Shown: one piece after another, positions 1-64,000 of the stretch
How the letters are laid out: every line of letters begins with the position of its first letter
Numbering within the stretch: the first letter of the stretch is position 1
Source of the DNA: Paramecium tetraurelia
Lineage: Eukaryota
Reading direction: 5' to 3'
NCBI GenBank assembly: GCA_000165425.1
Contig: CT868037.1
Location: forward strand, 1 to 64,000
DNA length: 64,000 nt
Translations under genes and position numbers: made by a program
Notes under the pieces: generated by a model
What the model was told of the DNA's origin: nothing
Database searches by the model: none
Seen by the model: only the letters and a program-made list of their open reading frames with translations

Positions 1-1183
1 CGCAAAAAACCATTACTTAGTTGCTGAAATAAAAACATTATAGTAGTTAGCACAAAGCCTGTGGTTGCAGGAGTCCTTGATACACCTGATATAGTTGCTA
101 GGACTTTTTAATTTGTATTAGAACATTATAAAAAGCAAGGAATTCATTTGATGAAGCTCTAATATCAAAAATTTGGTAAGAAAATAGAAATATTTTCAAG
201 AAAATGATATCAGAATTAAGTTTGAAACAATAGCAAGTAAATAAGTAAATCATATACTTAATTAAGTAATATATTGTTTATAATTTTATAAGTTTAGTTA
301 ATATTTTTATGATGTATTTTTAGGAGCAGTGAGGTCCAAATTTCTCAGAAAAAACTAATTTGCAATCTAATAAGAAATGAAAATGTTAGACTAATCACTC
401 CATAATTAGTATAATTGCTGTCGCATTTGGAACGCAAGTATTTATTAACCTCTGAAATAAATTTGAAACTTAGCATCGAAGATTCACCTACCTTAATATA
501 CAAAATTAGGCCTATTAGAAAATTTCAGAAGTTTTAGAGGATAATTTTAACAAACCAATAATTCCAGAAAGTTAGCCTATAAAATTTAACATAAACTCTT
601 GATAAGAAAAATACGAATTAAGCGTTAGGGGAATATTGAAGGTTAATGATAAAAAAAAAGATATAAAAATTTAATTGAAAAGTCATCCTCATTTCACAAT
701 AAAAAAGCATTCAGTAATGATTCACCTCATTTTATTAAAATTTAAATTCTTATATCATCAGATTTTATTATTCCAAAATACTAAAACTAAAAGTCCAGTT
801 GGAGATTTGAAATTATAGATAATTATTTTTCATAAATTACAGAAAATTTAATTAATCTCTAATATATCAATAAGTTTAGGTTTTAGACATGATCTCTTTT
901 AGAATAAATATATTTATATTGAGTCCCACTAATATAGAGATTAAATGATAATTATCCAAAATAACAATCTGTTCTATAATTTAATGGTGACTTTAATCTG
1001 TGCAACTTTACCTTCAACATGAAACTCTCTTAAGAAATATCATTCTTGCAATATTTTCGTTAAAGATCATAAGTATTAATTGAAAATTAATTTCATTGGC
1101 ATTTGCTAGTTTGTAAATAATAAAAGGAAAAAATACAGAAGTAGTATCAATATTAAAATATATAAATAAATATAATAGCTTAT

Positions 1184-1333
1184 NNNNNNNNNNNNNNNNN
1201 NNNNNNNNNNNNNNNNNNNNNNNNNNNNNNNNNNNNNNNNNNNNNNNNNNNNNNNNNNNNNNNNNNNNNNNNNNNNNNNNNNNNNNNNNNNNNNNNNNNN
1301 NNNNNNNNNNNNNNNNNNNNNNNNNNNNNNNNN
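1184..1333. other. Assembly gap (150 N)
   Basis: Run of N characters. Confidence 0.99.
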
Positions 1334-1742
1334 CTCTCTATTATATAGAGGAGATATCATTCCTAGAGATGCAAGTTATTCAATTTACTAAATAAAAACT
1401 GCAAAAACCATTAAATTTGTTGATTGGTGTCCAACTGGTTTTAAGGTAGGAATAACCTATCAAGCCCAATAAACCTTTCCAGAGGATAATTTATGCAAAG
1501 TTCCAAGATCTGTATGTATGATTGCAAATACAACTGCTTTGTCTCAAATCTTTTCAAATTTAAGTCATAAATATGATTAAATGTTTTCAAAAAGGGCCTT
1601 TGTGCACTGGTACGTAAAAGAAGGTATGGAGGAAGGACAATTCATAGAAGCAAGAGAAGCATTAGCAAGTTTATAAAAAGATTATGAGGATTAATATTCA
1701 TATATACATGAAGAAAATTAAGAAGAAAATGCACCAGTCTGA
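1334..1742 (+). CDS. Divergent alpha-like tubulin, 3' part only (5' part lost in gap)
   Basis: Code-6 translation gives [12 protein letters not shown]...[14 protein letters not shown]...[12 protein letters not shown]...[36 protein letters not shown]...EENQEENAPV, then TGA at 1740-1742. These are alpha-tubulin C-terminal motifs with many substitutions. Confidence 0.9.
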
Positions 1743-2028
1743 ATATTTTATCAAGCCCCCCCCTCATATATTATCTTTTGTATTGTTAGATTGAATCTAA
1801 GTTATAAGATAAACTAAGAAATCTAGTTTATAATTTGATATACTTATGTTAATTCTATCAGGCATGCTTAGTTTGAATTATGCATCAAATATATAGTTTA
1901 ATGTAATCATACATTCTGCATATAATTTGTATTTTTAGAATTAATTGTGAAAAACTCAGAAAATTTCAAAAATATCTTAAATTGTTATAATCAATTATAT
2001 GAAATCACAAATACAAATATTAAAAAAA

Positions 2029-3422
2029 ATGAATAATTAAGAATGTGATCCTGATAAAGGGTGCTGGCTTTTGAGTACTTGTGAGATTGATGAAATTAGT
2101 CACTCATGTGTCCATGATCCTATTTTATAATTGTCTCTTTACACAGGGTTTGTTTATTTCTTAATCCCTATTCTTTTGGGGACTAGTATTATGGGTGGTT
2201 TAGGAAGTGGAATGATTAAAAGGCCTATCTTAAATCTACTATTGAATTATCCATCAAGCATTTCAACTCAAGTAGCAGATTGTTTCTTATTCACAACATC
2301 AACATTGAATTCACTATTTCTTTTTTTTGAAAAGTAAATCAGAGATAAAAAATTATAGGCATCCTGATCATCATAATTTACCATTAATAAATTTTGATAT
2401 AAGCATAATCTTAAATTAAACTATTCCATTGGCATGGAGTGCTGGTGCATTTTTACAAACCAGATCACCAAAATTTGTTATTTACATTATATAATTGTGC
2501 TTTCTAATGGGTGCCATACCATTTTTGTGGAAATATAGTAATAAAATGTTATTTAGTGTTAGCATATTTATAGAAAAGAATAGAGTAGGATAAGAGAGAA
2601 AATGTAATATTGGTCAACTAAAAAATTAAAACCTAGGAAGATATGGCTTCTGAAACAAATTTTGATGAAAAGCAGCTAACCTAATATTAGAAATTTTATA
2701 TAAATGATCATAGCAAATTTTAGATTAAGAATTTATGTTTTATTTTTGGATCCTTTTTAGTTAATTAAACAATCATCCTAATGAGATCTAATAAATATAA
2801 CAATTCTATAATTGGTTTAGATAAATGTACTCTTGAAAATAATCTGATTCTATTAGCAATTCTAGGAATCAACCTTACTTACACATTTTTTATATATTGG
2901 AGTAAAAGAAACGAAGAATATTATAAAGATATAGTGTAATATAGACCAAATTAAAGATTTTTTAAAGATAAAAAATAATTCTTTTTTTATTATATGGCAG
3001 GTTTCTTGGCTGGATTCATTACAGGATTTTTAGGTATGGGAGGTGGATTAATTATGGTAACCTTTTTATTATCATAAAAAATAATCGCAAGAGAAGCAGC
3101 TGCTACTGCTGCTTTTGGATCATTTATGATTTCTCTAAACAGTCTGATCTAATTCATATTGTAAAAAACTATAAGTGATGAGCAAATGATTGTGTTTTTC
3201 ATTTTAGGAGTAAATTATTTCATTACTATTAAGATTTTAGGTGTGATAATGATAAGCAAGCCTTCATATATTTTTATGAACAGATTCAAAGTTGGATATA
3301 TTATTTTAATTGTCGACATTATTTAAGTGTCTATCAATGTAATTTCTATCTTAGCCTTAATTATTATCAATTCCATGTTGTATGGATTTGATGCCATGTT
3401 AGATTACTCCTCTAATTGTTGA
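2029..3422 (+). CDS. TauE/SafE (DUF81) family multi-pass membrane transporter
   Basis: GGLGSGMIKRPIL and AGFLAGFITGFLGMGGGLIMVTFLL...AREAAATAAF motifs; HPD..LPLINFD loop; several hydrophobic segments; tiny introns (e.g. 2334-2358). Confidence 0.8.
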
Positions 3423-4537
3423 AAATTTGTAATCATTTTATTATTATCATTATCAAATTGAAAAAATTTATTTTTGACTAATAAAATTAATGATATTTAT
3501 ATAAGAATTCTTATAAATATTCATTCTTATATTCTTATAAGAATTTTTCATCAAATTAATGTTATAATTAAGTATTCAAAAGACCTTATTTAAGCTGAAT
3601 AAGCTAATTCAATATCAACAGATTTAATAAAATCTAGATATTCCTTACAAAACTTCTATTGGAATAATTTTTTGGTTTAAATGCATATTTATCATAATGA
3701 TGTGTGTTGGTTGTAAAAATAGTGTATAATCAAACTTGATCATATTAGTTATTTTTAATCCTAATTTAATAATTCAATAATTAAGAAATTCAATGTTCTT
3801 ATAATTAAAAAGAATTCGCTACAAAATACTAACTAAATAAAATTTTATTTAATTAAAATCACCCTGAATTTCTAAATTCTGTAATTGAATTTATTAAATT
3901 CTTAGCGATTCAATACAATAATATTCTTGCTTTTAATTTTGGGCTTAATAAACCTTTTTCTGAAATTAGATAGGCATTTTTTTGTAAATTGTAATTTATA
4001 GGACATTCCAATTTCTTGAATATTTGACTTGTAAACTTATATATAAATTTGAGTCAAAAAAAAGAATTGTGATCAGAATGGCCATTCATTCAAAAATGAG
4101 GCAATTTGAATGCAAAATACGCTATTCATGATTTATTTTAACTTAAGAAATTATATATCAGCTTTTAATATAATATTGCTTTGTCTTATAAAAAGAAGTT
4201 CAACTTATTGTTCATTATATAAAGAGCTCATAAGAATTCTGAAATTTGATTGTCTCCGATATAAATCGGAGATTAGAATTGTTTGCTTTTTAATAAGTAG
4301 AAAAAGGAATAATGAGTTAATTATTTCAAAATTATATGATAAAACAACTTCTTGTTTTAAGCTATATTACTTTAGGATAATAACATATAAATAAACAATA
4401 TAGTATTTCATATTAGATTAGCAAGATAGTTGTTGATGTCAAAAATTTATAGATTTGAAAAAAATCTTAAGCTTCCTCATTTTAAGTTTTAATAAGAACT
4501 TTGTTCTTATTTATTCAATAATAAAAATAGTTCTGAC

Positions 4538-5667
4538 ATGTATCTTCAAACTTCCTAATATCAAATAGTATCTCTGATTGGATAAGGCTCAGCACATTAA
4601 GTGTTTAAAGCAAAGCATAATCTCACTTAACAAGTATTTGCACTTAAAATTGAAAAATGTCCTTAACAAGGTCAAATAGAAGGCGAGATTAAAATCCTCA
4701 ATGTATTAAATTAAATAGAAGGAATCCCGCGTTTACTCGAACATGGAAAAACACCCGATAATAGGTATGGGTGATATACTGAATTTAGGAGATTTCTGAT
4801 AATGCCATAACTAAATTGTAGCTTACGAGATTTAATGAAATCTTAACAATTGTCTTTGCCTTGCATATTGTCTATCGGATTAAGTGTTATTAAAACGTTA
4901 GAATAAGTACATCGAAAAAAAATCTTACATCTAGATATTAAACCAGATAATATCATGATATAATCTAAGGTGTTAAAAGATTAAAAGGAATAAATACTAA
5001 TCCCTGGATTTATCTAATTAATCGATTTTGGCTTATCACAATTTGTAGGTAATTCAAAATTCCTACAAAATGTATTTGTTGGATCCTTAAATTTTGCTAG
5101 CAGAGCATCGCATAGAGGAGAATAATTAGGCTATAAAGATGATTTGGAAAGTTTATTTTACGTATTGGTATACTTGAGAAATGGTATTTATTCTGATTAA
5201 ATTTAGGCAAACTACCGTGGTCTTAAAAATCTTCCATGAAATCTAAGGATTTGGATATCCTCTAAATTGGTTAAATAAAGACTTCCCTCTTTAACACGAT
5301 GACATTATCCAAGAAATTTCCAATAGAATTTTCGAAATTAATGTCCTACATCGATGAACTAAAATATGATGAAATGCCAGATTACTAGTCCATTAAAAGG
5401 TTATTTATTAATATGTTATAAACAACTTCTTTATCTTCAATGATGGACTAATTCTTGACATATTCACCTAATTAATCATTTAATCAACAAGGAAACTCGG
5501 ATATAGTTCATATTCCAGTTGACAAACTTAATTTCAACAATAATTCCATTGAAACTTAGATTTAAGAAGATCTAACAGATGTTGAAGCTAAAGTCGAGCA
5601 TTTATCTGATTTAATTGGAAAATATACTACTATTTAAATAAAATCAATTCTAGACATAAAATATTGA
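4538..5667 (+). CDS. Casein kinase 1-like Ser/Thr kinase
   Basis: IGQGSAHQV, FALKIE, EGIPRL, HLDIKPDN, IDFGLS, FVGSLNFASRASHRGEQLGYKDDLESLFY, GKLPW; two tiny introns. Confidence 0.88.
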
Positions 5668-8600
5668 CTGTAATTATTATTAAATAAAAATGTTTATTGA
5701 ATTCAATTTTAATTTATATCGCTTTTATTTATAATTATTCAATTATTCAAGTTTAATTTTGATACTTTCCTTTTCTTATTGCCAATCATTAATTTAACAA
5801 TATTAGTTTTCAATACTCTAATATCAAAATTAAAACATTGAATTATTAAAAATTTGATTCTATTTTTGACCTTTTTATAGAAATAATAATAATACCTATA
5901 TTTCTTAATATGTACATTATTTGAAATTTCATAGTTTTTATTTAAGTACATTTCTTCCAGAACTATTTCAAATAGCTGATACAATAATTTGAAATTGATT
6001 TCAAACCTTTAAATATTATAAAGGTTAAGGACCCTTCATAGGTGTATCTTCTAATCGATCAGTAAATAATGTATTGGGCATGAAAATATAGTGATGGGAA
6101 AATTAATATTATTTCACTTCTTTAAACATTAAGGAAAACACTTTTTGCAAAATGCTTTTTCTCAGAGTGTCTTTATGGATATCCAAGTTTTTCTTACTTT
6201 CTTAAGTTAAATAGAATATTTTAGACCAATTTTTTGAAGCAGATACCATTAAATTAGATTCCAATTATTAAGGAAATTTGCATTATCTCTACAAACACGG
6301 AGTTAAGTAATCCAGTTTTAAAAATAAACTAAAATTATTAGTTAATAAATTCAACTATTTTGCTTGAAAATATGTTAATTTTTTAAAGTCATAAAGTAAA
6401 AATCGATGATTAATAGTGTATTAAATTTTTCTTTATGATAATGCTGCATATAGAGATGTAGTTAAATTGAAAAATTTTTCAAAAAATTTGATATTTTCAA
6501 TTGTTAATCTCCTTCTCTTAGTAAAGAATTCTCATCAAATCTATAATTTTTCAATAAATAGATGTTGGTTCCTTTAATAATCAATAATTAGAGTGTTAAT
6601 AAATTCCCAGAATTGAAGCTTCTAAATATCGAATTTAGTAAAAGAAAGTTTTTATTGCTTTGTCGTAAAGCTTCTAAGAATTTGGCAACATAAAATTTTA
6701 TTAAGTATTTCACATAGGGAATTGCTGATATTTTTGAGCGTCTCTGGCTTAAAGGATTTATGTTTTCAAACAATTAAAATGCATAGAAGGTTACAATATT
6801 AAATATGCACAGATGAAAAAATGTTAAGATATTAATGGATATTTGAGTATTGAATTAACATTAGTTAGTATTAAATGCCTTCCTAATCAAATGGTAATTT
6901 ACAAAGAATAATTCATTACTAAAATTTACTCTGAAATTAACTTTCATTTAATTGTGTTTTTATCGTAATTATTATCTAGTTAAATCATTTTTTAAGTTGT
7001 GCACTTGTTCTCAATTCGTCAGAATTAGATTTGAAAAAGAATTTTTATGTTTAATTTATCTTTTCACTTGATAAGATTATTTTGCAATAATAATGTTAAA
7101 TTTTTAATAGACTAGTGTAAATGATAACATTGTGGGCAATATAAAATTTGTTCGACAAAATTAACAAATATAAATTTATGGGATTGTCTTATAAAATCTT
7201 AATTATTTGCCATACCATTATTAAAACTCTCTATATTAAATAAAAAGTGGTTTCTAATTCTTTAAGGATTTAGGCTAATAAATACTATTCATCATGATAT
7301 TGCTTTAAGTATTTCTGATCTAATATTCGTAAGAGTTGATATATCATTGTTAAACTACTATAATTCATGCTGCTGATCCAAACAGTTCAGCAAATTTATT
7401 ATTCTACATTATTATTTATCATTGATGTTGCTTATATCTACTTAAATTATTAGGAATAAACTGGTTCATAAATCTGCAATTTAAGTCCATTTTTAGTTAA
7501 AATAATACTTTTGCATCAACTAAAAATCAGAGTTTAAACATTAATAGTTTTGAGTGTTAATTTCTCTAATTCTACATTTCAGCTCATTTATTGATAAAAG
7601 TTTTACGAATAAAATATTGTTGAAAAAAGCTAACTCCACACTTTTTGAAACTAGTCTATAAATTCATTTCCTAAAATTCTTTCAAAAATTATTTTAATCG
7701 TTGTCTGTTTAAGCATATCTGCAAATTAACTAAGCTAGATTCCCCTCCCGCTTCAAATGTGAAGCTATTTCTTAAAATAAAATAGTAAAAAATATATATA
7801 TGCACAATCAGCTTATTTAAGGGAGAATTCCTCTAAATCATACAAATATCATCTTTCCATTTATAGAACTCAGAAACTGTAAATATTATAATTTAGAATA
7901 GCCCCATTTTAATCTATGATACATCGTTATCCTGGACTTTTCAATTTTATATTCACTAATTATTAGAATAGCATGATAGGTCTACTTAGAATTCCGAAAA
8001 TTCATTAAGTCTTTAGACAATACCTTAATAAGCTTCTATCACTCAACCTTATTAGACTTGGGGGGTTCGTCTTTTATATTGATAGAAGATATCAATCTAT
8101 TAAGGAAATAATATAAGATTATATGTTTTTAACCTAATATGAGCTTGAATGACCAATGGCTAATCGCATTAACTTTAAAACAGTTCGAAAAGAGGATAAA
8201 ACTTTAATTGATATAATTTAAATGTAATTTAGGGTCTAAGATTTTAAATTGAAATCTTTCCTTTACAAATAATGATTAAATCATATAATATTTAATCATT
8301 AATTGTTGAACACATTAAAAAATGAATTCAGCATCGTTAATATGATTATTTTGTAATCATAAACAAATATCACAATTCTAATAAGATATTTTGCATTTCC
8401 CTATCATAAAAGAGAATAGGAAAAAAAATGTTGAAATATACTTTTCAAACTTAAGAGATTCCTCTATATGTGCATCTTATTTAATAATTTACTCAAAAGA
8501 TGAAGTTGATGCCTTTACATTATGACTATTTTGAGAATTGAATTCCTACTTAAGTTGTACCTTCTAAAGGACCCAAAACCATATTATCAGTTGTTATAAT

Positions 8601-8748
8601 TTTAACCATCTCATTATTTGTCTATGTATTTCTTAGCTTTATTAGCAGAATTCTTAATGGATTAGAGATGAATTTTATGGAGATTAATATAATCCTTCAA
8701 AAGGTCATTGTTAAGACTTTCAACTATATTTTCTAATTCTCTACCAGA

Positions 8749-9199
8749 TCAACAATATTATCTAAAATTTATAATGTTAATTAAAACCTAATTATTTAAT
8801 TAAATAGATATGCAACAATCACAGCATTAGTAGAACATCTCTGATTCTTCGATAATATTGGCGCATAGTATTATTAAAAAGTGATATGAATATATAGCCA
8901 ATATAAGTTCTTCATCCTCATAATCATCAAAATGAAATAACCTTTTTATAATACGATCTTCTCCACTTAAAATATCTATTGTTTTTTTATAATATAATTA
9001 TTTATTCAAGAAATAATACAATTTTGATAATTAATAACTTCATAACCCTTATGGATCATTTAAATTTGTTAGATAATCTGCTGATTTTTGATCTTTTGTG
9101 AAAAAGTCTAAGATTGCCTCTATGTTATTTTCTATAACATAAATAGAATTTAATATTTTTATTTTAAATAATCCAATTAATATAATAATTTATGCTCAA
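8749..9199 (-). pseudogene. Probable decayed 3' continuation of the kinase gene
   Basis: A shifted frame reads EAILDFFTKDQKSADYLTNLNDPQGL*SYQLSKLYYFLNK...FDDYEDEELILAIY..., with an in-frame TGA at 9042-9040. Confidence 0.35.
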
Positions 9200-11938
9200 T
9201 CATTATGTATAATTTATCTTGATATTATTTAAATTCTAAATCTCATCCATATGATGATAATAATTAAGTTCAAAATAATGTTTTTATTAGATAGCCATTT
9301 ATTTGAATAAACTTTCTTGATCTAACTATTAAGCCCCTTATAGATATTACCATTAACTATGTTGGATACGTAGTACTTCCCATCCTTCTAATCCAATAAT
9401 TTCATCGTACACAATCGAATTTTAAATGTATTTACTCAAATCTTAAAGATATTATTTTATTTCTTCTTCACTCTTCATCAGCACTTGTTAAACATAAATA
9501 TATTTGTAGAATAGTTAAAATATTTACGGGTCAAACTCCTATGTATTTTTACAAAATGCTACCCATGACTGATAAGAATTATTCAATTTTTTTCTATTTT
9601 TAATAATAAATGCTATATCAGATATAATTGTTTAACATTACATTATGATTGAATTAACTTATTCTTATTCAACATAATTAAATAATTCATTAGAAATACA
9701 TTCTAAGTTTTCAATCTAATTATTGTCGAAAAATATTGTTAAAATTGAGTGAAGTTTTGATAATAATGTAGATCTTGAGGCTTATGACTTTATTCCAGCT
9801 ATAAATTACCAAATTTTCGAAATTCTGTTTTTTGATTCATCAAATTTATTTTATTTTGTTAAAATACATATTATCATTAATTCTATCTAAATGTAATAAT
9901 ATTAATTATCGATATCAATCAATTTTAAAGCGATCAATGCAAGATCCAAAGATTTCTAAAAATCTTTGATAGAAAAACAATATTATGAAAAATGAAAATA
10001 AATTTCCCAGAAGAAACTTGAATTTGGAAAATCATTCTCATAAATTAAAATTGCTGTTTCAAATAGATTTATTATTATCTGTTTTTCATTATTCATATCA
10101 ATACGTTTAATTAATTGTTAAATGAATATCTTGACTCCATAACTATCAGCTCCTCTTTATTTTAATTACTTTATCATATCTTAAACACTATTTTAATGGT
10201 CTAAACCTTTCCAATTACATAACTCAATCCATCTAGGTAAATGTACTGAATTTGTGGACAATATTTAGTTTTCCTGCTATAGTGTTTCCATTACTTTATA
10301 ATCCTTTGAAGCCCGATAATGCTTAACTATTGAGGTTTAGTAAATCCAAGAAAAATTTCCCAGCAATAGAAACATCCAGTTTTCTATGTAATCTACATAC
10401 CTGTTAGCATCATAAATCATTCGTTAAAATTAATCTGCTACTTCTAACCATATTCTACCCCTTATGGTTTTGATAATTTAAAGTTAGACGAAAGTGATGT
10501 CATCCATATTTGGCTCGTCATCCGATAATTAGATAATTAATTGATCTGCCTTTTGATAATCTTCTTAAAACATGTAAATTGATAGTTCTTCGAGTTTTAC
10601 TTAAAATTAATGCTTTGCAGTGTACTTTTAATATTATTAACATAGCTTTAATTTTTGACTAATATTGCCTAATCTAAACCAATATTCAGAAATTATTTGA
10701 TATTATTCAAAAGTTGTTTCTGATGTAACTGGAGGTATTTAAGTACTTTCTTTCACAGTAAAGTATGGGTCCATTAATTCAATATAAATCTTCAAATCAT
10801 CATAATTTTAGGCTTCATTCTTGATTTCTCTATCTTTTGCTTGAATTTCATTTCGAAAATAGAGGATATTATAGAGAACCGGAAGAATGTTTTCCTTTTT
10901 CTTCTTGAATTATTGTAAAGTAGTTTTTATTTAGTAAAATCTTTCAGCATAAAATACTTGCTAAAGTGGAACTTTAAGAACACCTCTTTTTAACTATTAA
11001 GATAATTAAAATTAATTTTGTGTGAGGATTTACAATTCTTAAGGCAGCTGATTGTACATATTTTAGTCATCCAACATGTGTTATAACTAATAGATTGTAC
11101 AGTCTTTCATTTAAATTTTTAGCATTGTTAAAAGAAAAGCATAAATGTCATTTTCAAATAGATCCATTTTCGATTCGCTAAAACTTTAGTTTTATAACAT
11201 CATTCTATATTTTTTCGGTAAATATTGAGTAGTCCCTTCAATTTAAAAAACACCAACTGATTTCTTATATTTTAGAGCACATCCAAAATCTCCGATAATC
11301 CATCCCTTGTTATAAGTATACATAATATTAGAAGGTTTAATATCTCTATGTGCTATCTTTAAGGAATGCATATTAATTATTGATCTCAAAATTTAATGGT
11401 AAATGCTTTGATATTCTTCTTTTTCTATATTCACTTGTTGTGAATATACATCCAAGGTTGTTATTGCAATCTCTAAGCCAGCATAAGAAGAAAAAGTATT
11501 AATGTTTTCTTATAAAATAACGACTCTATCAATCAACTTAACAAAATGCAAAGGAAACACTTTGTTTAATGTCTGCTAAATTTTATATTCATTTAATTGT
11601 TATAAAAACTCTTCAAAATCATCTATTTTTTAAACTTTTACAACACAAGGCGAACCGTCCATATGTTCAGCATACAAAACTTGTCCATAACCACCAGAAC
11701 CAGCAAACCCATCCTAAAATTCTTTTTTATTATTTTAGTCTTATTTAATAATGGTTGAAATGTGATATGGAGCTCTTTAAATGATCTAAAACGTATCCTA
11801 GTGATCTTTCATTATTGATAAAGTATTTCTCAACTTCAAACTGTCCAAAACAGATAATTTTTGATCATAAACACAGTTATAACCAAATGTTGAGGTTTCT
11901 GATTTTTGTGAATTATTGATTTCCTGATTTGTATGCAT
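9200..11938 (-). CDS. Protein kinase domain with a long, probably helical C-terminal extension (~912 aa; 3' end possibly truncated)
   Basis: GSGGYGQV, CVVK, HRDIKPSN, GDFG, GTTQYLP and DLFENDIYAF motifs. The same frame was seen at several spot checks down to TGA at 9202-9200. Confidence 0.75.
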
Positions 11939-13772
11939 AATAATAATTATTTATAATTTATTGAGATTATAGCTGTTGAAATATTTCTTAGTATTTCCTC
12001 ATTGCAACATATGATATCCAATTGGCAAGCATTTAAATTATCACTTTTGGCATACAATTCTTTTATTTTATGTAGTTGGAATGGTTTAATTTTAATACTT
12101 TGTGTTTGGTCATATATATATTTAATAAGTTGTCTAATATTTTGTAAAAATATCCCTGCCTTTACTTTTTTTAATTGGGACTTAAAATATATATGAGCGA
12201 GAATTTTACTAAGAATTAGATACTCGGCAACTAGAGATAACCAACTAAAAAAATCGAAAGGAATAAATATATTATTTTACTTAATACTTATGTTAAAATT
12301 ATCTTAGTCTAAATTGTTATCTCTATAAATTATATTTGTCACAAATCATTAGAATAAAAAAATATTATAATCTGAAATAAAAAATAAACATTCTCTCCTA
12401 ATGATTTCAAATTATTTCAACATAATCATTCAAGATAATAAAATTGTAATCAGTGGTGAATTGAAATTTATTTCTAAAATGATTACTTTTGGATTATAGC
12501 AATAAAATAAGGACTTTATTTATCATCATGATCTGTTGTTTGTTGTTTGTATATTTTATTAGTTAGATATTCAAACTTAACAATTAAATTAGAGCATAAT
12601 TAAATAATATAATATATGAATAGCAGTAGATTAAACTTTGATTAATTTAGCGAAAATTATATATATTTCTTCATGATTTTTCATTCATCGATGGTAAATG
12701 TAAATATAGATTGTAATCCTGTACACCATCTAATAGCTATTCCTTAATAGTTTTTGAAAAATAGCACTTTTGTATTTGTATTTTGCTAAGAATCACATAT
12801 ATATTTGAGTTGGTATTCAGATTCCAAAACAACATCATCTTTATTAATAATAATATGCTTTTAATTTTCCTAATTCATTATTTAATTTTTGTTACTTATG
12901 ATGCATCTTACTCATTTAATATAACTTTTAATTCTTAATTTCCTTTCACTAATTATACAGATTTTCCATTATTTATAATTTGCGCATTCAAATCTTTGTA
13001 AGTAATTATTCTAATTGTAATAATGTATACTTTGAACAACTAGTATCCGGAAAAGTCGCCATTGTTGGATAAAGCAAATATTTATACTTAATTCTATAAT
13101 AATAAAACTAATTAAATTCATTATTTGATATTAAATCTCATTCTTATTCTAATACAAATGTATAAATACTTTATTGAAACAGAATATTGATAACTTGATA
13201 TACGAAATCAAAAGGTTGTAGGGCACTCGATTGTTACTAAAATCAACAAAGAATGTCATTTTTGGAAATATATTGATTAATTGCCTTTGCAAAGCACATC
13301 AAAAGAACCATATTTCTTTATGCAGAAATACTTGATCTTTTGATAAAAATATAATAAGATAAATCAAATGCTATAATGTGCAATGAGAATTTTTGATTTT
13401 AATACTATTTCAATAATTCTTAGTATTTCTAATTCTTAAAGTATAGTTATTTAATGGGCAGTAATTCCTTTTAGAATAAATCATCTTAATAAATGCATTA
13501 GAAGAATCAATTAGTTTTCTATATTGATAACGATCAAAAATATTCTTTAGATGCCCCAGCTCTTTTCCTATTCATGATTTGATATATTATTATTCTCTAT
13601 CATATCTTAGAATACCATCTAAATAATAAATATGAATATTTGAAGCAAGTTAATTAAGATTATTTTCTTAATAAAATGAAAATTGACAAACAATGAATTG
13701 TTTTGTTAAATTCAATAATTATTTTATTAATTTTAGAAAATAATTATTCATAATTGATTCATAAATATCTTA

Positions 13773-14594
13773 TCAAAATCTTCTCGTTTAAGCATTTGAG
13801 AGTTTACGTTATGTTATATTTAACAATCTAATTATATCAATTAAACCAACCCCAAAACCCATTACTAAGGTTATTCCAAGAAACAATATCAATTATTTAA
13901 ATGTATCATAATATAGTTATTCTAATGTGCAATTAACATTTGAATATCCATCCTTAATTGTGCATACGATAGATTAATAAAATTCGGAATCTTCCAGATA
14001 ATGAGAACCTATTAATGATGTAATTATAAGGACAAATAGAGCAACGCTTAAGAATTAAAATAGATTAACCCTCTTCTAGTATCTAATAATTTTACAATTG
14101 CAGGGCTTTTTTTGCTAAAACAATTGTGTTTCTTGTTTACAAGTTTCACAACATTTCATTTTACAGCGTGGGCATTCTACTTATCTTTATACATCAAAAT
14201 AGAAGAGAGGTAGTTAACATTTTTTACATTTTTAATATGATTTCTACTCGCTTATTTTTTTACAACATAAGCATTTTTTAATTTCATATTTTTCTTTATG
14301 AATGCAAGTGAATTTAGAAACAAGGAGGTGATTATCCTTTTGATCCAAAAAAAATAATTGCTTACATTTTTTACATTGAATATAGTTGGATTGATTTTAT
14401 AATTTAATCAAAAAGGTCTATAGATTTAATGGAAAATCTGAAAAGCCTACTTATAGAATAAAAAACTTTCCACAAAATTGAAGTTTATCCAATGTTTTTA
14501 GGTTTTTGCACATTTTACAATTAAATGCTTCATATCTGAGACAGTCCATCAAAATATGACGATTAGATCTCCTACGACAATCAAAGATGCACAT
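13773..14594 (-). CDS. Cys-rich (multiple CxxC) protein with two C-terminal transmembrane segments, 273 aa; RBR/IBR-like zinc finger possible
   Basis: Intronless code-6 ORF with CKMC, CKKC, CLCC, CKKC and CPRCKMKCCETC...PCNC, followed by FLSVALFVLIITSLIG and LILFLGITLVMGFGVGLI. Confidence 0.65.
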
Positions 14595-15140
14595 GTAAAT
14601 AATATTAATATATTATATTATATTATATTATCGTAATTACTCATTATAAATATATTTTGAAATGAAATATCTGACAATTCAGTATAAACTATAACTATTT
14701 TAAGATTGATTATTTTTATTTGGCTATGAATTTATGATGAATTGCATTAATTGTTAGATTTCTATAAAACATAGATTATGTGATAAAATACAAAAAGAAA
14801 ATATATATTAAATTCTATGACATTTTCCTATCCAACTCTTCAAGAAGTAATTTTAAAATTACTTTAAATTAGATCTAAATCGATAGAAATTTGAGGGAAA
14901 AGGTAATAAGAATAATTATAATCCTTAATTTCTAAAAATAGTTGAATAATTCAATATTTATTAATATTTTCGAATAAAACTTTCTCATAGATCAAGCAAT
15001 GATGAATTTTCAAAATATAATATTCTAATATAATTAAAGTTATAGATAAACGCATTTATCTTAATCCCATTATAGTACGCCTTAATTTTAATTCAAAACT
15101 TAGACAGAATTAATTGGAATTTTAGGATTTAAATGCATAT

Positions 15141-16850
15141 ATGTTTTCTAAAATAAAATAGTTATAAATGAGACATGGAACATTTTTAATTGACTCTAAA
15201 ACAAACTAAGGTAAAAGTATTCTACAAAACTGAATATAATAAGGTTTATTTGATTTATTTTAATTCTTTAATATGAATATTTAAAACTATTTAAACAATA
15301 ATTCTAGTAGTAACTAAAGTAGGAAATTGAAATTTTAAGATATCCTAAACTCAATCAATCAATTAAAGGTAAGGCTTACAAAAATATAATAGTAAATCAT
15401 AACCTTGATGGATGAAAGAGTAAAGTAATTGGAGAAAGACATTGTTCAAAACGAAGTTTAATAGCAGGATAATCAATAATCTTAGCAAAATGAGACTATA
15501 TACTTATCTGATTTTACTAATCTTAAAGAATTGCTAACTCATTTTTAAAATACCATGTCAGAACTTTAAATTTCATTTGGAGCTATACAAATAGTAAAAA
15601 ATAGATAAAATATCGAGTTTGCAATACCAATCCAATAAGTAGAGATGGATCAAAAGAAAGAAAGAGAATAAGCAAAATAATCACAATTAAATTTATAAGA
15701 ACATATTAAAATAGCAAATTTATAACTTTAATTACTAGAACAGCATGAATCTGAATAATTACTTAAAATTCAGAACTAAGCACTTATAAATCAAATTTAA
15801 TAGTTATCCTAATAGGTCTAGAATTTAGAGTATTAGTAGAAAGAAAAAATTCAGGAGAATGAAGGAATGAGTGTTATGAAGAAATTCAAATATGAATAAA
15901 TTAATTAAAATGATACAGCCAAGTAATAGGAATTTTGTGGAGCATTGGCATTCAATGCAGATTGTTCAATTCTCGCTGTTGGCTGCAATAAAATGATTAA
16001 AATATTCGATTTTGATTAGGGAGTATTGAAATTAATCTAAACTCTCACCGGTCACAGTAATCTAATCTAAACACTAAACTTTATGAGGAATAACAATTAA
16101 TAATTTTTATCAGGCAGCAGTGATAATTAAATATTCGTTTGGACGTAGTAATAAGATTGTAATTGGATTTGTCATTAAAAATTGTAAGGACATGCCTCAG
16201 GTATATTATGCTTGATTTTGAATTGTAGTGATGATCTTATGGTTTCAGGTAGTAAGGATAAAACCATCAAATTTTGGGTTAAACCTAACAAAGATGCTGA
16301 TTGGAGATGCTCTTAGACAATTTCAGAACATTAAGACTATGTTAATGCTATTAGTATGAATGAAAACGAATAAAAATTGATCTCATGTGGGGAAGACAAG
16401 TTAATTCTAGTTTTAGAAAGACCTTCAAAGTTTCAGGATTAATGGAATATTATACAAAAGATTAAATTGTAAAACATGGGATTTCGACTATGTTTTATTA
16501 ATGATAACCAATTCACATTTTAACCATGCAAACAATCCTATTTGAGTGTTTTTGAATTGGATAATAACATTTATAAATTGAAAACTGAGGTTGCAGTTAA
16601 AGGTGGGATTGATGATTGTTATAGTCTATTTCCATAATAGTTTAATAAATCAAAAAATGTTCTTATCAATAAGAATGTTAGTAATATCAATTTTATACGA
16701 AAAAATAAAAATGGAGAACTAATAACTGAGTAATCAATTGATTTTTGCACGAGTTCGATGAATGGAAAACTTAGTAATGATGGGGAATATTTAGCAACAT
16801 GGGATAGAAAATCATGGGAAATTCAAATCAGAAAATATTAAGAGTTTTGA
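15141..16850 (+). CDS. Coiled-coil plus WD40-repeat protein (start uncertain)
   Basis: LTGHSNLIQTLNF..FLSGSSDNQIFVW, LQGHASGILCL..MVSGSKDKTIKFW, EHQDYVNAISM..ISCGEDKLILV; TGA at 16848-16850; introns near 15211-15243 and 15369-15391. Confidence 0.85.
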
Positions 16851-17553
16851 AATGAGTGTTCACATTATTACTAATTTTCTATCAGTTTTTCAATTGTATT
16901 TCCATTTTTATTATCATTTTAAAGTATAGCTAAATTGTAACATCAAATGATAATTCTTCTCACAATTCTGTAAGAAGAATAGATTTAATTGTAAATAAAA
17001 TCAATAAAATTTACTACCCTAAGATACATCTCACATTTTCTGATTTTTTCAACTTAATTTTTTTCAAAATATAATTTATTATTTATTTCGGCTTGTTGGT
17101 AATTTAAATATTTGTTGTCAATTTGAACAAATTCAACTTGTTGAAGTTGAATAACCAATTAATGCAACATTTTTGAGTTTTATTAATCAATTAATTAGAA
17201 TTTGAATACAAAAACCTAATTTTTATTATACAATTAGATAATATTTTCATATTAGAGATAATTTAATTAGCATTGAAATTCTATAATTTTAAATGTCATT
17301 TATCAACTGTTAGCAAATAATTAATGATCATTAAATAAAAATTAATAATAGAAAATATCATTTAAGGTCAAGAATATATCCAATTAATTAAAACTAAGTT
17401 TAGATATCAAATGCAGCTATTGAATTAGTTATTATATACTGAAAATAAGAAATATGAAATAGTTTTTAGGTTAATAGAATTACATTTTTTATTTTATGAT
17501 ATTATGTATTAAATCAGAAATGATATAATTTTTACGAACAATTAATAAAATAA

Positions 17554-20268
17554 ATGGATGACGATTTCTTATGTTAATACGATGGCCATGATGAAGATGA
17601 AATCCTTGGTTTCTGTCTGAATAGTAAATGCAAAGAAAATTCGCAATTTTGCTTGAAATGCTGTTGGGATAAACACAGCAGTCATGAAGAAGAATGCAAA
17701 ACATTTAAGCAAATATAGAAGACAATTGCAAGCAACAAAGTGCTGGAAGAAAAGCAAAAAGAATAGTTAGTTAACAAAATCAAAGAAATACAAAATTTGT
17801 GTGATCAAATTACTCACCAAAAGAACGTGGACGCTGTGAATTTGTAAGCTTTAGAGAAAGATTTAAAGGATAAAGAATATAAAAAATGCCTAGATCACAT
17901 TCCCCTTTTTAAACAATATTGTCAATATTTATAATCTAATTCACAATGTAATATACATCATTTCTATATTATTAGAGGTGTTATTAGATTAATTAGATTA
18001 AGGATTAAAATCACTTAAATTGTTCACATTAGGAATCTCTGCCATTTTGGAATAAACAAAAAGTATTCTTTAAATATAAAATAAGTATTGGACAACTAGA
18101 GTATTTCAATAAAATCTGAGATCATAAACCCAAACCAGAATGAGAAAAAACCAGCTCAAGTTGAAATTTAAAAAAAAGGTTATTCTAATATACATCAATG
18201 TAGATTAAGAAGTCTAAGTGAATATTGAATTACCAGCATAGACTCAAAAAAAAAATGAAATTGAAATTGTAGAGAATAAAGACTATGGAAAACCAGTAGG
18301 TTAAACAGCGTCTTCTAGAGTTGGATTACCACCTTAAGTACGATTTGTTTATATTCTAGTCACAACAACCTCCTTCTACCTATAATTATTAACAACCTTC
18401 TTCTGCTTAAGGTTATTAATAACCCAAACCATAGAATCCTTCTGCTGGTTAAAATTCATCCTCTAATATATACCCACCATAAGGTTCAAATCCACCAAAG
18501 ACATATCCACAACCAAATCAATATCAACAATAAAATCAATACCAACAATCGAATCAATACCAATATTAATAGCAAAATCAATATCAACCGCAAAATCCAA
18601 CTAATAAATCATATTAACCACCTACAGGATCAAGTTCTATAAATTCACAACCATATTAGCCATCTTCAGGATCAAGTTCCATAAACTAACAACCATATTC
18701 TTAGTAATCTGGCAAAGTCCCTCCTCCATAAACCAAACCCTATTAGCCTAGTTCAACAAATCCATAAAATTAATAGTATAAACCTCCAAATCCAAATCCA
18801 AATCAAACAGGTTAAAAAACATATCCTCCTCCAGGCACTCAATCATAAATACAAAAATATTAACCTTAAAATTCAGAATAAGGAAATTAAAAAATGGATC
18901 CTCAATAATTAATGAGTTTATTGGGTAGTAGCGGAAACGAAGGTTTAATGAAATAAGTAATTGAATATGCATTACAATAAGAAGTTAATAAAAATTCAAA
19001 GTATATAATTTATTAAGCTTAAGGAATGGTAATCAACCAGCCCCTAAAGTATAACTTGATATGGAACAAGTAAAATATTATCAGAGTTAAATAGAAGCTG
19101 AATAGGTTATAAAATAATGTAAGTATCATTTCCTAAATTAAGGTGCTGAATTATTGCAATAAGATAAATACAAGGAAACTCTGGACATAATCAATAAAGC
19201 AAATATCGGTATAGTTGTAGATAATGTTTAAATTTTATAAATCAAATGTATTTGAATTTCTGAATTTTAGGGAAATGCTTACTGAAAACGAATTAATTGG
19301 AGGATGCTCTCTAAATTTGTAATCAGATAATAGAGCTAAATCAAGACGATACAAAATTCTTGGCTATCAAAGGTAAAATGACTGGCGATCTATTTACTAG
19401 GATTGACTTTACATCAATTAAACAGATACGAAGAAGCCATGGAATTATTTGATATAGCTACTGAAATAAATCCAAATGAATTCAACGGCTATTTCCATAA
19501 AGGTTTATTGTGTTTTATATACCCTCATAGGATAAACCTTGCTATCATTGAAGAAATATGAAGAGGCCATCAAATGTTTTGAAAGAGCTATTGAAATTGA
19601 TCCTGAAAGTGAACCTTCATACTTTTTATTGGGTATTCAAAATAAAACATTCTAGGAAATGCATTAAAGAAATTGGAGAAATTCAATCAAGCTGTTGAAA
19701 ACTACAACATAACAGTTAACATAAACCCATAGCATCAAGTTGCCCTTACTTTTAAAGGTAAATATCACAATTGATGTTATTAGCTCAATGTCTAATTGAA
19801 TTAAAAGTGTATGAAGAAGCAATTAAAGCTGCAGATGCTGCATTGTCAATAAATGAGAATAATTCTCTTGCCCTATACTCTAAAGGTTACATATTTTTAA
19901 TATTTTAAGGACTTGGATTGTTCAAAGTAGAGGCTTTCAAAGAAGCTCTTAGTTGTTTGGAGAAAGCCATCTTAATAGATAATACTATGCACGAAGCTAT
20001 TGCCTTAAGAGGTTAATATCTTTTTGATTTTTAGGCGAAATACTCCATAAAATGGAAAAATATGTAGCTGCAGTGTCAGCATATGATTTGGCTCTCTAAA
20101 TATCCGCTAATCCTTAGTATATGTTGAAAAAAGGTATTTCAATTCTCAAAATTAAAAGCTGAGTCTTTACGAGCATTGGAAAAAGTTGAAGAGGCAGATA
20201 TTTTATAAAATTAAGCTTAATAGCTCATAGACTAATAAAAATAACCTTAGGAAAAATAAACAATTTGA
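17554..20268 (+). CDS. Protein with N-terminal Cys/His zinc-binding motif, Q/P/S/Y/N-rich linker and ~8 C-terminal TPRs
   Basis: MDDDFLCQYDGHDEDEILGFCLNSKCKENSQFCLKCCWDKHSSH; TPRs such as GLTLHQLNRYEEAMELFDIATEINPNEFNGYFHKG; nine phase-1 introns across the TPR region. Confidence 0.88.
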
Positions 20269-21233
20269 GGTGAGATATTTATAACAATAACCTATTAAAT
20301 TGAAATTTTTTTTTCGTCTTTGTTGTCAAGAAATATTTTCTTACTTTATAAAGGTGCTTCTTGCGAAGTGTTCTTCATTATATATTCAACTAAACATGAG
20401 TAAAATGATTATAAGGATAGTTCACTTGCTAAATATGCTAAAAATCTATCACTTTCTCAAATTCATCCCCTCATCTGCTTTAGATTGGTTTCCTTCATTT
20501 TCATTCGCACCTTCAACACAAAATGATCAAAATGTAATCTACCTGAATTACAATAAAAAAACATAAAAAGTAAAATGTTGAGAACTATATAATGATAATG
20601 GTTTTAAATTAATTAAGCCAATATGATCTAAATGATTAACTAAGTTGAAATTTAATTCTGTCTATGAAAAAAGAATCAATGTGATAGAATGATTAAATTT
20701 CTCATAAAATAAAATGGCACATTTAATAAAGGCAATTATTCTAAAATTTCAATAGCAAGATCATCAAATTGATATTTTGCAGATATATTAAATATTATTG
20801 TATAGATAAAGTATGAAATTAGAGGATCTAGAATAATAATATCTAATTTTAACATGTAAGGAATTAAGATATAGTTTATGTTTAATGATGATTTAGAACA
20901 AATTAATCGATTTCTATTGTTAAATTACTTATTTGAGTTTATACAAAAAAATATTGAAAATCTAATATAAATGTCCAATACAATATATATTTTTTAATAT
21001 TCAATAATTATATACACAAAAATGAAATGTTTATAATCTTTAATAAGGCATAGCTAAATAATAGACTATTCTAAATTGAAATTGAGTCTTGATATTTATT
21101 CATGTCATCCTATTTTATGTTAGACTTATGCATTTTAACTTTCTCATAGTAACTTGTGGGACTCTGTATACAATTCTTTAGAAATCAACATAAGTTAAGG
21201 AATAGCATCGTAAAATAAGAACCATCCGATTTT

Positions 21234-21815
21234 TCATCTGGTTTGAAACTTTCTAGAATGCAAATATGTAATTACTTTATTTGGAATTGAAAGTAGGTAT
21301 TCGGCATCATAATTTGATTTTTTTGAGAATTTTCAATTATTTATTGATTGACTAATTAGGGATGGAAAATATTCACTTTTCTATGAATAATATTTTTCCT
21401 TTATATTTTAATCCAATTTTTATAAGATCCACTATCTTGATTTTTTCTCGAGTTTCCACCTTAAAATACAAATTTTTTTACCTTTATTTAAAGTTGACTA
21501 TCTCTATGCTTTTTAACATGATGAAATTAGTCCATCGTCATAGTATTTTTATCTGCAACTATTCCTAAGCCTAATTTTTAAGAATTATTCTTACTCCTAA
21601 TCTTTCTTCGATTGCTTTTTGCTTCAACTTCATACCCTCCTGATAAGAGATTATTTCAACTCATTTGATATTGATGCAATTATTGAAGATAAACTTAAAA
21701 TTGAGAATTAAATACTTCCTCTACAACTAAGTCCCCTATAGGCTCATTTCCTTTTTCTTCTGCAGAAACTCACTCAACTCTCTTGATTCATAACAAAGAT
21801 TAAAAATTGGCGCAT
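21234..21815 (-). CDS. Hypothetical small multi-intron protein (or pseudogene)
   Basis: Starts MRQFLIFVMNQEELSEFLQKKKEM. An open frame needs about five 21-25 nt GT-AG introns. No recognisable motif. Confidence 0.3.
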
Positions 21816-22142
21816 TTTATTTAAAATTGATTTTATAAAATTTACAAAATAATATTATTATAAATATAATTATTATATATTTATATAAATTTATATTTGT
21901 AAAATCAAACTTTATATTACACTATTTTCTATCTTGGTGTCGAAAATGAGCTTATTTTCCTATTTTTTTTTCATGAAAATTGAAAAATTATGGTTGTTAA
22001 AGATACTTTTATAAATATCAAAGGATATTTTACGATCAGTTCTTATAATTGTTAGGTATTTCAGATAGAATAACTCACTTTTTATTCATAAAAATCATAA
22101 TATTTAAGCCAAAAAAAGGTTATGGATTTTAGCATTTATTAA

Positions 22143-25100
22143 ATGAAAATTATTTTAGTTTCACTTCTCATAGTGGCATCTTTTGCAAACGTTAACCGAG
22201 TGTTGTCTGAAATTAGCTAGACTAGCAATAAATGGCAATTCAATCTTTTTACCTCTACAGCGGAATAGAACAGCTAGACATACTTATTAGAGGGTGAAGA
22301 ATTGCTATTAGTTTAAAATATAATCTCTGGAGATGGAAATAATCAAATCAAAATGAACAAGTATTTAAGAGATGGTACAGAAATTACATCTCCAAAAATC
22401 ATTGGAGATTCAACAAAGGCATGCAGCAAAGCTAGAATCACCTTAATTCCTACGATTGGTTTTGTTGCCGGATGGATTCAAAAAACGGAATCCAGTTCAC
22501 AATTGTATCTTTAATTATTTACTAATAATTTAACTGCCTTAGGAGAATAAATACTGGTAAGTGACATCAGTCAAGAAGTACATTGGGATTTGTCATCAGA
22601 ATACTACTACATTTACAATTTAGGAAATTATTAATTATTACTGTTGTATAAATAAACAACTAGTGACAAATCATGGAGTGGTACAATCTATAACTATAAT
22701 TCACAATAGCGAAGCAGTGCAATTAAATTAAGCAACTCAAAATTTGTAGAAATAGCTTAGAACTCTCTTGGTAATTTAATATTAGTATAACGAATTTATG
22801 TTTCTGCTTTGAACTCATATTTAATTGCCACAAAAATAAATTAGAATGGTGAGATTGTTTACACTAAGAATATATACCACATAAGACTTTAGTCCTAATT
22901 TGAGCCTAGATTAGTTGCATTATCAAACAATAATTTTGTTGTGTTTTACCAACAAAGTGAATTCATATATTATCAAGTATACAACTAACATTTCGATTCA
23001 GTATTATTTGCTAGCTATTCAAAATATTATGGCTAATAAACCCCAACATGGGAATTCAACAATTTCTTCAAGGGTAGCCAAATTTAAGTATTGGCCTTGG
23101 AAGGAAGTGTAATTTTGGTTGGTGTTAATTACAATACTTTAAGATTTTAGTTGATTTAATTAGATAATGAATTTCTGGAATTCATACAATAAAGAGAAAT
23201 TCATTATGAGGATCTAAACATTTATAAATTTTCAATTTAAAAGACCAATGATGAAACTATATTTGTTTAATGGATTAGTGGAAATCCATTAACCTTATTG
23301 CCTGAATTTACACAAAGTCTCTATTAATCTGAATTGAATTTAAAACTGACTTTATCAAATTGTGCATTTAATTGTGATCATTGTGAAAACAATGTGTGTT
23401 AAAAGTGCAATAATGGATATGTGTTGAATAATAAGAAATGTTAATTATAATGCCAAACAAATTGTGTTCAATGTTCTACTAAAAACAGTTGTGATGTTTG
23501 TGCATCTGGATATGTTTTAAACAATAAAATGTAGTGTGTTAATCAAAGTAACAGTGCAAATACAGAATTGAAAGTCAGCATTTCTGAATCAACTTATAAA
23601 TATAACCAATAGGTCAAACAATTCCAAGATGGAAGTTTGCTAGTTTATTATTCAGAATATTCGACTCCATAATAGGTGTTATAATTTAGAGTATTATCAA
23701 GTGATGGAGAGATAATCTAAGCACATTAATTAAATTATTCAGGATGGGCAGGATATGATGTTGCATTAGTAAATGATACTACTGCTTATTTGTATACATT
23801 AGAGACTTCTGAGGGATCAACTGTTATCAAATAGAGACAATTCAATCCAAAAACCTTTGAATTTACAACTATTATCAGATTATAAATCTAAAATTAAGGA
23901 TTTTCTTATAGAAAAGATGTTTAAAACAACTTAATCGTTGCTGGATTTGAAAATTCAGTTTGCTTGATATTAAAAGGTATGGATAGTGGTGATAACATTA
24001 ATTTAAATCTTGGTTTTTACACATACAATGGAGAGTTTTTGATAAATCAAAATTTAGGATAAGTATAATTCTTATAGAACTACTCTTATAATGAAGAAGA
24101 ACGAAAATTTGATTACGATTTTGATGAATAATACTTGTATATTCTAATTGCAAGAGGATGCAGCCTTTAATTAGTGTAATTCAACCTAGTTGGATAAAGA
24201 GTATACGAAGAGAGTTTTGGATATGGTGGCTACGTATTTTGCTAAGACTTTATTAATCCATCTTTATCCAAGATTTCAAATAAATACAGGTTTATGATTG
24301 CAATGGAAACAGTCTAAGGCATAATTGTATTTAATTGGAAAGATTCAACTGTTTTATATACTACAGATTCTAAAGTTAAAGCCAGAAAACCATAATTAAA
24401 TGCTTTTAAAGACAATATCTTTGTTTTATTATTCGAGGAATACGACTTGAGTGATAGATTCACAACAATCTAGTATTTAAGATTTGAATTTACTGATGTA
24501 GTTGTTAATTAAAGTATTAATTCAAACTCTGTACTTCCTTAAAATTTGAAAACATTGAATTAAGATAATGAATATTTAATACTTAGTTGGTTGGCACATG
24601 GTTCTTCAAAAATCTCATCAACAAATCAAGTTTACTTAGAAAGAGTGTTATTGAATGACAATTTGATTGTTGGATTTGGAAAGTAATGTCCATCAAATTG
24701 TTAGAATTGCAATTCAGATAAAGCTTGTTTGTAATGTAATGAAGATTACCAATTAACTGCTGACTTGAGTAAATGTGTAGCACAATGCCCATAAGGTTGT
24801 GCAACATGTGCTACAAAAGATTAATGTTTAGTGTGTCAATTTGGTTATTAATTAAGTCAACTCAATGTTTGTGAATAATCTTAAAAGAATACTATTGCTA
24901 TCTTAAAGGAAAATACTCAGATATTTGATTCTATTGATTTAGATTTGGCACAGAATGGTAATTTATATGTAAGTTGGATGCAAAGGGATGAAAATAATAA
25001 TTAATAGACATTTATTAAATAGATTGATGTTCATGGATAGCAAGTAGGATAAGATATTTCAGTTAATGTATGTACCTAATATGCATCTAAAATATACACT

Positions 25101-28100
25101 ACATCTTATCTTAATATCCTATCAACAATTTGTGGAAATCTTGAATTTGGAGCAGATATGTATCTTCATTTCTATACTTCAAATTTTGACACAAGATATT
25201 AATTTTGGGTTGATCATGGAATCAGAATGATTTCATATTCAATTGGGGATACTCCATATGCAATTCAGGTTATATCTGAAAAAGAAGTATTAATTGCATA
25301 CTAAATAATGAATTCCGAAACTGAAGTATATGTTAGGTTTATTAAGTTGTGCAAACAGGATTTTGATAATTTATACTTTTATTGTGGTTCTAGTTAATTC
25401 GGACCTTTTAATTAAAAAGTTTAGGATTTGTAATTAGCCTTTGATTATTAAGTTTATTACATTAACTATAAAATTTTGGTACAGTAAGAAGATGGATCTA
25501 TTTAATTACAAACATTCAAAATTACTACTGATTTTAATTGCTAATAAGTGAATATCCTTTAGACATTTACTCTTAACTAGTAAACTCTTATATTATCCAA
25601 TTTAAATAAATTAGACCTTTCAATCAATAATGCTTAGATTTCATTTACTATCACACATGGTAATAAATAGCTAAATCAACATACAATTGAATTAAATAAT
25701 CAAAATTCTGATTTACAAATTGAGTAGGTTGACGTGGCTGCAACCGAATCAGGATTTTATGTTGTTTGGATTGAATAATAGTAAACAAAATAAATAAAAG
25801 CTTAAGGTTTTTACAATAATGGTACTTAGATAACTGAAATCTAAAATTTGATATAATCAAGTTACTCTCCAAGCAAGATATTTGTGTAATCAGTAAGAAA
25901 TAATTAATTAATTATTGTCTGGTAAGATTAGGATCAAAATGGATAGAAATTACTTGCAACAAGATATAACTAAATGCTTTAATTACTCCCTTTAAATACA
26001 GTATTATGTTAGTATCATTGTGAAAATTGTTAAGCAGCAAACAGTTGTGCTAAATGTTCTTAGGGCTATTACTATAATACTGATTAGTCATAATGCTAAT
26101 TAATTTGTCCTTCTTATTGCTAGGTTTGTACATAGAAGGACGTATGTGATATTTGCTAAACCAATTATTACTTAGTAAATGATCAATGTGTATATGATGC
26201 TCAAAAGTAAAAGGAAAGAGTTTTGGCTGATGTTGAGGATTCTACAGTTACAAGAGTATCTGTCAGTGCATTTTCAGATAATGGATTTGTTGTGGTTTGG
26301 AATGACAATGTTGATGGTAAATAACAATTGGTTATGCAAATTTACAATAATTTGAAAGAATAATAAAGATCTTTGCCATTAAGTGGTGAGAATGATAAAC
26401 AATATGCTTAAGTTGAGGTATTAGATGGAGATCTCATTGCCCTAGCATGGTTTGAAGGATAATGTTCAGTATCTTGTCGTCTTCAATTATAAATATTTGA
26501 TAGATTTGGAACAATTCAGTCAACTGAAATAACTATAGCCTTTGTGACATTACCATCATTAGGTAAGCAAAAGCCTGTTGTAATCAAAAGATTTGATAGA
26601 AAGTTAATTATTGCATACATAACATATGAAAATGGAAAGACAGTTGGTTATTCTACTATGTATGAGTAAGATTCAAGTTCAGTATAAGCTAATCAATTAA
26701 TAGATCCAGACCAAAATATCGATAATTTAAATATCATTAGTTTGAATGGATATTATCATGGTATTATGTATGTGAGAAACAACAAAGAATTGTATATTCA
26801 TCATACTTTTCAAAATGGATGTTTCTAGGGTTGTGGATATTTTGATGGAGCTTAATTAATGATCTCTTCTGACTATTAAATTTCATAACCTTCTGCTTTC
26901 TTGAGACAAGACAACTTTTTCATTGTGTTGTGGGTGGAAAAATCAGCAGTAAATGGATTTTTAATTGAAAAGACTTATCAATCTCGTTGTTGGAATTGGG
27001 GTTGTGATGGCAAAAAATAAGTTTCCTCTAATTAATTTGATGAAACATATTTACCCTAATCGGTTGGCTAATATCTTTAATATGGATATTAGAGATATTC
27101 CATAATTTATGGATCTCAAGATTATCCAAATCATATTAGAAGAACAATAAAATTATAGTCATTTAATGATTATTATCAAGGAATGGATAAAAAGCTTTAG
27201 ATTAATGTAGTATCCTAAAAGATTGAGTAATTTGTTACTTATGAATTTTAAAATGGAGATGTGCTTGTAATTAGTGTTGGATAAACAAGTGAATCAAGTA
27301 GTTAGATTCTATTGAATTTAGTCACTGTATTAGGTGATTAATAGAAATTAATGGGTAATCCTACTTGTTAATAACGTTGTTAAAGATGCGATGCAAGTCT
27401 AACATGCTTTAATTGTAATGCAGGCTATACATTAATTGATGGTTAATGTTTGAGATAATGTGATAAAAATTGCGCTGTATGTGATCGTCATTGGGAATCA
27501 GCTATGTTATAATGTAATGAATGTGAATTTGGATACAAATTAAATAATTTCTAATAGTGCTTGCCAACTGATACTACTATTATTCAATCCTTAATTAATA
27601 CTTATTAGAGTGGAAATCAATATGGTCAAAGAATAGCCACCTTAAGTAACTATCAATCAGTAGTTGTCTGGAATAGTGAGAATCAGGACAAGAATGGAAA
27701 ATCAATCTATATGCAACTATATGATTAATAAATGAATAAGATTGGCGGTGAAACACTTGTTACTAAAGATAATATAGGAGTATAAGAGGAACCAGATGTT
27801 GTGGCATTACCTAATAATCATTTTATTATTATTTGGAAAGACAATCATTCAAATGCCGGCAGAAGAATCCTTATGTAGAGATTCTCATTAGCATTTGAAA
27901 GACTTGGAGATGAAATAGTAGTTTATGATTCCACTACTGATATTATTTCAAATTTGCAATCTCTAGTGAATTACGTTGATGTACATCATAAGATTACTGT
28001 GTCATTAGATGGTTCAATATTCGTGTTATTGTACTTACAGCAATCATATAATATTTTTGACATAAGATTTAAACAGTTTAATTCAAATTATGAAGAATAT

Positions 28101-31100
28101 TCATCATTATCAATTTGGCAAACTACATCTTATTAACAAACTTCAACATCTACTTTAAATAATCTATTATTATTTACATTCAAATCATAAGAGGGAATAA
28201 GAGTTTTCTTTATTAATTAATTAGGATCAATTGTAAATAGATTGTTAATACCTAATTCCAAATCATATAGTTACCCATCAATTATTTCAATTTCTGAAAA
28301 TGAAATATTAATTGCTTGTGTAGGCTCTAAACTTAGTTAATTATTAGTTTACAAATAAAATCTAGATTTATCATCTACTTTAAGTCCATAAATGATTGAT
28401 TTCAATAACTAAATAACAGATGTAAATTTGTTGAATATGAATTCTGGATATGTCATAGCATTTAAATAATTAAATTAGACACCCTATTACTAAAGTGATC
28501 TAGTTAACTTATTGATATTTAATAGCCTAGGGGATGTGTTATCATCTGATCCTATTTAAGTAAATGACTATTATGGATCTACAACAGATATTCGATTAGC
28601 TCGTTTATCAAATGATGATTTCATAATAACTTGGACTCAAATAATTAATTCATCCTATGGAGTTGGATTAATAAATCAAAGAAATATAGATGATTTAAGC
28701 GGAGACGGAGTCTATGTTAAGAGATATAACGTAGCTGGTTAGGTTTAATCAATTTAAAATGTAGTATGTCAAAGTTATTGTAAATAATGCAGTAAATCAA
28801 ATTTGTGTGAAGCATGTATGGATGGCTATCAATTTGATTAACAAAAATTGATATGTTTGCCAATATGTTAATCTCATTGTAATTAATGTACCAGATTTTT
28901 GGGTTAATATAAGAGTTATTGTTAATAATGTGCAGAAGGTTACACAAACAATGATTAAGGAGATTGTGTCAAAGTGCAAGAATAATAAATTTAGTAACTT
29001 TATGAACTTTATGGAGATTATGTGGTGAGTCAAATTTTGACATTATCAAATGGAAATATCGTGATTCTGTATTAAGCGAATGGGGGAGATAAATATTTGA
29101 TGAACATAATTGATAGTTCAGGTAAGGTTGTTTTAAAGGGAAATGAATTAACCCTTTCATGTTGTAGAAAATTAACCAAAGCTACAGCATTAACAGGTGG
29201 TAATTTTGCAGTTATTTAAAGATCCTTTGATGTTGTTGTGGAAGGATTTTAGCTATTTGTTTACGATTAAGAAGGTAGATTAATTAAATAAGATATATTA
29301 TACAATCCTTACTATTGGGGTTATCCTGAATTTTGGAGAAATTAAAATTTATTACAAATCAACTCCCTTTCAGATGGAGGATTTGTTATATTGTTTGTTT
29401 CAAATAATGATGGTTACATATCTTCCCAAAGTCCAAAACTACATTTAAGAATCTACAACAAAGAATATTATCTTGTTAAGTAAGATATTGTAATTTAAAC
29501 TTATTTCAATAGAAATGAATAATGGGATTATTGGAACTATGATTATGTTTACAACAATCAAAGAAATCAAGCGATTCAAGTATTAGAAAGTGTAAATTCA
29601 ATTATAATTTCATTTGGAACTAGCATATATAATAAATGGGAAGAAAATAAAAATAATATTTAAGTGTTTGTTTATAGTAAAGAGGGATAGTTCATATTAA
29701 ACAAGGCTATAGAAATACCCAATAATGATTGGTGGGTAGGATATACTCCTAGAATCAATTTATTTGAAATAGAAATAAATAAATACTTATTGGTCTATTT
29801 CAATAATAGATAAGTCTATGGATAATTTTATGATTAAAAGTTTAACCTATAGGTTGAGAAATCAATAAATTTAGAATCTCTAGGTGGATTACACTGTTAT
29901 GGATGTTGTATTGGATGTTGGGATTAAATAACAAGTTAAGTGGCAGTAGTTAAAAATGTGATTGTTATTACAAATAAGCCTAATGGCCAGGATCTATATA
30001 TTTCGGCTTACAATCTGAATTTCAATTAAATTGTTTCTCCATTCAAAATATCAAATAATAAATACGATGCAACAGATTATTTGAGAAACCAACATTTCCT
30101 TGTAAATTATTAACTTGAGACCTTATTACTTGCTTAGGTTGTTTAATTTAAAGGAAGCAGACTAATAATGTTTAATAAATTAGATAAAAATTGTAATATA
30201 ATAAAACAATGGACATCTTGTGGTGAAAATTGTATAGATTGTGCAGAGAACAATTAATAATGTCTAGAATGCAAGAGTGGATACTTTGTAGATGAAACCT
30301 AAAAATGCAAAAAGAGTTGTGATATCTAATCTTGTTTATTGTGTGAAAATCCTGGATAATATGGAGGATTTTGTAGAATTTGTTAAGCAGGATATTAATT
30401 GAAGGATAATACTGAGTGTGTTCAGGTTGATAGCTCAAGAATATAAGAAACTAAACTTTCATCAAGTAATCATTAAGCTTAGAATACTCCGAGAATTAAA
30501 ACACTTTTAGATGGTAGAATACTATTAATTAGTTTAAACTCAAATAATAAGATTATTGGATAATTCTATGATTCTTAAGGAAATCTAAGTGGAGATTAAG
30601 TTACATTATTGGAAGAAGAAGGAATTAATCATTTTGACTTTTCAGTATCTAAGACTGAAGATAAAATCGTATTAGCTTGGGTAAGTTATAGAAACTGGAA
30701 TGCAAAATCACTCAAATTTAGCATAGATCTTCAATCAAAAATCACAGAATAATTAGTAATTATAGACTAGGTATATTAATATAGTATCTCATAAATCACA
30801 GTGGAATTTTTATAAGATAATTCCTATGTGTGTGTTTTATATGGAAATGGATAAAATTGGATAAGAACTGTGAATGAATTTGATTAATTGAATTGTTTTA
30901 ATCAAATTAATTCAATCAATTAATGGTTTTGTGATAGATGGGGTTGTTATGATCAGAGCCAATTTTATCAAGCTTAAAACCGATACATAGATTATTTCTC
31001 TACAAGTTATGAGAGAGAACCTAGCATCTTAACAACTTAGAATTATATTGTATTGGCATATGTAGAGTATAGTACATTAGTTTTAAGAACCTATGATAAC

Positions 31101-34100
31101 TATGGAAATGTCTAATATGTTTTTAATAATTAAAACATCAACTAAAATGAATTCAGATAACCCTATTAACCATCAGTTACTTTATTAGAGAATGGCAAGA
31201 TCGTCATCGTGTGGAAGGATGTGATGGAAACCTACAATATAGCAACATATGAATAATAAGTTCCAAGTTATAAATAAACTGTGATAGCATATATGATTAC
31301 AGATGAATAATTTAGAGATGCTAAGGTACAATATATAGGAATGGATTATATATAAGAAGAAAGACCAGATGTTGCTGCCATTTCTAATGGATTTGCCATA
31401 TCTTGGTCAGGTAGAAGTGAAAGGAATAATTAGAATATCGATCTTAGAATAGCATACTTTGATCTATATGGAAATCTTTAAACTGGATTTATACCTGTCA
31501 GTTCAATTTGCAATAGACCAATTAACTCTTAAATTAATAAAATAGCTGATGGTTCTATACTTGTATCTTGGTACCAAGATTAAGACATCTATGTTTAGAA
31601 ATTAGACAGAAAGGGAGTTATATACCCTTTACCATAACCTATTGGATGTTCTTGGTTCTGTTCTAAATGTAATTAAGAAGGTTGCCTAGAATGTTTTGCA
31701 GGATATGAATTGAATCAGGTTAAAGAATGTCAAATAATTGTGCCAAAATGCAATGTTGAAAATTGTTAAGTTTGTGAATACGGATGGAATAGATGTATGT
31801 TATGTAATGAAGGATATTTCCTTGAAGATAACTTTGATCATTGTACATTGATAGATGTACCAAATAAAGAGTATAAGTTAGCTCATTCTAATGTAATTAA
31901 TGATCATTCTACATCTATTGTATCAGTTGATGATGGAACTATTATCCATTTATGGTTAGATACTAATGATGATGGTTATGTCTTAAAGGGATCTACATAT
32001 ACCTAATTTGGAAGTTAATCAATAGCTGATAAATTAGTCTATTTATTACCAAAAGATGTATTTATTTAAGTGAAATCATAAAATTCTAATGTGGTAGTGT
32101 TAATTTATAATGCTGAATTCAGTTAAATTTTAATTGTTAATGTTAAATTGGAAATTGTAAAAGACAAAGTAGATATTACAAGTATCATAAAAGAAGAATT
32201 TATAATTTCATATGAATGGTAAAAGTAGAATTTAGAGACATTTAATGATGGATTCGTAGTAGAAATAACAGGAGTTAGATAATAGGTTATTAATCAATTT
32301 GATATCAATCCAGAAATCAGAAAATGCATGGTTGTTGAAACACTTGTTTTCAATTTTAACATTGAATTAACTACTCAACCTTTTGGATTTTATATGGAAG
32401 GATAACCTTCAACAGGAATTGTAGATTCTGTTAATAATTGCAAAATTACAAAAGTCTTAGATGTTCTTTATGACGATTATATCTATGTAGTTAGTTATCA
32501 ATATGATCTTTATAGATAATCACTTTAAGTTTATAATTACAGAGGTGAAAAATTAAAAGAAGTTTGGGTGAATCAATAGGTTCCGTGGTATAGTTATGCT
32601 GACTATGATGGCTAAAGATTGTTCAAATCCTAAGATGGCAAACTATATATAACTGGAAGAGAGGGAAAGGGAATAATTTTAAACATCGAAAATTTCTAAT
32701 TTTTAGAATTTCTTGATTACCCCTTACTAAGCAATTATTGCATAGATTATAGAGTAGTTAGGTTTTTATACTCTTAAGAGTTGATATTAGGATAATAAGT
32801 ATTCGGTTTGGTGTCAAGATGGAAATATTCAATCTTCAGGCTTTGGGATCAAGGATTTGTATCTAAATTTGCAGTCCAATAGCAATCATTTAATATATTA
32901 GAATTAACAGACGGATAGCTATTATTCAGTTGGATAGAAGCATCAAATAACTCTAATAAGGGATCTATTTAGATTGTGAGATTAAATTAGAGTTTCCAAT
33001 TAGACATTTTCTAGAGATTCGCATGTTTACCTAATTGCCAATAATGTCCAAATGATAATACTTGTGATATTTGCAATGACCATTATGAAAATATAAACAA
33101 AAAGGAATGTAAAGTCATATGTCCAAACTTATGTGATACTTGCTAATATCCTTAGAGTTGCACTATATGTTAAGATGGTGCCTATCTTAATGATTAAGGA
33201 GAATGCTACATACCAAATGATGGAAACATTGAAATTCCAATTCCCATAAAGAGATCAGACAATTAGATTAATCCAAGAGTGGCTTCATTCAGTGATGGCA
33301 GCTTTGTTGTAGTTTGGTAGGCTGAAAATCAAGATGGAGATGGTTATGGAGTTTATGCATAAAAATTCAATTCTTTGATTGAAAGAATAGGTGATGAAAT
33401 CAGAGTTAATGAGGTTGTTCTTAATGAACAATATTATCCTGATATCACAATTCTTGATAATTCGAATGTAATCATAGTGTGGGCTGATGGGCAAATTGAA
33501 TCAGAAGCAACTCTGTATTATTAGAGATTTGATAAGAATTTAGTAAGAATTGGTGGTCCTGTCATCCTTGATAAAATAAAAGTATAGTATATATAATAAT
33601 ACGACACTCCTTTTGTTGTGCAAGCATTACCTTAAAATAAATTTGCAGTTTGTTGGGTTAATTTTGCTGATTGGAATTCAAATTTCTATGTTACTTTGAT
33701 TGACTCAAATGGAGTTTCACTAAATTCTTATGTATGGAATAGACCAGATTAAGTAAGGGAAATTGCGATAGCATCAAATGGCCTCAACTTTATTGTTTTA
33801 ATAAAATAAACTTGTCATCTAATATCAAATATTTTTAATTTAGAAGGATAATTTTAATACGAAAAATATATAGATTTTGCTAATTCCTGCAACGGTGCTT
33901 CAGGAATAACCGCTAATTCTAGAGGAGAATACATAGTGTCATTTATTGAAGCAGATTATGTGAGAGTGAGCATATATGATACTCAGTTTAACTAATATGG
34001 CAGAAGTTCTAAAATAGAGGATTCGGCTATTGATACTATTGCTGATAATCCAGATGTTATTGCCCTCGATGGTGATAAAATCGCTGTTGTGTGGTAAAAT

Positions 34101-37100
34101 ACTGATAGACTTGATCCAATATTTAAATCAAGAAAATTAAAGATGGTGATCTTAGATTATGCTTTAGTTGCATTAACTTCAGTCTAAGAAGTAAACTTAA
34201 TAACTACATTTGCATAATTACCTTAACTTTCACGATTGAACAATAACCAATATGTGGTTGTTTGGTAAGCAAAGAATTAGAAACCAAATGTTGATTCGGA
34301 ATATGGAATATATTTAATGAGATATAATTCAAATGGTGATTAAACTAATCCAGGTGTTCCAATTTGTCCAGATAAATGTGAAAAATGCCAAGAATCAACT
34401 ACATGCATCAAATGCTTACTAGATTACGACCTTGTTGATAAGGAATGTAAACCTAGATGTCCTGTAAACTGCTAATATTGTAATACATCCAACATTTGTG
34501 ACATATGTTTACCAGGATTTGAATTGGATGTGGTTGGTCATTGTATTTACATTACTCCAGATCCTATTCCTTATCCAGTTCCTATGCCTGAATATCCAAG
34601 TAAAGTAAATCCAAGCTTCAAATCTATTCAGAAATTCGGAGATACATCAGTCTTAATTTACGGATCATCTCTAATTCAAGTTGATTCAAAATATTATCTA
34701 GATATTAGCTTAATTTTAATCAATGATAGTAGTAAGGCTTAGTTACCTTATAATAACAAAATAGAAATTGATGGAGAATGGGCAAATGTTTATAACTCTG
34801 ATATACTAGTAATAGACTAAGAGATAGTAATTTATTGGACAGAACATTCTTACAGTGTCAAATAAGTGCACTTGAAATAAATTAGATTAGATTCAAACTT
34901 AGTTTCTTAGGGATCAGAAACTATTGACACATTTGATTTTGATTTCAGCGAACATACCAATAGAAAAGTGTATCTCTTTGCTTTAAATGGAAGTTATTAT
35001 ATATTCTAGTCTATTCAATATATCAATGGATAATTTGAACTTTATGGACATATAGTAGATAGACAATTGTACACAAGAGCTCCTCCAAAGAAATTGATGG
35101 ATACTTTTAACTAACTTAATAGAAATTAGATTCATTACATCAATAATGAATTTGTAATAACCTAGTACACAATGATAATATTTTGGCGGAAATTCAACAC
35201 AAATTTAGGGGATTTGGTTGAAGGTAGTACTTGGCCAATTTTCAATGGAGATATTGATTACAGTTCAATCATCATTCAATAATTAACAAATACAAATTTC
35301 GTCGTTGCTTGGAGATCTAAGAGTCAATAACCATAAAGTTCTTCCAATTCAATTAAATACATGAATCTAGGTTTAGACTTTTAACCAATAAGTAGTGAAA
35401 TAACTGTTGTCACATCTAATGATGTTTTATAGAGCCCATTCATTGTAGTAACAACTAGTTCCTTCTATGTTATTTGGAATTAGGAATCAGTTGTGTCTAG
35501 TATTCTAAATTGCAATTAGTTTTCTGAAAATGGAGGACCAGCACTAAATACAATCCAAAAATTGAACAGATTATAAAATAATGTAATATTCTACACAGGT
35601 ACACAAATTACTGGTGAAGATATTTATGTGATTTGGATTTCCTATTAAGATACAACATTAGAATATCAATATCAATTGGTAAAGATTGGTCCTCAAGGAC
35701 GCTTACCTAATCCAATTGACCCCCTCCCTGTTTGTCCAACTGGTTGCAATGTTTGTTAGAATGAATACTCATGTGGACCAGGTGATTGTCTCCCAGATTA
35801 TATTTATGATATTATCACACACAAATGTGTTATGCCTTGTCCATCTAATTGTAAATAATGCTCTTTACCGGGATAGTGTAATACTTGTGATGAAGGATAT
35901 AAATTAGTTAATCATCTTTGTGTTAAAAACGTTTGTTAAGCTGGATGTGAACTTTGTGATGAAGCCCAACTTTGTTTCAAATGTCCTCAAGGTTATGAGA
36001 AAGTAGATCAATTCAAATGTAGATATGCTTGTGATGTAAATTGTGAAATATGTGGAGAAGATAAATGTACTCAATGTAAAGAGTCCTATTATTGGAGTGA
36101 AAAAGATAGACTATGTGTGGATATAACCATATACATCTATTAGACAACTAAGGAGAAACCCCTAAAGGCAGTATTTGAGTCTAAAGATTATGTGCTTATG
36201 TGGTATGAGACTGGAGCCACTGAAGGAATTTACATCTAATTATATAGAAGCAACGGAAAACCAGTAGGCAGACCAACAAAAGTAAATGAACAGGATCTTT
36301 TGGGAACTAGAAGATTGCTATAATAGTCAAATAGTTTTGATGTTAGATTGTTTGCTGATTTGGCAGCTATAAAGAATGAACTAGTAGTCTTGTGGGTTGA
36401 TCAGACTCAAGGTGATATGATGAAGCTTAAATTCAGAAAATTCGATAGTAATACTACCTAGATGTCTGAAGAAATTACTATAAAAGAATAGCCAAGATAA
36501 AATTTAACAAGTATGGCAGCTCCCTGTATAATTAAACCTACAAAAAATAATTAATTTGTTATTGGTTGGTTTAATTAATAGGCTTAGAGTTTGTAATAAA
36601 CAGCAACCATGTTCATTTAATCCTATAGTTCTGAGTTGAAACCTATTGGTGAATTGTCAACACTATTGAATGCTGATTACACGTCTGTTCCCTTGATTTC
36701 AGCATCTGAAAATGGAGAAGTGTTTATCACTTATACAAGTCAAGGATATACTTATTTAGCTTAAATGTCTCAAGATGGTTTCTAACTTGGTGATCCAATC
36801 CAAATTGCATAACCTTATCAAACCATAAAATCATCAAATTTGGATGATGGTAGTATGATATATGTATTTGAATCAAAGAGTACAAATGTATCACCTCCAT
36901 TGTTTGTCTTATAATATCAGATTTTGACCTTGGATAAGAAGTTGAACGAACCCCAATTATTGACATCATAATAATATGGAGAATAATAACCAGATCTCCT
37001 GAAAATCAATAATGGATTTGTGATCACTTGGAGAAGTGTAGATAAAACATTCAAGTCTCAAGATGTCTATTTCTAAGTGTTTGATAATTCTGGAAAAATG

Positions 37101-37907
37101 AAATCATTACAAATTAAAGTTGACAGACAAGGAAATCATCCATAGAATCCAAGCATTCAACTCTTAAAAAATAATAATAATAGTAATAGCGATGAGTTAG
37201 TGATTACATGGATAGCTGAAAGTCTAGAGGATCCAACTGTAAACACTATTTTTAGTAAATAATTCAAATTATCAACCATTATAATTGATCCATAAACACC
37301 AGTCTGTTCATCAAAATGTCTATATTGCGAAAGAAATAACACCTGTATGACTTGCATTCCAGGATATTACACAGTAAATGATCAATGTGAGATTGATTGT
37401 CCTATCAATTGCTAATCTTGCTCAAAGCCATATGTTTGTGACAAATGTGATCAAGGATATCAATTCACTGCTGATAATCAATGCGAATTTGTTGTTGCTT
37501 GTGATGCAGGATTTGAATTAAATGATGAAAATGAATGTGTTCCCATATGTTCTGATAACTGTCTAGTTTGTCAATCATAGACATCATGTTTAGAGTGTTC
37601 TGCAGATTATTACTTAACTAAAGGAATCTGTTTACAATCACTTGGTGATATTACAGCCTCCATGAACCAATCTAACCAAGGAATGCCTATATATGACATA
37701 ATTGTCATTATAGTTGCTTCCTTATTGTTCATAGGATGCCTATTTTATGTCTACAAACGTCATTAGAAGAATTTAGCCAAGCGCGAACATGGATAATAAT
37801 AATTAGCAAATCAAGTAGAAGATAGTAATAGAGTTCCATAGTAGACCATGATACATTCAGAGTTCACGGTTAATAGAGGTTAACCAGACAATTTATAATT
37901 TGATTGA
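22143..37907 (+). CDS. Giant type-I membrane/surface protein (~5,254 aa): 11 beta-rich domains alternating with furin-like Cys-rich repeats
   Basis: Signal peptide MKIILVSLLIVASFA. ATG to TGA spans 15,765 nt (a multiple of 3), and track ORFs at 27954, 31797 and 34524 lie in the same frame. CxxC clusters recur every ~1.3-1.5 kb. A single TM segment IIVIIVASLLFIGCLFYVY is followed by KRH and a short tail. Confidence 0.9.
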
Positions 37908-37971
37908 GTTTTTCATAATTATTATATTTTTATATTTCATTTTTAATTTATTTTACTACTTAAATAGACAA

Positions 37972-39041
37972 ATGGAAATCTAATTATTGTGTTTATATTC
38001 CAATCATAATAACTCCTAAATTCTTGGACTCTGTCTAAATGAAGACTGTTGCTCTCAAAGAGCCTACTGTAAAGAGTGCATCGAAACACTGCACTTCAAT
38101 CATTTAAATGATTTATGCTCATTAGATTCATTTGGCAAGAAAATATAAGAAGCTAGTTTAACTCTTGATTCACTATCAAAGCGCCTGGAATAAGTAAAAA
38201 GTTATATAGAATCAATTACAAAATGTTAGAAATAATTATTCTCCTTCCTACAATCAGATTTCTATAACCTATCTCATTAAAGATTTAACCCTATTATTGA
38301 TCAATTGATTGCTATCAAAAAAATAGATAAAGAATTAATACCTATGTTGGGAAACATATGTAAGGACTTTTAACCTATGATGGCTAAATTCTTAGAAATT
38401 TAGGACTATTAAAGTATAATTATATTTGATTATTAGATAAATAAGAATTCTGTAGAGTTCAAAGTCAAATAGTAGAACCTCTAAATATTGTCTTTCATAA
38501 TACTATGGATAGTATCTATGTTTTCGATTAAGGAAAAAAAGCCATGAAATCAACTTTAGGATATCAGTTTGTAATTTGTCATCCTGTTATACCTAAATAA
38601 AAGAGAGTTTGTTTTACATTCGAAATACTCTCTGTTGGATTAAGAACTGCTTTAGGAGTATGTCATAAAGATATCAATATCAAGATTTAATAATTAAAAG
38701 AAGGACATGGGTATCTTTTTATATTTCATTTTAGTTCTTATATAATGGTCAATTCAGGAAACTGTTTTGAAAGTTCCAAACCACAAGGCACCAAAACAAC
38801 ATTTGAATTTGAAAAAGGTTCTAAAATACTTGTTGAAGTCAACACAATACAAAAAAAGATCATTTGGAAAAATTTGGATAATTTAAGTGAATATGTACAC
38901 ATATTATTATATTCTATTAAGTCTGTCGCCATAGATACATCTAAAGATTTATATCCGTGTTTGAGATTGGGTTGCAAAAGCCAATAGGAAAGCTCCTCAG
39001 TTGGAATAATAGATAATTACAACTATTTTTAAGCAAGTTGA
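37972..39041 (+). CDS. Zn-motif, coiled-coil and SPRY/B30.2-like domain protein
   Basis: MEIQLLCLYSNHNNSQILGLCLNEDCCSQRAYCKECIETLHFNH; C-terminal QFVICHP, TALGVCHK, GHG-SYIMVNSG, FEKGSKILVEVN and DLYPCLRL; two tiny introns. Confidence 0.7.
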
Positions 39042-39074
39042 GAATGAATTAATAAAATTAAAAATTCTAATTTT

Positions 39075-41975
39075 AAATTTGTTATGTTATTTAATAATGA
39101 TTCAAAATTCAATTTTCTTTTTTGAAGGAAGATATTTTTGTAAAATAGCTTGAGTAAAGAACCCTATTAAGGATGCTATTACAACAACAGCTATCATAAT
39201 CCAATTATACCCTTTGAATCTAGAAATATAATAAAATATTGTTACGCATTATCATTGACATTAATCAATTTAGCCCATTTTCCTCCTTTTGGAAAGATAG
39301 CAGAAACAAAGAATAGAATAAAACCTAATATTGTCCATAAAAGTAATAGGTAGTTTCTATAGTATCTTTATTTGAAAGGATTGGAAATGTACAAGTTGAT
39401 TGCAAATGTCATAAAGAAGAACATCAAACTCATAAACATTACTGATTAAATATCTCCAAATTTTTTTAATTCTTCAATTGGTTTTGGAATACAATTATCA
39501 ATTGGTTCATCTATTTCACATGTATGAACATCTCTAACTGCTGTTGAAATGAAATAATTGACAATTAAACTAATTTAAATAAATATTATGTTAATACCCT
39601 GCTACTCCCCAAATTAAATTATTAAATATTTAAATTTGATTATAAATAGCAAATTAATCATCTAATGGATTATATTTAGCTAATGTATCACAAGGACCAG
39701 ATAAACATAAAAATATTAATAAGGGAATATTTGATATAATGCTTGTATAAGTAAATTGAAAATCTGCAAAGGTTTCTGCTTCTAAAAAGGTAAAGAGTAC
39801 AGCTACAAATTTCAATGTATTAACACTGATTTAATATTAAAAGACTTCAATAATAGTCATGGTAGCTGCTTTGCCTTATAATAATACTTTAACAACACAA
39901 TCTAATGAAGTAGATTTACTACTGAAAGGAGCAGTATATGAGGCATCAGCTTCACTAAATGAAATTCCAACTTAAGCCTATGAGATAGCTGACTAAAATG
40001 AATTAAATGAATATAATTACACAATCATTAGCTCCATCTCCACACATTAATACTTATCTTCCAAAACTTTGAATTATTTGAATAATTAATTTCTTTTATT
40101 CAGGTTTTTAACGAGCAAATACCTTAGTTTTCTTAATAATTGAGATAGTCAATTGTCCAAAAGATCCGTCGTCAATATCAATTTGATTAATTTCAGTAAA
40201 TATCTTTTCCTTGCTTTAAGACTTAACAAAAGTGCTTGATGAATACTTAGGTTCTACGAAAAAGTTGCCTTTATTTGTCATAAATTCTAAAAATTTGCCA
40301 GTTAAAGCTAATTCTTATTGAGTTTATATAAATGATTCTAATTCTTAAATACTATTTGGTTATTATTCTTTAATTATTTATTGATTGTTATTACATTAAA
40401 GTATAATTTCTTAATTTTATTAATTATAATCTAAAAATGTAATTTCATTATCTGAATTAATAATACCAGCTAACTTTCCACATTAAATAGTTGTCAAAGG
40501 ATTATCTCCTGATATTACTTTAATATCTAATCCTGATTCTTTTAAAGTTGTAATGATTTCATTTGTATCTGATTTTAATGGGTTCTCCATAACTAACAGA
40601 CCAACAAAGTTCAACTATGATTCTAATTACTCTCTTTATTAATCAATCTAATTTGATTATAATTCTTTGTAAGCTAATCCTAGGACTCTATAACCTTTAA
40701 TAGCATTCAAATTGAATTCTTCAATTAAATCATCTCTTTTCTTGATTGATATTGAATTAATTGATTCAGGAGAACCTTTTGCATATAAATAGTATTTAGA
40801 TCCATCTGTTACAATAACACTCATCATTGATTTTGATGAACTAAAGTCAAATATCTTATGAATAGTATAGGTTTTTCCATTTCCATCAATTGTTAATGGA
40901 TTATTATTGAAGTTACATTGCCAACCTACAAAATTAAGCATTTCAATTTCTAATGGATCTCCTAATAATTAACCATTTATTTTAATTAAATGATGACAAC
41001 AACCCATAATAGCATCTAAAATAGGTTTTTCTTCTTCTGGAAATGCTTTAATTGCTTTAAATCCTAAAGTAGTAAGAGTTCCTGTTTTATCAAAACAACA
41101 AGTATCAATTCTACCAGCTGATTCTACTTTATCAGCATTATTTCCAATAACTCCTTTAGCTTCAAGTCTAACCAAACTTGCAGTCTTGCAAATTTAGAAG
41201 AAAATAGGCATTGATGGTGGAATTGACCAAACTATATTATCTAAGAATCTCAATACTAAAAGACTTGATTTGAATTCCATCGGAATGTATTCAATCAATA
41301 GGAATCCATATATAATTGAAGTAATAAATGCTATTTCAATTATGAATTTAGCTGCCTAAATATAAAATCTCATTGATGGAGGCTCAGGAAATAGTACATT
41401 TCTAAAATATTAACCTCTAAGGGATGTGAAACCAGTTCTAAGTACAATGGCTATATTTTGCTAAGCATTGTTAACTTAAATTAATTTAGTTCCTTCAAAT
41501 AAACAATGTTAAGACATTTTTTCAAGTTCAAAAAGAGAATTTTGATTAGGTAATGCAGATTTAGGAATAGGAATACCTTCACCAGTTAAAGTGGCTTCAT
41601 TAACAATAACATCACCTTAAATGATAGCACAATCACAATTTAATGTTTGATTATCTTTAAGGATGAGTAAATCACCAGGTAAAAGATCAGCTCCATTAAT
41701 CACTTTAATTTAATCATTTTCTTTAATTGATACTTCTTAATGTATATTAGCCAATTATTATAATCTTCTTCTTGATCTAACATATAAAAAGTAATTCAAA
41801 TAGACTGTTAAAACTGTGAAAATCAAGATCAGGACAGGTTGAAGTACTGTTTTCTCTGCAAACCATATTGCAACAGCAAAATATTATAAAATATTGAATG
41901 GACCTGTAAATGCATGCAAAGAATAAATGAATATAGATTCTATTGGGATCTTAAGTTAACATGTTCCAAAATATT
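39075..41975 (-). repeat. Left arm of a ~2.9 kb inverted repeat (partner 57254-60158)
   Basis: The reverse complement matches the second ATPase almost base for base, including introns and the start of the 3' UTR. Track ORFs 40969..41175 and 58054..58260 are identical. Confidence 0.95.
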
Positions 41976-42435
41976 TAATGTTGTGTTCTCTGGTTTGCTT
42001 TGAACTTAGGTTAATAATATCGGTCAAAGTCTTACCTTTTATTTCAAATTCAATTGGTTAATAAAATTAGCCTGCACTATTAAATGAATACTTTAGCATT
42101 CTATATATTTTTTAAGAGAGTACTTAAACACGAAATAGGGTTTATCAAACATAATTTTTTTTTTACAAACAAATTCTTCTCCAGAAGTCGCTACTATTCT
42201 ATAATGAGTTGCAATCGATTCATCAGAGCAATCAATGAACAGAAATAATTAATAAAGCTTTTTGAAGTATTTCAAGGCCAAGGCAAATAAAAATGCTGTT
42301 GAAATAGATAAGAGAATCTAATTAAAATTATATTGATACTGCCAAGAAGATTCTTGCTTTACTTATTCTAATTGGCTGGATTTGGGATAGGGGATGTTGC
42401 CCTTCAACAAATGAGTTTTAGACTGGAAATGGCAT
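39102..42435 (-). CDS. P5-type P-type ATPase, copy 1
   Basis: VNEATLTGEGIP, LRTGFTSLRG, IPPSMP, CFDKTGTLT, KGSPE, ISGDNPLTT, FARQKPEQK and MCGDGANDC motifs. N-terminus MPFPVQNSFVEGQH. TGA at 39104-39102. Confidence 0.93.
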
Positions 42436-42924
42436 TGAAATGTACTATTGACCAAATAATTAGGTTTTGATTTTGATCACATATTCCCTTATAAATAGGC
42501 TTATAAATCAATGATATCATTACATTACATGACGAAATTACAACATTGATGCAAAAATTGATAATTGTAAATTTTTAATTACATTTATTTTTTATTTGGC
42601 AAATTTTGAATTGTCATACATTTGAGACTTTATTCCATAAATGGAGTAAAGTAAATGGCATAAGGATTTTAAGAAAATTTGAACATTTAAATATAGTAGT
42701 TTTATTTTATTTTGAAAAAACAATAGTTATTTGTAAAAATATGAATTAGCAAAGTCTCTCATTAAAATAAATATAGCGATAGACAGAATTTTAAATAATA
42801 TTTGAATGAATATTAAAAAATCATTAAATTTAATTAACAATAATTTTAAGAAAATGAGGAATTCCATTTAATTATTTTTAGTTGTTTTATATTTTTATAC
42901 AATTTCTTAAATAAATATATCTAA

Positions 42925-44494
42925 ATGATTATTCACATAATCTTAGCTCTGTTCTTATTGATGTTCTACCTTTTAGTGGTAAAACCTCTTGTTCCTATGA
43001 TTAAACTAAAAATGTAGTTTGGTGATGCTTGTTTAATGAAATATCATCTATTTGGAGGGGAATTATGGGAAGCATTAAAAGAGATGAAGACTAGCAAAGA
43101 CTTATTTAAAAGACATAGAGACTTATATATGAACCATCCATACAAAATATTTGTAACAAATTTTCTTTGGAAAGTAAGAATAAATGTAGCGGATCCAGAA
43201 TATTATAAATTAATGTTAACTAATCATTAATATTATAGTAAATTTAATAATATCAATCATGAGTATTTATTCAATCATTAAATTAGCAATGTCATTTAAA
43301 ATGGTTTGATTTGTTAGATGGGAGAAAAATGGAGGGCTCAAAGGTTACTTTTAAGTGAATCATTCGATTATGATTAACTTAAAAGTCGTTTACCTATGAT
43401 AAATGAAGTTTGCCTGGATAAAATAAACTCAATTCACGGAGAAAACATCTTAGAATTTCTAGAGTTAATTACAGGACAAGTTGTAATAAGAAGCTTTTTT
43501 GGAAAATCAGCCGATGGAGTACAAATAAATAAAAAGAAGATTCAAATAGAAATAGCAGACTTATTAAATGAATTGGGGGAAGTCAGATTTAAATCAAAAT
43601 ATCTCTTCGTTAAAAGATTCTTTTTGGGTACCAAAAGTTGGGGTTTCTTTCCAACTAACAAAGAGAAAGAGTTACTCTAACGAATTTCTGAAATGAGGCT
43701 TGCTATTGAAAAATTGATTTAAAAGAGAATTGTAGAGATAGAATTAAAAATGGATGAAAATGAAGATGAAATTAAGCAAAGAGAGACTGACTTTTTAGAT
43801 GTTCTTATTAAAGAATATTTAAAATAAAAGAAACAAGGCACTTAAAAAATAACAATTGATGAAATTATATAGTAGTTTATCACTTTGTTTTTTGCTGGTA
43901 CAGATACCACAGCTGTCTTAAGTTATCATTGTCTATATTATATGGCTCAATACCCAGAAATGCAGGATGAAATAAGAGAGGAAGTACTTACAATTTGTAA
44001 AAATGAAAGCATATTGGATGACAAAATCAAACAATTACATAAATTATCTGCATTCATTAATGAAGTGTTGAGATTTAAAAATCCAGCTTTGAGGTTAATG
44101 ATGAGATTTTGCAATCAAACTCATTAAGTAAAAGACCTTACAATCTAGAAGGGTATTCTATTTCATTAAATATCAAGGATGGAGTGTGACAATTGATTAC
44201 TAATTTCCTTAATGGTTGCCTAAACATTTTCCAAATCCTGAAAAATTTGACTATAAAAGATGGTTAGAAAAGGAACCAATAAAAGAAAATCATCAATTTG
44301 TATACCTGCCATTTTCATCAGGACCTAGAAATTGTATTGGATAACACATGGCCTTGATGGAAGCAAAGATTATTTTATCATAGATTCTTAGACAGTATTC
44401 GATCGAAATTAATCACGACGTGGATTCAAGGTGGACAGCTAGATTCCTATATTAATTATAACCAGGAAATTGTGTTAAATTATAGAAGCGATGA
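42925..44494 (+). CDS. Cytochrome P450
   Basis: N-terminal membrane anchor, WRAQR, I-helix [22 protein letters not shown] and heme motif [10 protein letters not shown]. Confidence 0.95.
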
Positions 44495-47326
44495 ATGATT
44501 ATAATAAAAATTAAAAAATTAATTATTTGTTTTTAATATCATAATTTTTTATTGTTTAATCTCCACACTATCAAAAATCTTAAAAAATGCTACCCAATTT
44601 AAAAGAAAAATAATTTAAAATTAGAAGTAAGGCATTTCACAATGTGTAATTGAAATAAGTATTGAAATTTGTTAATCGAGTAAAATTTTAAGTAGAGTGA
44701 TAACATTTCATTAATAAATATTCTCAAACTAGATTAAGAAAGAAATATTTTAAATCCTTGATTAATTCGATTCCTATATTGATCATTTGGATAGCTGTTT
44801 ACAAGAAGAAACAAGGTTTCAAAATCTTATTTCTTACAAAAAAAATAAAACAAATTTACAATAAGTTTTATTAATTTAGATGTCTTGCCTAAACTATAAT
44901 ATAAGGGCGTTCATTTATAATTTTAAGATTAGTACTTGAATCAAGAAATAACATTGTGTAAAATTCTATAATTATTGTTTCCAATAGTATTCCTAGAATC
45001 TTCAGACAAGACAAAGTAGATAAAATAAGTAAAAATACAATTCAGTATTTTAGACAGAAAGTTATTAACTAAATTGCAATGTCTTGAATGAATCTATATC
45101 TATACTATATACAATGCTTATAAACTTAGTTTAATAAATTATTAATTCTTATTACAGATTTTAATAAACCTTACAAGCATTTTATAATTATAATTATATA
45201 AAGCTAAAAGAATTATTGATTATAAAAACTACCAACAAAGGATAATGGTGATTTTTCATCTGATTCCTTGTCTTGTAACTAAGCATATGATTAATGATTG
45301 ATATTTTTGTGCCGATATTCATTCCATAAATATAACATAATAATTATATATTATTGTATTTTATGATACTGAGATTAAATTCTACATCAGCAAAAGTATC
45401 AAATTCTCAATTTGAGCCTTAATGGGAAAACTAATGCAAATGTAAGAATCCTTAAATATCAAATAAAAACAAAGGTATTAATTAAATGCCAAATATCATG
45501 TATTATCAAAATTCCCTAAAGGTCTAGTTTGAAAACTAAATCTAGGATATATTTGGTATGTATGCCTAGAACATTCGCTATTAACATTGGAGTTAAATTT
45601 GACAGTAGAATAATATAGAAAGTAGTTTAAATTATTTGGCAACATTACAATCCTAATTGATTAATAAAGAAGGAATGAATTAGAAGGAGTTTGCCAAAAA
45701 GTCATATTGTCCCTATAAGTGTCATTTTTTTAAATAAAATGATTCTACCAGTTTCAAAGACCTCTAGAAATACAATCTACGAATAATTATAATATAATAT
45801 TAGGATGGTTAACCTGTTTTAAAATCTATTTAAGATTTTATAGGCAATCATTGCCACCCATTGTTATCAAACTTAGAATAACATATAATATACTAATATG
45901 TAATATATATATATATCAATAAAAATAAAAAAATGATCTTCAGGTCTATATCAAAAATTAATGATAATATACATTTTTACAATCAGAAAACAAAGATTTT
46001 TTGCAAAAAATATATATGATTATAATTTATTTTATGTATATTACGCTATACTGTGAATTAGATAAGATACATTCATGCCTGAAGCAATCTATATTCGCTT
46101 ACATATATAAATAATATAATCATCGGTAAGAGTTCAAGAGTATTTGCACTTCTTCTATTGGCTACTATTGTTATTAATACTATTCTATGAGTCGAGTTTA
46201 TAATTCCTATAAATTTATTGATTTGCTGTTGTTTAGAGGTTTTAAATCTCCAACATGTGCCAATAGAAGTAGTGATTTAGTCGTTTTGAATAGTTTAATC
46301 TAGCAAATCTTAAATGGTTTATTAGTAGAACTTAAGGTGACCAAAATCTCGGCCTTATATATATGGTAAAGTTTTATTTTGCCTTCTGTTAAGCATCTAT
46401 CTAATAAAAAATCGATACCCAACACTTACGTTCCTTGCATCTTCATTATATTGAGAGCTATCCATAATTTAGCAAATTAACAAGAAATATATTTATTATC
46501 AAATAATATCTTGGACAAAAATTGAAAATAATCACTTTAGAAGAGTTTTAAAAGGTTTTTCTTCTAAGTCTACTAATTATTTTATCTTTTAGGAGGATTA
46601 TTAACAATAAAATTTTTATGTAGTAAATGTTGAGGTCTCCAATAAAAATTAAAAGTTATCTAGTTTTGGTACAATTAGGGTTGTAAATAATAAGCTAAAA
46701 GCTCAATATGAGAACATCTTTTGTAAAGGTGTGAATTAGCTTTATTAGTAAAAATATTTATATTTTCCTATTTCTATTAAAAATAAAATAGTATGAAATT
46801 ATTTTTTCTATCTCTATTAATTATTTATTAATTGATTGGAGAAATCTTATAATATAACTCCTGGAGCCTTTTGAAGAGTATGAATCGATGTTAGGCTATA
46901 AAATAGAACTATTTTCAGAATTCAAGCTGTTTTCTTAATTTTATATTCAAAAATAGATAAATCTAAATATGCTCACCATTCTTGTCTTCAATAATTTATT
47001 AAATGTATATATTGCTTTTTATTGGAAATGTTAAATCAACACCATTTTACAACCATCTAGTAGCTTAATTTGTAATATTTGGTAATTAATTTCTAATTTC
47101 AAATTTTCCTTTTTTATATTAAATTTAAAAATAAACAGCTTCAAGACCAAAAAGGAATAGTTTATAGAAACTCTTAGTTTTTATGTGAAATTGGAGATCA
47201 TTTTGAATTATGATACGGTGGTATTACACGATTAGGAATAATGTTAAAGGAAGGTGCGGCACATCTATTCATTTTTGTTCTAATATGTTATTATACTTAT
47301 GAAAATAAAATTATAGTTGGATATAA

Positions 47327-48891
47327 TCATTTTCTGCTATTTTGATTGCTTGAGGGAACATAAGCTGAGGATCTACGAGCTGCAGCAACTCTTTATGCTG
47401 GCGTCCTCTCTTCATCAAAATGAGAATTTCTTTATTTTATAATGATTGTAGTTTTATCCTTTCCTGAAATTCGTATTTCTTATTTCTCTTCTAAAATTGG
47501 CATCAGTTTAATTAACTTTGAATTTAACATACTCTATCTCTTACTAAGATTATTATTATATTATATTACGATCTATCAATTTCTGGGTGCAATGGCTACA
47601 TCCTTTTTGGTGGACTGCTTTTGGGTCTCTGGAAATCTCTAAACACAGGAATGCCATCCTCTCCATATTCCACCTCCATTATTTTAGATTCAAGAATTTC
47701 TCTGCAAGATGGTCTATCTTATGGATTCTGGGATAGAATCTTTTACAAAAGCACAGTTAATGAATGGCTCTAATTGAGGTCTTTTTCCAATTAAGCAAAA
47801 TCAATTTTCATCTCCATATTTGTCTGCTTTACTGGTTAAGCAAAGAGGGGATGGCCAATAAGAAGATAATAAAGTATACAACCTAAGGAGAAAACGTCGC
47901 ATTTTTCATCATACGTAGCATTATCATCATTTTCTGTCAGAAATACTTCTGGGGCCATGTAACCTGGAGTGCCACAATATTAATATATAGCCATTCTTTA
48001 TTGTTTTGGAGTGGAGATACCAAAGTCACTGATCATGATATTATTACCTACATTTATGAGACCATACCTCTTAAGAGGGATGAAATCTCTAAAAAGTATA
48101 TTATCTGGTTTCAAATCTCTATGAATTATGCCCTAATCATGAATATATTGTACACCTTCAAGTATCTATCGAAATATCACTTTTGCACTTAAGAATGGAA
48201 CTGGGGCATTCAGTACTTTTAAAGCATATTCAAGTGTGCCTCCTCTTGCCAAGTCCAATATTAAATAGACTTGAGCTTTATTCTCAAAGACTTCATGTAA
48301 ATTGATAAGATTTGGATGATTGAGTTTACGCATGACATTGATTTCATTTTCTACTTAATCTCTTCCCTTTGGGTCTTGGAACACTTGTTTTTTGTAAAAT
48401 GCTTTAGCTGCATAAGATTACTGATCATTCTTTCCTTTTGCTTCATAGACAGATGCAAATGATCCTTTACCAATTAGCTTACTAATTTCATAATGCGTTT
48501 GATAATCCAGCATGTGTAGCTTGTTTCTGAGATGATCAAACCAATACATAGTTTAGAAGTTGAAGTTGTAGAATTCAACCGAATTACAATCATCCCTTTC
48601 AAGAGTAAGTTTGTATATTTGTGTATGGAATTCATCTCCTTTCATTTGTTTATGTATTTGTTTTGAAGTTTATTCAGCTTTGACTGAGAATCTCACCTCA
48701 CAATTGAGTTTAAGTATGTACACTTTCGCTTTATTATTGCTGACTTTATAGATGAAATCATTGCTACATAAAAGCAAAGTGACTTCTTTGTGATTACTCA
48801 TCTTGAAAAACGAAGTTTTAAAAAGGATATTGTCTTATGGAATTGGTGCATCATATTTTACAAATAGCTTAGTTAATTATTGTTAATACAT
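47327..48891 (-). CDS. CAMK-group Ser/Thr kinase with N-terminal extension (possibly PH-like)
   Basis: [36 protein letters not shown] and [10 protein letters not shown] motifs. Confidence 0.92.
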
Positions 48892-48918
48892 ATTAATATA
48901 AATGATTCATAGTTCAAG

Positions 48919-51780
48919 TCATAGTGATTCTTTAGCTTACAATTAGACTTTTTATAATTTGTAAACTTGTCTATTCAAAGCTGACTTTTAGATCAAGAAA
49001 CCTAATTTTGCATAAAATCTTAGTAAGTGTGAACATTATTCACCACATTGTCTTTAATGATTCTATCTCAACTTTGATAAGTATTCATTAAACTCCTCTT
49101 ATTTTATCTCCTCTCCCTCTCCTTTATTAAAGAACTTTTTGATTTAATTGACAGCCTCCTAAAATTATGGATCATTCTTGCCTTTTCCTTGTTGCAGTTT
49201 CTTAAATGCTTCTTTGTCTAATTCATTAAAATCAGGTTTATCAATAATAATTTGAGAGTTCTATTTCTTCTATTAAAATTACTCTTAAGTTTATGTGAAT
49301 AATGGCATTTAACCCTCAGTCTAAATTCCAATATCTATGACAACAACAGATTACAACTCTGCTCGCGGTAATCTCTTTTATGATTATCTAATTTATTTTA
49401 ATTCAGGATTTAATCCATCATTCTCCATGACTTCAAATTCTTGAATAATCTCTTCTCCTAGAGCATTGATTCTCTTTTTAATTAAAATTCTTTAACCAAA
49501 TTCATCAACTCGATCTTCTTCAATTATCTTCTCATTATTTTCATCAAAATATGACCTTTGATGAATATGTCTCTTAGCACCATTAGATAGGTTGATTGTT
49601 TACTATTGATATTCAACAGAATTCTTAGTGAAATTTGTTGTCTGAATTTTCATGTTATTTTCGTGATCAACCATATGGATAGACTCTTAGCCATGTTCAT
49701 CAACTAACACCTTCTACTCAATAGTCTTTCCATACTTGGTAATTCTTTCAATTCTTTCATTAGGTCCAACTTATATAATAATTTGTTTGCCTATTTCCAA
49801 CCCATCCAAAGTGATAACAGTTTCAATAGTTTATTTACCATCTTCATTTTTAAAAGTCTTTTGCATTTACACTTCCTTTGTTCTCATATTCATTTTCCTT
49901 TGACATTCCACTTATTATCCCTTTTCATTGATATATGTATATTTGGTCACTTGAATTTCATCTCCAAACTCATCATTAAACACAGCCTCGGTTTTATCTT
50001 TGTATTGTTTCAATACGATACTAGATCTCCTTCCATTAGGATGAATAGTGATCTCATCTATTTTCTTACTTTAATCATCTCCATTCACGTATATCTTTCT
50101 CATTATTTTGACTCCTCCTTATTTAACTTCTTCCTCATGCTAATACATTTCCCCATTATCATCCTTCAAAACCTACTTAGTAATCGATTCCACAACTTCA
50201 TGTTTACTGTTTCTTCTGATAATCTTTAATGTATCCTAACCATATTTTTATTTCTCCAATATTCTCATCACACTACCATTCTCAGTTGTCCTCTCCTCTA
50301 TAATTGATTCTTTATGATCTAATCTCTTTGCCGACAATCTAATCCCTACTGATTGTCCCTTGTCCTCATATAACAATTATCCATTCTACTAATATACTTT
50401 ATACTAATGTTTTCCATCTGCCTATTAAGCGATCCACTCCTCTTCTAATTGCTTATTCCCATCAACAGATTTCACTCTAACAATCTTTTTAGCTTATGCA
50501 GTATTAACTTCATATTAAGTAACATCATCTGATTTTTAAATTACCTTAACCTTCTAATTTCCATACTTAGCCACAATCCATTCATTTTCATCTATAGTTT
50601 GTTCCTTTGATTTGATTTACTTAATCAATTCTTCTTATTCCAACATAATTTCTTATTGAGGATCACTTTATCTGGCTCTGCTTTTGATTACTTCCCCACT
50701 CTCGACATCTACAACTACCTCCTCTATCACTTGTTAACCATTAATCTCTTTAACTCTAAATTCTATTCTCTTATTCTATAGTAATTCTGGATCAAATTCA
50801 GGATCATATTCTATAATTCCTGCCTCTATGGCCTTTCTCTTATGCTCCTACAATTGTACTTGCTTAATGATGTCACCCAAAGGAGGAAGATTCTCTTTCA
50901 GCTCTTTCGATTTAAATTCCTTAGTTGCTTCAATCTGAGCTATTTTTTGTTGTAAAACTTAAGATACATGTTACAAAGATTATTATGCAAAATATTTAAC
51001 TTTTAATGCTGGTGTGTCTTAATTCACATCTTAAAAGATCTCAGTTTATTTTTAACATGCCTAAATTCCTTCATCTATAATCTACTTTACACTATCATAT
51101 TAGGAATGTAAATAATAGTAATTTACAAAATGGTTTCTCAATTCCGATGTAGCTTGGAGTGAAAATTTTGATGGAACACTTTCAGTTTGTGTTTCTGCAT
51201 CAAAAGTATCTGATTTACTTATTCTTTGATTCTCATTTTCATTGCTATTTGAGTTTTGTAATAACAATTCATCTAATTCAACCTAACATGCTTTTGATGT
51301 CTTATAGACAAATTGATCTTCATCATCTGATAGTTTTCTAATCTTCCTTTCCAATACTACATGATCCATTTTTGAATTCAGTTCAACTCCATCTCTTTTC
51401 AATTAATCCAAGTATTTTTTGTAGTGTGCTTATTTAGAGTCTTACTTCGAGGGCATTTTACGATAATGATCACACAATGAACAATTGATCAATCTGAGAG
51501 ATCTTCTTCTTTAAGCCCTTTATTAGAACAGTTTTTTGGTCACTTCATCAAAATCATTGTCTTTGAGACACTTAATCAATTGGGTGATCAATTGAAACAC
51601 CTTAATTGTTTAACCTCTGAACTCTTCTCTTATGTAAGGCACAATCGACTAAATCACAATCCAAGATATGGTGTGGACTGAATGAAATACGTGTTGCAAT
51701 TTGTCCTGCTCTATCGTCAAAACATCGTCACTTAGTTTCTTGAGAATTACATCCAATTTATGAGCCAATTCTTTTTCCAT
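48919..51780 (-). CDS. Hypothetical 953-aa charged protein
   Basis: MEKELAHKLD start to TGA spans 2,862 nt (a multiple of 3). The centre is rich in K/E/V/I with repeated DG/NG turns; the C-terminus has HQRQCGEQCSHLLRFYAKLGF. Confidence 0.7.
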
Positions 51781-51808
51781 TTTATAATTTGAATAATATT
51801 TTAATGTA

Positions 51809-53177
51809 TCAAAATTGTTTAGGCAATAGATACTTCGGAACATCATTAAATTTTGGAGGGATATTATAGGCTCCTGGACCTGGAATGACGTCCTTCTTTA
51901 TTAAGCCTTGACGAATGTCTTTAGAGAATCCCCATTAAGGACCTTCGAGAGATGATTTAACCGAATATTGTCCAGGCCCTGGGAAATATTGAGTTAATAG
52001 TTATTTTGATTTGTGTTCTGGCACTATTCTCACTGAACCATCCTTGTGTTTGCATACTGAATCATCTGGGTTGTACTAACCTGGTCCTGGAATGAATGAA
52101 GAATTATTGGGATTATACTTCGATCCCTTCATCGAGACCATCTACGTATTCTAATTCTTCGGCATCGAATACTATCCAGGTCCAGGAGTTATCGTAACCG
52201 AGTCATTGAGATCCTTCCTCAGTGCTTAAGGCATTTTGAAAGACGGAGCTGACTTCTACAACGAGTTTAGACTATCCAATCTCCTAAAAATAATCAAATC
52301 AATCACTTACTCTCTATAATATTGTCCAGGACCAGGAACCAGTTTGTCCATAGCATTTTATGTATTCCTCAATTCAGAGCCTATCTTATAAGAAGGATAA
52401 TGAGATTTGATAGTTGATACGTCCTAATCATATGCCCCAGGACCTGGCTGATAGGAACTATAATCCTTGTTCTATAGTTTCTATTTGATCGTGAAGTTTT
52501 TGGATAGGTTGAGCAGACTCTTTAAATGATAAGCCCCAGGTCCTGGCTACAGATCTTGCTTCCTCATATCCGGAGATCTTTAAGATGTCCCTATTACCCA
52601 GGAAGGTTAAGATTTCTCTAATAATAACTTTGCTGCTTTGTCAATATTGTATTCTAAGAATTATATTCTAAGTTACATCCAGGTCCAGGAGACATTCCCC
52701 CTTCTAAAGATGTCAATCTAGGTTAGGTAGGAAATTTAATTGAATTGCTGGAGATATAGGAACTGTTCAAATCATATTGTCCAGGACCAGGGATCAAGTC
52801 CTTTTGAGAAGTGTGATGTTTAAGACCCAAAGTGTACATGGGCTACTTTTTGTAAACAGAACTGAAGCTTTCATCATTATAGTTTCCCGGTCCAGGTGAC
52901 ATCGAAGCTTACTTGGTTTCGTGTTTTCCACTTATTGTGTATTTTGGTCCTTCAATTAGTTTGGATTGATAGCCATATTGTCCAGGTCCAGGTCCTATTG
53001 ATGTAGATCGACCAGCCCTTTGAGCTGCCCCACCGATACTACTGTAATAATTTGGTCTTACGTCCATTGAGGCGCTTGTAGCTTGGAAATCAATTTCGGA
53101 AGATAGGCGTTGGGGGCAGGTGCTATTGTTTTGAGAGCAGGATCAGATCTTTTGGCTTAGCCTATTGAATAAACCAT
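51809..53177 (-). CDS. SHIPPO-repeat (ODF3/STPG-like) ciliary protein
   Basis: About 11 PGPG(Q/A/N)Y repeats plus one PAPNAY; three tiny introns. Confidence 0.9.
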
Positions 53178-53207
53178 TCTTTATTAATTAAATTAATCTC
53201 AATTTCA

Positions 53208-54824
53208 TCAATAAGTTTCAATCTCATTCTGGGTCTTCTCCAAAATATTCACACATTCATCAATCCAATCTCTCACTTCTTGATTGTTTACATTTTGGTA
53301 TAAAGTCAGCAATTTGTCTTGGATGTTGTGTACATTTAGTTGATTCATCATGTAAACTTGTGATTTAATCTTATCATCTCCTGGGATCTAAATTGATGCT
53401 GTGTAATATTCAATGGATTGCAATAAGATCCACAAAGATTTCAAAGTGGAAATTAGAATGTCATTGTTAAGATATTCTAAAATGCGTGAAATCAAGCTTA
53501 AGATCTTGTTATTGATGAAATTTTGATTCATTTCAATCTTTTCGTATTGCAACATACTGTAGATCAAGTTGACTCCATTCAAAATCTGCTATTGTTCTGT
53601 CTAGATAGTTATTGATATGATCTTCTCAATCACATAAGGCATTTTAGACAACTGAATTGCAAAGGTCTCGTTGAGATTGCATAAATTGGTCAACGATATC
53701 ATTGATTTCAATCTATATTCCTTCTCATAAGAAGACAAGTATGTGACATAGACTTCCATTAGATTGTATTTGTTGTCCAGCTTCTTGACTTATTCGTAGT
53801 CGTTCATGGTACTCAATGCAAAGATTATCTCCAAGGAAGTCGAATGCAGATGTACCAGATCCTATTTTTGGGACACTATCTCAACGATTTTCTAAAAGGA
53901 AGTCAGACCAATTATCATCGGTATTGCATCTATTTGGTATTGGCTGATGTTCCTCAAGGCACTTAAACTATGAATGAAGTTTTCAACGTCATTTGATTGT
54001 AATTATTTATCGAGAATTTGCAATGACAATTCCAATTCCTCCTTGTTCAGAAATTCTCTATTCCCTGTCAGAGTGTCCAATACCCAAACAACTGTGTTCA
54101 AATGCATTGATACTTAGAGTAAATGCTTCAAACCAAAATGCTATTTGAATTTTTGAACCAATATTTGTTAATCGTAAAATGCATTCCCTAAAGCATACAA
54201 ACACTAATATTTAAGTTCAATCATACTGAATCAACTAATGGAGCATTCTTTGAAATTAGCAATCTCCCAAAATTCTTAGTTATCACATCACTCAACACAT
54301 TCAACATTGGCAAGTATGAGGAAAAGTATAATCGTGAATTTTTATCCATCATACCAAAAAAATTAGCTAAAATTGTAGCTCCTTCCACTTATAATTGAGA
54401 AGCATGATCGAATTGCTCATTCAATAGAACAAGAATATATCTACATCACACTAATCTTTATACTCTATAAAATCATTCTTAAACAAACAAAGAGAGAATG
54501 CCTCCCCTCGTTAATCCAAGTTCTGTAATTTCCTCAATCTCTTTAAATTGTTCAGCATCTTATCAAAATCATCTGGCAATCTGTTTCTGTAGATATCAAT
54601 GCACTCTTTCATCAACTCTGTGATGTACTAATCTAATTACTAATTTCAATTATATTTCGTACCTCAGGATTCAATTAGATGTGTTCGGGTGTTTCGTTTT
54701 ATTTTTAAATGATTCTTTTCGATTTGAAGATCTCCTCTCTCTTCTCCTTTCGAAGCTATATATGAAACAATTCTTTTTTATTTTACAGCAACAAATTAGT
54801 TGAGGTATTTTAATTTGTTTACAT
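53208..54824 (-). CDS. Importin-alpha-like armadillo-repeat protein (divergent)
   Basis: IBB-like FHIQLRKEKREEIFKSKR, then ARM-like segments LQVEGATILAN, CLYALGN, VCWVL and SLSALRNIS. Confidence 0.7.
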
Positions 54825-55171
54825 TTAATTATTATTAAATTCTCATCATTCAATATACTAGTATTTTCTAATTAAATTTCCACTACAATTTTATCTATTA
54901 CCTTAAATAACCAAAAGAATGACTAAATTTTCATTATTTATGGGTTATTGCTCTAGTTAAATGTCATTGTTTAATTAATACATAGATGACAAAATATAAA
55001 TGATTAAGAATAGAATTTGAAATAATAGGATATCGGATGATCTTATGTGGAAAAAAATGGAGAAGAATAATATTTCATATAATTTGTAATAGAACATTGA
55101 TTTAAATTAAATTTATAAGAATATTTATAGTATATTAAAATAAGAATAATTAAATATTTATATATAATTTA

Positions 55172-55798
55172 ATGAATTAAACATAAACTAACTTGTCACA
55201 AGTTAGATAAAAAGAGAAAGTGTCATTGAATGATGGATTACCTAAAATAGACCCTAGAACTGTAATTGAAGAACTTAAAAGCCATTTGTATTCAGATGAC
55301 AATTTTAAAAAGTGTTATTTATTATCGATATAGACTGTTTTCTGATGCAGAAGATAAGAAATACAGAGAAAATTTTTAATTGTTTGATAGAGATAGTGAT
55401 GAAAGAATTAATTTTACTGAATTACAAGAACTATTGACTTCAATTGGTTATGTTTATGATGAATAAGAATTGAGTGAATTGTATAAAGAGTTAGAAGATT
55501 CAGAAGGTTAAGGTATCAGGTCAGATGCTTTGTTCATTCTCGTGAGCAAGAAAAAGAGGGAGCAAGACAGAGAAGAATAATTGATCGAGGGTACTAATCA
55601 TATATTATAAAAACAGCATTTAAATCAGTTGATTTAGAAAATACAGGGTATATTTAGAGTGAATACTTTAAAGAATTATTGATGACATTGGGATATCGAT
55701 TTACAGAAGATGAAGCAGATGAGTATATGAAATTTATTGATCCTAAAAATGAGGGAAAATTCCTTTACATTGACATTGTTAAGAAAATACTTAAATGA
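55172..55798 (+). CDS. Calmodulin/centrin-like EF-hand protein
   Basis: FQLFDRDSDERINFTELQELL, LIEAFKSVDLENTGYIQSEYFKELLMTLG and DPKNEGKFLY; two tiny introns. Confidence 0.85.
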
Positions 55799-56791
55799 AT
55801 TATTATACATCTAAAATAAACTCATCTAAAATTGAAAAGTTGACTTTTGGCAACATTATGGACTCGCAAAAATACCATAAAAGTAAAAATTACTATAATA
55901 ATGCTTCATATATGCAGTGTAACAATGATGCAAATGATTTTTTTGGAATCATAATATTTCTTGCATAAATAACTTATTTATCTTTTAGCTCTTTGTTTTT
56001 ATTTATATTTACTCATCATTTATTTTATTAACAATTAAAGTTCCTAAAATTTAGTACCTTGTTCATTAACCTAACTTTCTAAATCCAGGGTGGACTATAA
56101 ATAACTTTTTTCATCCTTAATTCTTCCACAATCAAATTTATCTTTTCTATTCTTCCTTTAGAGATTCATTCAAGAATATATATAGTACCGATTAAATTTA
56201 TATAAATTTACTGAAAACACAAGGCCATAAATTACAAGGAAAGTATTTTACAATCCAATAACCATAATTTCTTAATGAGATTGGATTTGCAGTCAAAAAT
56301 CAATTTCAACTTCCTTTTTTCCATATTCAACCTATGATTTATTAGTTTGTATCATGGATGATATTAAACAACCAGGAATTCCAACTGCAATAAATACTTG
56401 CAGAGGAAAAAGAACATAGAATCCATTTAAAAAGTTAATTTTGGACAATTCTATCTCTTCTAACTTTTGAACGGTTGAATATCTAAGAAGTGTAAGTATT
56501 ATAATTAAGAGTATTTCTAGTGGAAATATTCATTAGATATTTCTGAAGTTTAAAAATAATTATGATGAAAGCCAAAATATTGATATCAATTGTTTTTGTG
56601 ATTCCTGTTGATACCTAGTGTTATTTTGTACAAGCGTTTTATGATAGCTATGTTAGATCTGATGCAATAATTATTTCTAACTATTAACTTCTTCAAAAGT
56701 GACATATTAAATGTATGTAATTAATACAATCCCATTTAAATATCTTGATTTGATTGATCTTCAAATCAATCATTTTTATTATTCAATCTTA

Positions 56792-59700
56792 ATGTCCTAT
56801 CCTGTGAAAAACTCAGATATTGAAGGCCAGCACATTCTTTTTCAAGTTACGCCTGTTCAACTAAGCAAACTTCGGGTTTTATTGGCTGTAATTATTGAAT
56901 AAAGATAGTTAGGTTGTGTTCTCAATTTGTTCTGCTTTTGTTTTCGCCTTAGCTCTGAGATATTCCAGAAAATTTTACAATGCCTTTCTCTTTACTCAAT
57001 GTCAGGAAGAATCAGTCGCAACTCATTACTAAATAGAAACAGTTTAAGGTGAATAATTTGTGTGTGCCAAAAAATTTATCGACAATAAACCATATTTCCT
57101 CTTCAGGTAAATAAACTAACTATTCAAGAATGCTTAAGTACAGATTTAATGAATAATCGAAAAGTTACGAGCCCATTGAATTTGATGCAAAAGAAAAAGT
57201 TATCTCTGAAATTGTATAATCAAGAAATACACTTTCTAGAGACCTTAAAAATTAATATTTTGGAACATGTTAACTTAAGATCCCAATAGAATCTATATTC
57301 ATCTATTCTTTGCATGCATTTACAGGTCCATTCAATATTTTATAATATTTTGCTGTTGCAATATGGTTTGCAGAGAAAACAGTACTTCAACCTGTCCTGA
57401 TCTTGATTTTCACGGTTTTAACAGTCTATTTGAATTACTTTTTGTATGTTAGATCAAGAAGAAGATTATAATAATTGGCTAATATACATTAAGAAGTATC
57501 AATTAAAGAAAATGATTAAATTAAAGTGATTAATGGAGCTGATCTTTTACCTGGTGATTTACTCATCCTTAAAGATAATCAAACATTAAATTGTGATTGT
57601 GCTATCATTTAAGGTGATGTTATTGTTAATGAAGCCACTTTAACTGGTGAAGGTATTCCTATTCCTAAATCTGCATTACCTAATCAAAATTCTCTTTTTG
57701 AACTTGAAAAAATGTCTTAACATTGTTTATTTGAAGGAACTAAATTAATTTAAGTTAACAATGCTTAGCAAAATATAGCCATTGTACTAAGAACTGGTTT
57801 CACATCCCTTAGAGGTTAATATTTTAGAAATGTACTATTTCCTGAATCTCCATCAATGAGATTTTACATCCAAGCTGCTAAATTCATTCTTGAAATAGCA
57901 TTTATTATTGCAGTTGTATATGGATTCCTATTGATTGAATACATTCCAATGGAATTCAAATCAAGTCTTTTAGTATTGAGATTCTTGGATAATATAGTTT
58001 GGTCAATTCCACCATCAATGCCTATTTTCTTCTAAATTTGCAAGACTGCAAGTTTGGTTAGACTTGAAGCTAAAGGAGTTATTGGAAATAATGCTGATAA
58101 AGTAGAATCAGCTGGTAGAATTGATACTTGTTGTTTTGATAAAACAGGAACTCTTACTACTTTAGGATTTAAGGCAATTAAAGCATTTCCAGAAGAAGAA
58201 AAACCTATTTTAGATGCTATTATGGGTTGTTGTCATCATTTAATTAAAATAAATGGTTAATTATTAGGAGATCCATTAGAAATTGAAATGCTTAATTTTG
58301 TAGGTTGGCAATGTAACTTCAATAATAATCCATTAACAATTGATGGAAATGGAAAAACCTATATTATTCATAAGATATTTGACTTTAGTTCATCAAAATC
58401 AATGATGAGTGTTATTGTAACAGATGGATCTAAATACTATTTATATGCAAAAGGTTCTCCTGAATCAATTAATTCAATATCAATCAAGAAAAGAGATGAT
58501 TTAATTGAGGAATTCAATTTGAATGCTATTAAAGGTTATAGAGTCCTAGGATTAGCTTACAAAGAATTATAATCAAATTAGATTGATTAATAAAGAGAGT
58601 AATTAGAATCATAATTGAACTTTGTTGGTCTGTTAGTTATGGAGAACCCATTAAAATCAGATACAAATGAAATCATTACAACTTTAAAAGAATCAGGATT
58701 AGATATTAAAGTAATATCAGGAGATAATCCTTTGACAACTATTTAATGTGGAAAGTTAGCTGGTATTATTAATTCAGATAATGAAATTACATTTTTAGAT
58801 TATAATTAATAAAATTAAGAAATTATACTTTAATGTAATAACAATCAATAAATAATTAAAGATTAATAACCAAATAGTATTTAAGAATTAGAATCATTTA
58901 TATAGACTCAATAAGAATTAGCTTTAACTGGCAAATTTTTAGAATTTATGACAAATAAAGGCAATTTCTTAGTAGAGCCTAAGAATTCAGCAAATACTGT
59001 TGGTAAATCTTAAAGCAAGGAAAAGATATTTACTGAAATTAATCAAATTGATATTGACGACGGATCTTTTGGACAATTGACTATCTCTATTATTAAGAAA
59101 ACTAAGGTATTTGCTCGTTAAAAACCTGAATAAAAGAAATTAATTATTCAAATAATTCAAAGTTTTGGAAGATAAGTATTAATGTGTGGAGATGGTGCTA
59201 ATGATTGTGTAATAATATTCATTTAATTCATTTTAGTCAGCTATCTCATAAGCTTAAGTTGGAATTTCATTTAGTGAAGCTGATGCCTCATATACTGCTC
59301 CTTTCAGTAGTAAATCTACTTCATTAGATTGTGTTGTTAAAGTACTATTATAAGGCAAAGCAGCTACCATGACTATTATTGAAGTCTTTTAATATTAAAT
59401 CAGTGTTAATACATTGAAATTTGTAGCTGTACTCTTTACCTTTTTAGAAGCAGAAACCTTTGCAGATTTTCAATTTACTTATACAAGCATTATATCAAAT
59501 ATTCCCTTATTAATATTTTTATGTTTATCTGGTCCTTGTGATACATTAGCTAAATATAATCCATTAGATGATTAATTTGCTATTTATAATCCAAATTTAA
59601 ATATTTAATAATTTTAAATTTGGGGAGTAGCAGGGTATTATAATAATATTTATTTAAATTAGATTGATTGTCAATTATTTCATTTCAACAGCAGTTAGAG

Positions 59701-60130
59701 ATGTTCATACATGTGAAATAGATGAACCAATTGATAATTGTATTCCAAAACCAATAGAAGAATTAAAAAAATCTGGAGATATTTAATCAGTAATGTTTAT
59801 GAGTTTGATGTTCTTCTTTATGACATTTGCAATCAACTTATACATTTCCAATCCTTTCAAATAAAGATACTATAGAAACTACCTATTACTTTTATGGACA
59901 ATATTAGGTTTTATTCTATTCTTTGTTTCTGCTATCTTTCCAAAAGGAGGAAAATGGGCTAAATTGATTAATGTCAATGATAATGCGTAACTATATTTTA
60001 TTATATTTCTAGATTCAAAGGGTATAATTGGATCATGATAGCTGTTGTTGTAATAGCCGCCTTGTTAGGGTTTATTACTTAAGCTATTTTACAAAAATAT
60101 CTTCCTTCAAAAAAGAAAATTGAATTTTGA
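56792..60130 (+). CDS. P5-type P-type ATPase, copy 2
   Basis: Same motifs as copy 1 (IPPSMP, DKTGTLT, GDGAND) with conserved intron positions. Divergent N-terminus MSYPVKNSDIEGQH. TGA at 60128-60130. Confidence 0.93.
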
Positions 60131-60158
60131 ATTATTATAAAATAACATAACAAATTTA
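57254..60158 (+). repeat. Right arm of a ~2.9 kb inverted repeat (partner 39075-41975)
   Basis: Near-identity begins at TATTTTGGAACATG (57256, matching 41973) and extends ~28 nt past the stop codon. Confidence 0.95.
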
Positions 60159-60485
60159 TTTAATATAATTCATACTTTTTTAAAGATATAAATGAGATAA
60201 AATTATTAATGTTAGAAATTTATACGTGAGATTAATTTCCAATTAGGTTGATTACATAGTGTTTTCTCAAAATATTTTTTGTTAAACAAATGCATAGTAG
60301 GATTCAATAAATTTTATTGAATTAAAAATATAATGATTCAGCATAATAAGACTTATATTTAATTCAATTTCCATTTAAATTTCATATTAAGAAATTATCA
60401 TCTGCTATGTTAATTAAATTTGTTATTAATTGTATAACTATCTTTTGTGCAATTTTCTTTAGTCGAATTAATTATTTAATTTATT

Positions 60486-61566
60486 ATGTTTATTTTAGCA
60501 TTATTTTCTTTTGTTTCATCGCAAATTATTATTGGGTAATTGCCACCAAGCATAAATGAACAATTGACAATTAAAGTAGATACAAAATCGATTCGAATTA
60601 GTTATTGTTTGTCATCAGATTAATATAAAAATGGACTTAAGAAAAATGAATTCAATTATCCTAATCCAAAAACTTTTACCCAATTAAATCAGAAATTATT
60701 ACTTTAGTATATCACAAATGAAATTTTCAATGAAATGGAATCCAAATCAGCTTTGTTTCATCATGAAAATTGGAGATGCAAGTAATACACTATTTATGAT
60801 TATTTTCCTGAATTATTTGAAATATCAATCAATAATGCTAAGAATAGAATTCTCACAATCCTCAAATCGGAGAAATAAGATGCAGGTGAATTCAAACGTA
60901 ATTATACCACTTATTTTAGAAAGCCAAGATTGGACTTATTAATTACAACTTAATTCAAATACATAATAATAGTGGATGTAAATTAAATACAAAAAAGAGT
61001 CAAGTGGACCTAAGTATCATTATGAACGAAAATTGATTGGAGCTGGGTTGCATTAATTTATTGAAACTAAAATTATTTTTGATAAATAGCCTAGTTAGAA
61101 TGTAGTCATTGTAGATGAATTAGATACTTTTACTTATGTGGACAAGGATGAATTGGATAAGTTACCTTATGAGGCTAAATTGATGACAATTGTTGATATA
61201 GAAAGACCCAATGAACTTTCCACATAGCACATAATTCTGAGTCAACACAAAGGTGCTTTGGAAATTACATACCTCATGCCATATCATTTTCGATATCATT
61301 TGGCTTCAGACACACACTATAAGACCTCCTATGTTCCAAATATTCCCAGAGTTTACTTGGAATCGTAATCAGGTGACCCTTTAATTAAATCATTTTTCAA
61401 TGGCAACTTTGAGGAAGCTCAAATATCAACATACAAAGAACACCTAACATATTAAATTCCAGTTGGATACTTGCCATATAAAAATGTAGTAATTATGATA
61501 ACTATTGGTATCACACTTGGAATGGCCTTACATATATCTAACCTAATAAGAAGAGATAAATAGTGA
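60486..61566 (+). CDS. PIG-X/PBN1-like subunit of GPI mannosyltransferase I
   Basis: Signal peptide; RKLIGAGLH, YVDKDEL, DIERP, PYHFRYH and IPVG motifs followed by a C-terminal TM segment; one 22-nt intron restores the frame. Confidence 0.75.
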
Positions 61567-61977
61567 TATTTATATAAAATAGAATTTAAATAAACAATAC
61601 GAAACAAGGGATGAGGATAACTTATTATATCTAATATTAACAATCTGATATAATAATTTATAATCCCCAAAAATTACTATCTTTATTATAATAATATAAT
61701 GAAGTTAGATGACTTCCCTTCTGTTATTAATTTATTTTCAACTATAACTTAGTTTTGTATAGATATTAGCTAATTATTCTTTTTAACTTGTATTATGAAA
61801 AATTAATAAGATATGAGCATTATTTATAAAAAGAATTTAAATGTATGTATTTGTCATAAATGGTTAGATTATTTGAGATTGAAAAATTGTGATTTATTTA
61901 TAATAAAGAGTATTTAAGATAATAGGTCAATTGATTAATTAATTAATATAAATATAAAAATCTGATATATTTCTTAG

Positions 61978-64000
61978 ATGGCAGGAAAAGAAGCAACTTT
62001 AGTTTTATTAGATGTAGGTGCCTCAATGTATGAACCATACAAGTAGGCTCAAGGAAAGAAAATCACTAGATTAGAATTAGCTGTTGATTGCATAGGGATG
62101 ATGATTTAATAAAAGATCTTTAATTACAAGAATCATGAAGTTGGATTAGTTTTGTTTGGAACAGAGGACGCTGAGGATGGGAATACTTTTTACATCTAAA
62201 CATTGTCGTCTCCAGATCTAGAGTTTTATAGAAATCTGACAGAATTACCTAATCATGATATACCTAAAATAATTGGTGGAGATATTTTTGATGCTTTGGA
62301 CAAATCAGTTAGCACTTTAGATGAGTATGTGAAGACCAAGAAGATGGATAAGAAGATATTTGTGCTCACAGCAGGATTTGGTTAGACAGAATATAATGAG
62401 AAGAAGATTGCAAAGCTTATTAAAATGATTGAAAAAGTAGATGTGAAGATCAATTTCATAGCATTGGATTTCATGAATGAATATGATGCTGAATTGGATG
62501 ATCCTTCCAAACCTGAGAATCAAGAAACTCTAAATGATCGAATGCTTAATGCTGTTTACGAAAGTTAAGAGCAATCAATCAATTCACGTTTAGTTTATTA
62601 CATGGTTCAAGAACTAAGGAGTCATATGAGAATATTCCCAGCTAATATCGCATTTGAATTGTATTCACAATTTCACACCAAACAAATGCAAGCAAGAGCC
62701 TCATTTAGAGGAGATTTTCAAATAAATGATGAGACATCCATCTCTGTATTGGTTTACAAAAGATGCACAGAGGAGAAATTACCAAGTTTAAAAAAGCATT
62801 CTGCTACTGGAGAATTCAGCAGTGAACCCACTAGAAATGTAGTTAGAAATGACACCATTCATTACAATCCAGAAGACCCAAACATGACTCCAATTGAAAG
62901 AGAGAATATCATTAAGGGTTACTTATATGGCAGAAGCCTAATTCCTGTGGATAGTATAATGGAAGATAAAATGAAGTATTAATGTGTTAGGTCATTTTAA
63001 TTATTGGGATTTGTTGACAAGTCATAAATTCCTAGACATTATTTTATGTCTAGTGTGGACATGGTTGTAGCTATTGATTGTGAAAAAGCAAAGAAATCTT
63101 TATCTTCTTTGATCATAGCCTTAATTGCCACAAAGAAAATTGCTATTGCAAGATTTGTTGGCAGAGAAAAGAGTTCTCCAAAAATGGTGGTGTTATTGCC
63201 TCATAAATCAAAGAGCTATTAGTGTTTTTGGATGATTGCCTTACCCACTTCTGAAGACATCAGGCATTTCCAATTTGCTGCTTTAAGAAAGTCCACTCCT
63301 CATCAATAAATAGCTGTAGCCTCCTTGATTGATAAAATGGATCTAGAAGCACTTCCAAACGAATCTGGAGAACCAGAAGAATTACTTAAAATGAAATACA
63401 TTGCAAATCCAACTAGACAATATTTCTAATAAGTAGTCATGCATAAAGCTATCACAAGAACTGATGTCATTCCTCCAATCTCTCCTTTGATTCTAGAATA
63501 TTTGCATCCCGAATAACGAGTATACAATTATGCTTAGGATGCTATATAGAGAGTGAAGAATGCTTTTAAATTCAAAGTTAATGAAATCAAGAAACCCTAA
63601 GATAAAAAAGTATTTTGGAAACAATTATTCGATGAACAAACTACATAATAACAACAAGCTTAACAATAAATAGAGGAAGAAGTGGTTGAAATCAATAGAG
63701 AGGAGGAAGAGATGGTCAATATGTTTGCCAAATAAAAATTGGGATTCAATGATGATATCATTTAAGAAATTGGTTCTGTGGATCCAATCTCAGATTTCAA
63801 GAAAATGATCACTGAAAAGAGAGTCGATTTGGTTGATTCTGCCCTTCAACAAATTCAGAAGGTTATAATTGGATTAGTCGATTAATCAGTAAAAGGCAGT
63901 TTCTTCCCCAAGGCCTTGGAATGCTTAAAAGAAATGAGAAGAGCTTGTATTTCAGAAGATGAAGCTCCAGTTTTCAACAAGTTCCTCTTTGTACTTAAGG
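61978..64000 (+). CDS. KU80: Ku80 NHEJ subunit (runs off the window end)
   Basis: vWA start MAGKEATLVLLDVGASM..HEVGLVLFGTE..GDIFDAL; Ku core KGYLYG, LLGF, AIARFV, LPTSEDIRHFQF, LIDKMDL, NPT; C-terminal domain EIGSVDPISDFKKM. Confidence 0.95.

What the first reader, a model, noticed from the sequence alone, without database searches (positions are those of the whole stretch)
22143..37907. Giant modular surface protein combining bacterial-type repeats with ciliate furin-like Cys repeats
Seen in sequence: an apparently intronless ~5,254-aa ORF with a signal peptide, 11 modules, one TM helix and a short tail. Each module is a ~350-420 aa beta-rich domain followed by CxxC repeats; Cys clusters start near 23360, 24690, 26000, 27360, 28760, 30210, 31640, 33020, 34360, 35730 and 37300. 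The beta-rich domains contain INTYQSGNQYGQRIATLSNYQSVVVWNSENQDKNGKSIYMQLYDQQMNKIGGETLV (~27590) and NQINPRVASFSDGSFVVVWQAENQDGDGYGVYAQKFNSLIERIGDEIRVNE (~33260). From recall, these resemble the 'VNT..GNQ..P.VA.L.DGGFVV.W.S..QDG.G.G(V/I)Y.Q.(F/Y)...G..(V/I)G.E..VN' repeat of large secreted bacterial proteins. Inference: the domains are beta-propellers, possibly of horizontal origin, arrayed into a very large receptor or adhesin. Such a protein could act in prey, symbiont or cell recognition. It does not fit the classical i-antigen or mtA architecture.
Basis: partly seen in the sequence, partly recalled or inferred. Interest (0 to 1): 0.8.

Follow-up and report, generated by a model that had tools for sequence, protein, structure and literature searches.

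The report
Giant eleven-propeller Paramecium membrane protein
This Paramecium gene encodes a huge membrane-anchored chain of eleven propeller-like domains, several clearly related to an unnamed module of bacterial surface proteins, suggesting a borrowed bacterial part built into a capture receptor whose job is still untested.

Summary
22143-37907 (+) is one 5,254-codon frame (table 6): signal peptide, 11 beta domains (378-417 aa) each followed by CxxC repeats, one TM helix, a 50-aa tail. A gap-free 15.7-kb contig from a probable RNA run and stranded poly(A) reads support one unspliced transcript; 3'-end depth differs about 40-fold between samples. The genome is most likely Paramecium tetraurelia; it holds at least four paralogous loci, and four sibling species have orthologues. 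Domain B9 models as a seven-bladed beta-propeller (pLDDT 90; closest fold CylK, Z 38). It is homologous (E 1e-57) to a very large prokaryotic 7 x 55-aa repeat domain of adhesin-like proteins that no Pfam or NCBIfam model covers. Homology is shown for 8 of 11 domains; B2, B6 and B8 are unresolved. It is not an i-antigen, mtA, CRMP or LRP, but is laid out like megalin. Best guess: a regulated, cleavable multi-ligand capture receptor or adhesin. Bacterial origin is likely (~0.7) but unrooted, with no donor; function is untested.

The parts
22143..37907 (+). Whole ORF, 5,254 aa plus TGA, type I membrane protein (table 6)
   Evidence: transcript support
22143..22196 (+). Putative signal peptide (hydrophobic N-terminus)
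   Evidence: hydropathy 2.04 over aa 3-21; conserved in orthologues; no predictor run
22197..22211 (+). R-[VI]-L-[SA]-E motif after the signal peptide, candidate processing site
   Evidence: present in 9 of 11 N-termini examined; absent in C8 and C153
22209..23360 (+). B1 beta domain (384 aa), probable propeller
   Evidence: hhalign to B9 P=93; one repeat unit 9.9 bits
23361..23537 (+). Cys cluster C1 (2 CxxC-pair units)
23538..24686 (+). B2 beta domain (383 aa); kinship to the others not shown
   Evidence: best hhalign P=72 to B7, P=39 to B9
24687..24872 (+). Cys cluster C2
24873..26006 (+). B3 beta domain (378 aa), probable propeller
   Evidence: P=96 to B9, P=94 to B5
26007..26189 (+). Cys cluster C3
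26190..27365 (+). B4 beta domain (392 aa), probable propeller
   Evidence: P=98 to B9; unit 12.5 bits
27366..27560 (+). Cys cluster C4
27561..28766 (+). B5 propeller (402 aa); first blades bacteria-like
   Evidence: units of 41.4, 16.4 and 10.0 bits; P=100 to B9
28767..28967 (+). Cys cluster C5
   Evidence: best VSP stretch
28968..30218 (+). B6 beta domain (417 aa, with an internal CxxCCxxC); kinship unresolved
   Evidence: P=84 to B1, P=43 to B9; 8-11 bit units only in the C435-type paralogues
30219..30419 (+). Cys cluster C6
30420..31646 (+). B7 beta domain (409 aa), probable propeller
   Evidence: P=98 to B9, P=96 to B11
31647..31844 (+). Cys cluster C7
31845..33023 (+). B8 beta domain (393 aa); most diverged, kinship not shown
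   Evidence: best hhalign P=11
33024..33206 (+). Cys cluster C8
33207..34364 (+). B9 seven-bladed beta-propeller (386 aa), most bacteria-like domain
34365..34544 (+). Cys cluster C9
34545..35732 (+). B10 beta domain (396 aa), probable propeller
   Evidence: P=90 to B9; mostly beta at moderate to low confidence
35733..36116 (+). Cys cluster C10 (4 units)
   Evidence: 29 of 128 columns invariant
36117..37304 (+). B11 membrane-proximal propeller (396 aa), best conserved between paralogues (32-45%)
36309..36320 (+). RRLL (aa 4723-4726) in a flexible insertion of B11, candidate protease site
   Evidence: R-R-x-L in 12 of 12 B11 sequences; loop pLDDT under 50
37305..37631 (+). Cys cluster C11 (3 units plus a short spacer unit)
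37689..37754 (+). Single transmembrane helix
   Evidence: hydropathy up to 2.77; coordinates
37755..37907 (+). Cytosolic tail (~50 aa) and stop; no NPxY or tyrosine motif
   Evidence: 63-71% identical in orthologues, 10-20% in paralogues

Best explanation
A Paramecium type I membrane protein that works like a megalin-style multi-ligand capture receptor or adhesin, built from a propeller taken from prokaryotic surface proteins. Shown: one transcribed, apparently unspliced gene; 11 repeats of [beta domain + CxxC linker]; B9 and B11 model as propellers; B9 and B5 are homologous to a prokaryotic 7 x 55-aa repeat domain; the layout is fixed across paralogues and species. Inferred step 1 (~0.7): an ancestor of the P. 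aurelia group or earlier acquired one such propeller from a prokaryote, joined it to a ciliate CxxC linker and TM anchor, and multiplied the module. Step 2 (~0.55): a secretory-pathway protease trims the N-terminus and cuts at RRLL inside B11, leaving a ~4,700-aa ectodomain held non-covalently on a ~530-aa membrane stub, so it can be shed or released. Step 3 (~0.45): the disulfide-stiffened linkers hold the propellers away from the membrane as a string; each position has drifted to its own binding surface, so the string captures different glycans or proteins (food bacteria, particles, macromolecules) at the cell surface or in the feeding/endocytic path. Step 4 (shown only as a difference between coded samples): the gene is switched on under particular conditions.
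For: Single frame and gap-free 15.7-kb contig. B9: pLDDT 90.3, pTM 0.92; top folds are seven-bladed propellers, including CylK and the PLL/PHL/CV39L lectins. B11, folded from 11 ciliate rows only, matches propellers at Z 15-18. The prokaryotic repeat comes in runs of exactly seven in 582 of 1,255 runs. It sits in proteins with cadherin, Ig-like, PKD, RTX, dockerin and secretion-tail domains and in flagellin clusters, all surface contexts. In the tree 16 ciliate domains form one side of a branch (SH-aLRT 100) and group by module position, not by gene. R-R-x-L is invariant (12 of 12; chance ~0.02 per protein for RRLL) in a loop whose neighbours vary. RRLL fits the S1P consensus RX(L,V,I)Z (bioRxiv 2023.03.28.534447) and the apicomplexan RxL/RxxL motifs (PMC8401336). 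Foldseek's top 8 hits for the two-module model are LRP2/megalin. 3'-bin depth is 50.2 in X22 against 1.26 and 1.33 in X21 and X23, while a flanking gene reads 7.2, 10.4 and 3.2.
Against: No ligand, location or phenotype data. The tail has no NPxY or tyrosine sorting motif and is only 10-20% identical between paralogues, against a conserved megalin-like endocytic cycle. The megalin matches have TM-scores of 0.13-0.18 and DDB1 or Utp proteins score almost as well, so they show tandem propellers only. B2, B6 and B8 show no clear kinship and were not folded. The B9 model used 60 prokaryotic of 70 rows, so its fold leans on them; the ciliate-only model is moderate (mean pLDDT 63.7, pTM 0.40). Two of 12 sites read RRFL, outside the strict S1P consensus. 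An RRLLQ-type DNA pattern is not enriched genome-wide (65 against 67, 52 and 59), and no S1P domain was found (control uninformative). The ciliate clade sits on a long branch with unusual composition, no donor is resolved, and the tree is the quick one.
Confidence: 0.45

Rival explanations
1. Structural coat or spacer: a long, shed surface filament (glycocalyx, cilia, oral or stress-stage coat) whose propellers are mostly inert bulk, protecting against predators, toxins or killer particles rather than binding set ligands.
For: Fast divergence of most propellers (16-37% between paralogues for B2-B10); 22 NxS/T sites; unconserved tail; condition-dependent expression, as for surface antigens (PMC10143506).
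Against: Each position keeps its identity across paralogues and species and the ORF has no direct DNA repeats, unlike the tandem repeats of i-antigens. Expression looks modest in two of three raw-read runs.
Confidence: 0.22
2. Contact or mechanical sensor: ligand pull releases the cleaved ectodomain from the B11 stub and signals through a partner membrane protein (Notch- or adhesion-GPCR-like logic, recalled), for example for trichocyst discharge, mating or avoidance.
For: Candidate cut site inside the best-conserved, membrane-proximal domain. Cys-repeat membrane proteins act as contact sensors in related alveolates (CRMPs, PMC9815656; mtA, PMC7786109).
Against: One TM helix, not 9 or 5; no kinase, cyclase or conserved cytosolic motif.
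Confidence: 0.18
3. Ecto-enzyme array: some propellers are catalytic (CylK-like alkylation, or sialidase/lyase-like glycan cutting) and digest bacterial surfaces.
For: Top fold match is the enzyme CylK (Z 38.0 against 28.6 next; rmsd 3.0 over 352 aa); sialidases and lyases are among the hits.
Against: CylK catalysis needs Arg105 from its N-terminal Ca-binding domain (PMC8916777), which is absent here. The family profile does not find CylK by sequence. Invariant columns in ten B5/B9-type domains are only W, F and G.
Confidence: 0.07
4. Origin rival: the propeller was not taken from a bacterium by the Paramecium line but is an older eukaryotic or virus-borne module that current searches miss in other eukaryotes.
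For: Two marine metagenome contigs (L035, L037) hold >2,380-aa Cys-rich modular frames with 7-unit copies, source organism unknown. The word-based search missed even the C8 paralogue, and the profile search lists only 150 of 27,641 hits.
Against: Every hit with an organism name other than Paramecium is bacterial. None of the 330 proteins screened besides the 6 Paramecium ones has a ciliate-like make-up. The marine copies fall among prokaryotic rows, away from the ciliate clade.
Confidence: 0.28
5. Artefact: bacterial contamination, a chance frame, or several fused genes.
For: None found.
Against: 351 TAA/TAG codons read through in the stop-to-stop frame, none as stops; TAR share of Gln codons 0.71, like neighbouring genes at 0.44-0.76; full-length orthologues in four other species; sense-strand poly(A) reads.
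Confidence: 0.01

Closest known systems
LRP2/megalin and LRP1 (LDL-receptor family)
   Same: Giant single-pass receptor built of repeated beta-propeller plus Cys-rich modules, short tail; top Foldseek hits for the two-module model.
   Different: Seven-bladed propellers of a different sequence family instead of six-bladed YWTD (recalled); no LDL-A or YWTD Pfam match; no NPxY; TM-score 0.13-0.18. Works-like analogy only.
Unnamed prokaryotic 7 x 55-aa repeat propeller of adhesin-like and secreted proteins
   Same: True homologue: best E 9.8e-58, up to 98% of B9 covered at 20-26% identity; same ~385-aa span; arrays of up to 9 such domains per protein.
   Different: Prokaryotic blades are near-uniform and flanked by cadherin, Ig, PKD or RTX modules; ciliate blades are degenerate, separated by CxxC linkers and membrane-anchored. 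The prokaryotic domain itself has no Pfam or NCBIfam model above cut-off.
CylK (cyanobacterial alkylating enzyme; PDB 7RON)
   Same: Closest solved fold to B9: Z 38.0, rmsd 3.0, 352 aligned.
   Different: 12% identity, not found by the family profile; no N-terminal RTX-like domain, which supplies a catalytic residue.
PLL/PHL/CV39L seven-bladed lectins
   Same: Seven-bladed propellers at Z 27.7-28.6; model for ligand binding between blades (recalled).
   Different: 10-13% identity; scores tied with other propellers; no binding residues tested.
Paramecium surface antigens (i-antigens, PF01508) and TM antigens
   Same: Large, Cys-containing, regulated surface proteins in gene families.
   Different: No PF01508 match, 3.6% Cys in clusters rather than periodic throughout, TM plus tail rather than GPI.
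mtA / MTA-MTB and CRMPs
   Same: Cys-rich repeats next to a membrane anchor in alveolate recognition proteins.
   Different: They have 5 and 9 TM helices; this has one, and an 11-propeller ectodomain.
Teneurins (recalled, not tested)
   Same: Precedent for a eukaryotic surface receptor built around a module of bacterial origin.
   Different: Unrelated domains and topology.

Membership tests
Paramecium surface antigens (SAg) | Eight-Cys periodicity throughout (PF01508) | tested here: not met
   No PF01508 hit at E<=1; Cys confined to 11 clusters, 3.6% overall; definition from PMC4235209
Paramecium surface antigens (SAg) | C-terminal GPI signal | tested here: not met
   TM helix followed by a charged ~50-aa tail; no GPI predictor run
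mtA / MTA-MTB | Terminal furin-like domain plus five TM helices, ~1,500 aa | tested here: not met
   One TM helix, 5,254 aa; definition from PMC7786109
CRMP | Core of two EGF-like domains plus about nine TM helices | tested here: not met
   One TM helix; definition from PMC9815656 section 6
LRP/megalin | Tandem propeller plus Cys-rich modules, type I, short tail | tested here: met
LRP/megalin | YWTD propellers and LDL-A repeats (recalled definition) | tested here: not met
   No such Pfam match at E<=1; B9 matches seven-bladed folds
LRP/megalin | NPxY endocytic motif in the tail (recalled definition) | tested here: not met
   No tyrosine in the tail beyond the TM edge
Prokaryotic 7 x 55-aa repeat propeller | Significant sequence homology over the domain | tested here: met
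   B9 110 hits, best E 9.8e-58; B5 and B9 units 41-52 bits, best of 30 shuffles -0.5
Prokaryotic 7 x 55-aa repeat propeller | All 11 ciliate domains derive from it | tested here: inconclusive
   7 of 10 other domains align to B9 at P>=90; B2, B6 and B8 at 39, 43 and 0
CylK/BrtB enzymes | Seven-bladed propeller fold | tested here: met
   Z 38.0
CylK/BrtB enzymes | Sequence homology to CylK | tested here: inconclusive
   Profile A2 finds no CylK at E<=10; 11-13% structural identity
CylK/BrtB enzymes | N-terminal Ca-binding RTX-like domain supplying Arg105 | tested here: not met
   No RTX match; each propeller is preceded by a CxxC cluster; definition from PMC8916777
NCBIfam NF053835 PDIAV lipoprotein | Score above curated cut-off of 90 bits | tested here: not met
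   B9 21.9 bits; prokaryotic homologues at most 40.9
S1P- or ASP5/plasmepsin V-type processed proteins | Consensus motif in an accessible loop | tested here: met
   RRLL in 10 and RRFL in 2 of 12 B11 sequences; loop pLDDT under 50; consensus
S1P- or ASP5/plasmepsin V-type processed proteins | Cognate protease present in the genome | tested here: inconclusive
   PF23090 gave no match and no control rang; ASP5-type proteases not searched
S1P- or ASP5/plasmepsin V-type processed proteins | Actual cleavage in vivo | not testable with these tools
   needs proteomics or western blot
Horizontally acquired genes | Eukaryotic copies nested inside a prokaryotic clade in a rooted tree | tested here: inconclusive
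   One ciliate clade on a long branch, midpoint root only, no donor

The most novel reading that the evidence does not exclude
Paramecium independently built a megalin-like receptor family from a horizontally acquired bacterial surface propeller (itself an undescribed family of more than 27,000 sequence clusters): eleven diverged propellers act as a panel of microbial-glycan sensors, and a cut inside the last propeller lets the whole panel detach, giving a ciliate prey- or symbiont-recognition system with a release switch.
Probability: 0.2. Interest if true: 0.85.

Novelty: new variant of a known kind. Interest (0 to 1): 0.56.

Why it matters
How ciliates recognise and select food bacteria, symbionts and predators is largely unknown at the receptor level (own knowledge); PMC9788069 says nothing is known about expression, location or function of the transmembrane Cys-repeat proteins it discusses. 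This gives a small family (at least 4 loci) that can be knocked down in a lab model, with separable domains and one sharp prediction (a cut at RRLL). It is also a candidate case of convergence on the megalin layout from a bacterial part. Separately, the prokaryotic propeller is a very large family (27,641 representatives at E<=0.001) without a Pfam or NCBIfam model, present in giant adhesins and flagellin clusters.

Tried and rejected
PDB sequence searches with B9 and with profile A2 found nothing significant. Pfam and NCBIfam gave no family above cut-off for the propeller; weak CopC, GH43 and PDIAV hits were rejected. The Atlas gave unnamed clusters only, with BNR families at 0.78-0.86 as leads (prokaryotic homologues only, so the ciliate domain itself has no Atlas result). 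A B11-profile search of 693-2,000-aa proteins found 11 hits, none ciliate-like by name; weak evidence. The metagenome scan found no ciliate locus (4 loci). The viral scan with one prokaryotic protein found none; BFVD matches were generic propellers at 8-14% identity. The GTDB scan gave 1 locus because the patterns were ciliate-specific, so it says nothing on range. No RNA holder was listed as on record; evidence rests on laid reads. The first position-by-position profile comparison was discarded: a split domain in P0115 shifted modules 7-11; it was redone without the C8 row. A period-4 duplication scheme (B1/5/9, B3/7/11) was considered; B5, B9 and B11 align with most domains, so it is not resolved. 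Genome-wide enrichment of an RRLLQ-type pattern: none. S1P domain search: uninformative. The careful tree did not finish; the quick tree was used. Literature: searches listed no paper describing this family or the prokaryotic repeat (judged from listings; the library lacks most subscription papers); the gene-ID search failed. The paralogue's ID was not in the readable supplements of PMC3091696, two files unreadable. No complex prediction was run.
Full report
1. Observation. Under table 6, 22143-37907 (+) gives 5,254 aa and one stop. The frame has 1 TGA against 85-271 in the other five frames. Hydropathy finds only the N-terminus and one helix at aa ~5183-5204, followed by a ~50-aa tail. Pfam sees only VSP-type Cys repeats. 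The ORF has no direct DNA repeats, so the modules are old.

2. Organism and expression. G000 has 72,094,543 bases in 697 contigs. I laid 4 of 24 listed runs. Logan contig X5 spans 22158-37887 without gaps, with zero depth over the 2 kb upstream; the run holds 28.6 million letters, under half the genome, which fits a transcriptome, but its RNA label is a guess. Three oligo-dT runs of one study read the sense strand with 3' bias; X22 covers all 30 bins. No joints were listed, but 5' depth is mostly under 1 and no flanking intron served as control. In the last full gene bin depth is 50.2, 1.26 and 1.33 (X22, X21, X23), while a flanking gene reads 7.2, 10.4 and 3.2: about 40-fold regulation under conditions I cannot see.

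3. Family. Own-genome searches with B9, B11 and B1 found loci on C435, C8, C105, C153 and C509. C435 (5,227 aa, 34% identical) and C8 (~5,010 aa, 24%) are open frames with the same 11 modules. C105 is 90% and 82% identical in DNA to C153 and C509, which end and begin at contig edges and may be halves of one gene; these carry an extra B9-B10-like pair and single-base frame breaks, error or decay unresolved. Orthologues of this gene exist in P. primaurelia (78%), P. sonneborni (67%), P. pentaurelia and P. octaurelia, all named only 'EGF-like domain-containing protein'. No recent near-identical duplicate of this gene turned up.

4. The propeller. B9 retrieved 110 proteins (best E 9.8e-58); the 9 with organism names are bacterial. 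A second search among 2,889-9,195-aa proteins gave 81 hits: 6 Paramecium (including self), and all others with organism names bacterial. These carry a ~55-aa repeat; among 335 non-ciliate proteins, 582 of 1,255 tandem runs have exactly seven units, with further peaks at 14, 21 and 28. An HMM of 190 such units scores the first blades of B5 and B9 at 41 and 52 bits and finds weaker units in B1, B3, B4, B7 and B11; the best of 30 shuffles scored -0.5. Profile-profile comparison links 7 of the 10 other domains to B9 at P>=90; B2, B6 and B8 stay unresolved (six sequences per profile, C8 left out). AlphaFold2 on B9 with 70 rows (60 prokaryotic) gives pLDDT 90.3 and pTM 0.92; the best fold match is the seven-bladed propeller of CylK (Z 38.0, rmsd 3.0, 352 aa), then lectins and others at Z<=28.6. 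With 11 ciliate rows only, B10-C10-B11-C11 folds almost all-beta at mean pLDDT 63.7, and B11 matches propellers at Z 15-18. A ciliate-built profile finds 27,641 representatives at E<=0.001; no Pfam or NCBIfam model covers the repeat in 8 prokaryotic and 2 ciliate queries, and Atlas clusters for a prokaryotic member are unnamed, some in flagellins.

5. Origin. In a quick IQ-TREE tree of 16 ciliate, 55 prokaryotic-type and 3 marine-contig domains, the ciliate rows form one side of a branch (SH-aLRT 100) and sort by position: B5 with B5, B11 with B11, B9-types in two groups. So the layout predates the paralogues and positions are not homogenised. The branch is long, composition differs and the root is a midpoint, so no donor or direction is shown. 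For transfer: a huge prokaryotic family with uniform blades against one degenerate eukaryotic clade, and an intronless gene. Against certainty: word searches missed even C8, only 150 of 27,641 profile hits are listed, and two marine contigs of unknown source hold Cys-rich modular frames with the same propeller. I put prokaryotic origin at about 0.7; its age is unknown because no ciliate outside the aurelia group was found or excluded.

6. A candidate cut. B11 carries an insertion with R-R-x-L in 12 of 12 sequences (RRLL 10, RRFL 2), while neighbouring loop residues vary; chance is about 0.02 per protein. The sequences are related, so they amount to perhaps four independent lineages. The motif lies in a loop with pLDDT under 50. 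An R-[VI]-L-[SA]-E motif follows the signal peptide in 9 of 11 N-termini. Both fit the S1P consensus RX(L,V,I)Z (bioRxiv 2023.03.28.534447, passages; RRFL does not) and apicomplexan RxL-type motifs (PMC8401336, passages). Against: no genome-wide excess of the pattern and no protease identified. Cleavage is inferred, about 0.55.

7. How it most likely works. The chain is a type I membrane protein whose CxxC linkers space eleven propellers into a long string (inference). The prokaryotic relatives sit in adhesin-like, cell-surface contexts and the closest non-enzyme folds are lectins, so binding is more likely than catalysis; invariant residues among ten B5/B9-type domains are only W, F and G, and the RTX-like domain needed by CylK is absent (PMC8916777, passages). 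Position-specific divergence suggests different ligands per propeller. A cut inside B11 would leave the ectodomain clipped to a membrane stub and releasable. I rate capture receptor or adhesin 0.45, inert coat 0.22, release-type sensor 0.18, enzyme 0.07. No location, ligand or phenotype is known.

8. Comparison. It is laid out like LRP2/megalin, the top Foldseek hits of the two-module model, but with TM-scores of 0.13-0.18, and it lacks YWTD, LDL-A and NPxY features: works-like, not member. It fails the defining tests for surface antigens (PMC4235209 passages; PMC9788069 passages and section 11; PMC10143506 passages), mtA/MTA (PMC7786109 passages) and CRMPs (PMC9815656 passages and section 6). 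Prokaryote-to-Paramecium transfers of glycan enzymes are reported (bioRxiv 2024.09.14.613017, passages), without mention of propellers. bioRxiv 2025.04.24.650466 (passages) does not mention propellers; its closed supplements may hold this protein's location. Ten library searches listed no description of this family.

9. Verdict. Real, expressed, conserved, annotated only by automatic names. A new variant of a known kind of architecture, built from an undescribed prokaryotic domain, with one sharp testable prediction. Function and direction of transfer remain inferred. Interest 0.56.

Noticed in passing
window 39074-42324 (-) and 56906-60158 (+): Inverted duplication of 3,258 bases at 94% identity, each copy holding a P-type ATPase gene.
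   Followed up: partly
window 61966-63999 (+): Ku80-like gene (Ku_N, Ku, Ku_PK_bind), running off the window end.
   Followed up: no
window 48919-52029 (-): 1,036-aa open frame rich in E/K/Q with short beta-like repeats and no Pfam match.
   Followed up: no
window 2331-3422, 9200-11998, 15234-16850, 42745-44196, 47503-48906, 51809-52771, 60568-61566: Neighbours are ordinary: TauE, kinase, WD40, P450, kinase, SHIPPO repeats, PIG-X; no cluster of surface genes.
   Followed up: no
L035:1-7155 and L037:1-7173: Marine metagenome contigs with >2,380-aa open frames combining the same seven-unit propeller with Kelch/NHL/BNR or FG-GAP/RCC1/PAN repeats and Cys-rich linkers; source organism unknown.
   Followed up: partly
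P0018 Atlas result: The prokaryotic propeller appears in clusters of flagellins and of metallophosphoesterases, so it is a mobile surface module.
   Followed up: no
P0006: A seven-repeat protein with a weak PEF-CTERM match (17 bits, cut-off 23), hinting that archaea carry the domain too.
   Followed up: no
L023-L026 and L017-L018 (G000 C105, C509, C153): Paralogues with an extra B9-B10-like pair and single-base frame breaks; C153 and C509 may be two halves of one gene split by the assembly; downstream flanks of C105 and C509 match at 96-99%.
   Followed up: partly
window 37523: T>C difference in all four laid runs; silent (Asn 5127), a strain difference or assembly error.
   Followed up: yes
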